In this document: piece after piece, positions 1 through 64,000 of the stretch
Layout: each line of letters opens with the position of its first letter
Position numbering within the stretch: the first letter of the stretch is position 1
Assembly: GCF_020745735.1 (NCBI RefSeq)
Contig: NC_083426.1
Span: 17,918,001-17,982,000 of the forward strand
DNA length: 64,000 nt
Direction: 5' to 3'
Source: Hemiscyllium ocellatum
Lineage: Eukaryota
Translations under genes and position numbers: made by a program
The notes under the pieces: generated by a model
Databases searched by the model: none
The model's input: the letters and a program-made list of their open reading frames with translations, nothing else
What the model was told of the DNA's origin: nothing

Positions 1-1561
1 AAGTTGAATAATTATTTCTCAGCCAGAACACAGAAAATAGCCAATCTTTCAGTTTTTCTACAGTTTTATGAGGAGTCAATCTATGTCTCCATCAAATCAC
101 TGGAATGAGCCAGAAGTAAAGAAAGTCAGGGCTGTGACAAACTCTGGTAACATTTGACTACCTGCTTTGTTTAGGTGGAGGTCTAGTTCCAGAATGTTGC
201 TGACTCTTGACAAGCCTCAAAGATGTGAACATTCGGAGAAACCAACACTCTGATATGGATGGAAGGATCATCTGCAGCCTGCATACTTTATGTGGGATGA
301 TTAGCTCCTTCAAGCCAGAGTTCTATGGCCGTTCCTTTTGTCCTGTTCAGCACCACAGTAGGTAACTTATGGTGGTGATGTTGGGACTCCCATTTTTCTT
401 TTTCTGAGGGCCCTTCATGTATGGGAGCAATACGTGAAGGTTGACAGCAAGCATTTAAATATGCAGCAAAACATTTGTAAGTTCAGAAAGTTAAATAATT
501 CTGAAATTAGTAATCTCAGGATGATGGAAATAATCTGGCAAGTAGAAGCCCATCACTAATTGTGAGCAATATTGATTGTTGCAAACTGTCTTCTAGTTCA
601 TGAATGCCCTTTAGGGGAGGAAATTTACTGCCCTTACCTGCTCTGGATTACATGTGATGTCAGACCCATAATGGTTCACTCAACTTTGAAATGGCTTTGT
701 GTCTCAGTTCAAGTGTCACCTAAGGGTGGAAATATTCAGTGGCTCCACCAGCAATACCCAAATCCCATGAAAGAATAAAGAAAAACATTTCAGAAGTAAC
801 CTAAGGAGTGGGAGCACAGAGCAACCACCGAAGGAGAGCAAAGTGAGATGTCATGACTGGGTCAAAAGTGGGGGAGTAGACAGTAGGTAAGTATCTACAA
901 TGGTCTGAGAGTAAGAGGCAAATAGTGGTAAGGGGTTCAGTTCTGAAAGGGTTGCCAATGTGCACAGATGAAAAGATATGAAGAATTGGGGTATAGGTAA
1001 GGGTAACAACTGCTGAGTCAGCCAGTAACACCCATATCCAATAAATGATTAATAATACAAATACATACAATACACACACTATAAAACTGGAGTAAGAAGC
1101 CTTGTGGTGGAATGAAGACAACTTATAGACTATGTAAAGTGTGCATTTAGCATACATGAAACAATGTTTAGGTTTGGACTCAGCTGTGGAAAGGCAGGGA
1201 ATATATAAGTTTGTCAACGGATAAACTATGATGAATGGCACAGGTAGAGACTATCCAGTGATCTCAGAGAGTGGGCAAGGATCAGAGTTAATCAGAAGCC
1301 AGACATTGTTTTTGTTCTCCAGGAGAGGTGCAGTGGTCTCAGATGCTATACATATGCACTCCAAATCCAGTGGCCAGCAGAGTTATGAGCTGTAAAGACT
1401 AGCCGAAGCAAGGTAAATATCAAATGAGGGCATGCCAATGAGGGAACGAGTCTGGTGATAGAAGCTTGCTCTCTTATTGACTAAGTTTGATGGTATTCTA
1501 TACCTTTGAACCTTAAATACTTTCTGCATTTCCTTTGCTTTTCTCACAATCATTATTTAGT

Positions 1562-1648
1562 TGATAATTTATTGAAATTTCTGCTGCAATGCTTTCTTTG
1601 CTCAGATAAAATGTTGATAATGTGTTGATGTTTTCAGTGCTATAAGAA
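1562..1648 (+). promoter_or_regulatory. Candidate chitinase core promoter: three WGATAA sites and a TATA-like box
   Basis: TGATAA 1562-1567, AGATAA 1604-1609, TGATAA 1615-1620, TATAAGAA 1641-1648, about 95 nt upstream of the ATG. Confidence 0.55.
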
Positions 1649-1736
1649 ATATTCATAGAGTTTCTACACTGATCCGTGTAGAACAGACACTTGTGTAAAC
1701 GTTTCTCAACAATATTGCTCTGTGAACAAGGTCAAG

Positions 1737-1761
1737 ATGGCCAAGATCCTTCTGTGGGCTG
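1737..1761 (+). CDS. Chitinase exon 1 (signal peptide MAKILLWA)
   Basis: Kozak-like AAGATGG, 25-nt coding exon, donor GTAAGG. Confidence 0.85.
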
Positions 1762-4700
1762 GTAAGGACAATACTTAGCTACTATACTTAAATATTTCTC
1801 AACTGTAATTTGTAAATAGAACTATATTTCAATACATTAAAAATTTATATCAAATTATGACTTTGATTAAAATTATTTAGAATGTTTTCACTTCAATAAA
1901 TGCTGCCATGCCCATTTTACGTTTTCCTTTTTATTTTAGTGGGATTTGTGCTGCTGTTAGAAGTGTACAGTGGTAAGCAGCAACAGATTTTAACCTTTTA
2001 TTGTCAATGATTGTTAAATTGACCACGACCTTATATGTTCCTATGATTAGCTTAACTTTTAAAAATCATAAACTGCAAAGTTCTGAGCATTGTTATCAAT
2101 GTGTTTTCAAGCTTAAATTCAAAGTGCAGGCAATTTGTTTTTCCTTAGAATGTTATTCTGCTTAGAAGCTGTTAGTGCTGTTGCCTCTGAGAAGTTGTTG
2201 AACAAAGGAGCACCCAAGTTTTAAATGTCATTACACATGACATACACTGACATTTGTAGTGGTATTTTGTATTACAAAAGATTATTTAATAAGTAATATC
2301 AATACAGTCTGACAAGATCAGTTGGACAGTAAATTCTTTTAATATTTGTTTTTGATTTCTTAGCAAACTGTATATGTATGGAAAGGCAAGGCGATCAACA
2401 CACATTACAATGCTGGAAATAAATATATCATAACATAACCTCACTAACATCATAATATTATTTCATTTTTCAATATTGGGAATAAAGTCACAATGATAGA
2501 AAATTAGATTGGTGGAATATACGTACTTGCATTCTCATACTATTCAAGCATATAAGTTATGCTATCTCTAAGATCACAGTTGTTTTGCTAATGTAATTAT
2601 TCCATCTATGCCATACTGACTTAAAGATTATTAATATCACCAATGAACAATACATTAAAATGCTGTTGTGGTTCTGTCCACCAAGCTGGGAATTTGTGTT
2701 GCAGATGTTTCGTCCCCTGTCTAGGTGACATCCTCAGTGCTTGGGAGTCTCCTGTGAAGCGCTTCTGTGATGTTTCCTCCGGCATTTATGGTGATTTGAA
2801 TCTACCGTTTCCGGTTGTCAATTCCAGCTGTCCGTTGCAGTGGTCGGTATATTGGGTCCAGATTGACGTGTTTATTGATTGAATCTGTGGATGAGGGCCA
2901 TGCCTCTAGGAATTCCCTGGCTGTTCTCTGTTTGGCTTGTCCTATAACAGTAGTGTTGTCCCAGTCGAATTCATGTTGCTTGTCATCTGCGTGTGTGACA
3001 ACCGGAAGTGGCAGATACAAACCACTATAAATGCCGGAGGAAGCATCACAGAAGCGCTTCACAGGAGGCTCCCGAGCACTGAGGATGTCACCGAGACAGG
3101 GGACAAAACGTCTGCAACACAAATCCCCAGCTCGGCGAACAGAACCACAACAACGAGCACCCAAGCTACAAATCTTCTCACAAACTTTGAACATTAAAAT
3201 GTATCATTTTAGGATGACCTGTTAATCTAACACTAGTTGTTTGCCATGGCATTTTCTGTTTAAAATCAGAGATGTCCAAAGATATATGTTTGGGTCAAAC
3301 AGAAACTCCTTGCCTACACTGTTTTAAAACAGGGCTGTTAATTGCATCCCCCATCACTGCAGCTAACAGGGAATCTACATTGGTAATTGTGGCTCAGTTA
3401 AGGATTCATGTATCAATACATCCTGACACCACCATGCAGTACCAAGGGAGTGCTACATTATCAGAGGTGACATCTTTTGGATGAGACATTCACTTGAGGC
3501 CCGCTCTGTCTTTTCAAGTGGATATTGCTGGTTTTATGATCCTAGAGGAACCTTGTGATTACGTCATGGAGATGCACCTCAATGGACATAAACAGCACAA
3601 TGTGGGTGGAATCAGATAACAAGATAGAAACTGATGCAGAGAAGCAAGTGGAGTGATCAATTAGCATAAGACACTAGGCGTTTATGGGACAGTATTCCAA
3701 TAGTGAAATTAGAGCTTGGTACATTTCTGATTACTGTTTATTGTCATTTTTAGCCTTAATATATAATAAACAGTGTTATAAAGAGGCCTAAGGCTAAAGA
3801 TAAGTCTTGACCTTGTCATCACCTCAATCTGTCTGTCCTGAACCCAAACCATGTGGTAATAAAATCACACCAAATAAGAGACAAAAAAGATCCCAAGATT
3901 TGAAGCAGTCCAAGAAGTTATTCACAGTCTCCAGGCCAACTTACCTTTTAACAACCATCACAAAAGAAGCTGGTCCTTGCACCTTCTCCCATGTCCTTAT
4001 ACCAAATGTACACACCAGACCTTGTCATCACATCGGCTGCCACCACAAACAATATTGTCAGCCATCAATTAGTAGCTATTGATTCTCCCAGATTGACCTT
4101 TATCAGTTCCTTTGTCAAGCCAACTGTTTTATTCTCTCTCTGGGCTCCATCTCCACCTATCGCTTATTCTTCATTCATTTCCCCCATCCCATTTTCAGCA
4201 TATATAGCAACTTTTCCTCACTAAAATCAGCTCTGAAGGAGGATTACTGGACCCTTTCTGTCCAGCAATTTCTGTTTTTGTTTCTAATCATTGTATGTTG
4301 TGCTTTGCTTTGAAAATTAATGGCCATGTTTCTGACATAATAACAGTGACTACACTTTAAAAGTACTTCATTGGCTGTAAGGTGCTTTGGAATGTTTTGT
4401 GCTCATGAAAGGTGCCATATAAATTCAAGTCATTCTATATAGACATGACATAAAGCTCTTTTTTCAGCTTTAAAGGTGTCATTTTCACTTCAAGTGTTTC
4501 TACTTCCAAGTTATCTTTTTGAAATGTTAATTCTAATTGTAGAACCAAGCAACTAATATTATTTTCTAACACAGCTTCAGGCAAGGACTATAAACTGGTT
4601 TGTTACTACACAAACTGGGCCCATAAAAGAGGAGACTGTAAGTTCTTACCAGAAGACATTAACCCCAGGTTATGTACCCATCTCATTTTTGCTTTTGCTG

Positions 4701-7700
4701 TTATTGGCAATAACCATCAAATCGTTGCCCAGGAAAGTGAAGATGAAGATCTATACATCTCATTTAACAATCTTAAAAAGAGGTAAGTTTATTTTGTTTC
4801 AAATATCTCTGAAGTGCTTTTCTAAATATAATTTTGTTTCTATCATAAAGGTTCTTCTCAAAATATTATCAGAGTAATGAAATCACATTCTTCAAAATGG
4901 GAAATCAGTTTTGGAAAACCATACATGTAAATACCACCAGTTTAAAATTAAATTTGCTTGAGATTTATTGCACTGTACAGAAATGGATCTAAAATAAAAG
5001 GAAGAAATTACTCCATAGAAAACTAATTATAACATCCATTGTGATAATCCAGCTATGGGAAAGTGAAGACTACAGATGCTGGAGATTAGAGTCAAAAAGT
5101 GTGGTGCTGGAAAAGCACAGCTGATCAGGCAACATCCGAGAAGCAGAAGATTCGACGTTTGAGCCTAAGCTCTTTATCAGGAATGTGGGGGAGGTCCAAG
5201 GGGGCTGAGAGATAAATGGGAGGGGGTTGGGGCGAGGGGGAAGATAGCTGGGAATGCCACCGTGGGAAGTGTAAAACCTGCACCCACACCTCCCCATTCA
5301 GCTCCATCCATGGCCCCAAAGGACCCTTCCACATGTAGCAGAGATTTTCCTACACACGTGTCATCTACTGTGTCCGTTGCTCCCATTATGGAGTCCTCTA
5401 CATTGGGGAGACAGAATGCCAACTTGAGAAACGTTTCAGAGAACATCTCTGAAACATACATACTCAACAACCCTCACTGCCCTGTGGCCAAACACATCAA
5501 TTCCCCCTTCCACTCTGTAAGGACATTCAAATCCTTTTCCTCATCTCCCCTCCCCCAACCTTATCCGAGATCCAACCCCCCAAATCAGCACCGCCCTCTT
5601 GGCTGTCCTACCTGTCCATCTTCCTTCCCATCTAGTCGCTCCACCTTCCACTCTGAACTATCACCTTCTCTCCCACCTCCATCTACCTATCGCATTCTCA
5701 GCTATCTTCCCCCTAAGCTCCACCCCCTCCCATTTATCTCTCCCTTGGGCCTCTCCCACATTCCTGATGAAGAGCACATGCTCAAAATGTCAATTCTCCT
5801 GCTCCTCGGATGCTGCTTGACCGGCTGCTTTTCCTGCACCACACACTTTTTGACTCGAATAATCCAACTATGCACTAATTTCAACTCACACAGAAATAAA
5901 TTACAATATATTTCCACATCTCAAACACTACTCAATTAAAGCATGGTCTTTATCCAAACTAAATGTTGTATTATACATTATAATTTTAATCTCTCAGCTT
6001 CATTGTATTGGTGTGCTGCTAATTTAGAAAAAGTTGTAATTATTGCTCTCAATCAGATCTTTCTTTGAGCCTGATTTGTTTTTGTTTAAATAAATTCAAC
6101 ACAAAATTCTAGAAATATCCTGCAGATCTAGCAGCATTTGGAGACAGAGAAACAGAGAGAAAAATTCACTGAGTATTTTATTAAGTGAGATCCAAAGTGT
6201 CTGATCCACCATGGCTCATCGTGACCTTTCTCACACAACCTTCTCGCTTCACCTCATTAAGTAGACAACAGGGCTTTTGGGCAGCCATGTGGTGGGACAG
6301 ACAGAAGCACTCATCACTTGCTGGGATCTTCTTGCATTCTTGCTGCCAGAACTGTATTTAATGTCCAGCCAAACACTACTCAGTTGTTACAAGATTATAA
6401 CTGGAGTGGGAGTGGTCTTTAATGATGTTGGCTGACTCTCTGTGTCGACGAGAAGTGTAGACAGAGTCAAATGGATGTAAGGTTGGTTTGTGTGATGATT
6501 TGGGCTGTGTCCACAACTTTCTGTAGTTTCATTTGGTCCTGGGCAGAGCAATTAACATACCAAGCTGTGATGCATCAGATAGAATACTTTCTATGGTGTA
6601 TAAGTAAAAGTCAGTGAGGATCTTACTTTTTGCTGTTGAACAGTGATGAAACAAATGAACAGTCCTTTCAGACATGAACTATGAATGATCCTTGAACTAT
6701 GACATTGAGTCTGCAGCCAAGGCATTATACTTTCGAGTAGACAACACTGATGCTAAAATCAATTGGTACAGGTTGTGTTAGTGCCTGGCCCATACATATT
6801 ATTACACTTACTCACAACCATCGAGTGTGGATACATAAGCAATAATAATTCACACATCTTCCAAGGGAAATTCTAGATTTCAGATTTTTCAGGGACGTCA
6901 AGACGAGAAGATATAAAATGGACCTGTTGGAAATGTTTGCCTTGCTCTATCTTTGTAGTTCATCAGTCTGAGGTGTCAAAAAGGTGTCATATTTAGAGCC
7001 TATTGTCTCGTAGTAGTCTGTCTGGCCCAAGGATCTTGACAGCAGAATTCTCCAGTATGAGGAAGCAGTGGCAGCTCCCAGGATATCTGTCACAGATCTC
7101 CAAGATTTAGCAATGATGGTCATATGTATTTTAAACATCAATGTACTGAAAGCTTCATCATTTGAGGAACTAAAAAAGTCAGAGGCAGCTGTTATCAAAG
7201 CAACATTGCTGCAACTGACAGTGCCTGCATCTCAGGGAAGTCAGTGATAGTGGAAACTCTCACTGTCCAGCCACCTTCACTCTTCTCATCTTGAATGGCT
7301 CTTGAAGAGCTATGCACTGGAAAATATTACAATAGTTACATTTGGTTGCATTTATAGATCGAGAATGGGGAGATTCCTGGCTGCACCTCGAAATGAACTA
7401 CTTGCTTTAATATTCAGGGCAGATTTGACCTTGACAGTGGCCAGAATGGGATTATCATTTAGTCCTCTAAGCTCAAGTTCTGCTCCAGCAGCCGATCCAG
7501 GCCAATAATAAGAGCACAGGATAGCATTGTCATCATAGTCAATTCAAGATCAGAAAGTGTCCAGCTATGGCAGTCTTCATGTCAGATACTTGAGCAGATG
7601 CTGCCAAAATGAGAACAAATTTTGCTGAAAGGATTCCTGTTGTTCTCACATCCATCACAATGAAGCCTCGTGTTATGCCAATAAACAGTGTGGCATGGAA

Positions 7701-10700
7701 TCTTCCCAAGGATGGTATTGCCATGCCTCGTTAAGGAACTCTGATGTATGCCAACTTATTCAAAAGTGCAACCAACATTTTCATGCTACATTGCAAGAAT
7801 AATTTCTGCCAGTAAGCTAACAAGATGTTCCCATCTCCCTAATCCCCCAACAAGAAGGCAATATTCCACATTTTTGCACACAGACAGCTTACTGTGCCAG
7901 TTCTGAAGGGAATAAAGAGTCAAACACATTACTGCGGGACTCTGGAGTCACATATAGACCAGACCAGGTCAGAATGGCAGATTTTCCTTCCTGAAGGTTT
8001 TATGAAAGTGATGGGTTTTTAAATAATGATGGTAGTTTAATAGTCAGCATTATTGAAAGTAACTTTTAATTTCAGATTTTGCTTAGTGAATTGAATTTAA
8101 ATTCTATCAACTGCCATGGTGGTACTTGAGCCCAGTAATCTCAATCGTCACAGCATTAGGAATCAAAAGATTCAGACTAATGTGTGCAATTCTGGTCTCC
8201 CTCCTATCGGGAGGATGCTGTGAAAATTGAAAGGGTTCAGAAAAGATTTACAAGGACGTTGCCAGGGTTGGAGGATTTGAGCTGTAGGGAGAGGCTGAAC
8301 AGGCTGGGGCTGTTTTCCCTGGAGCGTCAGAGGCTGAAGGGTGACCTTATATACATTTATAAAATCATGAGAGGCATGGATAGGGTAAAAAGACAAGGTT
8401 TTTTTTCCCTGGGGTGGAGGATTCCAGAACTAGAGAACAAAGGTTTAAGATGAAAGGGGAGAATCTTAAAATGGACCTAATGGGCAACTTTTTCACACCG
8501 AGGGTCGTGCACATATGGAGTGAGCTGTCAGAGGAAGTGGTGGAGGCTGGTGCAATTATAACATTTAAAAGGCATCTAGATGGGTACATGAATAGGAAGG
8601 TTTTAAACGGATATGGGACAAGTGTTGGTAAATGGGACTAGATTAGGTTAGGATATCTGGTCGACATGGACAAGTTAGACAGAAGGATCTGTTTCAGTGC
8701 TGTACGTCTCGATGTCTCTATGACTAGTGTAGTGACATTACGATTACACCATTCTGTCAACTAAAACTCTTCAGTTAAAATAATCAATCAAACATGGCAG
8801 ACAATCACTGAGAATGAAATAAAATAAAATAAGGTAATAGTGGACTGAGTGTAGCATGGATTTTGCAGCTGCTCCTGAGTTTCAGACTTATTTTTAGATT
8901 TACTTACAGATTCCTTATATTTGTTACATTTCAGTAGTATAAAATTTTTATTTTGATTTATTTTTAGTTCTTTTATACTCAAAATCAACATTTAGATAAG
9001 TACAAGAAAGAAATGCTTGGACAGATACGGGCCAAGTACAGGCAGGTAGGACTAGTTTAGCTTGAGATTATAGTCAACATGGACCAAAGGGTCCGTTTCT
9101 TTTATCCTATTTCTAGAAAGAATACTGAATTACATAATGGGCTTTATATTCTTTTAAAATTAATTATCATCGCTTCTGATTTTCACAGGAACCCAAACTT
9201 GAAAACACTCTTATCTGTCGGAGGCTGGAATTTTGGAACTGAAAAGTAGGTTTTTTTCTCAGCAGCAATTTTCTACCATTATACAAATGTTATTTCTAAT
9301 CATGATTTGGAGATGCCGGTGTTGGACTGGGGTGTACAAAGTTAAAAATCACACAACACCAGGTTATAGTCCAACAGGTTTAATTGGAAACACACTAGTT
9401 AGTGTGTTTCCACTTAAACCTGTGGGACTATAACCTGGTGTTGTGTGATTTTTAACTATGTTATTTCTACTGTGTTAATGAAATGAGAAATACAGAAATG
9501 TGAGAAACTTCATACCAGAAGAACTGGATAACAGTCCATGTCTACTGGTGATTTTAAAAATATTTAATGCTTTTCTTTGACCTGTTAAAGTGTATTAGCA
9601 GCAATACAGTTAAGAAAAACATTCTTTAGCCAATGGAATCAGGATGTTGTACCGATACAGTTCACGAGTGTTTATCTTAATACATTACTTTAGAGTTCTC
9701 TGAAATTTAAAAGAATGAGAGATGTTGTTTAGCAGTGGACAAAATTTTTTTAGAAAGCTTGACAAGTTAGAAACTGAGAGAATATTTTTCCAGCTGAAGA
9801 GTCTAGAATCGCATAAGATGTTGGTGAGGCCACAACTGTGTATTGGGTGCAGTTCTGCTCACCACATTACAGGAAAGATGGAATTGCTCTGGAGAGAGGG
9901 CAGAGAAGATTTACTAGAATGTTGCCTGGGCTGGAAAATTGTGGCTATGAAGAGAGTTTGGAGAGGTTGGAGTCATTTTCCTTTGAACAAGGAAGGCTGA
10001 GGGGTGACATGATGGAAGTAAACAAAATTGGGAGGCGTAGAGATACAGTAGACATGAGGAACCTGTTTCCTTTGGCATGGAGTTCGAAAAGAAAGGTCAT
10101 AGACTCAAGCTAAATGGCAGGATTAGAGGAGTGTGAGGAAAACCTTTTACACAGAGGATGGTAGGTATCTGGAATTTGTGACCTGTTGGTGGTAGAGGCA
10201 GCAATTCTTTTTAAAAAGACCTGGATCTGCATTTTAAGTTCTGGAAGCTGTAGGGTCATGGTCCATGTGGAGGAAGATGGGATTGGAAAGGGCAGTTAGG
10301 TATCTTTGGGTCAGCCTGGACAAGATAGACTGAATGCCCCCCTTCTGGGATGGATCAATTTCATAGTTCTAATTGAAGACCGTCATCTCAGAACAGTCAA
10401 CAATTTTAAAAAGATTTGAAGAGAAATTTCTTCGCTGCATTTTGTGGATCTTCTGAATTCTCTACTTCAGAGAGCTGTGGACATTCTAATGAGATTACTC
10501 ACAATTGAGATTGATAGAACTTTTGGTACAAAGCAAATTTAGGGATATTGAGAAATACAGCACGAAAGTTAGTAGATGAAGATGTTCAGCATGATCTTAT
10601 CAAAGTGCAATGCAGATCCAATGGAATGTTGTCAACACTTAATTCTGTTTCTTATGCCTTTATATCTTTCAGGTTCACTGCCATGGCTTCCAGCAAAGAT

Positions 10701-13700
10701 ACCCGTCTAATATTCATTAAATCTGTTATAGAATTCCTACGACAAAAAGATTTTGATGGTTTAGATCTACATTGGGAGTACCCAGCATTTAATAGAAGCC
10801 CATACCTGGACAAACAGCGCTTTACTTTGTTGGTTCAGGTGAGTTACATTATACCTTAAATCCATGAGTTATCAGGGGATTCAATCTGTGCAATATGTTT
10901 TAAAAATTAAATACAGATCATACGTATTATATAACAAAAAGACCTATCATCAACTTCTTAATGAGAAAAATCACTAATAATAAATGTCCATGTTTAACAG
11001 TTACATTTGAATTGAATTGAATGATTATTGTCACTTGTATGTAACAAATAAATAGTGAAAAGTGTAAAATGTAGCCATGCTCTGGCACCATTTTGAGTTA
11101 CAGAAGATAACTAGAATATAACTAAAGTCAGAATTCTTTCACCCTATTTGTGCTCTGCTCGAAATTGGAGGGGTGGGGGGGGGGGGGGGGGGGGGGGTGG
11201 CGTTTTCCAGAACAGGTTCCAGTCCATCAACACACTCTTGTATCACAGTCCATTCCAGAAGCCCTGCTCCACTGTTATCGTCACCGTTACTGCGTTCCAG
11301 ATTTACCACATCGGGCCTACCACGCCGCTGCCAATGCAACCACCAGTCCCATCGATCTGCCAAAAGTACCGAATTGGGCCTTCGCATCTCCGCAGCTGAA
11401 GCCCAATATCCTGATTCTGATGCAGATCACTGATGCCACCTTCGCCGCCAACTGCAAGGGCTTCTCTGCTTTCACTGCCATATTGAAAGCAGTGCCACTG
11501 ACACTGTCTTGAGTCCTGCACTGGTTGACCCATCAACATTAATGTCACTACACTCTGGCAGTATCTGTCACTGCTGGGCCCACACTCGTTGCCTCTCACC
11601 AAGCAGACAACTCTTACTGCCATTGCTGTACATGCTCAGAATATTGGGCCCAGCTTTGCTCTTCTCAAGGCACCAAAAAGGCTTTTAAAGCAGAAACGAG
11701 AAGGAAAAATGAAAGAGAGCAAAAGTAAAAAGAGAAAATTAAAAAAGAAATCAGACGGAAGTGGATGAGACTTGGGCTAGGAGCTTAGATGCAACACTGC
11801 CAGTCTGCTGCCATCTTGATTTGGCAACAAGAATTCAACTCTTAACTCACAAAAATAGATGATTTATAGCATGTCAGAGGTTAAGATGAAAGAATTCTAC
11901 CAAGGGATTTGAACCATCTCAAACCTGCTTTTATTAGAAATGATACAAGGATACAGCTTTGTTTTTAAATGCAAAGTACATACCTTCATTCTAATAGATT
12001 TTTCAAAGTAGCTGAGTCTCCTAGACCTGGGGAATTCAGCAACTTTAATAAAGCAAGATGTGCAAGGTAAGTGCCATAATAGTTTCTGCTTAGGGGCGGA
12101 GCGGGCAAGTTTTCTCTCGACATGACATTCTAGCTAATTAAACAGCCATTGCCTAGGATTTCTCTGATTCCACATGTTCCCCATCACACACACACACCTG
12201 TGATTATAAAACTCCTCCTGACCAGAATTGTCAGATTGTACCACTGCATTTACCCACTTCAGTCAACCCACCTGAAATGTGTCAACAGGCCAGAACCCCA
12301 CAAAAAATTTAAATCAACCCTGTAACCAAATTCTGCAAGACATTGAGGAAACCCATTTGAGTTCTCCAAAGTTGCAACATTTATGCCCCTGCCACAGAAT
12401 AAACTTTGCTCCTGAGGCATAAATCCAGGCCAATGTGATTTATGCAAGTATGTTGCAGATTGGACATAGAGTCAAGCTGCCAGAGGAATCAGTTGGAGGC
12501 TAGTACAACAACAACAATTAAAAGGCATCTGGATGGGTATATAGACAGGACGGGAATAGAGGGATATGGGCCCAATGCTGGCAAATGGGACTAGATCGGT
12601 TTAGGATATCTGATTGGCATGGACAATTGGACAGAAGGGTCTGTTTCTGTGCTGTATAACTCTATGATAGGAAAGGGTCATGTGATTTTTTTTTGAAAAA
12701 TAGCGTTATCTTTGCCTATGGTGTTGATAAGCCCTTTAAAATGCATTATTCAAAATTTGTAAATGTGTTTTATGTTAAAGCACATTTTCATTTCAGATAT
12801 TGCACTCACATCCAAATTCACTTGACACCTGGACATTCCGGTTCTACCCCAAGGTTTGACTTTATATTTAAAGGCCCATAATGATTCATCAGTTGTGTAT
12901 TTTCCTGCAATTGCATACCATAGCTACGTTTTAATTAGATTAGATTAGACTTACAGTGTGGAAACAGGCCCTTCGGCCCAACAAGTCCACACCGACCCGC
13001 CGAAGCGCAACCCACCCATTCCCCTACATTTACCCCTTACCTAACACTACGGGCAATTTAGCATGGCCAATTCACCTGACCCGCACATCTTTGGACTGTG
13101 GGAGGAAACCGGAGCACCCGGAGGAAACCCACGCAGACATGGGGAGAACGTGCAAACTCCACACAGTCTGTCGCCTGAGTCGGGAATTGAACCCGGGTCT
13201 CAGGCGCTGTGAGGCAGCAGTGCTAGCCACCGTGCCGCCCAAGAAAGTGATTTTATAGTGACTGAGAATTTCAAACCATAGTCCATTCTCTGGGTATTTT
13301 AAATAGTTAACCTACCTTCTCCAGCAAAGCATTTGCTACAGCCTTCCCAATACCCAACCATGAAACAGTATAATTGCCAGTGCAGTCATACACTTTCCCC
13401 CCAAATAAAGGAATCCCTGGAACCTGACCAATCTCATTTCAAATTACCTCACTCCCTTCCCCCAGGACTCTTCTTCTCCCTCACTCTACCCATTGCCTTC
13501 TACAAGTTTACCCTTTTTTCTCTTTCTATCCCTTTTATCTCATTTCATTTTGGGACATTTATTCTCTTGTCCTCTTCGCTTCCCCTTTTATTTCACCAAT
13601 CACCAAAAGCCATTGGACAAGTGGGAACAAAATCAAAAAGGCTAATAAAGTATCAACCTTTATACCAAAAGTTTTAAATACAAGTGATGCATCCCTTCTC

Positions 13701-16700
13701 CAAAGTCTGGGTCACACAGATTGTTGGGACACAATCTAAATTGGCCAGAATCATACCAGGACGTAACAGATTAATTATAAAATCAGATTATAGAAACATT
13801 TCTTGCATTCCCTGGAGTTTAGATGATTGGAGGATGCCGTAATTTCAAAAGTCAGTAATGAAAATATGAAAGAATGCTCTCCTGAGATGAGGCACTTTTC
13901 CCCATCAGGGAATCAACATTGAAAACCCTTGTCCTCATCCTGCATCTAAGGAGAAACATCTGTTTGAAAGTTGCCTGAAAGATCAGCAGCCCTGTCTTCT
14001 ACTGCCTCAGGATGACGTATTTCAGTGAACAGGTGTTGAAATATGCTGAAAATGCAATACATTTGAAAATATAATATCCAATGTTCCATTGTGATAATCC
14101 TTTCATCAAATTTATTATATGTTAACATATAGGAAACTTTTGAAGAGTTCAAGAAGGAATCTGGTGAAAATAACAAACCGAGATTGCTGCTTTCAGCTGC
14201 AGTGGCATCTGGCATAAGAAACATTCAAGCAGGCTATGAAATAGAAAAGATTTCAGAGTATGTACAAGCTACTTATGTGACGTACATTTTCCAACTGATG
14301 CAGTCTGCATTTCATCGTACTCTAAATTTAGTAACTACATTCCTGACAATAACAACCAAGACATTGAATAAGTGCAATATTTCTACTGTACTGAATAGAA
14401 ACTTTCAAAAGTCAGATACATGATAAAACTTCTGAACCAAAGGGTTAGGTGTTGTAGATTAAATATTTTGGCACTGGGCACTAAACAGCAGAATAAATAG
14501 GGTTAGGGAACAACTGGATTCAGTTTTAACGAAGGATTATATCGAAATTTATAACCAGAAGCCAGGAGTATAGGTTTGACTTTGACAAACAACTAAACTT
14601 GGTGAGTGTACTGAAACAAAAACGCGACGTAGAACTTTATAGGAGGTGGAGGCTGTGGGTTGTGGAGAGTCGTGTGGCAAAATCAGGCAAGTGTGGCCGG
14701 GGGCATCTTGTTGGGAGCACATCATCCTTTATGCTTTTCACAAGCTATGTTGAGAGATTCTTGCAAGGGAGTGGCAATTTGCCAACTGACAGTCAGTAAT
14801 GCTGGTTAAATGCCTTTTTAACAGCCCAACTTGCCTCATTAATATTCAAACTCCCATCTTACCAAACAAGCCTGACAAGGGGAAAACTCAATAGAAAATC
14901 AAAGTGGGTCCCTGGCTCTCTGCTGGCAGCAAGGGACCTTCATGTTGGACACTGGGCATCAACACTTCAAAGCATGCTCCAAGGGCATTGGCCACATGTA
15001 TGCCACGTCCACAGAAATTAGCATCCAACATGTGCCAGGCTTTAAGCACCCTCTTGGCACATCTCGGGTCCACTTACAGGACACTTTTACACGTCACAGC
15101 TGCACTGGCAACTGTGTTTATAATGCTGTAGCAAAGGCAATGTGTGTTCAGAAACACAAGCCCAGCTCATGGACAGGACTAGACTGCACCTTTGGGCCCT
15201 TTGCTTGCTCGGTGTCTACCGGATACTCAAAGCCTCGCTTTGCCTCTTTGCACTTTGCCCCCTCAGCCAGAGATACCAGGCTGACATTACTGTCACTTTG
15301 TCTTGCTGGTTGGCGCAGATACAAATTCAGTAAGCTGGCTTTAGTTGCCAGCAAGCCTCAGTCAAGTCTAGGGAGATAGCTTCCATTCAGCAACACCTGA
15401 CACCATAAGTCAAGATCACTCTCTGATACCAGTTCAGGCTTTGCCTGGATATTCAGTCAGGATCCTGTTCTCAGGCAGCCCACCAACTTCTCTTGACTCT
15501 TTCTGCCCAGTTGGAGTTGCCTTCGTCCTGGCATGAGAAAGAGAGAGAGAGAGCGAAAGAGAGAGAGGGAGAAAAAGAGAGGAATTACATGAGATGTAAG
15601 TAAATGGCACAGCTGTTCCTATTGGTGCAGGTGAGAAAGTGTCCCAAGTTGGTGAGTAGGAAGTGTAGAGGATATGTAGTGTTCATGGTTTTCAGGAGGT
15701 GACAGAGGCTAAGGCAGGATATTACAAACAATACTGAGAGTGATACAGCGTGAGATTTGGTGGGAAGTGAGTACAGTAGCAGAGATAGTGTGAATATTAG
15801 GTATCTGAGAGATGGCGGTATTTACCTCAGCAGAGAGGAAAAGGACATTGGCCCCTTCCCTATATTATTGTGCATTTCTCCAGGCAGCTGATACTGCACT
15901 TACCCAGGTGTCAATCACTCTTGGCACAGTCTGGTGTTGGAGCGGCGACTGCTGATCTTGAGGGAAGAGAAGTCCTGCATTGGTACTATCCAACCAACAG
16001 GACCTCCACGAACCTACACACAAACCAGTAGTTGATTTCCCTGTCTGCTATGTCTGGGGCAAATATGAGGATTCATGCAGGGCAGCTCAACAGTGCTGGT
16101 CCATGTACACCATGAGCCCAGGCCCAAGGCTTGCTGATCTTTTGGTGGTTTTTGGCTAAACAGCAAGTTTTTACAGGAACAATGTGTAGTAAAATGGGGC
16201 AGAAATCATCTGAGAGACTCCATTTGAGAGGGATGTTTTTGGCAATTAATGAGACATTGGAAAGACAAGGCAAGAAAATTCACTGAGCCTTATGGGGACA
16301 AACCCTCCCAAAAACCCAATGCAACCCAAACTTTGTCAAAAAACAAAAGAAATATCCAGCCCGTAGTGAGAAAGAAACTCAGCAAGTGTGCCAGCATCCA
16401 TGGAGAAAAAAAAAACAAAGTTAACGGAGTCCATTTTGACTCTTCTTCAAAAATTGTTGATGAGTAACTGGCCTTTTCCTGTTCCTTACAATTCTCATTT
16501 GATAATGTATAAGCTATGAAACATAATAAATAAATTACAGATTTAGAGACAGCAGGAAGATAATCATTGCTATTCTTCATCACTGGTTGGGTCAATGTAT
16601 GCAGCACACATGTCCTTGAGTACCAGCCCCAACATCTTATTTTTGTTTTATATAGGCCCCTAGATTTTATCGGTGTGATGACATATGAATTCCACGGACC

Positions 16701-19700
16701 ATGGGATGTTACAACTGGACCAAATAGCCCCCTGTACAGAAGTTCTACTGATTATTATGACATTAAATACTTTAACGTTGTATGTATAAAAACTAAGAGA
16801 ATCATTTCTACATTTTAATTTTTCTAACGTTCATTTGAATCATTAATGCAAATTTAAAATGTTACTTCAAATAATATGTTTTCCTTGTAGGAATTTGCTA
16901 CAAACTACTGGAAAGAAAATGGTGCCCCTGCAGAAAAACTACTGGTTGGATTTCCAACTTATGGCCGTACCTTTACACTCTGTTCAGCTGATAACAAACC
17001 TGGTGCTGCAGCATGTGGTCCTGCATCACCTGGAAATTGTACTAAAGCAGCTGGTATTTGGGCATACTATGAGGTACGGTTTAACATTTTATATTTAAAA
17101 ACTTATGTCAACATCTTGCATCATAACATTCACACGAAGAAACTTTAGCACTCGTCATATAAATCATGAAAATTAAAGCTACCGCAACTCTGATTACAAC
17201 AGAAGTCTGTTGTATTACCATGTCCTGACTTTGCAACAGCCCGCAGATTTAAAAAAAAGCATCTTTAATTACCAGAATCATGCCATCTACCACAGAGATA
17301 TCCTTACCATGATCATCATGAAATATTAACATTGTTGTAAAAAGGAACTTGCTGTCACTTTGTTTCATTTTGCACTACTCAGGATAGAATTGCAAGAATA
17401 TCAAACTTCAAAGGGAACAACAATAAATACTGGAATTTCCAGCTTAAATAGAAAATCTCTATCAAGATTTGCACCACCAAACAATTATTTAACTACCAAA
17501 TAATGAAGCCTTAACAGAAGTGTTATACATTTACCATAATTGCATTCAATGTTTTCGTCAATTAGAGTAAGAAGATATACTATAATCCAGAGGAAGTGCC
17601 TGGGTTAAAATAAGTTAAACAATGAGTAGATAAAATCATATTTCTCCCTCAATCTATAATCAATCTATTCATCAGTTGCACAATGACTTTCATTTGTAAG
17701 CAAGTTGTTTAAATGAAATCCGTTGAGTACATAAGCTAAAGATTTGCCCCTTTATCCTCTATTCTTTTCCTCCTACCTGCCCTTTGCATTCTCTGAATTT
17801 CATCCATTGCAGGGTATAAGCAGATATCAGTTCAGTGTTGCTCTTTTACCTTCATATGGAAACAACGGAACGTTATCAGTAATTGAGTCTAACCCATCAT
17901 CTGCAAACCAACTTCCCAGTTCGGTGAACATAACCATAACTATAAATGGAAGCATCCTTGTGAAACGGATTAATGACACTAAATTTGTAATCAGTTACTA
18001 AACTTTGCTATTTGTAATCTAATTCATATGATTTGTCTGGTGGTGTTTTGGGGTCTTAGTTATCCATTATATTTATTAATGACTTAGGCAATGGGTTAGA
18101 AGCCATTTTTGTTTTCAAATTTACTAATGATGGAAAGATTGTAATCAATATAGACAGAAGAAAATTTTGATGCAGTAAGTGAAGAGGCAGGACCATGGAA
18201 AATGGATTTTACCATAAGCAAATGTGAGCTTCAGACCTCAAAATGGTAGAAGAGGGTGGTGTCAAAAAGTTGAAAGTTTAGTAACTGTGGAAGACAAAGA
18301 GAGTTTCAAATCCAGAGATTATCTCCTTTAACAAATCATTGTAACATCTTGAACACCTTGATTAGATCACTTCCCAATCTTCCATTTTCAACAGAATATA
18401 ATTTGTGCTTTGCAGCTTCAGGATGGCACAGAAGAGTATTAGCTCCCATAACCTACTTGTGCCTCAGTTGTAAACTGTACACATTTTTGTTAACAGATAT
18501 GTGACTTCTTGAAAGGCGCCAAAGAAGAGTGGATGGAGGAGCAGGAGGTTCCATATGCATATAAAGATGATGAGTGGGTTACTTATGATAATTTGAAGAG
18601 TTTTGAGAAAAAAGTATGTATTTTACAGTCATTTTCTGCTGCATTTAAGCAATTGTACATAATTAATCCACCTGTGTACACAGTCAGTTTAACAATTGGC
18701 TTAGATATAGTTTAATTAAACAGCTAGCAGGAAAGTAGAGAGAGTTCATGAGAAAGCATTAGCAGGTACAATTAAGGAAAACCCAAAGGATTTTTAAAAA
18801 ATATATGTAAAGAGCAAGAGAATAACGAGGGAAAATGTAGGACCCATTTGGAACCATTAGAGGTAATCTGTGTGGGACCCAGAATACATGGACACAATTC
18901 TCAATGAATACTTTGCACTGCTCTTACAATAGAAAAGGACAACATAGACATCATGTCGGAAGACTGTGAAATGTTAGAAGAAATTAGCATAAAGGAAAAT
19001 TAGCAATGTTAGCAGCTTTAAAAGTGGATAAATCTGTAGGCTCAGCATCCCAGTCTATTGAGGGAGACACCCTGGCCACAAGTGAGGTTTCAGAGGAGCT
19101 AAGGACTACAAAGTTGTCAATTCATTTTCAAAAAGGAAAGCATAGATCAAGAAATTACAAGCCAGTCAGTTCAACCTCAATGGTGAGAAGGTAATAGCAC
19201 AAATTCCAAGGTATAGAATATATTTACACTTGGGCATACACAGATTAATCAGGGATAGTCAGCTTGGATTTAAGCAATTTCCACATGTGACAAATTTGAG
19301 AAATTAAACAGGAATATTGATGAGGGTGATGCATTTGATGTGATCTACATGGACTTTAGCAAGACTTCTGATATGGTCCAAAAAGAATTGAAACAAACTG
19401 TGGATGCTGTAAATCAGAAACAAAACCAGAAATGGCTGGAAAAGCTCCGCAGGTCTGGCAGCATCTGTGAAGAGAAATCAGAGTTAATGTTTTGAATGCC
19501 AATTCTGAGGAAAGGTCAGCGGAACTTAAATGTTAACTTTCCACACGATCCCTCAGGGCAGACTGGTGAAGAAAGAAAAAGCCCATCAAATCCAAGGCAA
19601 AATGACAATGTTGGATCCAAACGTGGCTGAGAAGCAGCAAGTAAAGGGCGATAATAGAGAGATATTTCTGTGACTGCAAGTTTGTTTTCAGTGGGAGTCC

Positions 19701-22700
19701 ACAAGACTCGCTGCTGGAACTCCTGCTGATTGCAGTGTACATGAATGATTTGGACTTAATTGCAGGGAGTCTGATGAAGGAGTTTGTGAATTACACAAAA
19801 TTAAACTCATGACCACAACAATAAGTGGAATTCAACCTGAAAAAGTAAGAGGTCTAACAAGGCAAGGAATTACATTATGAAAGGCAGATCCCCGGAAAGG
19901 ACTGAAAATCAGGTGGACATATGTGTGTGTCCATTGATCCCGGGAGGTATCAAGACAGGTAGTTAAAAAGGTAGATGAGATACTTGCCTTTATTAGGCAA
20001 GGCATATAATATGAGAGTAAAGAGGATATGCTGGAACTGTACAAATGTTGGTTAAGTCACAGATAAAGTGCTGATGCAGTTTAGTTTATGGGAAGGACTA
20101 AAGAGGGTCCAGAATGCTACCTGAACTATAGGGAAAGATTAGACTGTCTGGGATTGTTTTCCTTGGAACAATAAAGATTAAGAGGCTACCTCAAGGAGGT
20201 GTATAAGATTGTGAAGGGCATCGATCGGGTGGATTGGAAAGCATGTTTTCATTAGTAGAGGCGTCAATAACTTTAAGGTAAGAAGTAGAAGGCTAATAGG
20301 ACAGTTGACAATTATTTTACATTCAGAGGGAGGAGGAAGTCTAGAACTCTTCATCTGAAAGTGTGTTTGAATCAAAAAGAACTCTGGTAACATTGAAGTA
20401 AAAATTAGGATATTCACTTGTGTTGCCATAATCTCAGCTGAAAATGGGACTACTTGTTGAGTGACACATGTATGATGGGTTGAATGGCCTCCTCTGTACT
20501 GTAAACATCTGTGTATCAACAAACTTATAACTCTAAGTTCATACCCATGTTGCTTCCAAAGGCATTGATGACTAGATTTCCTTTTTAATTGTGTTTAATA
20601 ACTTTTGTTTTCTGTAATGTTGCTCTGAATGCTTAGTAATACTAGCTAGTAATATAGATACTAGATAGTATTATGGATAATAAAGAAAACAACAAGTTGC
20701 TGTTTATTTGGAAGCATCCAGTCCCTCAGTTTCCCATCACTTCCTAAAGGCTTATCCGTAGCACTCAGTATCTGAGCATCAGCATTGTGTGAGCCAAGAG
20801 AGCAAGTACTCACAATATAGACTGGCAGATGTTTGTGACAGAATCAAGGCAGATAGAATTAAGATTTAGAACAATCATGATCTAACAATAGCAAAATAAG
20901 TTAGGAAGGACACACATGCTGATGCTTTCTGCAAAGAGTCACTAAAACAATAAAAATTTAATTTCTCCGTGTGCTTGCTTAGTGTTCTCCAGTGTGCATC
21001 ACCTGTTATGTGATTGGATTCTGGAACCATTCTGACCAATGAGATCCACGAGAGGCCGTGCACTTGATATCATGAAAACATCTAATTTTGTAGCTGAAAT
21101 AAAGACTAACCCTTGAACTGCATATGATGGTATTACACAGTAATAGTGGTCCACAAGAAGAGTCCATTCTGACTAAATAGAATGCTTTAAATTCTTTTTA
21201 CATAGGTGGAATGGCTAAAAAACAATAGCTTTGGTGGTGCAATGGTTTGGACAATCGACATGGATGATTCCAAAGGTACTTTCTGTAAGCAAGGAAAATC
21301 ACCCCTCATTAGTAAGCTGAAGATTATGCTTTCTTCAAAATCTAAACCTAAAGATGATTCATCAGGTAATTTATTATTTCATGCAACTTTTCTGAACCAG
21401 ATAAATATTTGTTAAGCTGAAACGCAACTCATTTCGATGCACTTGTTTGTCTATTCTAAAATCCATTACCATAACTATTTCTATAACCTCAACTATATGG
21501 ACAGATACAGGCATGTTTTTAAAATGCTACTCATTCAATAAAATTAAATATATTCATGCACTAATATCATATTAAAAAATTAATGGCAAAATAATACCAT
21601 AAGTTTTCACACTGTGGTAACCATGAATACTGATGTGGCACATTAGCGATTCCCTTGTGGAGATCCAAGCACAATGTTGCTCAGTACATAACAATGATCT
21701 CTAAATTGAGAAAATTTTCCAATCTTCCCATCACATTTAATGATGTTACTATTGCCGAATCTCCCCCACCAACTATCAACATTTGGGAGGCCACTCTCAA
21801 CTAGGAATAGAACTAGACCAGTCATATAAACAGTGTGTGTAAGGACATTTTCTCCTGACCGGGTCTGAAAACTCAGGAGGCAGGCAGGATTCTGGCAAGT
21901 GGAAGACTTTTATTCAAGCAGAAACCAGTTAATGCAGGGAGAGGGCCAAAGGATCTTCCCCTGAGACTGGCCTCAGAAGGGAGATCCATGACACACTCGA
22001 ATTTGTAGAGTAAAAAGCAGTGTTTTATACATTTATACTCCATAACATGGGTTACAGTCCTTCCCCCATAATCCATATACCCAATCCTGTAAAACATCTA
22101 ATCAATGCTGGGCATCCCTAAGGACAGTCCCACGAGCCATTATCTCATGGCATTAATGGACACTACAATCGCTAGATCTTTATAGGCATCCCATTCATTT
22201 GCATTCCAAAGTACTCTACTGGGTCTGTTTCAGACTGGCTTATCTCTAAGGACAGCTTGAATTTTGTTATTCACTGTATTTCATCTAATTACTCTTCTTC
22301 AATTTTGAACTATCCTAACTATATGGAAAAATACAAAAAAGTCAGAGTTTTAACTAATTACTATAAGATTTGAAATATTGGCTTGTAATATGAAGTTTGT
22401 TATAAACTGTAAAGTAGACATATATATCACACAGCTATTTGTACCCTTAGTACTTTGTGATTAATGGGCTTTGAACAATCTATATTTTTCAGGTGTCTGA
22501 GAAGGGCATTTCTGAAAGCTAATTAACTTTCACATATTGGCATAAGTATTTTGATTATATGTACCTAGTTTTGTTGAAAACTATCCCTGTAATTCTCTGC
22601 AGAATCTTTAACTAGAACCTATTGCTTAATATTGTGAGTAATTAACTTCAAAGAAACAACTATTTACGACAAAATTACTAACTGCTGTTCTGGTAGCTGT

Positions 22701-24870
22701 TTAGGGAGTTAACAGGCCATGTATTGCACCTGGTGCTCATTCATTTACTGGGACAATTATTCTTTCATTAATGATGCTGGGCATACTCTTATCAAAACGG
22801 TCTGGAAAAGTGTACACAAAGGTTCTTTTACTGGCCTTGGAATAGTTCAGTTCAAAGGTGTTATTGTTTTCTTTACTTAAAGGCAGAAACAGACTGTTTG
22901 TCTTATTCGTCTCCTGTTAACCATCTTCTGATTTAATGCTCGGGCAGGCTGCCTTTCTGACAGCCATTTTGTGTAAGCAGACATGGGCTGTTCTGTTATA
23001 AGCAGATACGGGTCATCCCTACAGTGTGGCTATAAAAATCAGTCAGAAGCTGTCAATTTTACAGTGAGTAACTCATTCCCTTACTCCCCAAACCTTATCT
23101 TCCATCTACAAGACAAGCCAGAACTGTGAGAGTGCTCTCTTTACTTGCCTGGATGAGTGCTCAAGCAGCACAAAACCATTCAGGATAAAGTAGTCGATCA
23201 ATGACAACACTCTCTTAAGCACTGGCTTGTTCTACCAATGATGCAGGGGCAGCAACATGTACCATCTATAAGTGCAATGCAACAGCTCACTCAGCATCAA
23301 GTGGAGAACCTTTAATGTTCAGTGAAATAGCAAAGTTATTTTATGTTTTCTTACATTTTCAAGTACATGACTCTACCGCGTGGAAGGATTAGGACAGCAG
23401 GCATTAGGGAACACCACTGAGTACAAATTCTTTTCTGACATACATCAGATACCAACAAGAAAATAGAAATTTAAATGGCACTCAGACTGGCCAGGTGAAA
23501 ATCTGTCCTGTTTGTTCCTTATAAAGCACGATCATGAGGAACTCTTAATCAGTTTCTAATGTGGACTCACAAATCTGCCTTAAATTTGATGACTCTAGTT
23601 ACAGGCCATGCTATGGAAAAGACACATAGATGTACTAAAAATGCCATTCTGGGAGATTCTGCTGAGGCATACTAGTTTAAGCAAGTACTTGAAAATGTAA
23701 GAAAACAAAGTAACTTTGCTATTTCACTGAACATTAAGAGTCTGTGGCTCGTTGGTCTAGGGGTATGATTCTCGCTTTGGGTGTTAGGCTAGGTGGATTT
23801 GAGAGAGATCCTGGATTCAAATCCTGATCAAGCCCCTATTTCTGGGCGGCACAGTGGTTAGTACTGCTGCCTCACAGTGCCAGAGACCCTGGTTCAATTC
23901 CCGCCTCAGGCGACTGACTATATGGAGTTTGCACATTCTCCTCATGTCTGCGTGGGTTTCCTCCCACAGACCAAAAATGTGCAGGTTAAGTGAATTGACC
24001 ATGCTAAATTGCCCGTAGTGTTAGGTAAAGGGGTAAATGTAGGGGAATGGATCTGGGTGGGTTGCGGGTCGGTGTGGAGTTGTTGGTCGAAGGGCCTGTT
24101 TCCACACTGTAAGTAATCTAATCTAATTCAAGGTTCGCCACTTCAGTACGTTCATTATGTCATTCCATAAATGTCAACCCTTTGACCAAGCTTTTATTTG
24201 TCAATCTAAAATGTCTCAATATAGCTCAGTGCCCTCTCCGCTTGGGATGTTTTAAGATAGTAATATTTACCTCCATGTCAACTTCAATATATTGGCTTTC
24301 TTTCTTTCAGCCACAACAACTGTATCACCGACCCCTACTTTAGAAAATTCATCAAACTCTCAGCCTTCTACAACATGCCCCAATCTGGAATTCTGCAGTG
24401 ACAAAAATAATGGTAGCTATCCAATTTCATGTGCTGCGGACAGCTTTTATCGATGCACCAACAAAAACACTGACATCGAGAACTGTCCCAAGGGTACTTC
24501 CTATAACGCAATTAAAGGCAAATGTGTTTGGCCAGAAAGATTATTTCCAGCAATCAATTTAGTAGCCAACAACTTTTGCAAAGGGAAGCGTGATGGTAAC
24601 TATGCAATTCCAACTCCCAAATATTTTAGATGCTCTGCTGATAAAACACGAATAAAGCAATGTCCTCCTGATCTACTCTATAATACAATGAACAGAAACT
24701 GTGACAGAAGTATGGTTGCTGACTTTGATGTTACTTTTTGCAGCAACAACCTTGATGGTACTTACCCAATTCCAGGCAAGCCAAACAAATTCTATCACTG
24801 TTCCAATAAGGAGACTATTATTGGGAATTGCCCCAAGGGAAGTGTTTATAATAATTTATGTAAGTGTTAG
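1737..24870 (+). CDS. Spliced GH18 chitinase / chitinase-like gene (CHIA/CHIT1 family), 11 coding exons, about 585 aa: signal peptide, GH18 domain, S/T linker, 3x CBM14
   Basis: Exons 1737-1761, 1940-1972, 4575-4782, 9189-9245, 10673-10838, 14133-14257, 16656-16779, 16891-17073, 18497-18613, 21206-21365, 24311-24870. All are GT-AG, phases are consistent, and they total 1758 nt with no internal stop. Motifs [53 protein letters not shown]. Exon sizes 25/57/166/125/124 match the recalled CHIA layout. Exact orthology not established. Confidence 0.95.
1940..1972 (+). CDS. Chitinase exon 2 (signal peptide [11 protein letters not shown])
   Basis: Acceptor TTATTTTAG, donor GTAAGC, hydrophobic stretch, phase 1-1. 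Confidence 0.85.
2652..3201. mobile_element. Penelope-like element fragment with inverted pseudo-LTRs and an 11-bp TSD
   Basis: Arms 2661-2820 and about 2996-3155 are inverted; the middle encodes [26 protein letters not shown] (GIY-YIG C-terminal region) on -; ACATTAAAATG at 2652-2662 and 3191-3201. Confidence 0.85.
2701..2740 (-). ncRNA. Hammerhead motif, slightly decayed (inverted partner at 3076-3115 on +)
   Basis: GCA-CTGAGGA-T-GTCACC-TAGACA-GGGGAC-GAA-ACAT-C-TGC; the partner keeps ACGT but has AAA for GAA. Confidence 0.6.
4575..4782 (+). CDS. Chitinase exon 3 ([42 protein letters not shown]...NNLKKR)
   Basis: GH18 N-terminal motif, CAG acceptor (in-frame alternative AG at 4579-4580), donor GTAAGT. 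Confidence 0.93.
5044..5872. mobile_element. Penelope-like element fragment with inverted ends and a 14-bp TSD
   Basis: [20 protein letters not shown] (GIY-YIG) at about 5390-5450; inverted arms 5066-5240 and 5690-5857; ATAATCCA(G/A)CTATG at 5044-5057 and 5859-5872. Confidence 0.85.
8175..8725 (+). mobile_element. CR1 LINE 3' fragment
   Basis: QFWSPSY...ERVQKRFTR...LGLFSLE...[14 protein letters not shown]. Confidence 0.88.
9189..9245 (+). CDS. Chitinase exon 4 ([19 protein letters not shown])
   Basis: SxGG motif, 57-nt exon, AG/GT boundaries. Confidence 0.95.
9287..9469. mobile_element. Short Penelope-derived foldback insertion with a 12-bp TSD
   Basis: Near-perfect palindrome 9340-9457; ATGTTATTTCTA at 9287-9298 and 9458-9469; same family as 29300-29394 and 32331-32422. 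Confidence 0.85.
9810..10375 (+). mobile_element. CR1 LINE 3' fragment
   Basis: [28 protein letters not shown]. Confidence 0.8.
10673..10838 (+). CDS. Chitinase exon 5 (catalytic motif [11 protein letters not shown])
   Basis: 166-nt exon, acceptor TTTCAG, donor GTGAGT. Confidence 0.95.
11027..11820 (-). mobile_element. Non-autonomous LINE-like element containing a long G run
   Basis: Minus strand starts CAAGATGGC and ends with an (ATTCA)n tail; G run at about 11175-11197. Confidence 0.4.
12934..13240 (-). mobile_element. tRNA-derived SINE (HE1-like / V-SINE)
   Basis: tRNA-like head with A and B boxes, GCTAAATTGCCC core, (TCTAA)n tail; near-identical copies at 23844 and 27413. Confidence 0.85.
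14133..14257 (+). CDS. Chitinase exon 6 ([27 protein letters not shown]...GYEIEKIS)
   Basis: RLLLSAAV motif, 125 nt, AG/GT boundaries. Confidence 0.95.
15535..15582. repeat. Imperfect (GA)n microsatellite
   Basis: Directly visible. Confidence 0.85.
16656..16779 (+). CDS. Chitinase exon 7 ([16 protein letters not shown]...NSPLY...FNV)
   Basis: 124 nt, AG/GT boundaries, MTYxFHG motif. Confidence 0.95.
16891..17073 (+). CDS. Chitinase exon 8 ([28 protein letters not shown]...GIWAYYE)
   Basis: Canonical GAPAEKL and GFPTYG motifs, AG/GT boundaries. Confidence 0.95.
18497..18613 (+). CDS. Chitinase exon 9 (ICDFLKGA...[24 protein letters not shown])
   Basis: VPYAYK and WVxYDN motifs, AG/GT boundaries. 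Confidence 0.95.
18720..20520 (+). mobile_element. Degraded CR1 LINE with a nested short Penelope-derived element (about 19385-19545)
   Basis: LKVDKS, NYKPVS and VIYMDFSK-like remnants. Confidence 0.7.
21206..21365 (+). CDS. Chitinase exon 10 ([27 protein letters not shown]...)
   Basis: GGAMVW motif, AG/GT boundaries. Confidence 0.95.
21838..23023 (-). mobile_element. Solo LTR (1186 bp) with a 5-bp TSD, inserted into an older LINE fragment
   Basis: TGTAAGGA...TCCCTACA inverted termini; GTGTG at 21833-21837 and 23024-23028; minus-strand AATAAA near 21910. Confidence 0.7.
23746..23836 (+). tRNA. tRNA-Pro(TGG) gene or pseudogene with an 18-nt insert at the canonical 37/38 intron position
   Basis: 5' half GGCTCGTTGGTCTAGGGGTATGATTCTCGCTTTGGG matches vertebrate tRNA-Pro; insert 23782-23799; 3' half TGAGAGAGATCCTGGATTCAAATCCTGATCAAGCCC has about 8 substitutions; no encoded CCA. 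Confidence 0.8.
23844..24126 (+). mobile_element. tRNA-derived SINE (HE1-like / V-SINE)
   Basis: Same family as 12934-13240; GGTTCAATTCC B box; AATCT tail. Confidence 0.85.
24311..24870 (+). CDS. Chitinase exon 11: S/T-rich linker and three tandem CBM14 (ChtBD2) domains
   Basis: Three FC-x5-G-x-Y...Y/F-x-C-x9-CP units starting at 24391, 24574 and 24736; acceptor TTTCTTTCAG; TAG at 24868-24870. Confidence 0.9.
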
Positions 24871-24907
24871 ATACAGCTGTATGTATAATAAGTTCACACT
24901 GGATGAT

Positions 24908-24913
24908 AATAAA
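24908..24913 (+). terminator. Polyadenylation signal of the chitinase gene
   Basis: AATAAA 38 nt after the stop codon. Confidence 0.6.
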
Positions 24914-27412
24914 AATAGTTTGAAGAATTACAATGTTAAAATGTTCATACCGGGACCATTAATACAAAACTGAATGACTATTTTATTATCTTGGAATGCA
25001 TGTTGCCAACACCAAGATGGCCATCTGCGCATGCAGTGGTAGAAGGTGATGCTGGTTCATCCCTTCAAATTTTCTGCCTGTTTGCCACCCTCTTCACAAG
25101 AACACATTCTGGATGTGGCCCCATCATCTACTGTAACCCCCCCCACATCCCCCACCGCATCACTCACTGCTAGTGTCTGCATCCCTCAATGCTCGACTTC
25201 CCATTTTGCTCAGGGTGTGAGACAGAGTGAGACATAGTGAGACATGGAGTTGAGTGCACCGCTGGGCCAATGTCAATCAGCAGCAGTGTTGTAGGTTTAA
25301 TAAATCCACAGGCTGAAAATTCAATTCTGGCATACTGTAAGATCTGTTGCTTTCACTGAGCCAGACTCAGAGGTTTGATTGCAAAGTGATGCTTCCTCAT
25401 ATATGTGAATGCAATTGGCAATAGGCATAACCTTTATATTTGTGCTGCAGCATCATATGGTTTAAGAATTTAGGATTTCTGAATATCGCCTAATTCCACT
25501 TTGATCAGCAATAAAGCACATTATGACGTCCCTAGAGACCAGCATTGCCCCCAACTAAATTTAACAATCCCATATCTTAAACAATTCATCCACTTTTTCT
25601 CTCCACCTTCACAATGCTCGACTTGAGTTGTGCCAAGCCCACCTGGTTCCTGGCCTCTTACAGGTTTACTTCAAAATGGATGAGAGCTGAATACTGCCCT
25701 TGATATCAAGACAACATCTTACCAATTTGACTTTAAAGGAGCCCTGACAAAACTGGAGCAGTTGAGAATCACATGGCAAAACTCTTCACAGTGTCATACC
25801 AAGCACAAAAAAAGGATGAATGTGGTTGTTGACAGCCAATCATCTCAGGCATAGGGCATCACGGCAGCAATCTTCAGGGTCAAGAAATAACCTTGGTTCA
25901 TTCATCATTGACTTTCTCTCTATCACAAGATTTGAAGTGTGGATGTTCACTAATGACTGGAAGGAGTTCAGCACCATATGTGACTTCACAAATACCAAAG
26001 CGGTCTATTCAATGTACAAATTAATTTGACGTCAATTAGATCATTCTGTGTTCAAACCTGTTCCACCACTTTATAAGACTGTGGTCAATCTGATTACTCC
26101 ATATTACCAACTGTTGCAGATAACCTTTCATCCTCTTGCTTATCAAGAATCCATTATGAATTTCATTGCATCATTAACAACAAGACCGAAACAACATTCA
26201 GGCTTGGGCTAATAAATGGCAAATAGCATTCAGACCAGTTAAATGTAGTTAATAAAAGTCCCCAACAATAGAACATGTAAGGATCTACCCTTGATATCCA
26301 GTGCCATTACCATCAACAATTTAGAGGGTACTGTGGACCATATAATTAACTATGTCATTGACATAATTACTATAGTTACAAGAGTAGATCATAGACGATG
26401 AATTTGGCTGTGACACACTACCTGGCTGGGAAAGTCTGCTCATCAACCACAAGGCAGAAATCAGGCATGCGATGGAATGGTCTTCACCATAAGATTTAGC
26501 AGCAAAAGTAGACCATTTGGCCTAATTCTGCTTTGCCACTTGATCATGGCTGTTATGTTTCTCAACCCCATTCTCTACATTCTCCCCACCATGTTTCATC
26601 CCCTTGCTAATCAAGGACCTATCTGTCTTAAATACACTAAAATGTACACTGTAGCAATGAGTTCCATAGATTCACAACCCTTTGAAGTAATTCCTCCATG
26701 TTACAGTTCTAAAGGAATGTCCATTCAGTCCTCGGCTATACCATCATCTCCTAGTCTCTCCTATCAATGGAAACATGATCTTCAATTCCATTCTATTCTG
26801 ACCTTTCAGTTTTCTGTAAGCTTCGACGAGATGCCCCCCACCCTTCTAAACTCAATCAAGTACAGCCCCAGAATGCTCAACCGGTTCTTATATGACAAGC
26901 TCTTCATTCCCAGAATTATTTTTGAAAATCTCCTCTGAACCCCTTCCAATGTCAACACATCCTTCTTGAGATATAGTGTCCAAAATTACTCATAACATTC
27001 CTAATACAGCCTTAGTAGTATATCTTTGCTCTTGTATTCTCGCTCTCTTGAAATGAATGCTAAGGTTGTGTTTAGTCCAACAGGTTTATTTAGGAAGCAC
27101 TAGAGCTTTTGGAGAGCTGCTCCTTCACCAGGTGGTTGTGGAGTATAAGATCTAAGATGCAGAATTTATAGCAAAAGTTTACAGTGTGATGCAACTGAAA
27201 TGATGCATTGAGAAAGACCTTGACTGCATGTTAGTCTCTCATCTTTTAGAATGACCATGTTAGCTTCAGTTCTTTCATATGTAAATCCCAGAACTTTTTT
27301 TTAAAAAGTTACATTCTCAAGTGAACTTTAATACTGGGTGCCATATCAACTCGGATAATGCACTGAACGTGTAAGGTTAAAGTCCGTCTGTCTGTATCCC
27401 TAAGTTCAGATT

Positions 27413-27707
27413 GATTAGATTAGACTTACCGTGTGGAAACAGGCCCTTCAGCCCAACAAGTCCACACCGACCCGCCGAAGCGCAACCCACCCATACCCCT
27501 AACCTAACACTACGGGCAATTTAGCATGGCCAATTCGCCTGACCCGCACATCTTTGGACTGTGGGAGGAAACCGGAGCGCCCGGAGGAAACCCACGCAGA
27601 CACGGGGAGAACGTGCAAACTCCACACAGTCGCCTGAGTCAGGAATTGAACCCGGGTCTCAGGCGCTGTGAGGCAGCAGTGCTCACCACTGTGCCACCGT
27701 GCTGCCC
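27413..27707 (-). mobile_element. tRNA-derived SINE (HE1-like) nested in the left arm of the Penelope palindrome
   Basis: Absent from the corresponding right arm (about 28985-29000). Confidence 0.85.
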
Positions 27708-27986
27708 ATTCTATTACTAAAAAAATAAATTTATAGAATCTTACATTAATTCATGCAGTTTTTGAGCAAAATAAAATATAATTCTGCAAATACAAATTCA
27801 CCCCACGACCTTATGTGTGTGCACGCATATGGGTGTGTATGGGGTGGGGGTGTCTGTGAGCGTATGTGTATGCACGTGAGTATAAAGGGGTATAGGTCTG
27901 TCAGAGGATGCATGTGTGTGTGTGAGCTTATGAGAGCTTGTGTATGAAGGGGGGTGGGGGGTTGCGTGAGTGTATGGGTCTATAGG

Positions 27987-27988
<2 letters not shown>

Positions 27989-28060
<72 letters not shown>

Positions 28061-28068
28061 TGTGTGTG
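27989..28068. repeat. (TG)n(AG)n compound microsatellite
   Basis: Directly visible. Confidence 0.95.
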
Positions 28069-29271
28069 TAATGCAGTGGGGTAACCTGTAGTATGGCATG
28101 AACACAATGTCCCGGTTGGAGCTATCCCCATGGGTACCGAACTTAGCTAACAACTTCCTCTCAGCCACTTTGCATTGTTGCCTGTCCCAAAGTTTGCCTT
28201 GGAGGATGGTCACCCAAAGATCCATGGCTGAATGTCCTGGACTGCCGAAGCGTTCCCCAAGTGGGAGGAAACACTCCTGGCTGAGCATTGTTCTGTGGTG
28301 TCCATTCATCCGTTGCCGTAGCCTCTACTCGGTCTCGCCAATGTACCATGCCTCAGGGTATCCTTGCCTGCAGCGTGGACGTGGCAGGTACTCATGTGAC
28401 TTGGCCTTATACGCTGCAGGCAAGGATGCCCTGAGGCGCGGTACATTGCCGAGACTGAGCACAGGCTACGACAACGGATGAATGGACACCACACAACAAT
28501 CACGAACCAGGAACATTCCATCCCAGTCAGGGAACACTTCATCGGTCCGGGACATTCGGCCTCTGATCTTCAGGTGACCATCCTCCACAGGCAAACTTTG
28601 AGACAGGCAATAACACAAAGTGGCTAAGCAGAAGTTGTTGGTCAAGTTCGGTACCCCTGGGGATGGCCTCAACTAGGACCTTGGGTTCACGTCACACTAC
28701 AGGTGATCCCACTGCACTACACACTCACACTCCTATAGACCAATACACTGACGCAGACTCTCTCGCACATACACACACCCCACATCGTCTCAGACATATA
28801 CCCCCTTTACAGTCACATACATATACACTCTCTCAGACACTCACACACCCCTCCCCCCAACACACATCCACATGCGCGCATGCATAAAAGTTCGTGGGGT
28901 GAATTTGTACTTGCAGATTTACATTTTATTTTGCTCAATAACTGCATGAATTTATGAAATATTCTGTAAATCCCATTTTTTAGTAATAGAATCAGTCTGA
29001 ACATTGGGACACAGATAGGCGGACTTTAACCTTACACCTGCAATGCACTATCTGAGCTGACATGGCACCTATTGTTAAAGTTCACTTGAGAATGTAACTT
29101 TAAAAAAAGTTCTTTCTTATGTAAATTCCAGAACTGAAACCAACATGGTCATTCTAAAAGATGAGAGACTTAACAAACAATCCAGGTCTTTTTCAATAAA
29201 TCATTTCAGTTGCATCACACTGTAAACTTTTGCTAGAACTTCTCTTGTCTTACGATCTTATACTCCACAAC

Positions 29272-29306
29272 CACCTGACGAAGGAGCAGCGCTCTGAAAG
29301 CTAGTG
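29272..29306 (+). ncRNA. Minimal hammerhead ribozyme motif (Penelope type)
   Basis: CAC-CTGACGA-A-GGAGC-AGC-GCTCT-GAA-AGCT-A-GTG. Confidence 0.7.
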
Positions 29307-30000
29307 CTTCCAAATAAACCTGTTGGACTATAACTTGGTGGTTGTATGATTTTTAACTTTGTACACCACATTCCAACACCGACATCTCCAAATCAAGGTT
29401 GTTTATCTTCCTAACAGCCAACTGAACCTGGATATTACCCTTAAAAGAATCCTGAACTAGGACTCTCAAGTTCCTTTTTGCTTCAGATTTCCAAAGCTGT
29501 TTTCATTTTAGAAAATACATATTTATTACTCCTATGAAAGTGCCTCTCACTTTCCCAAATTATATTCCATCAGACACTTGTTTGCCCCCTCCCCTAATCT
29601 GCTCAAGTCCTTCTGCACCTTCCCCACTTTCTCAATACTACCTGTCCCTCCATAACTCTGTGTCATCTGCAAAGCTAGTAACAACGTATTCACTTCTTTT
29701 GTCTAGGTAATTAATATATAATGCAAATAGCTGTGGTCTCAACCAAGACCCCTGTGGAATTCTACATTCACTGCTGCCATCCTGGAAAGGTCCTTTTATC
29801 CATACTCTCTACATTCTGCCAGTCAGCCAATCCTCTATCCAGCTCAGTACCTTGCCTCTAACACCACAGGCTGTTATCTTATTTAGCAGCCTCCTCTGTG
29901 GCATCTTGTCAAAGGCCTTCTGGAAATTCAAACATCACACCCATTGCCTCTCGTTTGTCTGAATTGCTCATTACCTCCTCAAAGAACTCTAACAGATTTA

Positions 30001-30575
30001 GACCATAAGACATAGGAGTGGAGTAAGGCCATTCGGCCCATCGAGTCCACTCCGCCATTCAATCATGGCTGATGGGCATTTCAACTCCACTTACCAGCAT
30101 TCTCCCCGTAGCCCTTAATTCCTCGAGACATCAAGAATCTATCAATCTCTGCCTTGAAGACATTTAGCGTCCCAGTTTCCACTGCACTCTGCGGCAATGA
30201 ATTCCACAGGCCCACCACTCTCTGGCTGAAGAAATATCTCCGCATATCTTTTCTGAATTGACCCCCTCTAATTTTAAGGCTGTGTCCACGGGTCCTCGTC
30301 TCCTCGCCTAACGGAAAAAATTTCCTAGCGTCCACCCTTCCCAAGCCATGTATTATCTTGGAAGTTTCTATTAAGTCTCCCCTTAATCTTCTAAACTCCA
30401 ATGAATACAATCCCAGGATCCTCAGCCATTCCTCATATATTAGACCAACCATTCCAGGGATCATCTGTGTGAATCTTCGCTGGGCACGCTCCAGTGCCAG
30501 TATGTCCTTCCTGAGGTGTGGGACCAAAACTGGACACAGTACTCCAAATGGGGCCTAACCAGAGCTTTATAAAGT
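30001..30575 (-). mobile_element. Young CR1 LINE 3' end nested in an older CR1
   Basis: Highly similar to 43564-44140; LERAQRRFT...GLWNSLP. Confidence 0.9.
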
Positions 30576-32194
30576 CAAGCATAACCTCCCTTGATGAAGA
30601 TGTGCTGACTCTGTACTATTATACCATGCAGTTCCAAGTATTCTGCAATCTCATCTTTGACAGTGGACTCTGAAATCTTACCAATAACCAAGGTCTGGGT
30701 AACCAATCTATAGTTTCCAGTCTTCTGCCTCCCACCATGCTTAAACAGGGATGTTGCAGTAGCCTTTTCCAGTTCTCTGGGACGATTCCATTGATTCCTG
30801 AAAGATCATCACTAATGCCTCTACAATCTCCTCAGCTATCTCCTTCAGAACTTCAGGGTGAGGTCCATCTGATTTATCCACCTTCAGAGCTTGCAGCTTC
30901 CCCAGCACCACCTTCTGTGTGATGGCTACTATACTCACCTCTGCCTCCTGATTCTCTTGAAGCACTGGTAAGCTATTGGCATCTTGCATTGAAAGCTGAT
31001 GCAATGTACCTATTCAATTCCTCCACCATTAATTTTACCCCATTATGACTGCTCTTACTTTCCAGTGGTCCAATGTCTACTTTTGCCTCTCTCTTACCTT
31101 TCAGATATCTAAAAAGAATATTCTATTACTAACCAGCTTGCCCTCATGTTTCATTTTTTCTACACCTATCAATTGTTCTCTGCTGGTTTTTAGAGCCTTC
31201 CCATTAATCTTCACTGCATTGTATGCCTTAACACTATATCTGATTTCCCTTGTCAGCCATGGTTGCTTCATTTCTTCTCTAGCACGCCCCCCACGTCTCC
31301 ATCTCTGGGATGAATCTCTGCTGTGCCTCCCAAATTACTCTCAGAAACTTCTACCAGTGCTGCTCCACTGTCTTTCTTGCTTGAATACCCTTCCACTCAA
31401 CTCTAGTCATTTCCTCCCTCACGTCTCTATAGTTACCTTTACTCTATTATAACACTATTACATCGGATACTAGCTTCTCCCTCTCAAACCACAATGGGAT
31501 CCACCAGCTCCAATATCATGCAGTTATATCGCCTGACTGGGCATGTCTATTTGAATTACTTAGCTTTTGATTTTGTTTTGGAACTTGTCATAGTTTGTAG
31601 CATGTAAATATTTTCCCTATTACCTTCAAACTAAAAGTAACCCATAGAAGTCAAGTAGACCAAAGATATATAGTTTAGATGGATTGGCTATGCTAAATTG
31701 TCCTGCAGTATCCAGGGACATGCAGACTAGCTGGATTAGCCATGGTTCATCCAGGTTTACAGGGATGTGGTGGGTCTGGTGGGATGCTCTTCAGAGGTTT
31801 AATGCAGATTCTATGGGGCAAATGGCCTTTTTTTGCACTGTAGGGATTCTGTAAAATTAGTAGATATGCCCAACCGATGGACTTACAATATACCTATGAG
31901 GTGACCTTTTCCGTGCCCCAATTTGTCTCAGGCTGTATCTCACTCTGGATGTGATCTCTCCTTCCTACGATGAAAGGTTTACAGATTGTGCACTTTCAAC
32001 AGGTCCTCTCTCTTGCCTGGACGTGTGCAATTCCAATACTTTTATTTAGAGCACATTACACTATCTTGAACAACAGTTCTGAAAAGCTGCTCACCGTCAG
32101 GACACACAGATGGGCAATAAATAGCGGCCTTGTCAACAACACCATGTCCAAATGAAAAATATTACTTCTGGAACTCTCTAAAATTTCATCAGTT

Positions 32195-32425
32195 ACAGAT
32201 GAAAGGCTTAACAGACAATCAATTTTTCAATGTATAATTTCAGTTACATCACACTGCAAATTTTTGCTATAAGTTCTGTGTTATGATTGAGCCCTCCACA
32301 ATCACCTGATGAAGGGGCGTCGCTCCGAAAGCTAGTGTGCTTCCAATTAAACATGTTGGACTATAACCTGGTGTTGTATGATTTTTAACTTTGTACACCC
32401 CAGTCCAACACCAGCATCTCCATCA
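32195..32425 (+). mobile_element. Penelope pseudo-LTR fragment
   Basis: Homologous to 29160-29394. Confidence 0.8.
32303..32337 (+). ncRNA. Minimal hammerhead ribozyme motif (Penelope type)
   Basis: CAC-CTGATGA-A-GGGGC-GTC-GCTCC-GAA-AGCT-A-GTG. Confidence 0.75.
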
Positions 32426-32619
32426 TTATTTCCAATGTGACGTTTTAGAAACATTATGAAAATTGCTTTAAATTAAAATACATATGCTTAAGTAAAAACA
32501 CATTGAATGTCTATCTCATGAGATACTTAAGTTCTACAAACCAACAATGTTCATTATTTAAGGATTTAGTGCATATGTTGTACATACTATACAAGTAGAA
32601 GTTGGATTATAAATGACCA

Positions 32620-32906
32620 AGATAACACACAGTAAACAGGCAAGTTTAATTAAACATAGGAAATTGGTTTGAAGTTCAAGCTGAATAAACAGTGTTTATT
32701 TGCATCAAGAAGTATGTTTACTTTACCACTCGTCATAAGTGAAAGTAGCAAATCCGTTCAAAAATTTAATTTAGAAATACTGAGATAGCAAAGCTTTATT
32801 AGATCAGTCTATTATGAAAACCTTATTCATCGCAAACTTGGCAACAAATTTATTAAAGTATTTGCATATAACAAAATTCAATGCAGATCGATACAACATT
32901 TCTACA
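32620..32906 (-). terminator. Candidate poly(A) signal cluster for the minus-strand gene
   Basis: Minus-strand AATAAA at 32854-32849, 32800-32795 and 32700-32695; TGTA pair at 32906-32903 and 32895-32892; GT-rich stretch at about 32640-32620. The region is AT-rich, so chance matches are possible. Confidence 0.4.
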
Positions 32907-34377
32907 AGTGGACCTGAATGTATAACAAACTTGATATCTTCAGTGCTTGTATATAAGTTGCATGTCTAGTAATGCCATCTTTTACTGCTTTTGTAAACAC
33001 AGATAGATGCAGAGTTTAGTAACACAAAAATAAACACATTTAGATGACACTTCACATTCTTGGGATATTCAAAACCAATAAAAGACTTTTGAATTACAAT
33101 CACAGTTGTTCTGCACAATACTCAATTTGAACCAGCAATGTTTGCCACACATGAAATCAATGAATGGTCCACTTGTTCTTTGAACACTAAGGAGGAGCTT
33201 TTACATTACCTCAACAAGCAAAGTCTCTTATCCAAAATACGATATTTATCAAAAGGATCAGCCTAACTGATTTATTTGGATTGCAGTACAAGTCTTAAAG
33301 ATGATATTTTGATTCAGGAATATGAGTACTGCAAATTCAATACAAAACTTGCATTTTCCAAATTGAAAGGTGAAATTTTGTCTACAAACATCTTTTTAGC
33401 AGAAGCACTCATTTTTATGGAGGCAAGGTACCAAATAATGTCTATTAATAAGATCTGAACATTGATTACGTTCTCCTGATAACATTAATCAGTAATTTTA
33501 TTACACAAATGACTTTCCAACTTAACTATTAACAACTCAGCAAACAACTTGAGCAAAACCTAATCAGTTTAAAAATTCTAAACTCAGATTGTAAAAGGTG
33601 AAAAGCATATATCAAGTATTTTTCTTTCTTGTCTGAATAAATTAACTGGTGTTACAAAAGAGACAATGGACTTTGCCTCATTATAATTTAAATAATTTCT
33701 TAAATGAATATGGCGATTATAAGCATCATGATTTACTTGATTACCTTGCAGAGATCAAATCCAAGTCACCTTGGCTATATGAATGCTTGGCAGCCAAGTT
33801 TCCGAATGCCACTGCAATGATGTACATGGTTTCGGGATTTTCTTGGTATATTGTATTAAATTTTTCAAAACATCCCAAAGTATCAAAACTTAGTATAATA
33901 CTGTAAAAAGAAACTGGTCAGAATTGTAACAATGAAGTGTTCACCTATTTCTACTTCATAGATGCAGTATGAAAGGTGTCCTTGGTCACTCCCAGTTGCT
34001 CCTTAAAGCAGAGGATATAAAACAAGATGAAGAGCAACTGGCATAACATGGTACAGACTGGAGGGGCATAAGGTTGCCACAGGTTTTATCTGAATAGCAG
34101 GGAATATGTGTGCTCTTTAATTTAATTGCTTTGCTTTTGATGGAAATTTAAAAATGAGGAAGTTATGTTCTTTCAGTGGAAAAGTGAAAGAAAAACATCA
34201 AAAGAGCCATTCCAGGTCTCACCAATGCAGACTTTAAGTCTTCCGCACAGCCAAGCAATATATATGCACATAAAACATGTATAAATAAATTTTCAAAACA
34301 TACTTGGCAGTGGAATCACTATCATTACCCATAATGGAAGTCACCCCCAATATGTAATAGGAGCTACTTTTTGGAAT

Positions 34378-34513
34378 AATGAGAAGTAAAAAATGAGGTC
34401 TGCAGATGCTGGAGATCACAGCTGAAAATGTGTTGCTGGTTAAAGCACAGCAGGTCAGGCAGCATCTCAGGAATAGGGAATTCGACGTTTCGAGCATAAG
34501 CCCAATGAGAAGT
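34378..34513 (-). mobile_element. Short Penelope-derived insertion with a 10-bp TSD
   Basis: AATGAGAAGT at 34378-34387 and 34504-34513; homologous to 5066-5175. Confidence 0.8.
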
Positions 34514-37500
34514 CCCAGTTTTTACACAATGAAATGCTAATTAAAATTAGAGACAAATTAATTTAAACAAAGTTAATTAGACAAAAAGGAAACATCTCAC
34601 ACAAAGCCAAGCAGGAAAACAATGCAGGCAAGGATAGGGGTAATGGAGATCTTATTGTATACAAACCTGTGAAACTGAACAGAAGTTGTGAACTGAACAA
34701 AAGAAATCATTAAAACGCTTGGAAAATGGAATGATTAATCAACATCTCCAATATTTCATAAAGGTTATATCCATTAAGTATTGGATTATAGTATCTTAGT
34801 TTTACTGACTTTAGGAAATCAATTCATGCTCAGGGGCTTAGTACAATTAAGCAACAGGAGACTGATCTATTCCGAAGTTTTACCATTTACAAAACTATAC
34901 GGATATGACTAGATTGGTAGCCCTCTACATGACCAAGCCTGAAGCAACTCAAATGCTGGAGCATTAACAGCTTGCTCCATCTACTCTAAAAATACAAGAC
35001 TCAATGTAGGCAAACCACAGTAAGAGTACCAGATATTACATATTGGCTGTCATCTGTCCAGACTTCCTATCACTAACATGAAAAGAATAAATGAAAAAGG
35101 TTCCACGTTACAAGCCAAAGGGGGGATAGCTGTTGTCTGAACACATGGTGTAGTCAATGATTTTATATAATAAGCTCTCCTTCCACCTTCCCTATTTTGC
35201 TTTGAGTTTTTTTTTCTCTTTCATTTTTCTCCTATTCCTTTCCTGGCCATTCATGCCCCTCCAGACAACTTTTTTTTTTGTTTCTTTACCTTTTCCTTTG
35301 TCTTGGTACCATTAAATCCTCTTTTCATTTAAGTTCTTCTTCCCTCCATCCAGCCACAGACCTTTCTTGTTATTCTTAATACCTTTCATTTGCCCAAAGT
35401 CTCCATTCCTAATTTTTCCCAATTCTAACGCAAGGTCACAAACTATATATTTTTTTTTTTAATTGCCTCGGGTATTCTGAGGTCCACTGAGCATTTTCAT
35501 CTTTCCCTCTTCTCTCATAATTCCAGATCTCCAGTGCTTACAGTGTTTAATATTTGTGTGCCAATGCTATTGCCAGTGCCAACAGATCAAAAATCAATAT
35601 AGCCATTGAATGCATTGGAAAAGAATTCTAATCATGTGGCCATGAAAAGTTAAATTGTCTTTTATTTGACACCTGAGAAGTTTCATAATTTTTGAAATAT
35701 ATAAACACTTTTCTAAACTTTGCATACACATAACTGGTGTAGGACAAATACATTAGATGCAACATGCTGTAGCTTACATCAACCTCTGTTATTAATCCTG
35801 GTTTTGAAGCCAAATTACTTCATCCATTTCTGAAGCAACTTTATGTAGTTGTTTATTTTATATAATTTCAAGGTAATATCAATTTCAAGGTAATCTACAA
35901 GCAAAGACATTGAAATACAGGATCCTGAACGTATATCTACTTTCAAGCAATTGTGTTCTGTGCAAGACAAGACAAAATTACATTACTAAAAATACTGTAG
36001 TCCTAACATTATCAGTTTTCTTAATGAAATAAACGCAAGGAAACAGTATAAATGTGACATGACAATAAGGTGGGGAACATAAAAGGTCTAGGTGCAAGTA
36101 CTGACCAATGACTTTTGTTGTCCGTGGGAAGGTGGTAAACTTGGATAGATTACTTGTGAGAACCTATTTGGAAGAATGTAGTTTTAGTCACAGTATTTTC
36201 AAAAGAATATTTATGCAACAGAATGTTCAAAGAATGGTTTAGATGTAGTAGTCTATTGGATCCAAAGCTGAATCAAGAACAAAAGAAGATCATAGATCTG
36301 AAATGACAAAACATCAAAGTGAAGCTACAGAAAATAATTAAACCTTTTCCTGGAGAGATTCTCTGCAGAATCTACTCCAATTCAGTCAATTAATTTAAAG
36401 ACCTCGTTAAATGTCTGATTGGAAATGATGTTGGGATAATGAGGATGACTATCAGACTTTGTCTTGTGTAGGTCTGTACAGTCAGTTACAGCACAATATA
36501 CAATAGTTCCAGTCTTACTACGGTGGGAAGGAATATCGTGTGTAGATCAAGCTAGTCAGAATGGAGTGACGTGCACTTTCATTTTCTAAAATCTTGCTTG
36601 ACAACATTTGAATGTCAATTAGCACTTATGCAGAATGTTCCATGAAAGTTTAAATTAGGAGACTAAAATGCATCGTATGTCAACTGTGTCCAAGGGGTTG
36701 GTCTGCAAAGCAAATTAACTTGCTGGCACAAATTAACTTGCATATTCTGACTAGCAATGGTATACACATGATATTCCTTTCCACTGTAGTAAGACAGGAG
36801 CTACTGAATATTGTGCGGAAACGGATTGTACAGATCTACACAAGACGAAGTCTGACAGTCATCCTCATTACCCCAACATCATTTCCAATCAGACATTTAA
36901 CCAGCTCCTTAATTAACTTATATATTCTTCAGCATAAAATGTAAAATGTTACAGAAGATTGGCTCAATCTGATAAGGCATTACACCTAAAAACATTAAAC
37001 CAGACACATGGGAAGATTTTCAATTACATCAAAGATCAGCTAACACACAAGATTGCATTTGTAATGCTAACTCTGGTTTAGAAACAATGACAGAAGTTTA
37101 AATTAGCACGACTGGATAAACATGCAGAGGCACTGTGCTTTAAATCCCATTGCATCTCAGCTCATGCTTCAGGATTTCCATGTAGATTACTCAGAAGCAT
37201 ACCAATAAGAGATGAAGTGTTATCAAATCCAGGTCTAAAGACATACTGGACTTGCTCAGTAACATTAAGCAGTTTCAGTAGAAAACACAGAAAACTATTT
37301 AAAAGAACATTCATCTGTAGTTATCAGTTGATAGAAATTTTCCTAAAATTGATTCATCTTGAGAAACCCAAGTAAATACAGCGATATTGGTATATTTATC
37401 AAGATTTCCTTCATCAGTTACACCAGAGAGGATTTTGACCACAGAAATCACACCAGCTATTCACCTGTGTACGGAGGAAGAGCAATACTATAGAAATGAA

Positions 37501-40500
37501 CAGAAGACCATGCTCACAAGTATCCTTACAAAACATAGAAGGTATACAGATGTGGAGTTTATGATTACTTTCAAGATACAGGATCTAAAGGCAGGCAATC
37601 ACAGACCTATGTAGCCTACTACAATGAATCTTTAACTAACTCTGTGGCAGTGGAAATGGTAATCAAGACCCACATTTCATTTTTAGCTGTTTTGAACTCT
37701 GTCCAGACTTCAACTAGCGATACATCTCATATCAGCTCATCAAATCATAACCTGTGCATGCAATGGGTTATGGACACTTGTTTTCACAACGCCACCTTCC
37801 AAGCAAATGATTGCATCAGGTTCTATATGGACCCTTCCGCTCAACTGGGAAAAACGCTGATACTTGCAGCCATTTTGGTGTTCCACATACAGGCTGCCAT
37901 TGATTGGGCACCAGCATGTGGCTTGGGTTGGCCAAAGAATTATGCAGATACCTCCACGTCCCTGGTTGTTGCTATGATGCATCTGCACAGCAGTTCTCAT
38001 CGTTTGACAAACAGGAGATGATAATCATTAGAGATCATAACATTATATCTATACAAATGATTCAAGGCATTTTGGTGGAGCCCTAGCTCCCTGGCTGCAC
38101 AGAAAGTTCTAGTGGCAAAGATATCATAATACAGCAGATAATTAGTGCCCAAAAACTATACTGCTTTATGGTGACAATACATTCAAGGTAAAGTGACAAG
38201 ACAAAATGACACACAAACTGTTTACGAACACTTTCATATTTTCAGGCACACAGCTCCAACTGAGGCGAAACACCCAATACCATTACAATTATTGATGTGG
38301 AGCAAGCAGTTGCCTTTCACGTTCCAGAAAAGATATACATCTAATGGTCGGTTTTGTCTTGCACTGATTAGGACAAATGTGACACTGCATGAGAACTGTT
38401 GGGGTCATTTGAAATTTGGTATTCTTGTATTTGTCCTCATGAATGCAAAACAACACAGACCTTCTCCTTTCAGCAATATATAAGCCATAACACAACTGTT
38501 ATAGCTTCTGATATTTTTTCATTAGCATAAGAGTGATGCAGGCTGCTGTTTGTGCCCATGTGCAATTACAATGAGGAAAGATGGTGCAATGGCTAGTTGT
38601 GATTGGATGAGAAACACAAAATTGAGGAAGAGAATGACCTGAAATATGGCAGGGGTGCAAAATGTAGTGTGGCAATGCCTAAAGCAGAATGATCAAGGCA
38701 GGAAGTTCAGTATTACTTATCCTGTTCTAGACTAGTTATTCTGCATCTCCTCCAAGTTCTTCAAATGACAGCTGAGGCCCTTATTACTCCAGACTTTTTG
38801 CTTGCATTTAGGAACACTGATTATCAAGAAGTGGAGGACCTGCCTGCTCCATTAACACTGTGCAGCTGAACCTACAGGCTCACACCTTTGATATCTTATG
38901 AATTAATCTCTGTATCAGACACAACTGGATCAGTGAAACTTCACCTCTCAGGTAGAAACTCTGCCCCTCAAGGAACATGGCTGCCAATTCATTAGATATA
39001 AACCAAGCCGTAGCTTCAAAATTCACTCTCAATCACACAGCTGGCCTCATCACCTCTCTTACTAGTCAGCCTGAGTCAGAACTATCCAACTTACTTTAGC
39101 AATGCTCCCTTAAGCTCTATTTTCAGATTGTCATGTGGATTCTGAAGGTAACTACACTAGATTTTTAAAAAACGGGGACTGCAATTTGATGGCAATGCAC
39201 TTGACAACTATGCAACATTATAAAAATCCAAAAGTCTTCCTTCCACACTACTATCAACCTGATGCAAAAGGAAACAAAACCAAAGAAAGAACTGAAGTTT
39301 GCTTAGTTCTTCCAAACTTTAATCACAATTATGAAAAGTTTTTGTCATGTAGATGTGGGGTATGCAACTGTTCCCACTACTAGTTGCGTGGATGTGATGG
39401 GTGGCTAATTAAATATAAGCCCATGTATATTCTGCAATTTGAAGTGCAACAACCAAAGTTACTTTTAATGACTGTCACCATAGTAGCAGTGAGGAAAGGA
39501 CATGTTCCTGTTCAACCCTGCCAACACCTTAAAGGTAAAATCAACACAATGCTGCTAAAATGAAACAAGTTCAACAATTCACCTGTTGCTTGAACCTGAA
39601 ACCAGCCTCAGATATTGCAGAGCTTTCAGTTGAGATTTTGCTAATACCTTCATTCATTAAATATGCTGCCAAATTAATTTAGTGGAGAATATTTCTTAGT
39701 ACACAAAAATCAAATCTAATTTTCATTCGTATATCTTAACTGGTCATCAACATGTCTGGTGCACTTTGTCAGTTAGTCTTCAGACCATTTCACAAAACAC
39801 CTGACAGACAGTTAAGTAATTGACAAGTGAACACAAAAGCTTAAAAAGATTGCTCACAGCCAATGCATTTCATCTTGGTGGTTAGTATTTTAAAATATTA
39901 AAATTAATCCTTACTGAATCTTTTACAAGTTATAGACATATTATTTTCCATAAATCATAAAGTTGATTCAGTCATTTTACTAACATGCAATAAAAAAGTA
40001 CTGCAGATGTAAAAAATCATACATAAATAAGAATTCAAACAATAAAGCACAACGGTTCTGCTAACAATATAGCAAGTTAAGAGAAATTAGACTATCCTAA
40101 GATGTCTTCATAAGATTCTAAATTCCATAAGGCATTGGATGATTTGTTTCATTTAAGTGTGAAGAAATTACCAACAATAAACAATAGTGATTAGTGCTGC
40201 ATCAATAGAATATGGTACATTTGCAAACAGTGCAGTTAAAAGGTTAACAGTTTAACACACAGTTGGTCCAGAGGGGGGAAATTCTAGTGTCACAGGCAAT
40301 TTTTACCATTACTGCACTTTACATCGACCTAGCACTTTCCCTACAGCTACTTTGTGCTTTTAAAAGTCTGGTTTGTCTGGAATGAAAGGTTAATACTCTT
40401 CATTATTTTAAGAGGCGTGGTCAATTTCTTGAATTTGTCATCTTAAAAGTCAAACATATAGAACATAAATGACACTCTATGTATGCTGTTACAGAAACAT

Positions 40501-40779
40501 TCATTAATCCAGCAAGTCTGAATCATCACTGTTATGTGAATAAAGAACAATATGATATAGAGTTAATCGTTTCAATTACAAATGTTTGGAGGTCAGTCTC
40601 ATCTTCCACATATCCACAAGGTAAGAACTTCCAACAACAATTCATCAAAAGTCAATGTCAAACAGGAAGAATATTAGCTAGCATACACAAAGATATAGTG
40701 TGTGTGCGAACTCTAGGGAAGTCTCAAGCAAGGTATCTCAGATATTTGAGAAGATTAAGAAGTAACATAGTAAACTGAT

Positions 40780-41720
40780 TCAAAATTAATTAGAAGGAAA
40801 TAAACAGGAGGGAGGAGTTAAGGGAAGGATTCCAGAGAGGTTGAAAATCTGTCCTGATGTCCCACAATGCAGAGTTTGAGAGACACTTCTATTCACAGTG
40901 TATATCAATGACTTGTATATGAACTTAGGGAGGGAGATGACAATTTGAAAGTATCAATATAGATGACTGATTTAAATCCTTAAAAAGCTATAAGGAATAC
41001 TGAGAAGATAGGGAGCTCACAAGCATAGGTCAAAATTTAATGTCCATAAGTTTATGGTTATATATTTTCGTACAAAAATAAAGGAATTACGTTCTATACA
41101 GAGTTGGTTGGATGTTGCTGAAGGGCAACTTAAGAGTGCACACAATTAAAGGACATTTAAGGCATCCTCTATAGCTGTTACGGTAGTAAGCAATATTATT
41201 GGAATTCTGCAATATTAGAAAAAAGTATAGCATATATAAGCCAAATAGTAAGGATAGTCTATGCAAAATCTTAATAAAAGTTCAAATAGAACATGAAATT
41301 TGGGTTGCATATAATTACAAGGATATAAAGCAGATTCAATAGTACGTTGCTTTGTAAGAGGAAATCAACACAGCATTTTTCATCAGAATGTAATAGATTT
41401 TAGAATGATTTAAAATTATGTTAGAACAATGGAAGTACTCTGTATCTTAATATTAAAGTGACCCAGGCCTAGGGTCCATAGACAGAAAATTAAATACACG
41501 ATATTAGTGCTCAGAGCAATGAAAGCTCTTGAGAGAACTAATGCTGTGGAATTCAAAGTTAGAATAAACAATCAAGGCAGAAACTATGCAAATATTTAAG
41601 ATTAGAACTGATGGGTAAAGGAAAAGGAAAAGGAAAATGGAAACAGGCAAATAGATATGATTGGGACTAAAAAGTATGGAATGTAACCACTTAGATGGTT
41701 TCAGCAGGATAAGTTGTTTG
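40780..41720 (+). mobile_element. Highly degraded CR1 LINE
   Basis: Remnants of RT (TATATCAATGACTTG) and 3' region (CTGTGGAATTC). Confidence 0.5.
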
Positions 41721-42281
41721 TTAGTTGTAACTTCCACATATTGCTATGTATTAAATGACCTCTATTACCATTTACTCTGAAAGAGGAAAAAAAAAGAGCC
41801 ATTGCTACTAATTCCATGTCTCCAAGGATTCAGTTTGCACTTTCCCCTCTCAAAAGAAAATACCAGACTACAAACTTTATAATAACAGGAATGCCATCAT
41901 GTGACAAAATTCTAAAGTGGAATTCAGCACTTAAGTGATGTAATTTAATGGGATCCCCTACCTTGTTGGTTGAGATTCTGTACATAAGTCACCAGCCTCT
42001 TAAAAATATGGCAAGAATGACATAAAACCTGAATAAAAGGACAGACAAATTGAAAATGTGATGGCTAACAATTTATCAACAGCTTACAACCCACTTTTAA
42101 ACATTAACATTATTTGCTTTGGCTACACACCTATACAGAGTATGCAAAAGTAGATTTTGTTGGAATTTGTATGGAAGGTTAAGAGTTCACTTCGTCACTT
42201 TGGATTACTTACAAGATATTCAATGTTTTACTATACATAAGTTTTAAATCCAAATAAAGACAATAAAATCAACACATACCA

Positions 42282-42849
42282 TCAAAATTGGTATTCTCTG
42301 TCCCTTTTCTGATTTATTTTACAATACGTTCCGTCACTGTAATAGTGTCCTTTTTCACTCTTTTCATAGTAACCATGCCGAGGATCACTATCCCGAAAGT
42401 GACACCTTTTGGAGAAATAATGTCTTTCACAATCAGAGCTGTCCCTGTCATGGTCAAACCTGTCTTTTTTGTGGCCACGGCTGTCCCGATCATGGCCACG
42501 GCCGTCCCGATCACGGTCACGGTCACGGCTGTCCCGATCACGGTCACGGCTGTCCCGATCACGGCCATAGCTGTCCCGATCACGGCCATAGCTGTCCCGA
42601 TCACGGCCATAGTTGTCCCGATCACGGCCTCGGCTGTCCCGATCAGAGCCATAGCTGTCCCAATGTTGATGAACTGAAGGTGAATTTCCATAGTAACTTC
42701 TTTCATAACTCCGTTGTCTTTTGCGATCATAATCCATTCTTTTCTCTTGATAACTATCACAGGAACCTGGACTTCTGGACCGATCTCGCAGATATCCACT
42801 TGTCTCTCTAGATCTTTGATTTTTTCTTTGTCCAGTGTATTCATGCTCC
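42282..42849 (-). CDS. CPSF6/7-like last coding exon, RS/RD domain
   Basis: RDRSRSP and (RDRDSYG)n; TGA at 42284-42282 followed 2 nt later by a GTATGT donor. Confidence 0.88.
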
Positions 42850-45800
42850 CTTTTTAGAAGAAATAAAATGCAAACATTGTACTCTGAGCCATTTACTACA
42901 AAAATGTACCCAAATTTTCTTGCATGCTTTTGTGGCTTTCTGGATCTTAGAATTTATTAACTAGTCTTATGTCTCTTATTAGTTACCATGTAAACTATCG
43001 TAACACAAGTTCATGGATACCAAAACTGGATACTTCAAATGCTAAAACAATCTTATTGCTATATATATTTTGATTGAATTTGTAAACGAGTTGTTATATA
43101 TTCTCTAAATAAGAGAAAGTTACCGTAATCCTGAGCTGCTTGGGCTGGCCTCTCTCTCATGAAGTTGATTTGGAGGACAGTTTACTGAATCCCTGAAGCT
43201 GTCTGGTGCAATTGCTTTGGACTTTTTAACAAAAGAAACAAGCTGCAGCAGATTCCCATAATCTATTAAAGAGTCATCCAAGACACAGTTAGGCAAGAAA
43301 ACCTTTTCAATATTTATTTTTCTTTATTCTTTAAACAAATAAGTTTACTTTTGCTTCTACATTAAAAAGAGATACCTGAATGCACTGTGATTTTACTTCA
43401 ATTTTTCTTGCATATATGACCACAGATATTGGACAGACCTAGCAATTTAACTGTGAACAAAAATCAACTTGACCCTCATTACTGGTGAACCTAGACTTTT
43501 TAACATCTGAAGCCTACATAACAAGTGAATCCACGTCAAAAAGTGACATATTGGCTGTCATAAGACCATAAGACATAGGAGGGGAAGTAAGGCCATTCAG
43601 CCCATCAAGTCCACTCCGCCATTCAATCATGGCTGATGGGCAATGCAACTCCACTTACCAGCATTCTCTCCGTAGCCCTTAATTCCTCGAGACATCAAGA
43701 ATCTATCAATCTCTGCCTTGAAGACATTTAGCGTCCCGGCCTCCACTGCACTCTGAGGCAATGAATTCCACAGGCCCAACACTCTCCGGCTGAAGAAATG
43801 TCTCCGCATTTCTGTTCTGAATTTACCCCCTCTAATTCTAAGGCTGTGTCTATGGGTCCTCGTCTCCTCGCCTAACGGAAACAATTTCCTAGCGCCCACC
43901 CTTTCCAAGCCATGTATTATCTTCTAAGTTTTTATTAAATCTCCTCTTAATCTTCTAAACTCCAATGAATACAATCCCAGGATCCCCAGCCATTCCTTGA
44001 ATGCTAGACCAACTATTCCAGGGATCATCCATGATAATCATCGCTGGACACGCTCCAGTGCCAGTATGTCCTTCCTGAGGTGTGGGGACCAAAACTGGAC
44101 ACAATCCAAATGAGGCCTAACCAGAGCTTTATAAAGTCTCAGTAGCACAACGGTGCTTTTATATTCCAACCCTCTTAAGATAAATGACAACGTTTCGCTT
44201 TCTTAATCACGGACTCAACCTGCATGTTTACCTTTAGAGAATCCTCGACTAGCACTCTCAGATCCCTTTGTACTTTGGCTTTATGAATTTTCTCACCGTT
44301 TAGAAAGTAGTCTATGCTTTTATTCTTTTTTTCAAAGTGCAAGACGTCGCATTTGCTCACATTGAATTCCATCAGCCATTTCCTGGACCACTCTCCCAAA
44401 GTGTCTGGATCCTTCTGCAGCCTCCCCACTTCCTCAGTACTAACTGCCTGTCCACCTAACTTCGTATCATCAGCAAACTTCGCTAGAATGCCCCCAGTCC
44501 CTTCATCCAGATCATTAATATATAACGTGAACAGCTCCGGCCCCAACACTGAACCCTGCAGGACACCGCTTGTCACCGGCTGCCATTCCGAAAAAGAACC
44601 TTTTATCCCAACTCTCTGCCTTCTGTCAGACAACCAATCCTCAATCCATACCTGCAGCTCACCTCGAACACCATGGGCCCTCACCTTGCTCAGCAGCCTC
44701 CTGTGTGGCATCTTATCAAAGGCCTTTTGGAAGTCTAGATAGACCACATCCACTGGGTTTCCCTGGTCTAACCTACTTGTCACCTCTTCAAAGAATTCCA
44801 ACAGGTTTGTCAGGCACGACCTCCCCTTACTAAATCCATGTTGATTTGTTCTAATCAGACTCTGCACTTCCAAGAATTTAGAAACCTCATCCTTAATGAT
44901 GGATTCTAGAATTTTACCAACAACCGAGATTAGGCTAATTGGTCTATAATTTTCCAACTTTTGTCTTGATCCTTTCTTGAACAAGGGGGTTACAACAGCG
45001 ATCTTCCAATCATCCGGGACTTTCCATGACTCCAGTGACTTTTGAAAGATCTCAATCAATGCCTCCGCTGTTTCCTCAGCCACCTCTCTCAGAACTCTAG
45101 GATGTATCCCATCGGGGCCAGGAGATTTATCAATTTTAAGACCTTTTTAGCTTTTCTAGCACTTTCTCTTTTGTCATGCAGTTTACAGCAAGGTAAATTA
45201 AAACTGCAAAAGAATGCAATTCCTTTTTTCCCCCAAAGTAACTGTGCTATGCTTAACTTAAGCTGTAAGATAATTCAGAATGTGCTCATTTCACTAGAAA
45301 AAGAAGTCTTGCTTCTTTCCAGTCTGCAGTAACACTATTAGTGTAATAGGGCTGCTCAAAATGTACTTATTTGCTGTAATCCATAACTGCACAAGGTTAA
45401 GATGTACACCACCGTTTTTTGTTTCATTGTGGCTATCCCATTTATTCATTTTCTTCATCATCCCTTTCACCAGCCAACCATGCCAAATGGTTTAAAGTAC
45501 CCCAGTGCCCAACCCCTGGGACCAGAACTCCCACCTTCTTCAAATTTATTTCTCTGTTTATCGGCTGTGGTCTGATTCATGGCAGCGCAGTTGCCTCTGA
45601 ATCACAAGGTTGAGAGTTCAAGTTCCATTCAAAGAATTTGGGACAGAAGTCTAGGCCGACACTCCAGTGCAGTGCTGAGGGAGCACCCATTGTCAGGGGT
45701 GTCATTTTATGGATGAGACATTCCACTGAGGCACAATCAACATTCGTGGATAGATTTAAAAGATCAACTAGCACTATTTTAAAGAGCAAGGAACCTCACA

Positions 45801-48800
45801 AAATTGCAGATCACTTCGTCACCATCCTGTTGCTGTTTGAGAGAGTTTGGTGAGCTGCAAATCCTATGTTACAACAGTGACTACATCTTGGAAGTAATTA
45901 ATTGGTTCTTAAGCACTTTGAAGAGTCCAGTAGTTGTGAACGTGCACGCCTGACTGCTTTTTTTGCCTAACCCTCCATCTTGTACCCATTGAGCTCTTGT
46001 TGTTGACAAGACACAATTCTTTCTCCTTCAGTCCAATTCCATCTAAACTGATGACCCAATAATATTCCCTTTTGGTCTCAACATTATTTGATCATGAACC
46101 ATCCTCACACTTCATGTTATCACTGCCCCCAGGGGTTCATTCACCTTAAGCTTCCTAATCAAGGCTGTGTCATCACTCATCCTGAATGCCTGGTTACCCT
46201 CTTTGAATATCTGCACTGATTTCTCATTCTACTTGGCACCTTTCCCTTCTCAATAACAGAAGCAATTAAATGATTTTTGGCTCTATCACAAAACCACTTT
46301 GGAGAATTACAGAAAAAGTTAAGTGCGAATTATTTTGGAAATAGTAAAAATGAAACTGAACATTCTGCAAGAGCACTTCTACCTTGTTACATAATTCAAC
46401 TGTAAGAAGCATATTTATTCATATTATTAATTCCAAATGTAATAAAATAGCAAGGTTAACATTGACCTACGTGACCCAACACTTACCATTGTTTCCATCA
46501 TCATTGGTTGAAAACGTTCCTTTGCTATCAAGTTCTTTAATAGGCTCCTCTATGCTTTGCAATGTCTCTTGAACACCTGTTTCCCTTCAAAAGAGTTAGT
46601 TGTGAAGTAAAAGCATTCATTAAATTTGCAGTGAATGATGCAAAAAGTAAATGTCCACATTAATGCCAATTGCTTAGTTAGAAAATGAAATTGTGTAAGT
46701 GTATAGGGCCGATAAATAAGGATAATTTCAAGTGCAAACACAGATAGCCATGGAGGAATATGATACTATGGAAATAATGGAGACCTTACTCAACAAAAGG
46801 GCAGGACAAATATAATTATTCGTGGACACAAGGTATATAGAATAAATAGCAAAGAGGGGCAGCAGTATTTATTAAGAAAAATAGTAGTGCTCTGAAGGGT
46901 TGCCCTGAAACTATCAAGGATAGAACCCATCTGGATCAGAGAATTACCAAAATGTAGGAAGCCATTCTGCCATTTGCTCCTGCACCCTCTTTAGAATTGT
47001 TACCTTAATTTGAATTGTCCTGCCATATACTTCCTTCCAAAATGAATCATATCGCATATCCTCACATAGAGTTTCACGTGATACTTGTCAATCTATTCCA
47101 CTGACTTGTCTATGTCCTTTTGAAGTTCTATATTATGATCCTCACACTTTCAATGATTCCAAGTTTAAAATTATGCCCTATACACCAAGGTCCAAGTCAT
47201 TAAGTCGGAGTACTGCTGAAAAGATATAAATTATGTCAAAGTTTTTTGACTCTCACTCATCAGGACAATTTGCAATATGCAAGTAAATGAAAACCAACAT
47301 TTATACTGTATGAGTGCTGGCTGGTTAGTAAGAAAACTCTGACTAAGAAGTATCGCCATGGAAAATGCACCAATTAATGATAACTGACAGTTACAATTCC
47401 AAAATTTGTTTAAATTTTTTAAACAAGGTAATTTGAACATATACAAGTTGAAGGATCAACACTTTATTTTCCGCTCAGGTACTTTACCACCTCTCGGACT
47501 CAACACTGAGTTCCACAACTTAGGTACCACCTTCCATCCTCTCCTGTGCCCAATTATATCTTGTTAACTTTGCTCTCAACTCAGTTGACTTGTTTCCTCC
47601 TTTTCACAACTTAGTTTAAAGCCAATCTCCATCTTGATTACTCCTATACTGCCATTACTGCTCCCTTTTGTCTTTGTTCAGCCAATCTCCCCAGGACCTT
47701 ACCATTAAGTGTGCAAGTCCTGCCCTGATTGCCTTACCAAATAGCAACACCACATTTATCTAAATTAACTTCCATTTGTCATTCCTTGGCCCAGCTGATC
47801 AAGGTCCCAATGCACTCTGAGATAACCATCTTCATTGTCCACTATACCATTCGTTTTGGTATTATCTGCAAACTTACTAACTATTCCTCCTCTATTTACA
47901 TCCAAATCAGTGTTGATATTAGTGAAAAATCTTTGTGCAGCTTGAACTCGTTGGATTGACTTTTCTTGTCTACAGTACCCTTATTTGAAAAGGTACTTGT
48001 CCTAGTTATACAAAACGCCTTATGAATTTTCCCAGCAAGGCTTATAACAGTTTGTGAATGAGCTTGGTTCCTGTGCACTTGCACCCCCTTAAAATATTAC
48101 AATTTATACCATATTGTTCATTTTTGCTGCTAAAAGCATCACTTCATACTTCGATCATTTGTCATCAAACTTGTATTATTTCAGTTTCATAAGTCCCTCT
48201 GAAGTTTGTTACTATCCTGCTCACTACTTAGTGCGTTACCAAAGTTTTGAAATTTTACTCCCAAAATCCCAATGCTATTTGTAACAAAATGAGTACGATT
48301 TAATACTGACCGCTGGGTACACACCACAGCCTATGTCCCTTCAGTTAGAAAAATCCATTCGCTATGTCCAATAAGATGGTCATTTAGTGGTGATGTCACT
48401 GGGCCAGTAATCCAAAAGCCCAGGATAATGCTGACATTGGTTCAGATCACAACACAACAGGTGAAGGAACTTATATGAATAATTACTTTTAAAGATCTGT
48501 AATGTAAACCTAGTCACAGTAATGCCCTAGTTGCAAAAAAAAGTTGCACCACTAAAGCCGTTTAATTCCGCCATCCTGGCGTTAATCCCTACGGTTGATC
48601 CCTAAATGTACTCTGAAATGACATATAAGCCATGCAGATCAAAAGTAACTCGAGATGAAAAATAGTACCAATGATGTTTGCATTGCAGGAAAGAAGAAAT
48701 TATTCTCTGCCTGCAATCTGCATGTTAATAACGTAAGCATTCATCTTGTGCACATTAGGACAATTTGCAAGAAATGTAAAAGGGAAAAATAACATTTTAT

Positions 48801-51800
48801 ATTATATCAGAGGAGAGTACTCATTACTAAGTGTGGAAGATACTAGAATTGATCATTAAGGATGTTATAATGAGCATCGCGAAAATCTCTTGGGAAGTGT
48901 CTGCATAGTTTTGGGAAAGGGAAACATGGTTAACAACTTATTTGAATTCTGGGAAGGAGCAACATATCTTGTGGATAAAAGGAAGCCTGTGAAGTACTAT
49001 ATTTGGATTTCCAGAAAGCATCTGCTAAGGTTCCTCAGAAAAGGTTATTGTACTAAGTAGAAGCTCATGGTATAAGTTAACTTATAACTACTGGCATAAT
49101 TAGAAAGTTGAGTATGTATAAATGAGTTTTTTTACAGACGAGCAGGATGTGACAAGTAGGGCCCAGTAAGGATCTGTGCTGGGTCCAAGATTTGAACAAT
49201 TAACAACGATGACTTAGATGAGGGGATGAGGTGGTGGCTAAATTTACGAATGACGCCAATATTAAAAGGAAAGTATGTTGTGAAGCTGAGAAAGCAAGGA
49301 TATAGACTGATATATATAAGTTAAATAAACATAGAACAGTACAGCACAGTACAGGTTCTTTGGCCCTCCATGTTGTGCCGACCTTTTATCCTACTCGAAG
49401 ATCAAACTAACCTACATACCCTACATTTTACTATCATCCATATGTCTATCCAAGAGTCGCTTAAATGTCTCTAACATATCTGACTCTACCACTACTGCTG
49501 ACAGTACATTCCAAGCACTCACCACACTCTGTGGAAAGAACCTACCTCTGGCATCACCCCTAAACCTTCCTCCAATCACCTTAAAATTATGCCCCCTCCT
49601 GATAGCCAAATGAGTTGGCAAAATCTTGGCAGGTGCAGTATGCAGTGGGAAAATGGGAAATTGTTCATTTTGGCAGGAAAAATGTAAAAGCAGAATATTA
49701 CATAAATGTTACCTCAGCATCTTGTGGACTGTGACGCACCTCAACAATTTTTCACAATCCACATCTGGATCTGGCCAGACTGCAAATCTTAGATTTGATC
49801 CATTGCTTTTGAAATCACTTATCCCTATCTATCTCTTTCTACTTCCCGTGTTTGGAATGCAAGTTCTGTATTGCATCTGCACTAGTTTGCAACTTCATTA
49901 TTTAGGATGCCTGGTGCTCCTCCTGGCATGTGCTCTTGGGATGCTTTGTTAAACCAGGCTTGGTTCCCTGGCTTGATGGCAATGGTAGTTTATGGGTTAT
50001 GCCAGGCGATAAGGTTGCAGAACATGGCAAAAGTAGTAACTATTTTTTAATATTCATTCATGGTTGTGAGCGATTGCACATCTTTAATTACCCTTGAGAA
50101 AGTGATCATGAGCTACCATTCTTAACCACTGTCCTTCATGTGGTGTAGGCATACTATTAGTGCTGTTAAAGACGAGTTCCAGTAATTTTATCCAGTGATA
50201 GTGAAGGAACAAACATACAAAATGGGGGAAATAGGCCATTTGGGCCTTTAAACTTGCTTTGCCATTAATAACGTCATGGCTAATCTGAATTCCACTTCCT
50301 CATCCAATCCTAATGAGCTGAGATTCCCATGCCTAACAAGAATCTTTCCAGCTCCATTTTATAAATACTCAAAACACCCCAACTCTAATGCCTTCAGAAG
50401 CACAGAGTTCCAAACTCACAAAAGCCTCACAGAAAATGCTTCCCATCTTCTGTCACCTCTCAGTTCCATAATATCTGCCCATTGTTTGTAAGGCACAAGT
50501 CAGGTGTGTAATGCAAAACTTTCCATTGGCTGAATAAGTGCAGCTCCAACATTTCAGAAGCTCAACAGCATCCAGCATAAAACAGCTCACTTGATTGGAG
50601 CTGATCTATCATCATTTCAATCCACCAGTGACAGACCATTAGTGGCTATGTGTACCATCTACAAGATGCAATATTCATCTTTGTTTTCAAGTTCTTACAT
50701 GGTCTTGATCCATACTCTCCATCAGTCCCCCACAACTCTCTTGAGATATCACAAAAACAAATGATGTGTTCTTGTGTATCCCTGATTTTAATTGCTCCAC
50801 CACAGGTAGCCATGCCTTCAGGTGCCTTGGCCCCAAATACCTAAATATCCTTCCTTCACTATTCCCTCAATTTCCTCCTTGAAGAAACCTTTCAAAACTG
50901 ACATCTGACCAAGCTTTTGCATCAGACCCACTATTTCTTTACATGCTTGGTGTCATACTTTGTTTAAAATATCCCAGTGAAGTGGTTTAGCAAGAACATT
51001 TCATTACTTTAAATGCACAATATTATTAACTTTGACAAATCACTGACAGTTTTAGCTGAAGACTGGTGTACAAACTCTGGACACTGCACATTTGGGATGA
51101 TGTCAAGATTAAATAGAGTGCATAAGTCATTTATCAGATGATAACATGGATATGAAGAGATTGGAGAAGTTGGGAATATTTTCTTTAGAGCAAGGACAAA
51201 CAAAGAAGAATCCAACAATGATAAAAAAAGTTTGTGAAGCATGTAATACAAGTCAAAAGTCTTTGTTCAGTGGGTATGAATCTAGAGATACCCAAAAGAA
51301 TGGTGAAAAGAGATACCATAGCATTTTTTCAATATATGGTTACTAGAAGAGGAATCGTTTGTGGTGTTATGGGGTCAAAAATAGGGTGTGAGTGTAGGAC
51401 TAACTTATAGGGCTACTTCATAAAGCTGAAGCAGCATAATAGCCTCTTCATGTGCTGCAAGATTCTATGATTCTCCATCATCCCTATATGTTACAAAGTG
51501 TTTCGAGAAGCAACTGCAGGAACATAGTACAAACAGTATGAGGAAGTAGTATTCAACTGAACCTATTCTCAAGCTTTGCTTCAAATGTAGATAACTTCCC
51601 AATGTTTATCAGCTACATTTGTGATTACATTCAGCAAATACAAGCACACAAACAAAATTTCAATAAAACAGACCAAACTTCAATATTTTGAAGAGAAAGC
51701 TTAGTATTCCTTCTTGTTCTGTAGACTGATCATAATTTGGTATTGCGCACCTTCCAAAGCTCTGGCCTCTCTATTACAATACTATTTCGACTATATTGCA

Positions 51801-64000: not shown

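Follow-up and report, generated by a model that had tools for sequence, protein, structure and literature searches.

Textbooks illustrate substrate-assisted catalysis with GH18 enzymes, whose D2 aspartate in the DxxDxDxE motif is regarded as indispensable. The locus described here raises the question of what a GH18 protein is when this aspartate is gone but the catalytic Glu is still in place. It lies in a 64-kb stretch of DNA from the epaulette shark, Hemiscyllium ocellatum (the window), in which the twelve codons at 10749-10784 (GAT TTT GAT GGT TTA GAT CTA CAT TGG GAG TAC CCA) include DGLDLHWE, with the first two Asp and the Glu of the canonical motif kept and the third Asp replaced by His. 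The motif is in frame, and its exon is flanked by TTTCAG upstream and GTGAGT downstream. Along its whole length, the 55 amino acid translation of this exon aligns with chains of AMCase from human and mouse and of human CHIT1 (E 3e-14 to 1e-13); His141 falls on the Asp of FDGLDFDWEYP in those chains, a column that is Asp in 33/33 canonical vertebrate rows. An earlier, sequence-only reading had reported this CAT codon, a retained catalytic Glu and an intact frame of 11 exons. On re-reading the same letters and frame were found, Glu143 is present and invariant in alignment A1, and the 11 exons join at GT-AG introns into 1758 nt without an internal stop.

The gene is on the forward strand (1737-24870) and encodes 585 amino acids across ten introns, and the 11-exon layout is also found in three orthologous loci. 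The protein consists of a predicted signal peptide (20 residues at the N-terminus, judged by eye), a GH18 domain and three CBM14 modules, so that it combines the secretion signal and the C-terminal CBM14 of the CHIA/CHIT1 type. Membership of the GH18 family is indicated by the PF00704 profile (E 9.6e-98 on P0002, a 96%-identical orthologue), by the exon 5 matches and by the fold of an AF2 model with a pLDDT of 93.2 and a TM score of 0.96 to AMCase catalytic domains. The Pfam CBM_14 profile finds three stretches at 24313-24867 (E 2.8e-24). A tblastn search found no other chitinase gene within the window. The features are collected in Table 1.

Table 1. Exons and active-site codons of the H. ocellatum gene, in positions of the window.
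Feature	Position	Strand	Remark
Exon 1, coding part (11 residues), ends in phase 1	1737-1761	+	peptide match to orthologue N-termini P0002/P0153; donor GTAAGG
Exon 2, 33 nt, hydrophobic core of the signal peptide (11 residues)	1940-1972	+	
Exon 3, start of GH18 domain (10-residue stretch); Lys37 (AMCase Tyr34), Asn49 (Asp47)	4575-4782	+	
Exon 4 (18 residues), SxGG motif; Trp99 and Asn100 equivalents kept	9189-9245	+	
Exon 5, catalytic-motif exon (10-residue stretch, then AFNRSP loop)	10673-10838	+	
CAT, His141	10770-10772	+	Asp138 of human CHIT1/AMCase, D2 of DxxDxDxE; His in 13/13 elasmobranch species
GAG, Glu143	10776-10778	+	catalytic acid kept, Glu140 equivalent; invariant in alignment A1
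AAT AGA, Asn148-Arg149	10791-10796	+	replaces conserved Arg145-Gly146
Exon 6	14133-14257	+	
Exon 7, MTYEFHGPW (motif III)	16656-16779	+	
GAA, Glu216	16687-16689	+	replaces Asp213 of CHIT1/AMCase, in the Tyr-Asp dyad holding the -1 sugar
Exon 8, PTYGRTF and GIWAYYE	16891-17073	+	
Exon 9	18497-18613	+	
Exon 10, end of GH18 domain (12-residue stretch), start of linker	21206-21365	+	
Exon 11, Ser/Thr-rich linker, three CBM14 modules, stop codon	24311-24870	+	Pfam CBM_14

The first thing to settle is whether the codon is real. CAT is one base from GAT, and a sequencing or assembly error, or an allele private to the sequenced animal, could in principle be the cause. This can be rejected as next to impossible. 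Separately made assemblies of 12 further species also have His, and DGLDLHWE is present in 13/13 elasmobranch species examined (9 sharks and 4 batoids). The codon is CAT in Hemiscyllium and Heptranchias, and CAC, two steps from GAT, in the batoids Rhinoraja and Pristis. In addition, all 31-mers sampled from 10400-11100 (100%) are present in contigs of runs from three samples other than the source, from another study (S1-S3, study P1).

His141 is not the only altered residue at the active site. The Tyr-Asp dyad of MxYDxHG has become Tyr-Glu (MTYEFHG) in all elasmobranch orthologues, with the Tyr kept. The Asp213 column is Asp in 33/33 canonical vertebrate rows, and the Tyr-Glu dyad occurs in 0 of 531 sampled canonical 'DE' domain instances. 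His141 and Glu216 are found together in 13/13 elasmobranch species; the codon of the latter is GAA in Hemiscyllium and GAG in the three other coding sequences. This second replacement had been overlooked in the sequence-only reading. The Asn148-Arg149 pair creates an N-R-S sequon five residues past the catalytic Glu, in a loop where the pLDDT of the AF2 model falls to 76. The changes that are fixed in elasmobranchs at otherwise conserved sites group at the active site (D138H, R145N, G146R, D213E and F300I), and conserved positions in the groove gain basic or lose acidic residues (Y34K, D47N, D138H and G146R; position 34 is Arg in the chimaera). The catalytic Glu, the D1 aspartate Asp139, Tyr212, Met210, Arg269 and Trp361 are kept in every species, and the sugar-binding groove, the aromatic platform and the acetamido-pocket residues are kept as well. 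As judged from the alignment, His141 is coupled both to Glu in place of Asp213 and to a remade loop that follows the catalytic Glu.

The age of these changes can be read from the relatives. The orthologue of the chimaera Callorhinchus milii has the same architecture and Asp at both sites. In the tree, which took in few named mammalian lectins, the 13 elasmobranch species and Callorhinchus form a GH18-(CBM14)3 clade that contains only chondrichthyans, has 100/100 support and a long stem (0.55 + 0.23 substitutions per site), and stands apart from the tetrapod CHIA/CHIT1-like rows. Its members share the 11 exons and the three CBM14 modules in one terminal exon. The elasmobranch proteins with His and Glu form a clade of their own within it, again with 100/100 support, sister to Callorhinchus. 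Because this sister keeps both aspartates, the two replacements were most likely acquired on the elasmobranch stem, along with R145N, G146R and others next to the catalytic Glu, at a time later than the chimaera split but earlier than the parting of sharks and rays. The proposal that His is a trait of cartilaginous fish is therefore narrowed: it holds throughout the elasmobranchs (13/13) and fails in the chimaera. That the protein arose separately from the mammalian chitolectins, as had also been proposed, is borne out by the phylogeny.

Since then, the remodelled active site has been held by strong purifying selection. In a codon analysis of four species (Hemiscyllium, Heptranchias, Rhinoraja and Pristis) the dN/dS of the GH18 domain is 0.075-0.20, with synonymous variation at the His141 and Glu216 codons. 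Between shark orders, the GH18 domains are 87-92% identical; the canonical shark chitinase paralogue reaches 74-82%, and such DxxDxDxE paralogues are found in the same species on the same contigs (for example P0448 in H. ocellatum). These values, with a copy more conserved than its canonical paralogue, speak against a decaying gene or incipient pseudogene that acquired its odd residues by drift. The NCBI model for H. ocellatum (P0153) has just 389 amino acids, which would fit such decay; exon 2 is missing from that model. The intact 585 amino acid frame with its ten GT-AG introns leads us to reject this very improbable reading, and exon-sized shares of the k-mers occur in small runs, probably of RNA, from related species. 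As all sharks and rays examined keep both changes under strong selection, the variant is real and old, not an error, and it is probably function-altering.

What, then, does the protein do? In CHIT1, the oxazolinium gives up its proton to Asp138, and the -1 sugar is held in place by Tyr212 together with Asp213 (PMC12502790), and in AMCase Asp213 is hydrogen-bonded to the 6-OH of the -1 sugar (PMC11182645). In the shark protein an imidazole now stands at the position whose residue normally accepts the oxazolinium nitrogen's proton and guides the catalytic Glu. D47N, G146R, Y34K and His141 would lower the acidity of the site, with R145N partly offsetting this. From the kept groove, the imidazole in place of D2 and the less acidic site we infer that the protein remodelled on the elasmobranch stem, and kept by purifying selection since, is somewhat more probably than otherwise a multivalent binder of chitin or chito-oligosaccharides whose hydrolysis is strongly attenuated or qualitatively changed. 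While the remodelling and the selection come directly from this analysis, the mechanism and function are deduced from them. The intact groove and the three CBM14 modules would give multivalent binding in the style of a chitolectin or pseudo-chitinase, and bulk digestion of chitin would be left to the canonical DxxDxDxE paralogues on the same chromosome.

Several of the same residues can also be taken to mean that chemistry persists. The catalytic Glu, D1, Tyr212 and Met210 are invariant over the elasmobranch radiation, and since the dead mammalian chitolectins lost the Glu, its conservation may point to an ongoing reaction. Glu in place of Asp213 is a conservative change, more suggestive of compensation than of decay. 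A still-active glycosidase with a re-engineered substrate-assisted centre, with its pH profile shifted or a leaning towards transglycosylation, and possibly acting on endogenous chitin, is a real but rather unlikely possibility. Here Asp139 would polarise His141, which would take the acetamido N-H proton and favour a neutral oxazoline, and Glu216, with its longer side chain, would re-seat the -1 sugar. In bacterial and mammalian GH18 enzymes, however, mutation of D2 cuts activity by 2-4 orders of magnitude. Once protonated, the imidazole would moreover destabilise the oxazolinium, the site has a net loss of negative charge, and the sole natural His-Glu GH18 protein that has been tested lacks chitinolytic activity. 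Arguing for an active centre are the kept residues (Trp361 and Arg269 among them), the fixation of D138H and D213E as a pair that was then frozen, and a constraint tighter than that on the canonical paralogue. In QM/MM work on CHIT1, stabilisation of the oxazoline over the oxazolinium is stated to tilt the outcome towards transglycosylation (PMC12502790), and chondrichthyans make endogenous chitin (bioRxiv 10.1101/687301). In its most specific form, which we regard as doubtful, His141, Glu216 and Asp139 would be a working alternative constellation for substrate-assisted catalysis, a natural Asp-to-His solution most likely fixed on the elasmobranch stem that yields a pH-gated chitinase or transglycosylase. 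It could act on chitin that the animal itself makes, remodelling it e.g. in the gel of the ampullae of Lorenzini or in gut matrices, and would not digest prey.

A further reading takes the shift in charge as its starting point. The groove may have switched to a different ligand, for instance an anionic or sulfated glycan, or to a protein partner as in the plant protein XAIP, leaving CBM14 as a chitin anchor only. The gain of basic and loss of acidic residues at conserved positions (Y34K, D47N, D138H and G146R) fits this, and plant GH18 proteins with His-Glu have indeed turned into enzyme inhibitors. The residues that stack against chitin and line the acetamido pocket are nevertheless kept, R145N takes a basic residue away, and three CBM14 modules point to a chitin context, which makes retargeting improbable. 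XAIP, which lacks chitinolytic activity, is also the precedent for the chitin binder favoured above, but a clouded one, since the channel for the sugar is blocked as well.

It is worth noting why the locus matters beyond this one shark. A vertebrate lineage has swapped D2 for His, kept the catalytic Glu, changed the Asp that holds the -1 sugar along with it, and placed the result under tighter constraint than its ordinary chitinase. With its like architecture and both Asp in place, the Callorhinchus orthologue serves as a natural control, which makes this a clean system for studying the roles of D2 and Asp213 and the His substitution. Vertebrates have thereby reached 'chitinase-like' proteins by a third route, one that arose independently of the mammalian lectins, in animals that make their own chitin. 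Literature searches for a description of the DGLDLHWE motif in sharks or elasmobranchs found nothing relevant, and in the public records found, these elasmobranch proteins go by 'acidic mammalian chitinase-like' or 'hypothetical protein'.

Among known systems, CHIA and CHIT1 are 57-58% identical to the shark protein over the GH18 domain, and its predicted fold has a TM score of 0.96 to 3FY1/3FXY/8FR9. They have in common the signal peptide, the catalytic Glu, D1, Tyr212, Met210, the Trp platform and a C-terminal CBM14. The shark protein differs in His for D138, Glu for D213, Asn-Arg for R145-G146, three CBM14 modules instead of one, and its separate chondrichthyan clade. The mammalian lectins CHI3L1/YKL-40, CHI3L2/YKL-39, Ym1/Ym2 and OVGP1 are likewise vertebrate GH18 proteins with a broken DxxDxDxE and a preserved groove (TM 0.92-0.95). 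They have, however, lost the catalytic Glu (AWL, SWI and FFL types) and arose within tetrapods, whereas the shark protein retains it, has three CBM14 modules and, on a tree with few named mammalian lectins, does not descend from the tetrapod CHIA/CHIT1 duplications. Lectins of the CHI3L1/CHI3L2/Ym1/OVGP1 type are not known to carry CBM14. Ym1 retains the D2 Asp (DGLNLDWQ), so that its inclusion among the lectins that replace D2, as first proposed, was slightly off.

The closest likeness at the catalytic residues is found in plants. XAIP and XAIP-II of Scadoxus multiflorus (plant GH18C) have His124, Glu126 and Tyr182 and no chitinolytic activity (PMC2998507). They too have His for Asp with Glu and Tyr kept, but they are members of the plant class III subfamily, have ca. 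273 amino acids, lack CBM14, have an obstructed sugar channel and inhibit xylanase and alpha-amylase. As they are not close relatives of the shark protein, the His of the two is convergent. Narbonin was also considered as a His-Glu precedent and dropped; the papers confirm just a retained Glu132, salt-bridged to Arg87, and XAIP-II is therefore taken as the documented case. In invertebrates, GH18 proteins of Ladona fulva, Halyomorpha halys and Babylonia areolata have His-Glu in a 10-residue stretch at the equivalent position. They do so on a background where Tyr212 is Phe (FD), unlike the Tyr-Glu of sharks, and Nucella, the nearest relative of Babylonia, still has Asp and FD. Salamander proteins with DGIDLHFQYP at the equivalent position have His-Gln and have thus lost the Glu as well. 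The Tyr-Glu dyad, or sampled conservation of comparable depth, is absent from the invertebrate and salamander cases and present in the elasmobranch protein.

The sequence-only reading placed a His in the chitinase catalytic motif at 10770-10772. This was correct, both from the sequence itself and from alignment. The stretch 10749-10784 reads GAT TTT GAT GGT TTA GAT CTA CAT TGG GAG TAC CCA (translation [15 protein letters not shown]), and the exon that carries it is preceded by TTTCAG and followed by GTGAGT. Over its full length, the 55-aa translation aligns with acidic mammalian chitinase (AMCase) from human and mouse and with human chitotriosidase (CHIT1) (E 3e-14 to 1e-13), and the His lies opposite the second Asp (D2) of DFDWE/DLDWE. 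This residue, His141, corresponds to Asp138 of CHIT1 and AMCase.

The gene model rests on stretches without stops, splice sites and matches of translated peptides to orthologues. Its intact 11-exon frame, also claimed earlier, holds: ten of ten introns are GT-AG, and the 1758-nt CDS encodes 585 aa without internal stops, collinear with a 585-aa Chiloscyllium protein. The protein begins with a hydrophobic signal ([20 protein letters not shown]); a GH18 domain, a Ser/Thr-rich linker and three CBM14 modules follow. Pfam finds CBM_14 in three stretches of the window's own last exon (E 2.8e-24) and PF00704 (E 1e-97) in P0002, a 96%-identical orthologue. An AlphaFold2 model of the P0002 GH18 domain (48-row alignment) scores pLDDT 93.2, and its superposition on the catalytic domains of AMCase gives TM 0.96; the sole soft spot is the loop directly after the catalytic Glu (pLDDT 76). 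No second chitinase gene was found in the 64-kb window. The NCBI model for this species (P0153, XP_060700995.1, 389 aa) is identical to the window translation throughout its extent, lacks the 33-nt signal exon and stops short of the CBM14 exon; it looks incomplete, or else represents a minor isoform.

Exons of the chitinase gene model and other features of the window
Feature	Position	Strand	Remark
Exon 1	1737-1761	+	
Exon 2	1940-1972	+	33-nt signal-peptide exon
Exon 3	4575-4782	+	
Exon 4	9189-9245	+	
Exon 5	10673-10838	+	catalytic-motif exon
Exon 6	14133-14257	+	
Exon 7	16656-16779	+	
Exon 8	16891-17073	+	
Exon 9	18497-18613	+	
Exon 10	21206-21365	+	
Exon 11	24311-24870	+	last exon, three CBM14 modules
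Interspersed repeat	2625-3200		
Interspersed repeat	~12940-13255	+	
Interspersed repeat	23800-24020	-	
Interspersed repeat	27380-27750	+	
Poly-G run	~11160-11190		intronic; poly-Gly translation in three frames
Microsatellite	~27950-28090		long (GT)n/(CA)n type, low-complexity flanks; downstream of the gene
CPSF-like gene	~42000-58513	-	convergent to the chitinase gene

The copies of the interspersed repeat lie in introns and flanks and have near-identical stop-free translations (HYGQFSM.NS...HIFGLWEET...). The RRM-like N-terminal part of a Scyliorhinus torazame model (P0011, GCB65327.1) matches 58513-58376 on the minus strand with 67% identity. Since the CPSF-like and chitinase genes are convergent, this model, which fuses CPSF-like and chitinase sequence, is probably an artefact of annotation.

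To find orthologues, the exon was compared without a profile against 1.84 billion representatives, and a 90%-cluster collection was then searched twice. Full-length orthologues, labelled "acidic mammalian chitinase-like" or "hypothetical protein" in the databases, were found in sharks (Chiloscyllium punctatum, C. plagiosum, Hemiscyllium ocellatum, Rhincodon typus, Mustelus asterias, S. torazame, Heterodontus francisci, Heptranchias perlo, Pristiophorus japonicus), batoids (Rhinoraja longicauda, Narcine bancroftii, Pristis pectinata, Hypanus sabinus) and one chimaera, Callorhinchus milii. The His motif ([10 protein letters not shown]) is present in all 13 elasmobranch species, the window included. 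A second change, absent from the sequence-only reading, accompanies it in every one of them: the Asp of the Tyr-Asp dyad (Asp213 in CHIT1 and AMCase) is Glu (Glu216; GAA at 16687-16689), giving MTYEFHG (MSYEFHG in Heptranchias) in place of the canonical M(T/S)YD(F/L)HG. Callorhinchus shares the three-CBM14 architecture but is canonical at both sites (NGLDLDWEYP, MTYDFHG). The trait, proposed earlier for cartilaginous fish, is therefore elasmobranch-wide and not chondrichthyan-wide.

In a maximum likelihood tree (49 rows, LG+C20 PMSF) all three-CBM14 proteins group together (100/100); the elasmobranch His/Glu proteins make up a subclade of their own (100/100) with Callorhinchus as sister, and the canonical chitinases of sharks (DGLDLDWE, YD) fall in a clade apart. 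By parsimony, D138H and D213E most likely each arose once on the elasmobranch stem, an interval of roughly 420 to 270-300 million years ago. With one holocephalan sampled, the same pattern may instead reflect hidden paralogy, an older duplication followed by reciprocal loss. In this tree, which includes few named mammalian lectins, the proposed origin independent of the mammalian chitolectins is borne out.

An assembly error or private allele, which the sequence-only reading had named as a possible refutation, is ruled out by the 13 species and by synonymous codon variation. The CDS of three orthologues (Rhinoraja, Pristis and Heptranchias) were rebuilt from their loci; they have the same 11 exons, and their translations exactly match the database proteins. 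His is encoded by CAT in two sharks and CAC in two batoids, and Glu216 by GAA in Hemiscyllium and by GAG in Rhinoraja, Pristis and Heptranchias. As the codons drift synonymously with the residues unchanged, this is direct evidence that His141 and Glu216 are under selection as residues. Pairwise Nei-Gojobori dN/dS among the four species is 0.075-0.20 for GH18 and 0.11-0.36 for the linker and CBM part. Between shark orders, GH18 identity is 87-92% for the His/Glu paralogue versus 74-82% for the canonical one in the same species pairs, although the canonical copies compared are possibly not strictly 1:1 orthologous. Both paralogues are ~67-71% identical to Callorhinchus, which places the additional change mainly on the stems (branch lengths 0.55 and 0.23). 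The feature is old, real and selected. In contigs of runs from another study, 31-mers sampled from 10400-11100 are 100% present in three samples (S1-S3), and those from the last exon in four (S2, S3, S22, S23). Small runs of three related organisms, tentatively taken as RNA, contain 0.09-0.19 of the 31-mers of a stretch that is 24% exonic and 0.36-0.41 of those of the last exon; such exon-sized shares are compatible with expression, short of proof.

How unusual the combination is was judged from ~620 GH18 domain instances, a sample biased to relatives of exon 5. Here 531 are Asp-Glu, none of which has a YE dyad. His-Glu occurs in 21, namely in the elasmobranch proteins and in single dragonfly, stink bug and whelk sequences (set P0009, P0042, P0067, P0374). 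The last three all have Phe at Tyr212 (FD). As the nearest relative of the whelk (Nucella) domain is Asp-Glu with FD, the whelk His is recent and arose on a dyad already altered; the invertebrate cases suggest that His at D2 is tolerated only after such a change. Two salamander proteins, P0089 (Pleurodeles waltl) and P0093 (Lissotriton helveticus), have His with Gln (DGIDLHFQYP), the catalytic Glu being lost, and one of them has YN in place of YD; they form a clade (100/100) on a long stem (0.73) and are an independent amphibian chitinase-like lineage. Within this sample His at D2 recurs, each time accompanied by a change within the dyad or next to it, and deeply conserved His with Glu216 is peculiar to elasmobranchs. 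Ala at D2 with Glu kept occurs in several fish-derived sequences, such as short fragments with DGLNLAWEYP and an Esox lucius protein (P0001, XP_034146378.1, 5937 aa) with at least six GH18 domains, each DGLDLAWEYP.

Further changes were sought in columns where 33 canonical vertebrate chitinases show conservation of 80% or more and elasmobranchs are fixed for a different residue. In AMCase numbering these are Y34K (Arg in Callorhinchus) and D47N, D138H, R145N, G146R, A186S, D213E and F300I (all canonical in Callorhinchus). Four or five of the eight line the -1/+1 subsites, and the net effect is a less acidic site. R145N creates an N-R-S sequon (10791-10799) five residues past the catalytic Glu, where a glycan would occupy the + subsites; the sequon is present in 12 of 13 elasmobranch orthologues (K in Mustelus). 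The first Asp of the motif (D1, Asp139), catalytic Glu143, Tyr215 (Tyr212), Met213 (Met210), the GGW, HGPW and MVW Trp and the PTYGR Tyr/Arg are kept.

In CHIT1, Asp138 turns towards Glu140 and takes up the proton from the nitrogen of the oxazolinium; the -1 sugar is held by Tyr212 and Asp213 via its acetamido oxygen and 6-OH, and the strong negative charge of the site stabilises the cationic intermediate (PMC12502790; PMC11182645). An imidazole for Asp138, together with lost negative charge, would weaken this chemistry. The main rival, which can be entertained only tentatively, is an active, re-engineered centre in which a D1-His relay takes the N-H proton and favours oxazoline. It would fit with Glu143, D1, Tyr and Met being conserved throughout, the conservative D213E fixed together with the His, and a constraint stronger than on the digestive paralogue; by the CHIT1 QM/MM argument that favouring oxazoline tips the balance to transglycosylation (PMC12502790), such a centre would be shifted the same way. 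Less likely still is retargeting to another ligand. Endogenous chitin is made in the ampullae of Lorenzini of elasmobranchs and holocephalans (bioRxiv 10.1101/687301), and is conceivable as a non-dietary substrate. The chimaera orthologue, canonical at both sites, provides a natural control for the biochemical effect of His/Glu.

No description of the DxxDxHxE motif or of the shark variant was found in the literature searched. The protein can be classed with chitinase-like GH18 proteins in which the catalytic motif is substituted; it arose separately from the mammalian lectins and combines this with a second active-site change. On balance we lean towards a multivalent chitin binder whose hydrolysis would be strongly attenuated or altered, because of the imidazole at Asp138, the reduced negative charge and the inactivity of documented natural counterparts. 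These are the plant GH18 proteins XAIP and XAIP-II, which have a natural His-Glu-Tyr and lack chitinolytic activity, although their channel is blocked as well (PMC2998507).

Follow-up and report, generated by a model that had tools for sequence, protein, structure and literature searches.

The window, by which we mean the whole 64,000-nucleotide stretch of Hemiscyllium ocellatum DNA that was analysed, contains a chitinase-like gene on its forward strand (Table 1). In the explanation that we consider probable as a whole, this is an intact gene of the secreted GH18 chitinase family with 11 coding exons and a 585 aa product, and positions 24311-24870 are its true last coding exon. All 11 exons have ag/gt borders (for coding exon 1, a gt donor was read at 1762), and the spliced coding sequence translates into 585 aa with a signal peptide, 96% identical to Chiloscyllium punctatum XP_072419793. 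The frame of the terminal exon is open from the acceptor, ag followed by CC at 24311, to the TAG at 24868-24870, with 186 intact codons. A GH18 HMM matched eight exons of the window, and the GH18 domain was recognised by Pfam (PF00704, E 1e-97, scored on the 96%-identical Chiloscyllium orthologue). A six-frame HMM scan of the window found no CBM14 elsewhere. Splicing of exon 10 to the terminal exon in Hemiscyllium is predicted from orthologue models and canonical splice sites.

Table 1. Coding exons, CBM14 repeats and polyadenylation signal of the GH18 gene, in window positions.
Feature	Position	Strand	Content and evidence
Coding exon 1	1737..1761	+	Start codon and first 8 signal-peptide residues; tblastn with Chiloscyllium orthologue and RefSeq Hemiscyllium model
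Coding exon 2 (33 nt)	1940..1972	+	Signal-peptide hydrophobic core; ag/gt borders; tblastn; skipped by public RefSeq model
Coding exon 3	4575..4782	+	GH18 domain start; GH18 HMM match
Coding exon 4	9189..9245	+	GH18, SxGG motif; tblastn
Coding exon 5	10673..10838	+	GH18 catalytic motif, DGLDLHWE; tblastn
Coding exon 6	14133..14257	+	GH18; tblastn
Coding exon 7	16656..16779	+	GH18, MTYEF replacing MxYD; tblastn
Coding exon 8	16891..17073	+	GH18; tblastn
Coding exon 9	18497..18613	+	GH18; tblastn
Coding exon 10	21206..21365	+	GH18 end and linker start; tblastn
Terminal coding exon	24311..24870	+	Ser/Thr/Pro-rich linker, three CBM14, stop; open frame, Pfam, 95% identity to Chiloscyllium tail
CBM14 repeat 1 and upstream Cys	24376..24534	+	Residues 422-474; six Cys; Pfam E 3e-9
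Repeat 1-2 connector, WPxRLFPxxxL	24532..24573	+	Conserved; low pLDDT
CBM14 repeat 2	24574..24711	+	Residues 488-533; four Cys; Pfam E 3.4e-8
CBM14 repeat 3	24736..24867	+	Residues 542-585; chitinase-type, ends CKC; Pfam E 4.3e-8
Polyadenylation signal AATAAA	24908..24913	+	38 nt past stop

The public RefSeq model for Hemiscyllium, XP_060700995.1, is 389 aa long; in place of the CBM14 tail, it has an alternative one of 15 residues, encoded by another, short 3′ exon (21795-21842), and it also skips exon 2 of the signal peptide. GT-AG borders were sought at its alternative junction and none were found. Because of the skipped exon and this junction, the public model looks faulty. Inclusion of exon 2 restores 21 N-terminal residues, 21 of 21 identical to Chiloscyllium, and the corrected model gains both the three-module tail and the missing part of the signal peptide. 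One explanation for the omission of the terminal exon from the public model is that this exon survives in Hemiscyllium only as a remnant that is decaying or unused, and its words are likewise absent from two probable Hemiscyllium RNA runs. We regard this explanation as extremely improbable. The exon retains its full frame, its high identity to Chiloscyllium, 15 of 15 cysteines, a canonical acceptor and a downstream poly(A) signal, and the model that omits it is itself questionable. The two RNA runs also lack exon 3, and thus the gene was simply unsampled there. In three related organisms, exon 3 and the terminal exon co-occur in the same small runs (79-287 million letters, far below the coverage of a shark genome), and a search of sister runs from the same studies found neither exon. 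This co-occurrence is an indirect sign of expression.

The preliminary description had read three tandem CBM14 domains in the terminal exon, and this reading held. The repeats lie in one frame at 24391-24531 (47 aa), 24574-24702 (43 aa) and 24736-24867 (44 aa), and each was recognised by Pfam PF01607 when scored singly (33.6-37.3 bits, relative to a cut-off of 22.1 bits); the whole exon gave an E-value of 2.8e-24 in 3 stretches. In Hemiscyllium, any two of the repeats are 33-52% identical. The residues by which the repeats had been told apart also recurred across species. Cys-[VL]-Trp-Pro occurs in repeat 1 only and is invariant in 13 of 13 orthologues, as are an extra internal cysteine of this repeat and another cysteine 6 residues upstream, and a CKC ending is confined to repeat 3 in 12 of the 13 species, Callorhinchus having RKF. 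Within the connector between repeats 1 and 2, alignment positions W56, P57, R59, P62 and L66 are invariant; the connector is probably flexible, since its pLDDT is low.

In CHIT1, the disulfides are C420-C440, C450-C463 and C460-C462 (PMC4844120), and loss of Trp465 impairs chitin binding most (PMC4844120, PMC5459812). At the sequence level, all four cysteines of the two universal disulfides (C420-C440 and C450-C463) are present with the right spacing in repeats 1 and 2. Repeat 1 appears to combine these cysteines with Cys-x-Trp and an added cysteine pair. Repeat 2 is limited to the minimal set of four cysteines, with a variable polar residue at the position of the Trp after the last Cys. Repeat 3 matches positions 1-40 of the 53 in the PF01607 profile and stops at CKC, before the sixth Cys and the Trp; therefore, its last Cys is missing, its cysteine number is odd and one universal disulfide is unable to form. 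The surface Trp two residues past the last Cys is found in repeat 1 and is absent from repeats 2 and 3. The disulfide pairing of the tail, and hence the identity of its putative 'free' cysteine, is predicted from this cysteine pattern.

In the textbook view, vertebrate chitinases are 'one catalytic domain, one binding module' proteins. The earlier statement that CHIA/CHIT1-type chitinases carry a single CBM14 was borne out as a rule, with 90 of the fetched single-GH18 proteins having one module and 18 having none, and the salmon chitinases, 10 of 10, are likewise reported to have a single C-terminal CBM14 (PMC10234404). The three-module tail, in contrast, has been kept by a chimaera as well as by sharks and rays; with few exceptions, the remaining vertebrate chitinases have one module. 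GH18 plus three CBM14 was found in all 10 orthologues scanned with Pfam, which represent 5 sharks (Rhincodon, Mustelus, Scyliorhinus, Heterodontus and Heptranchias), 4 batoids (Rhinoraja, Narcine, Pristis and Hypanus) and Callorhinchus. The array is joined to GH18 in 13 of 13 species, which separates it from peritrophins and other multi-CBM14 matrix proteins, defined by CBM14 arrays, with or without mucin domains, and by having no catalytic domain.

The triple-tail orthologues form a single clade with 100% support, separate from other chondrichthyan chitinases, and in the domain tree each of the three repeats forms its own orthologous group across species, with the cysteine pattern kept per repeat. 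In the three other species with genomic DNA (Rhinoraja, Heptranchias and Pristis), the tail is one contiguous exon. Fifteen cysteines of the tail show no variation among the 12 elasmobranchs; Callorhinchus shares 13 of them. NG86 pairwise dN/dS values, for which dS is partly saturated in shark-ray pairs, were 0.09-0.33 for the tail and 0.07-0.20 for GH18; among the repeats, they were 0.12-0.55 for repeat 1, 0.13-0.43 for repeat 2 and, in 3 of 6 pairs with estimable dS, 0.05-0.18 for repeat 3. Repeat 3 also has the lowest dN of the three and is the most conserved repeat despite its truncation. We conclude, as part of the overall explanation that we judge probable, that the triple array predates the split between chimaeras and sharks/rays and has been kept since then, module by module, by purifying selection and in a single exon. 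Chimaeras and sharks/rays diverged >350 million years ago. A whole vertebrate class keeps a three-module chitinase with a fixed cysteine pattern per module.

Intra-exonic duplication had been proposed as the origin of the array, and it is compatible with the data and unproven for repeat 2. Repeats 1 and 3 are sisters in the domain tree (SH-aLRT 95), and the best outside matches of repeat 3 are canonical chitinase modules ending CKCC-x-W; as a further part of the explanation to which we give better than even odds as a whole, repeat 3 descends from an ordinary chitinase binding module, shortened before the last Cys and Trp. The closest outside matches of repeat 2 are repeats of fish multi-CBM14 proteins. 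Alternatively, repeat 2, perhaps together with repeat 1, could have been captured from a multi-CBM14 gene resembling peritrophins; genes of this kind persist in lamprey, hagfish, bichir and teleosts. Several observations point in this direction: the repeat 2 profile had a top-10 mean of 51.6 bits on fish multi-CBM14 repeats compared with 34.4 on canonical chitinase modules, the free domain tree placed repeat 2 among Polypterus, Myxine and Pungitius repeats (supports 82-90), the four-cysteine pattern is common to both, and the best non-orthologous matches of the whole tail are annotated cbd-1-like, chondroitin proteoglycan-2-like and mucin-like. However, a single clade of all three repeats was not rejected by the AU test (p 0.84), and the constrained tree had the better likelihood. 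Because only ~50 columns were available and repeat 2 has a long stem branch (0.59), its placement may reflect attraction. In addition, the spacing from C3 to the last Cys is 12 residues in all three repeats, which share one exon with no introns between them. We therefore consider capture unlikely.

In GH18 chemistry, the third Asp of the catalytic motif and the Asp of MxYD assist the acetamido group of the substrate. All 12 elasmobranch sequences have DGLDLHWE and MTYEF, in which the third Asp is changed to His and the MxYD Asp to Glu, and the window gene accordingly departs from both DxxDxDxE and MxYD. The catalytic Glu is present in all species, including Hemiscyllium. The gene also differs from chitinase-like lectins such as CHI3L1/YKL-40, in which the Glu is lost and CBM14 is absent, in having this Glu and three CBM14. 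Callorhinchus has NGLDLDWE and MTYDF, with a canonical third Asp and Glu, and the same triple tail, which there probably accompanies an active site. Thus, the tail is older than the His change, and the suggested coupling of the tail to an impaired active site is weakened.

AlphaFold2 (AF2) modelled the tail as three small beta-modules with the small distorted beta-sandwich typical of CBM14, at moderate confidence (mean pLDDT 69; repeat 1, the best-predicted part, 84-92; repeat 2, 53-63). Foldseek aligned the tail with the binding module of human CHIT1 (5hbf, 49 columns aligned at rmsd 1.0) and also matched the CHIT1 NMR structure 6so0, tachycitin, Der p 23 and Avr4 (5hbf, 6so0, 1dqc, 4zce and 4z4a: prob 1.00, rmsd 1.0-2.6, 43-54 columns). 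The best match for the whole tail was EHEP of Aplysia kurodai (PDB 8in6/8in3, E 9e-10 to ~1e-9), the only solved structure with three serial CBM14. EHEP and Der p 23 are CBM14 proteins without chitin binding (PMC10619976), which raises the possibility that the shark array binds a non-chitin ligand, such as another glycan (e.g. hyaluronan, which the CHIT1 module also binds; PMC5459812), a polyphenol or a protein partner. The strong conservation of repeat 3, the repeat least fit for canonical chitin binding, is consistent with such a ligand. We nevertheless consider this possibility very unlikely. The EHEP match reflects three serial CBM14 rather than a shared arrangement (TM 0.27, rmsd 15, 18-19% identity), and the domain arrangements are not superposable; EHEP stands alone, has a six-cysteine set per module in a compact triangular arrangement and binds phlorotannin. 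Moreover, Cys-x-Trp-Pro is retained in repeat 1 together with the Pro/Gly loop residues that matter in CHIT1, and in every species the array is attached to a GH18 domain with a chitin cleft.

We propose, as the most likely mechanism, that the tail would anchor the GH18 domain to chitin or to material bearing chito-oligosaccharides, with repeat 1 as the putative canonical binder and repeats 2 and 3 as candidate specialised spacer or secondary-contact modules. One unpaired cysteine may link the protein covalently to a further copy of itself or to a different matrix protein. The multivalent chitin binding envisaged in the preliminary description is doubtful, because neither repeat 2 nor repeat 3 has the key Trp and a Cys of one universal disulfide is also missing from repeat 3; by analogy with CHIT1 (PMC4844120, PMC5459812), both should be poor chitin binders.

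Published work reports chitin in the chondrichthyan electrosensory gel and in fish guts (cited in PMC10234404, PMC8379299, PMC6109156), and the gene is therefore a concrete candidate for endogenous chitin handling. A role in which the triple tail and its unpaired cysteine make the protein a multivalent, disulfide-linked organiser of endogenous chitin (e.g. by cross-linking chitin in a gut barrier membrane or in the ampullae-of-Lorenzini gel), and in which the His-variant GH18 binds or slowly trims chains rather than digesting them, seems to us quite unlikely. Alternatively, the protein could be a plain digestive chitinase of the stomach or intestine, with no scaffold, sensor or lectin role, whose extra modules strengthen binding to crystalline dietary chitin, as in insect multi-modular chitinases; PMC11402056 describes insect multi-CBM14 chitinases as degrading chitin. 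Consistent with this idea, the catalytic Glu is universally retained, GH18 is under strong constraint, the presence of the gene in some small runs per study fits a tissue-restricted secreted enzyme, and the canonical D-x-D-x-E core and MTYD that accompany the tail in Callorhinchus indicate that the enzyme in which the architecture originated was probably active. On the other hand, both Asp residues are substituted in all 12 elasmobranch sequences, two of the three modules lack the dominant binding Trp of the CHIT1 type, and other chondrichthyan paralogues with one canonical module could serve digestion. A plain digestive function is thus possible, although on balance somewhat unlikely.

Comparison with known systems shows which features are shared. 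Like CHIA and CHIT1, the shark protein has a signal peptide, a GH18 domain (55-60% identical) and a hinge and binding module in one last exon, and its repeat 3 belongs to their module type, with the C-K-C hairpin and the same cysteine spacing. It differs from them in having three modules instead of one, in ending before the sixth Cys and the Trp-Asn needed for CHIT1 binding, in the elasmobranch DGLDLHWE and MTYEF motifs and in belonging to a separate long-stem clade of chondrichthyan sequences only. An N-terminal GH18 followed by tandem CBM14, with an altered catalytic motif, is likewise found in percomorph fish (Cottoperca gobio XP_029291330, Channa argus XP_067381966 and Siganus canaliculatus KAM3617867/KAM3617137). 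However, these proteins have a dead motif, DGLN[IL]DWR, in which the catalytic Glu kept in sharks is Arg, carry 3-31 C-terminal CBM14, and arose independently, being nested among chitotriosidase-like chitinases of teleosts and distant from the shark clade. Their arrays differ in repeat number and include near-identical repeats, a sign of recent expansion, whereas the shark array is fixed at three ancient, distinct modules. The canonical-site chimaera, the His-variant sharks and rays and the dead-site, many-module teleost form together provide a natural experiment on extra CBM14.

Tandem four-cysteine CBM14, 30-39% identical to the shark tail, also occur in fish multi-CBM14 proteins (Polypterus, Lampetra, Myxine, Channa and Pungitius) and invertebrate peritrophins, but these lack GH18 and have 7 to 30+ repeats, in contrast to the GH18 and exactly three repeats of the shark protein. 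Insect group II chitinases (Cht10 or Cht7 type) similarly combine GH18 with several CBM14; they differ in having several catalytic domains with interspersed modules and in serving the turnover of cuticle. The outgroup of the GH18 tree, made up of arthropod, echinoderm and mollusc sequences, lies outside the vertebrate clade to which the shark gene belongs.

One GH18 gene of 11 coding exons, with ag/gt at every internal exon border, was placed on the + strand from motif searches, from fragments between stop codons and from tblastn queried with the orthologue of Chiloscyllium punctatum (XP_072419793.1). The spliced coding sequence (1758 nt) yields a 585-residue protein, encoded in full within the window, whose signal peptide is divided between two mini-exons and is followed in order by a GH18 domain, a hinge rich in Ser, Thr and Pro and three CBM14 modules (R1, R2 and R3, together the tail); an AATAAA 38 nt past the TAG fits the assigned terminal exon. 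The product is 96% identical to the Chiloscyllium protein, which was used in its place for remote searches. The RefSeq model for Hemiscyllium ocellatum (XP_060700995.1, 389 aa) lacks the 33-nt exon 2 and ends in a 15-residue tail from 21795-21842 in place of the CBM14 exon, and no GT-AG borders were found for this alternative junction (21290-21842). We conclude that the public annotation of Hemiscyllium misses the triple-CBM14 tail, which the models of close relatives have.

Coding exons of the GH18 gene and CBM14 modules of its terminal exon (window coordinates)
Feature	Coordinates	Strand	Remark
Coding exon 1	1737-1761	+	part of split signal peptide
Coding exon 2	1940-1972	+	33 nt; signal peptide
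Coding exon 3	4575-4782	+	
Coding exon 4	9189-9245	+	
Coding exon 5	10673-10838	+	
Coding exon 6	14133-14257	+	
Coding exon 7	16656-16779	+	
Coding exon 8	16891-17073	+	
Coding exon 9	18497-18613	+	
Coding exon 10	21206-21365	+	
Coding exon 11	24311-24870	+	terminal; CBM14 exon
R1, CBM14	24391-24531	+	Pfam PF01607, interval translated alone, E 3e-9
R2, CBM14	24574-24702	+	Pfam PF01607, interval translated alone, E 3.4e-8
R3, CBM14	24736-24867	+	Pfam PF01607, interval translated alone, E 4.3e-8

The preliminary description had proposed three CBM14 repeats in this exon, and the profile searches bear it out. Positions 24256-24867 (+ strand) form a single uninterrupted reading frame, the three intervals, R2 and R3 included, each exceeded the curated cut-off of Pfam CBM_14 (PF01607), and the whole terminal exon matched the same profile in three stretches (E 2.8e-24). 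The modules are 33-52% identical to one another in Hemiscyllium, and a home-built CBM14 HMM run against the entire 64 kb translated in six frames found no CBM14 besides these three. Chance Cys-rich sequence as the source of the repeats is ruled out by the Pfam matches.

The module of human CHIT1 contains the disulfides C420-C440, C450-C463 and C460-C462, the first two of which are universal in CBM14; all its cysteines are required for chitin binding, and removal of Trp465-Asn466 abolishes binding (PMC4844120). In alanine scanning of CHIT1, Trp465, Leu454 and Pro451 ranked highest in importance (PMC5459812). When mapped onto CHIT1, R1 had both universal pairs and the Cys-x-Trp and lacked the vicinal hairpin pair; R2 had the two universal pairs only, with a variable polar residue at the Trp position; and R3 combined the first of the universal pairs with the C-K-C hairpin specific to chitinases, its chain ending before the sixth cysteine and the Trp. 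The residue differences noted earlier were reproduced: Cys-Val-Trp-Pro, with its Trp after the C-terminal Cys, was confined to R1, the C-terminal Cys-Lys-Cys was confined to R3, and R1 has two extra cysteines, one internal and one six residues upstream, which presumably pair together. Because the R3 chain stops where it does, its third cysteine (residue 573, 24829-24831) is left without a canonical partner, as it is in every species by the CHIT1 disulfide map. The tail (24376-24867) has 15 cysteines in elasmobranchs and 13 in Callorhinchus, whose R3 ends RKF and hence lacks two C-terminal cysteines; the GH18 domain has 8. Since the total is odd, one cysteine in every species is predicted to be free or intermolecularly bonded, making one free thiol or intermolecular disulfide per protein possible from these counts.

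An AF2 model of the tail, of moderate quality (mean pLDDT 69; R1 84-92, R3 73-81, R2 53-63, connectors <50), supports three separate small beta-modules joined by flexible connectors. Foldseek matched single modules to CHIT1 (5hbf), 6so0, tachycitin, Der p 23 and Avr4, and the whole modelled tail to EHEP, a three-CBM14 protein of Aplysia.

A word-indexed search with the Chiloscyllium protein recovered full-length orthologues (556-587 aa) from five further sharks (Rhincodon, Mustelus, Scyliorhinus, Heterodontus and Heptranchias), four batoids (Rhinoraja, Narcine, Pristis and Hypanus) and one chimaera (Callorhinchus milii, V9KD90). By Pfam all 10 carry a GH18 domain and exactly three CBM14 stretches. 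In the GH18 tree the orthologues formed one clade (100% support) on a long stem, apart from the usual chitinases with one module that the same species carry; GH18 identity was at least 69% within the clade and at most about 59% to sequences outside it. The tail aligned colinearly among the orthologues, with the R1 Trp-Pro and all 15 tail cysteines (13 of them in Callorhinchus) conserved, and the connector between R1 and R2 (24532-24573, W-P-x-R-L-F-P-x-x-x-L, core W-P-x-R-[LF]-x-P) was as conserved as the modules across 13 species despite being predicted disordered. In the domain tree R1, R2 and R3 each formed their own orthologous group (supports 89, 99 and 85), so the triplication is older than the split between chimaeras and sharks and rays, which took place well over 350 million years ago. 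The single-exon layout is ancestral too, because in genomic DNA of Rhinoraja, Heptranchias and Pristis 182-189 C-terminal residues are unbroken and preceded by a pyrimidine-rich acceptor.

Pairwise Nei-Gojobori dN/dS among four species (dS reached saturation for part of the shark-ray comparisons) was 0.09-0.33 for the whole tail, 0.12-0.55 for R1, 0.13-0.43 for R2 and 0.05-0.18 for R3 (dS estimable in only 3 of 6 pairs), compared with 0.07-0.20 for the GH18 domain and 0.27-0.89 for the hinge. Purifying selection therefore acts on all three modules, and R3 is the most constrained. On this selection, together with the intact 585-residue splice product and the conservation of the tail, we reject the idea of a pseudo-exon.

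Intra-exonic duplication, suggested in the preliminary description, is the simplest reading of the array and is uncontradicted by the data. R1 and R3 were sisters in the free domain tree (support 95), which placed R2 among repeats of Polypterus, Myxine and Pungitius. The best outside matches of R3 were canonical chitinase modules ending CKCC-x-W and those of R2 were fish multi-CBM14 repeats (top-10 mean of 51.6 bits, versus 34.4 bits on chitinase modules), with R1 intermediate. The R2 scores and tree position would fit R2 having been captured from another, peritrophin-like gene, an alternative that bears on origin alone and can go together with each of the functional readings. However, a tree constrained to an R1+R2+R3 clade had no lower likelihood (AU p 0.84), the domain tree has about 50 columns only and R2 sits on a long stem branch; the placement of R2 with fish multi-CBM14 proteins is thus unreliable, we claim no capture event, and we regard one as improbable. 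The tail's best non-orthologous matches were stand-alone CBM14 arrays of jawless and ray-finned fishes; among the 20 of the best 150 matches identified by name, none was such an array from a cartilaginous fish. These proteins, from Polypterus (P0002), Lampetra planeri (P0005), Myxine glutinosa (P0004), Channa (P0019/P0012) and Pungitius (P0010), have 7 to >20 CBM14 repeats, look secreted and are annotated as cbd-1-like, chondroitin proteoglycan-2-like or mucin-like.

A single CBM14, which the preliminary description had given for CHIA and CHIT1, proved to be the rule in proteins of that type. Among the fetched single-GH18 proteins, 90 had one CBM14 and 18 had none, and those with at least three were the chondrichthyan clade, a set from percomorph teleosts and a few isolated cases, namely one protein from a metagenome, its three modules N-terminal, and one from Polypterus with 22. 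In salmon, each of the 10 chitinases is described as having a single CBM14 at its C-terminus (PMC10234404), which with our survey rules out a multi-CBM14 tail as the norm in active fish chitinases. The Polypterus senegalus protein (P0396, 'CHIT1 protein, partial', 1692 aa), in which a partial GH18 domain with the motif DGLDLNWM comes after the 22 modules, lay on a very long branch of the GH18 tree and is probably a fusion of two adjacent gene models. A 412-aa protein named chitinase from the percomorph Anabas testudineus (P0021) matched the shark tail in three stretches. In the literature searched, no three-module chondrichthyan chitinase was described; a stomach chitinase of the blue shark, which may be this paralogue or another, has been published (Suzuki et al. 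2014, as referenced by PMC4728518). The orthologues are already known as automatic 'acidic mammalian chitinase-like' predictions.

The percomorph proteins, from Cottoperca gobio (P0135/P0161-P0163, three CBM14), Channa argus (P0149/P0402, four) and Siganus canaliculatus (P0007 and P0390; 16 in one, 31 in the other), resemble the shark gene in joining an altered GH18 domain to a CBM14 array. Unlike it, they read DGLN[IL]DWR or DGINLDWR, with the catalytic Glu replaced by Arg (a motif search of the 31-module Siganus protein found nothing), and they nest within the teleost chitotriosidase-like chitinases. Some of their repeats are near-identical, and the percomorph combination is an invention independent of, and more recent than, that of the shark clade. 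The combination of altered GH18 and CBM14 array thus recurs, as this convergence shows.

The preliminary description had tentatively joined the impaired active site to the array in a scaffold or sensor role, a joint reading which the data do not require. DGLDLHWE and M[TS]YEF occurred in all 12 elasmobranch sequences, the first reading NGLDLHWE in Hypanus, whereas Callorhinchus V9KD90 has the triple tail with NGLDLDWE and MTYDF and keeps the canonical third Asp. The His/Glu changes are thus confined to sharks and rays and the tail is older than they are; at first it went with a probably active enzyme. A plain digestive enzyme, with the extra modules adding affinity, is a less likely account that we nevertheless weigh seriously. 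We favor, with some confidence, a conserved substrate-targeting tail on a secreted GH18 protein, in which canonical binding of chitin would fall to R1, the other two modules would be specialised, and the unpaired cysteine may form a covalent linkage. The strong conservation of R2 and R3 argues for a role other than classical Trp-stacking; that the tail binds a ligand other than chitin is, in our judgment, quite unlikely. A role for the tail in a gut barrier or in the ampullae is a hypothesis.

Of the sequence words sampled, 21-35% of those from the terminal exon and 23-65% of those from exon 3, which lies 20 kb upstream, were present in five small runs of 79-287 million letters each, from three related organisms and four studies, and neither exon was present in other runs of the same studies. 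Transcripts of close relatives, restricted by tissue, are the inferred source of this pattern, which genomic DNA would explain less well. We consider it highly improbable that the terminal exon is unused. The Callorhinchus sequence V9KD90 is presumably an entry from a transcriptome project.
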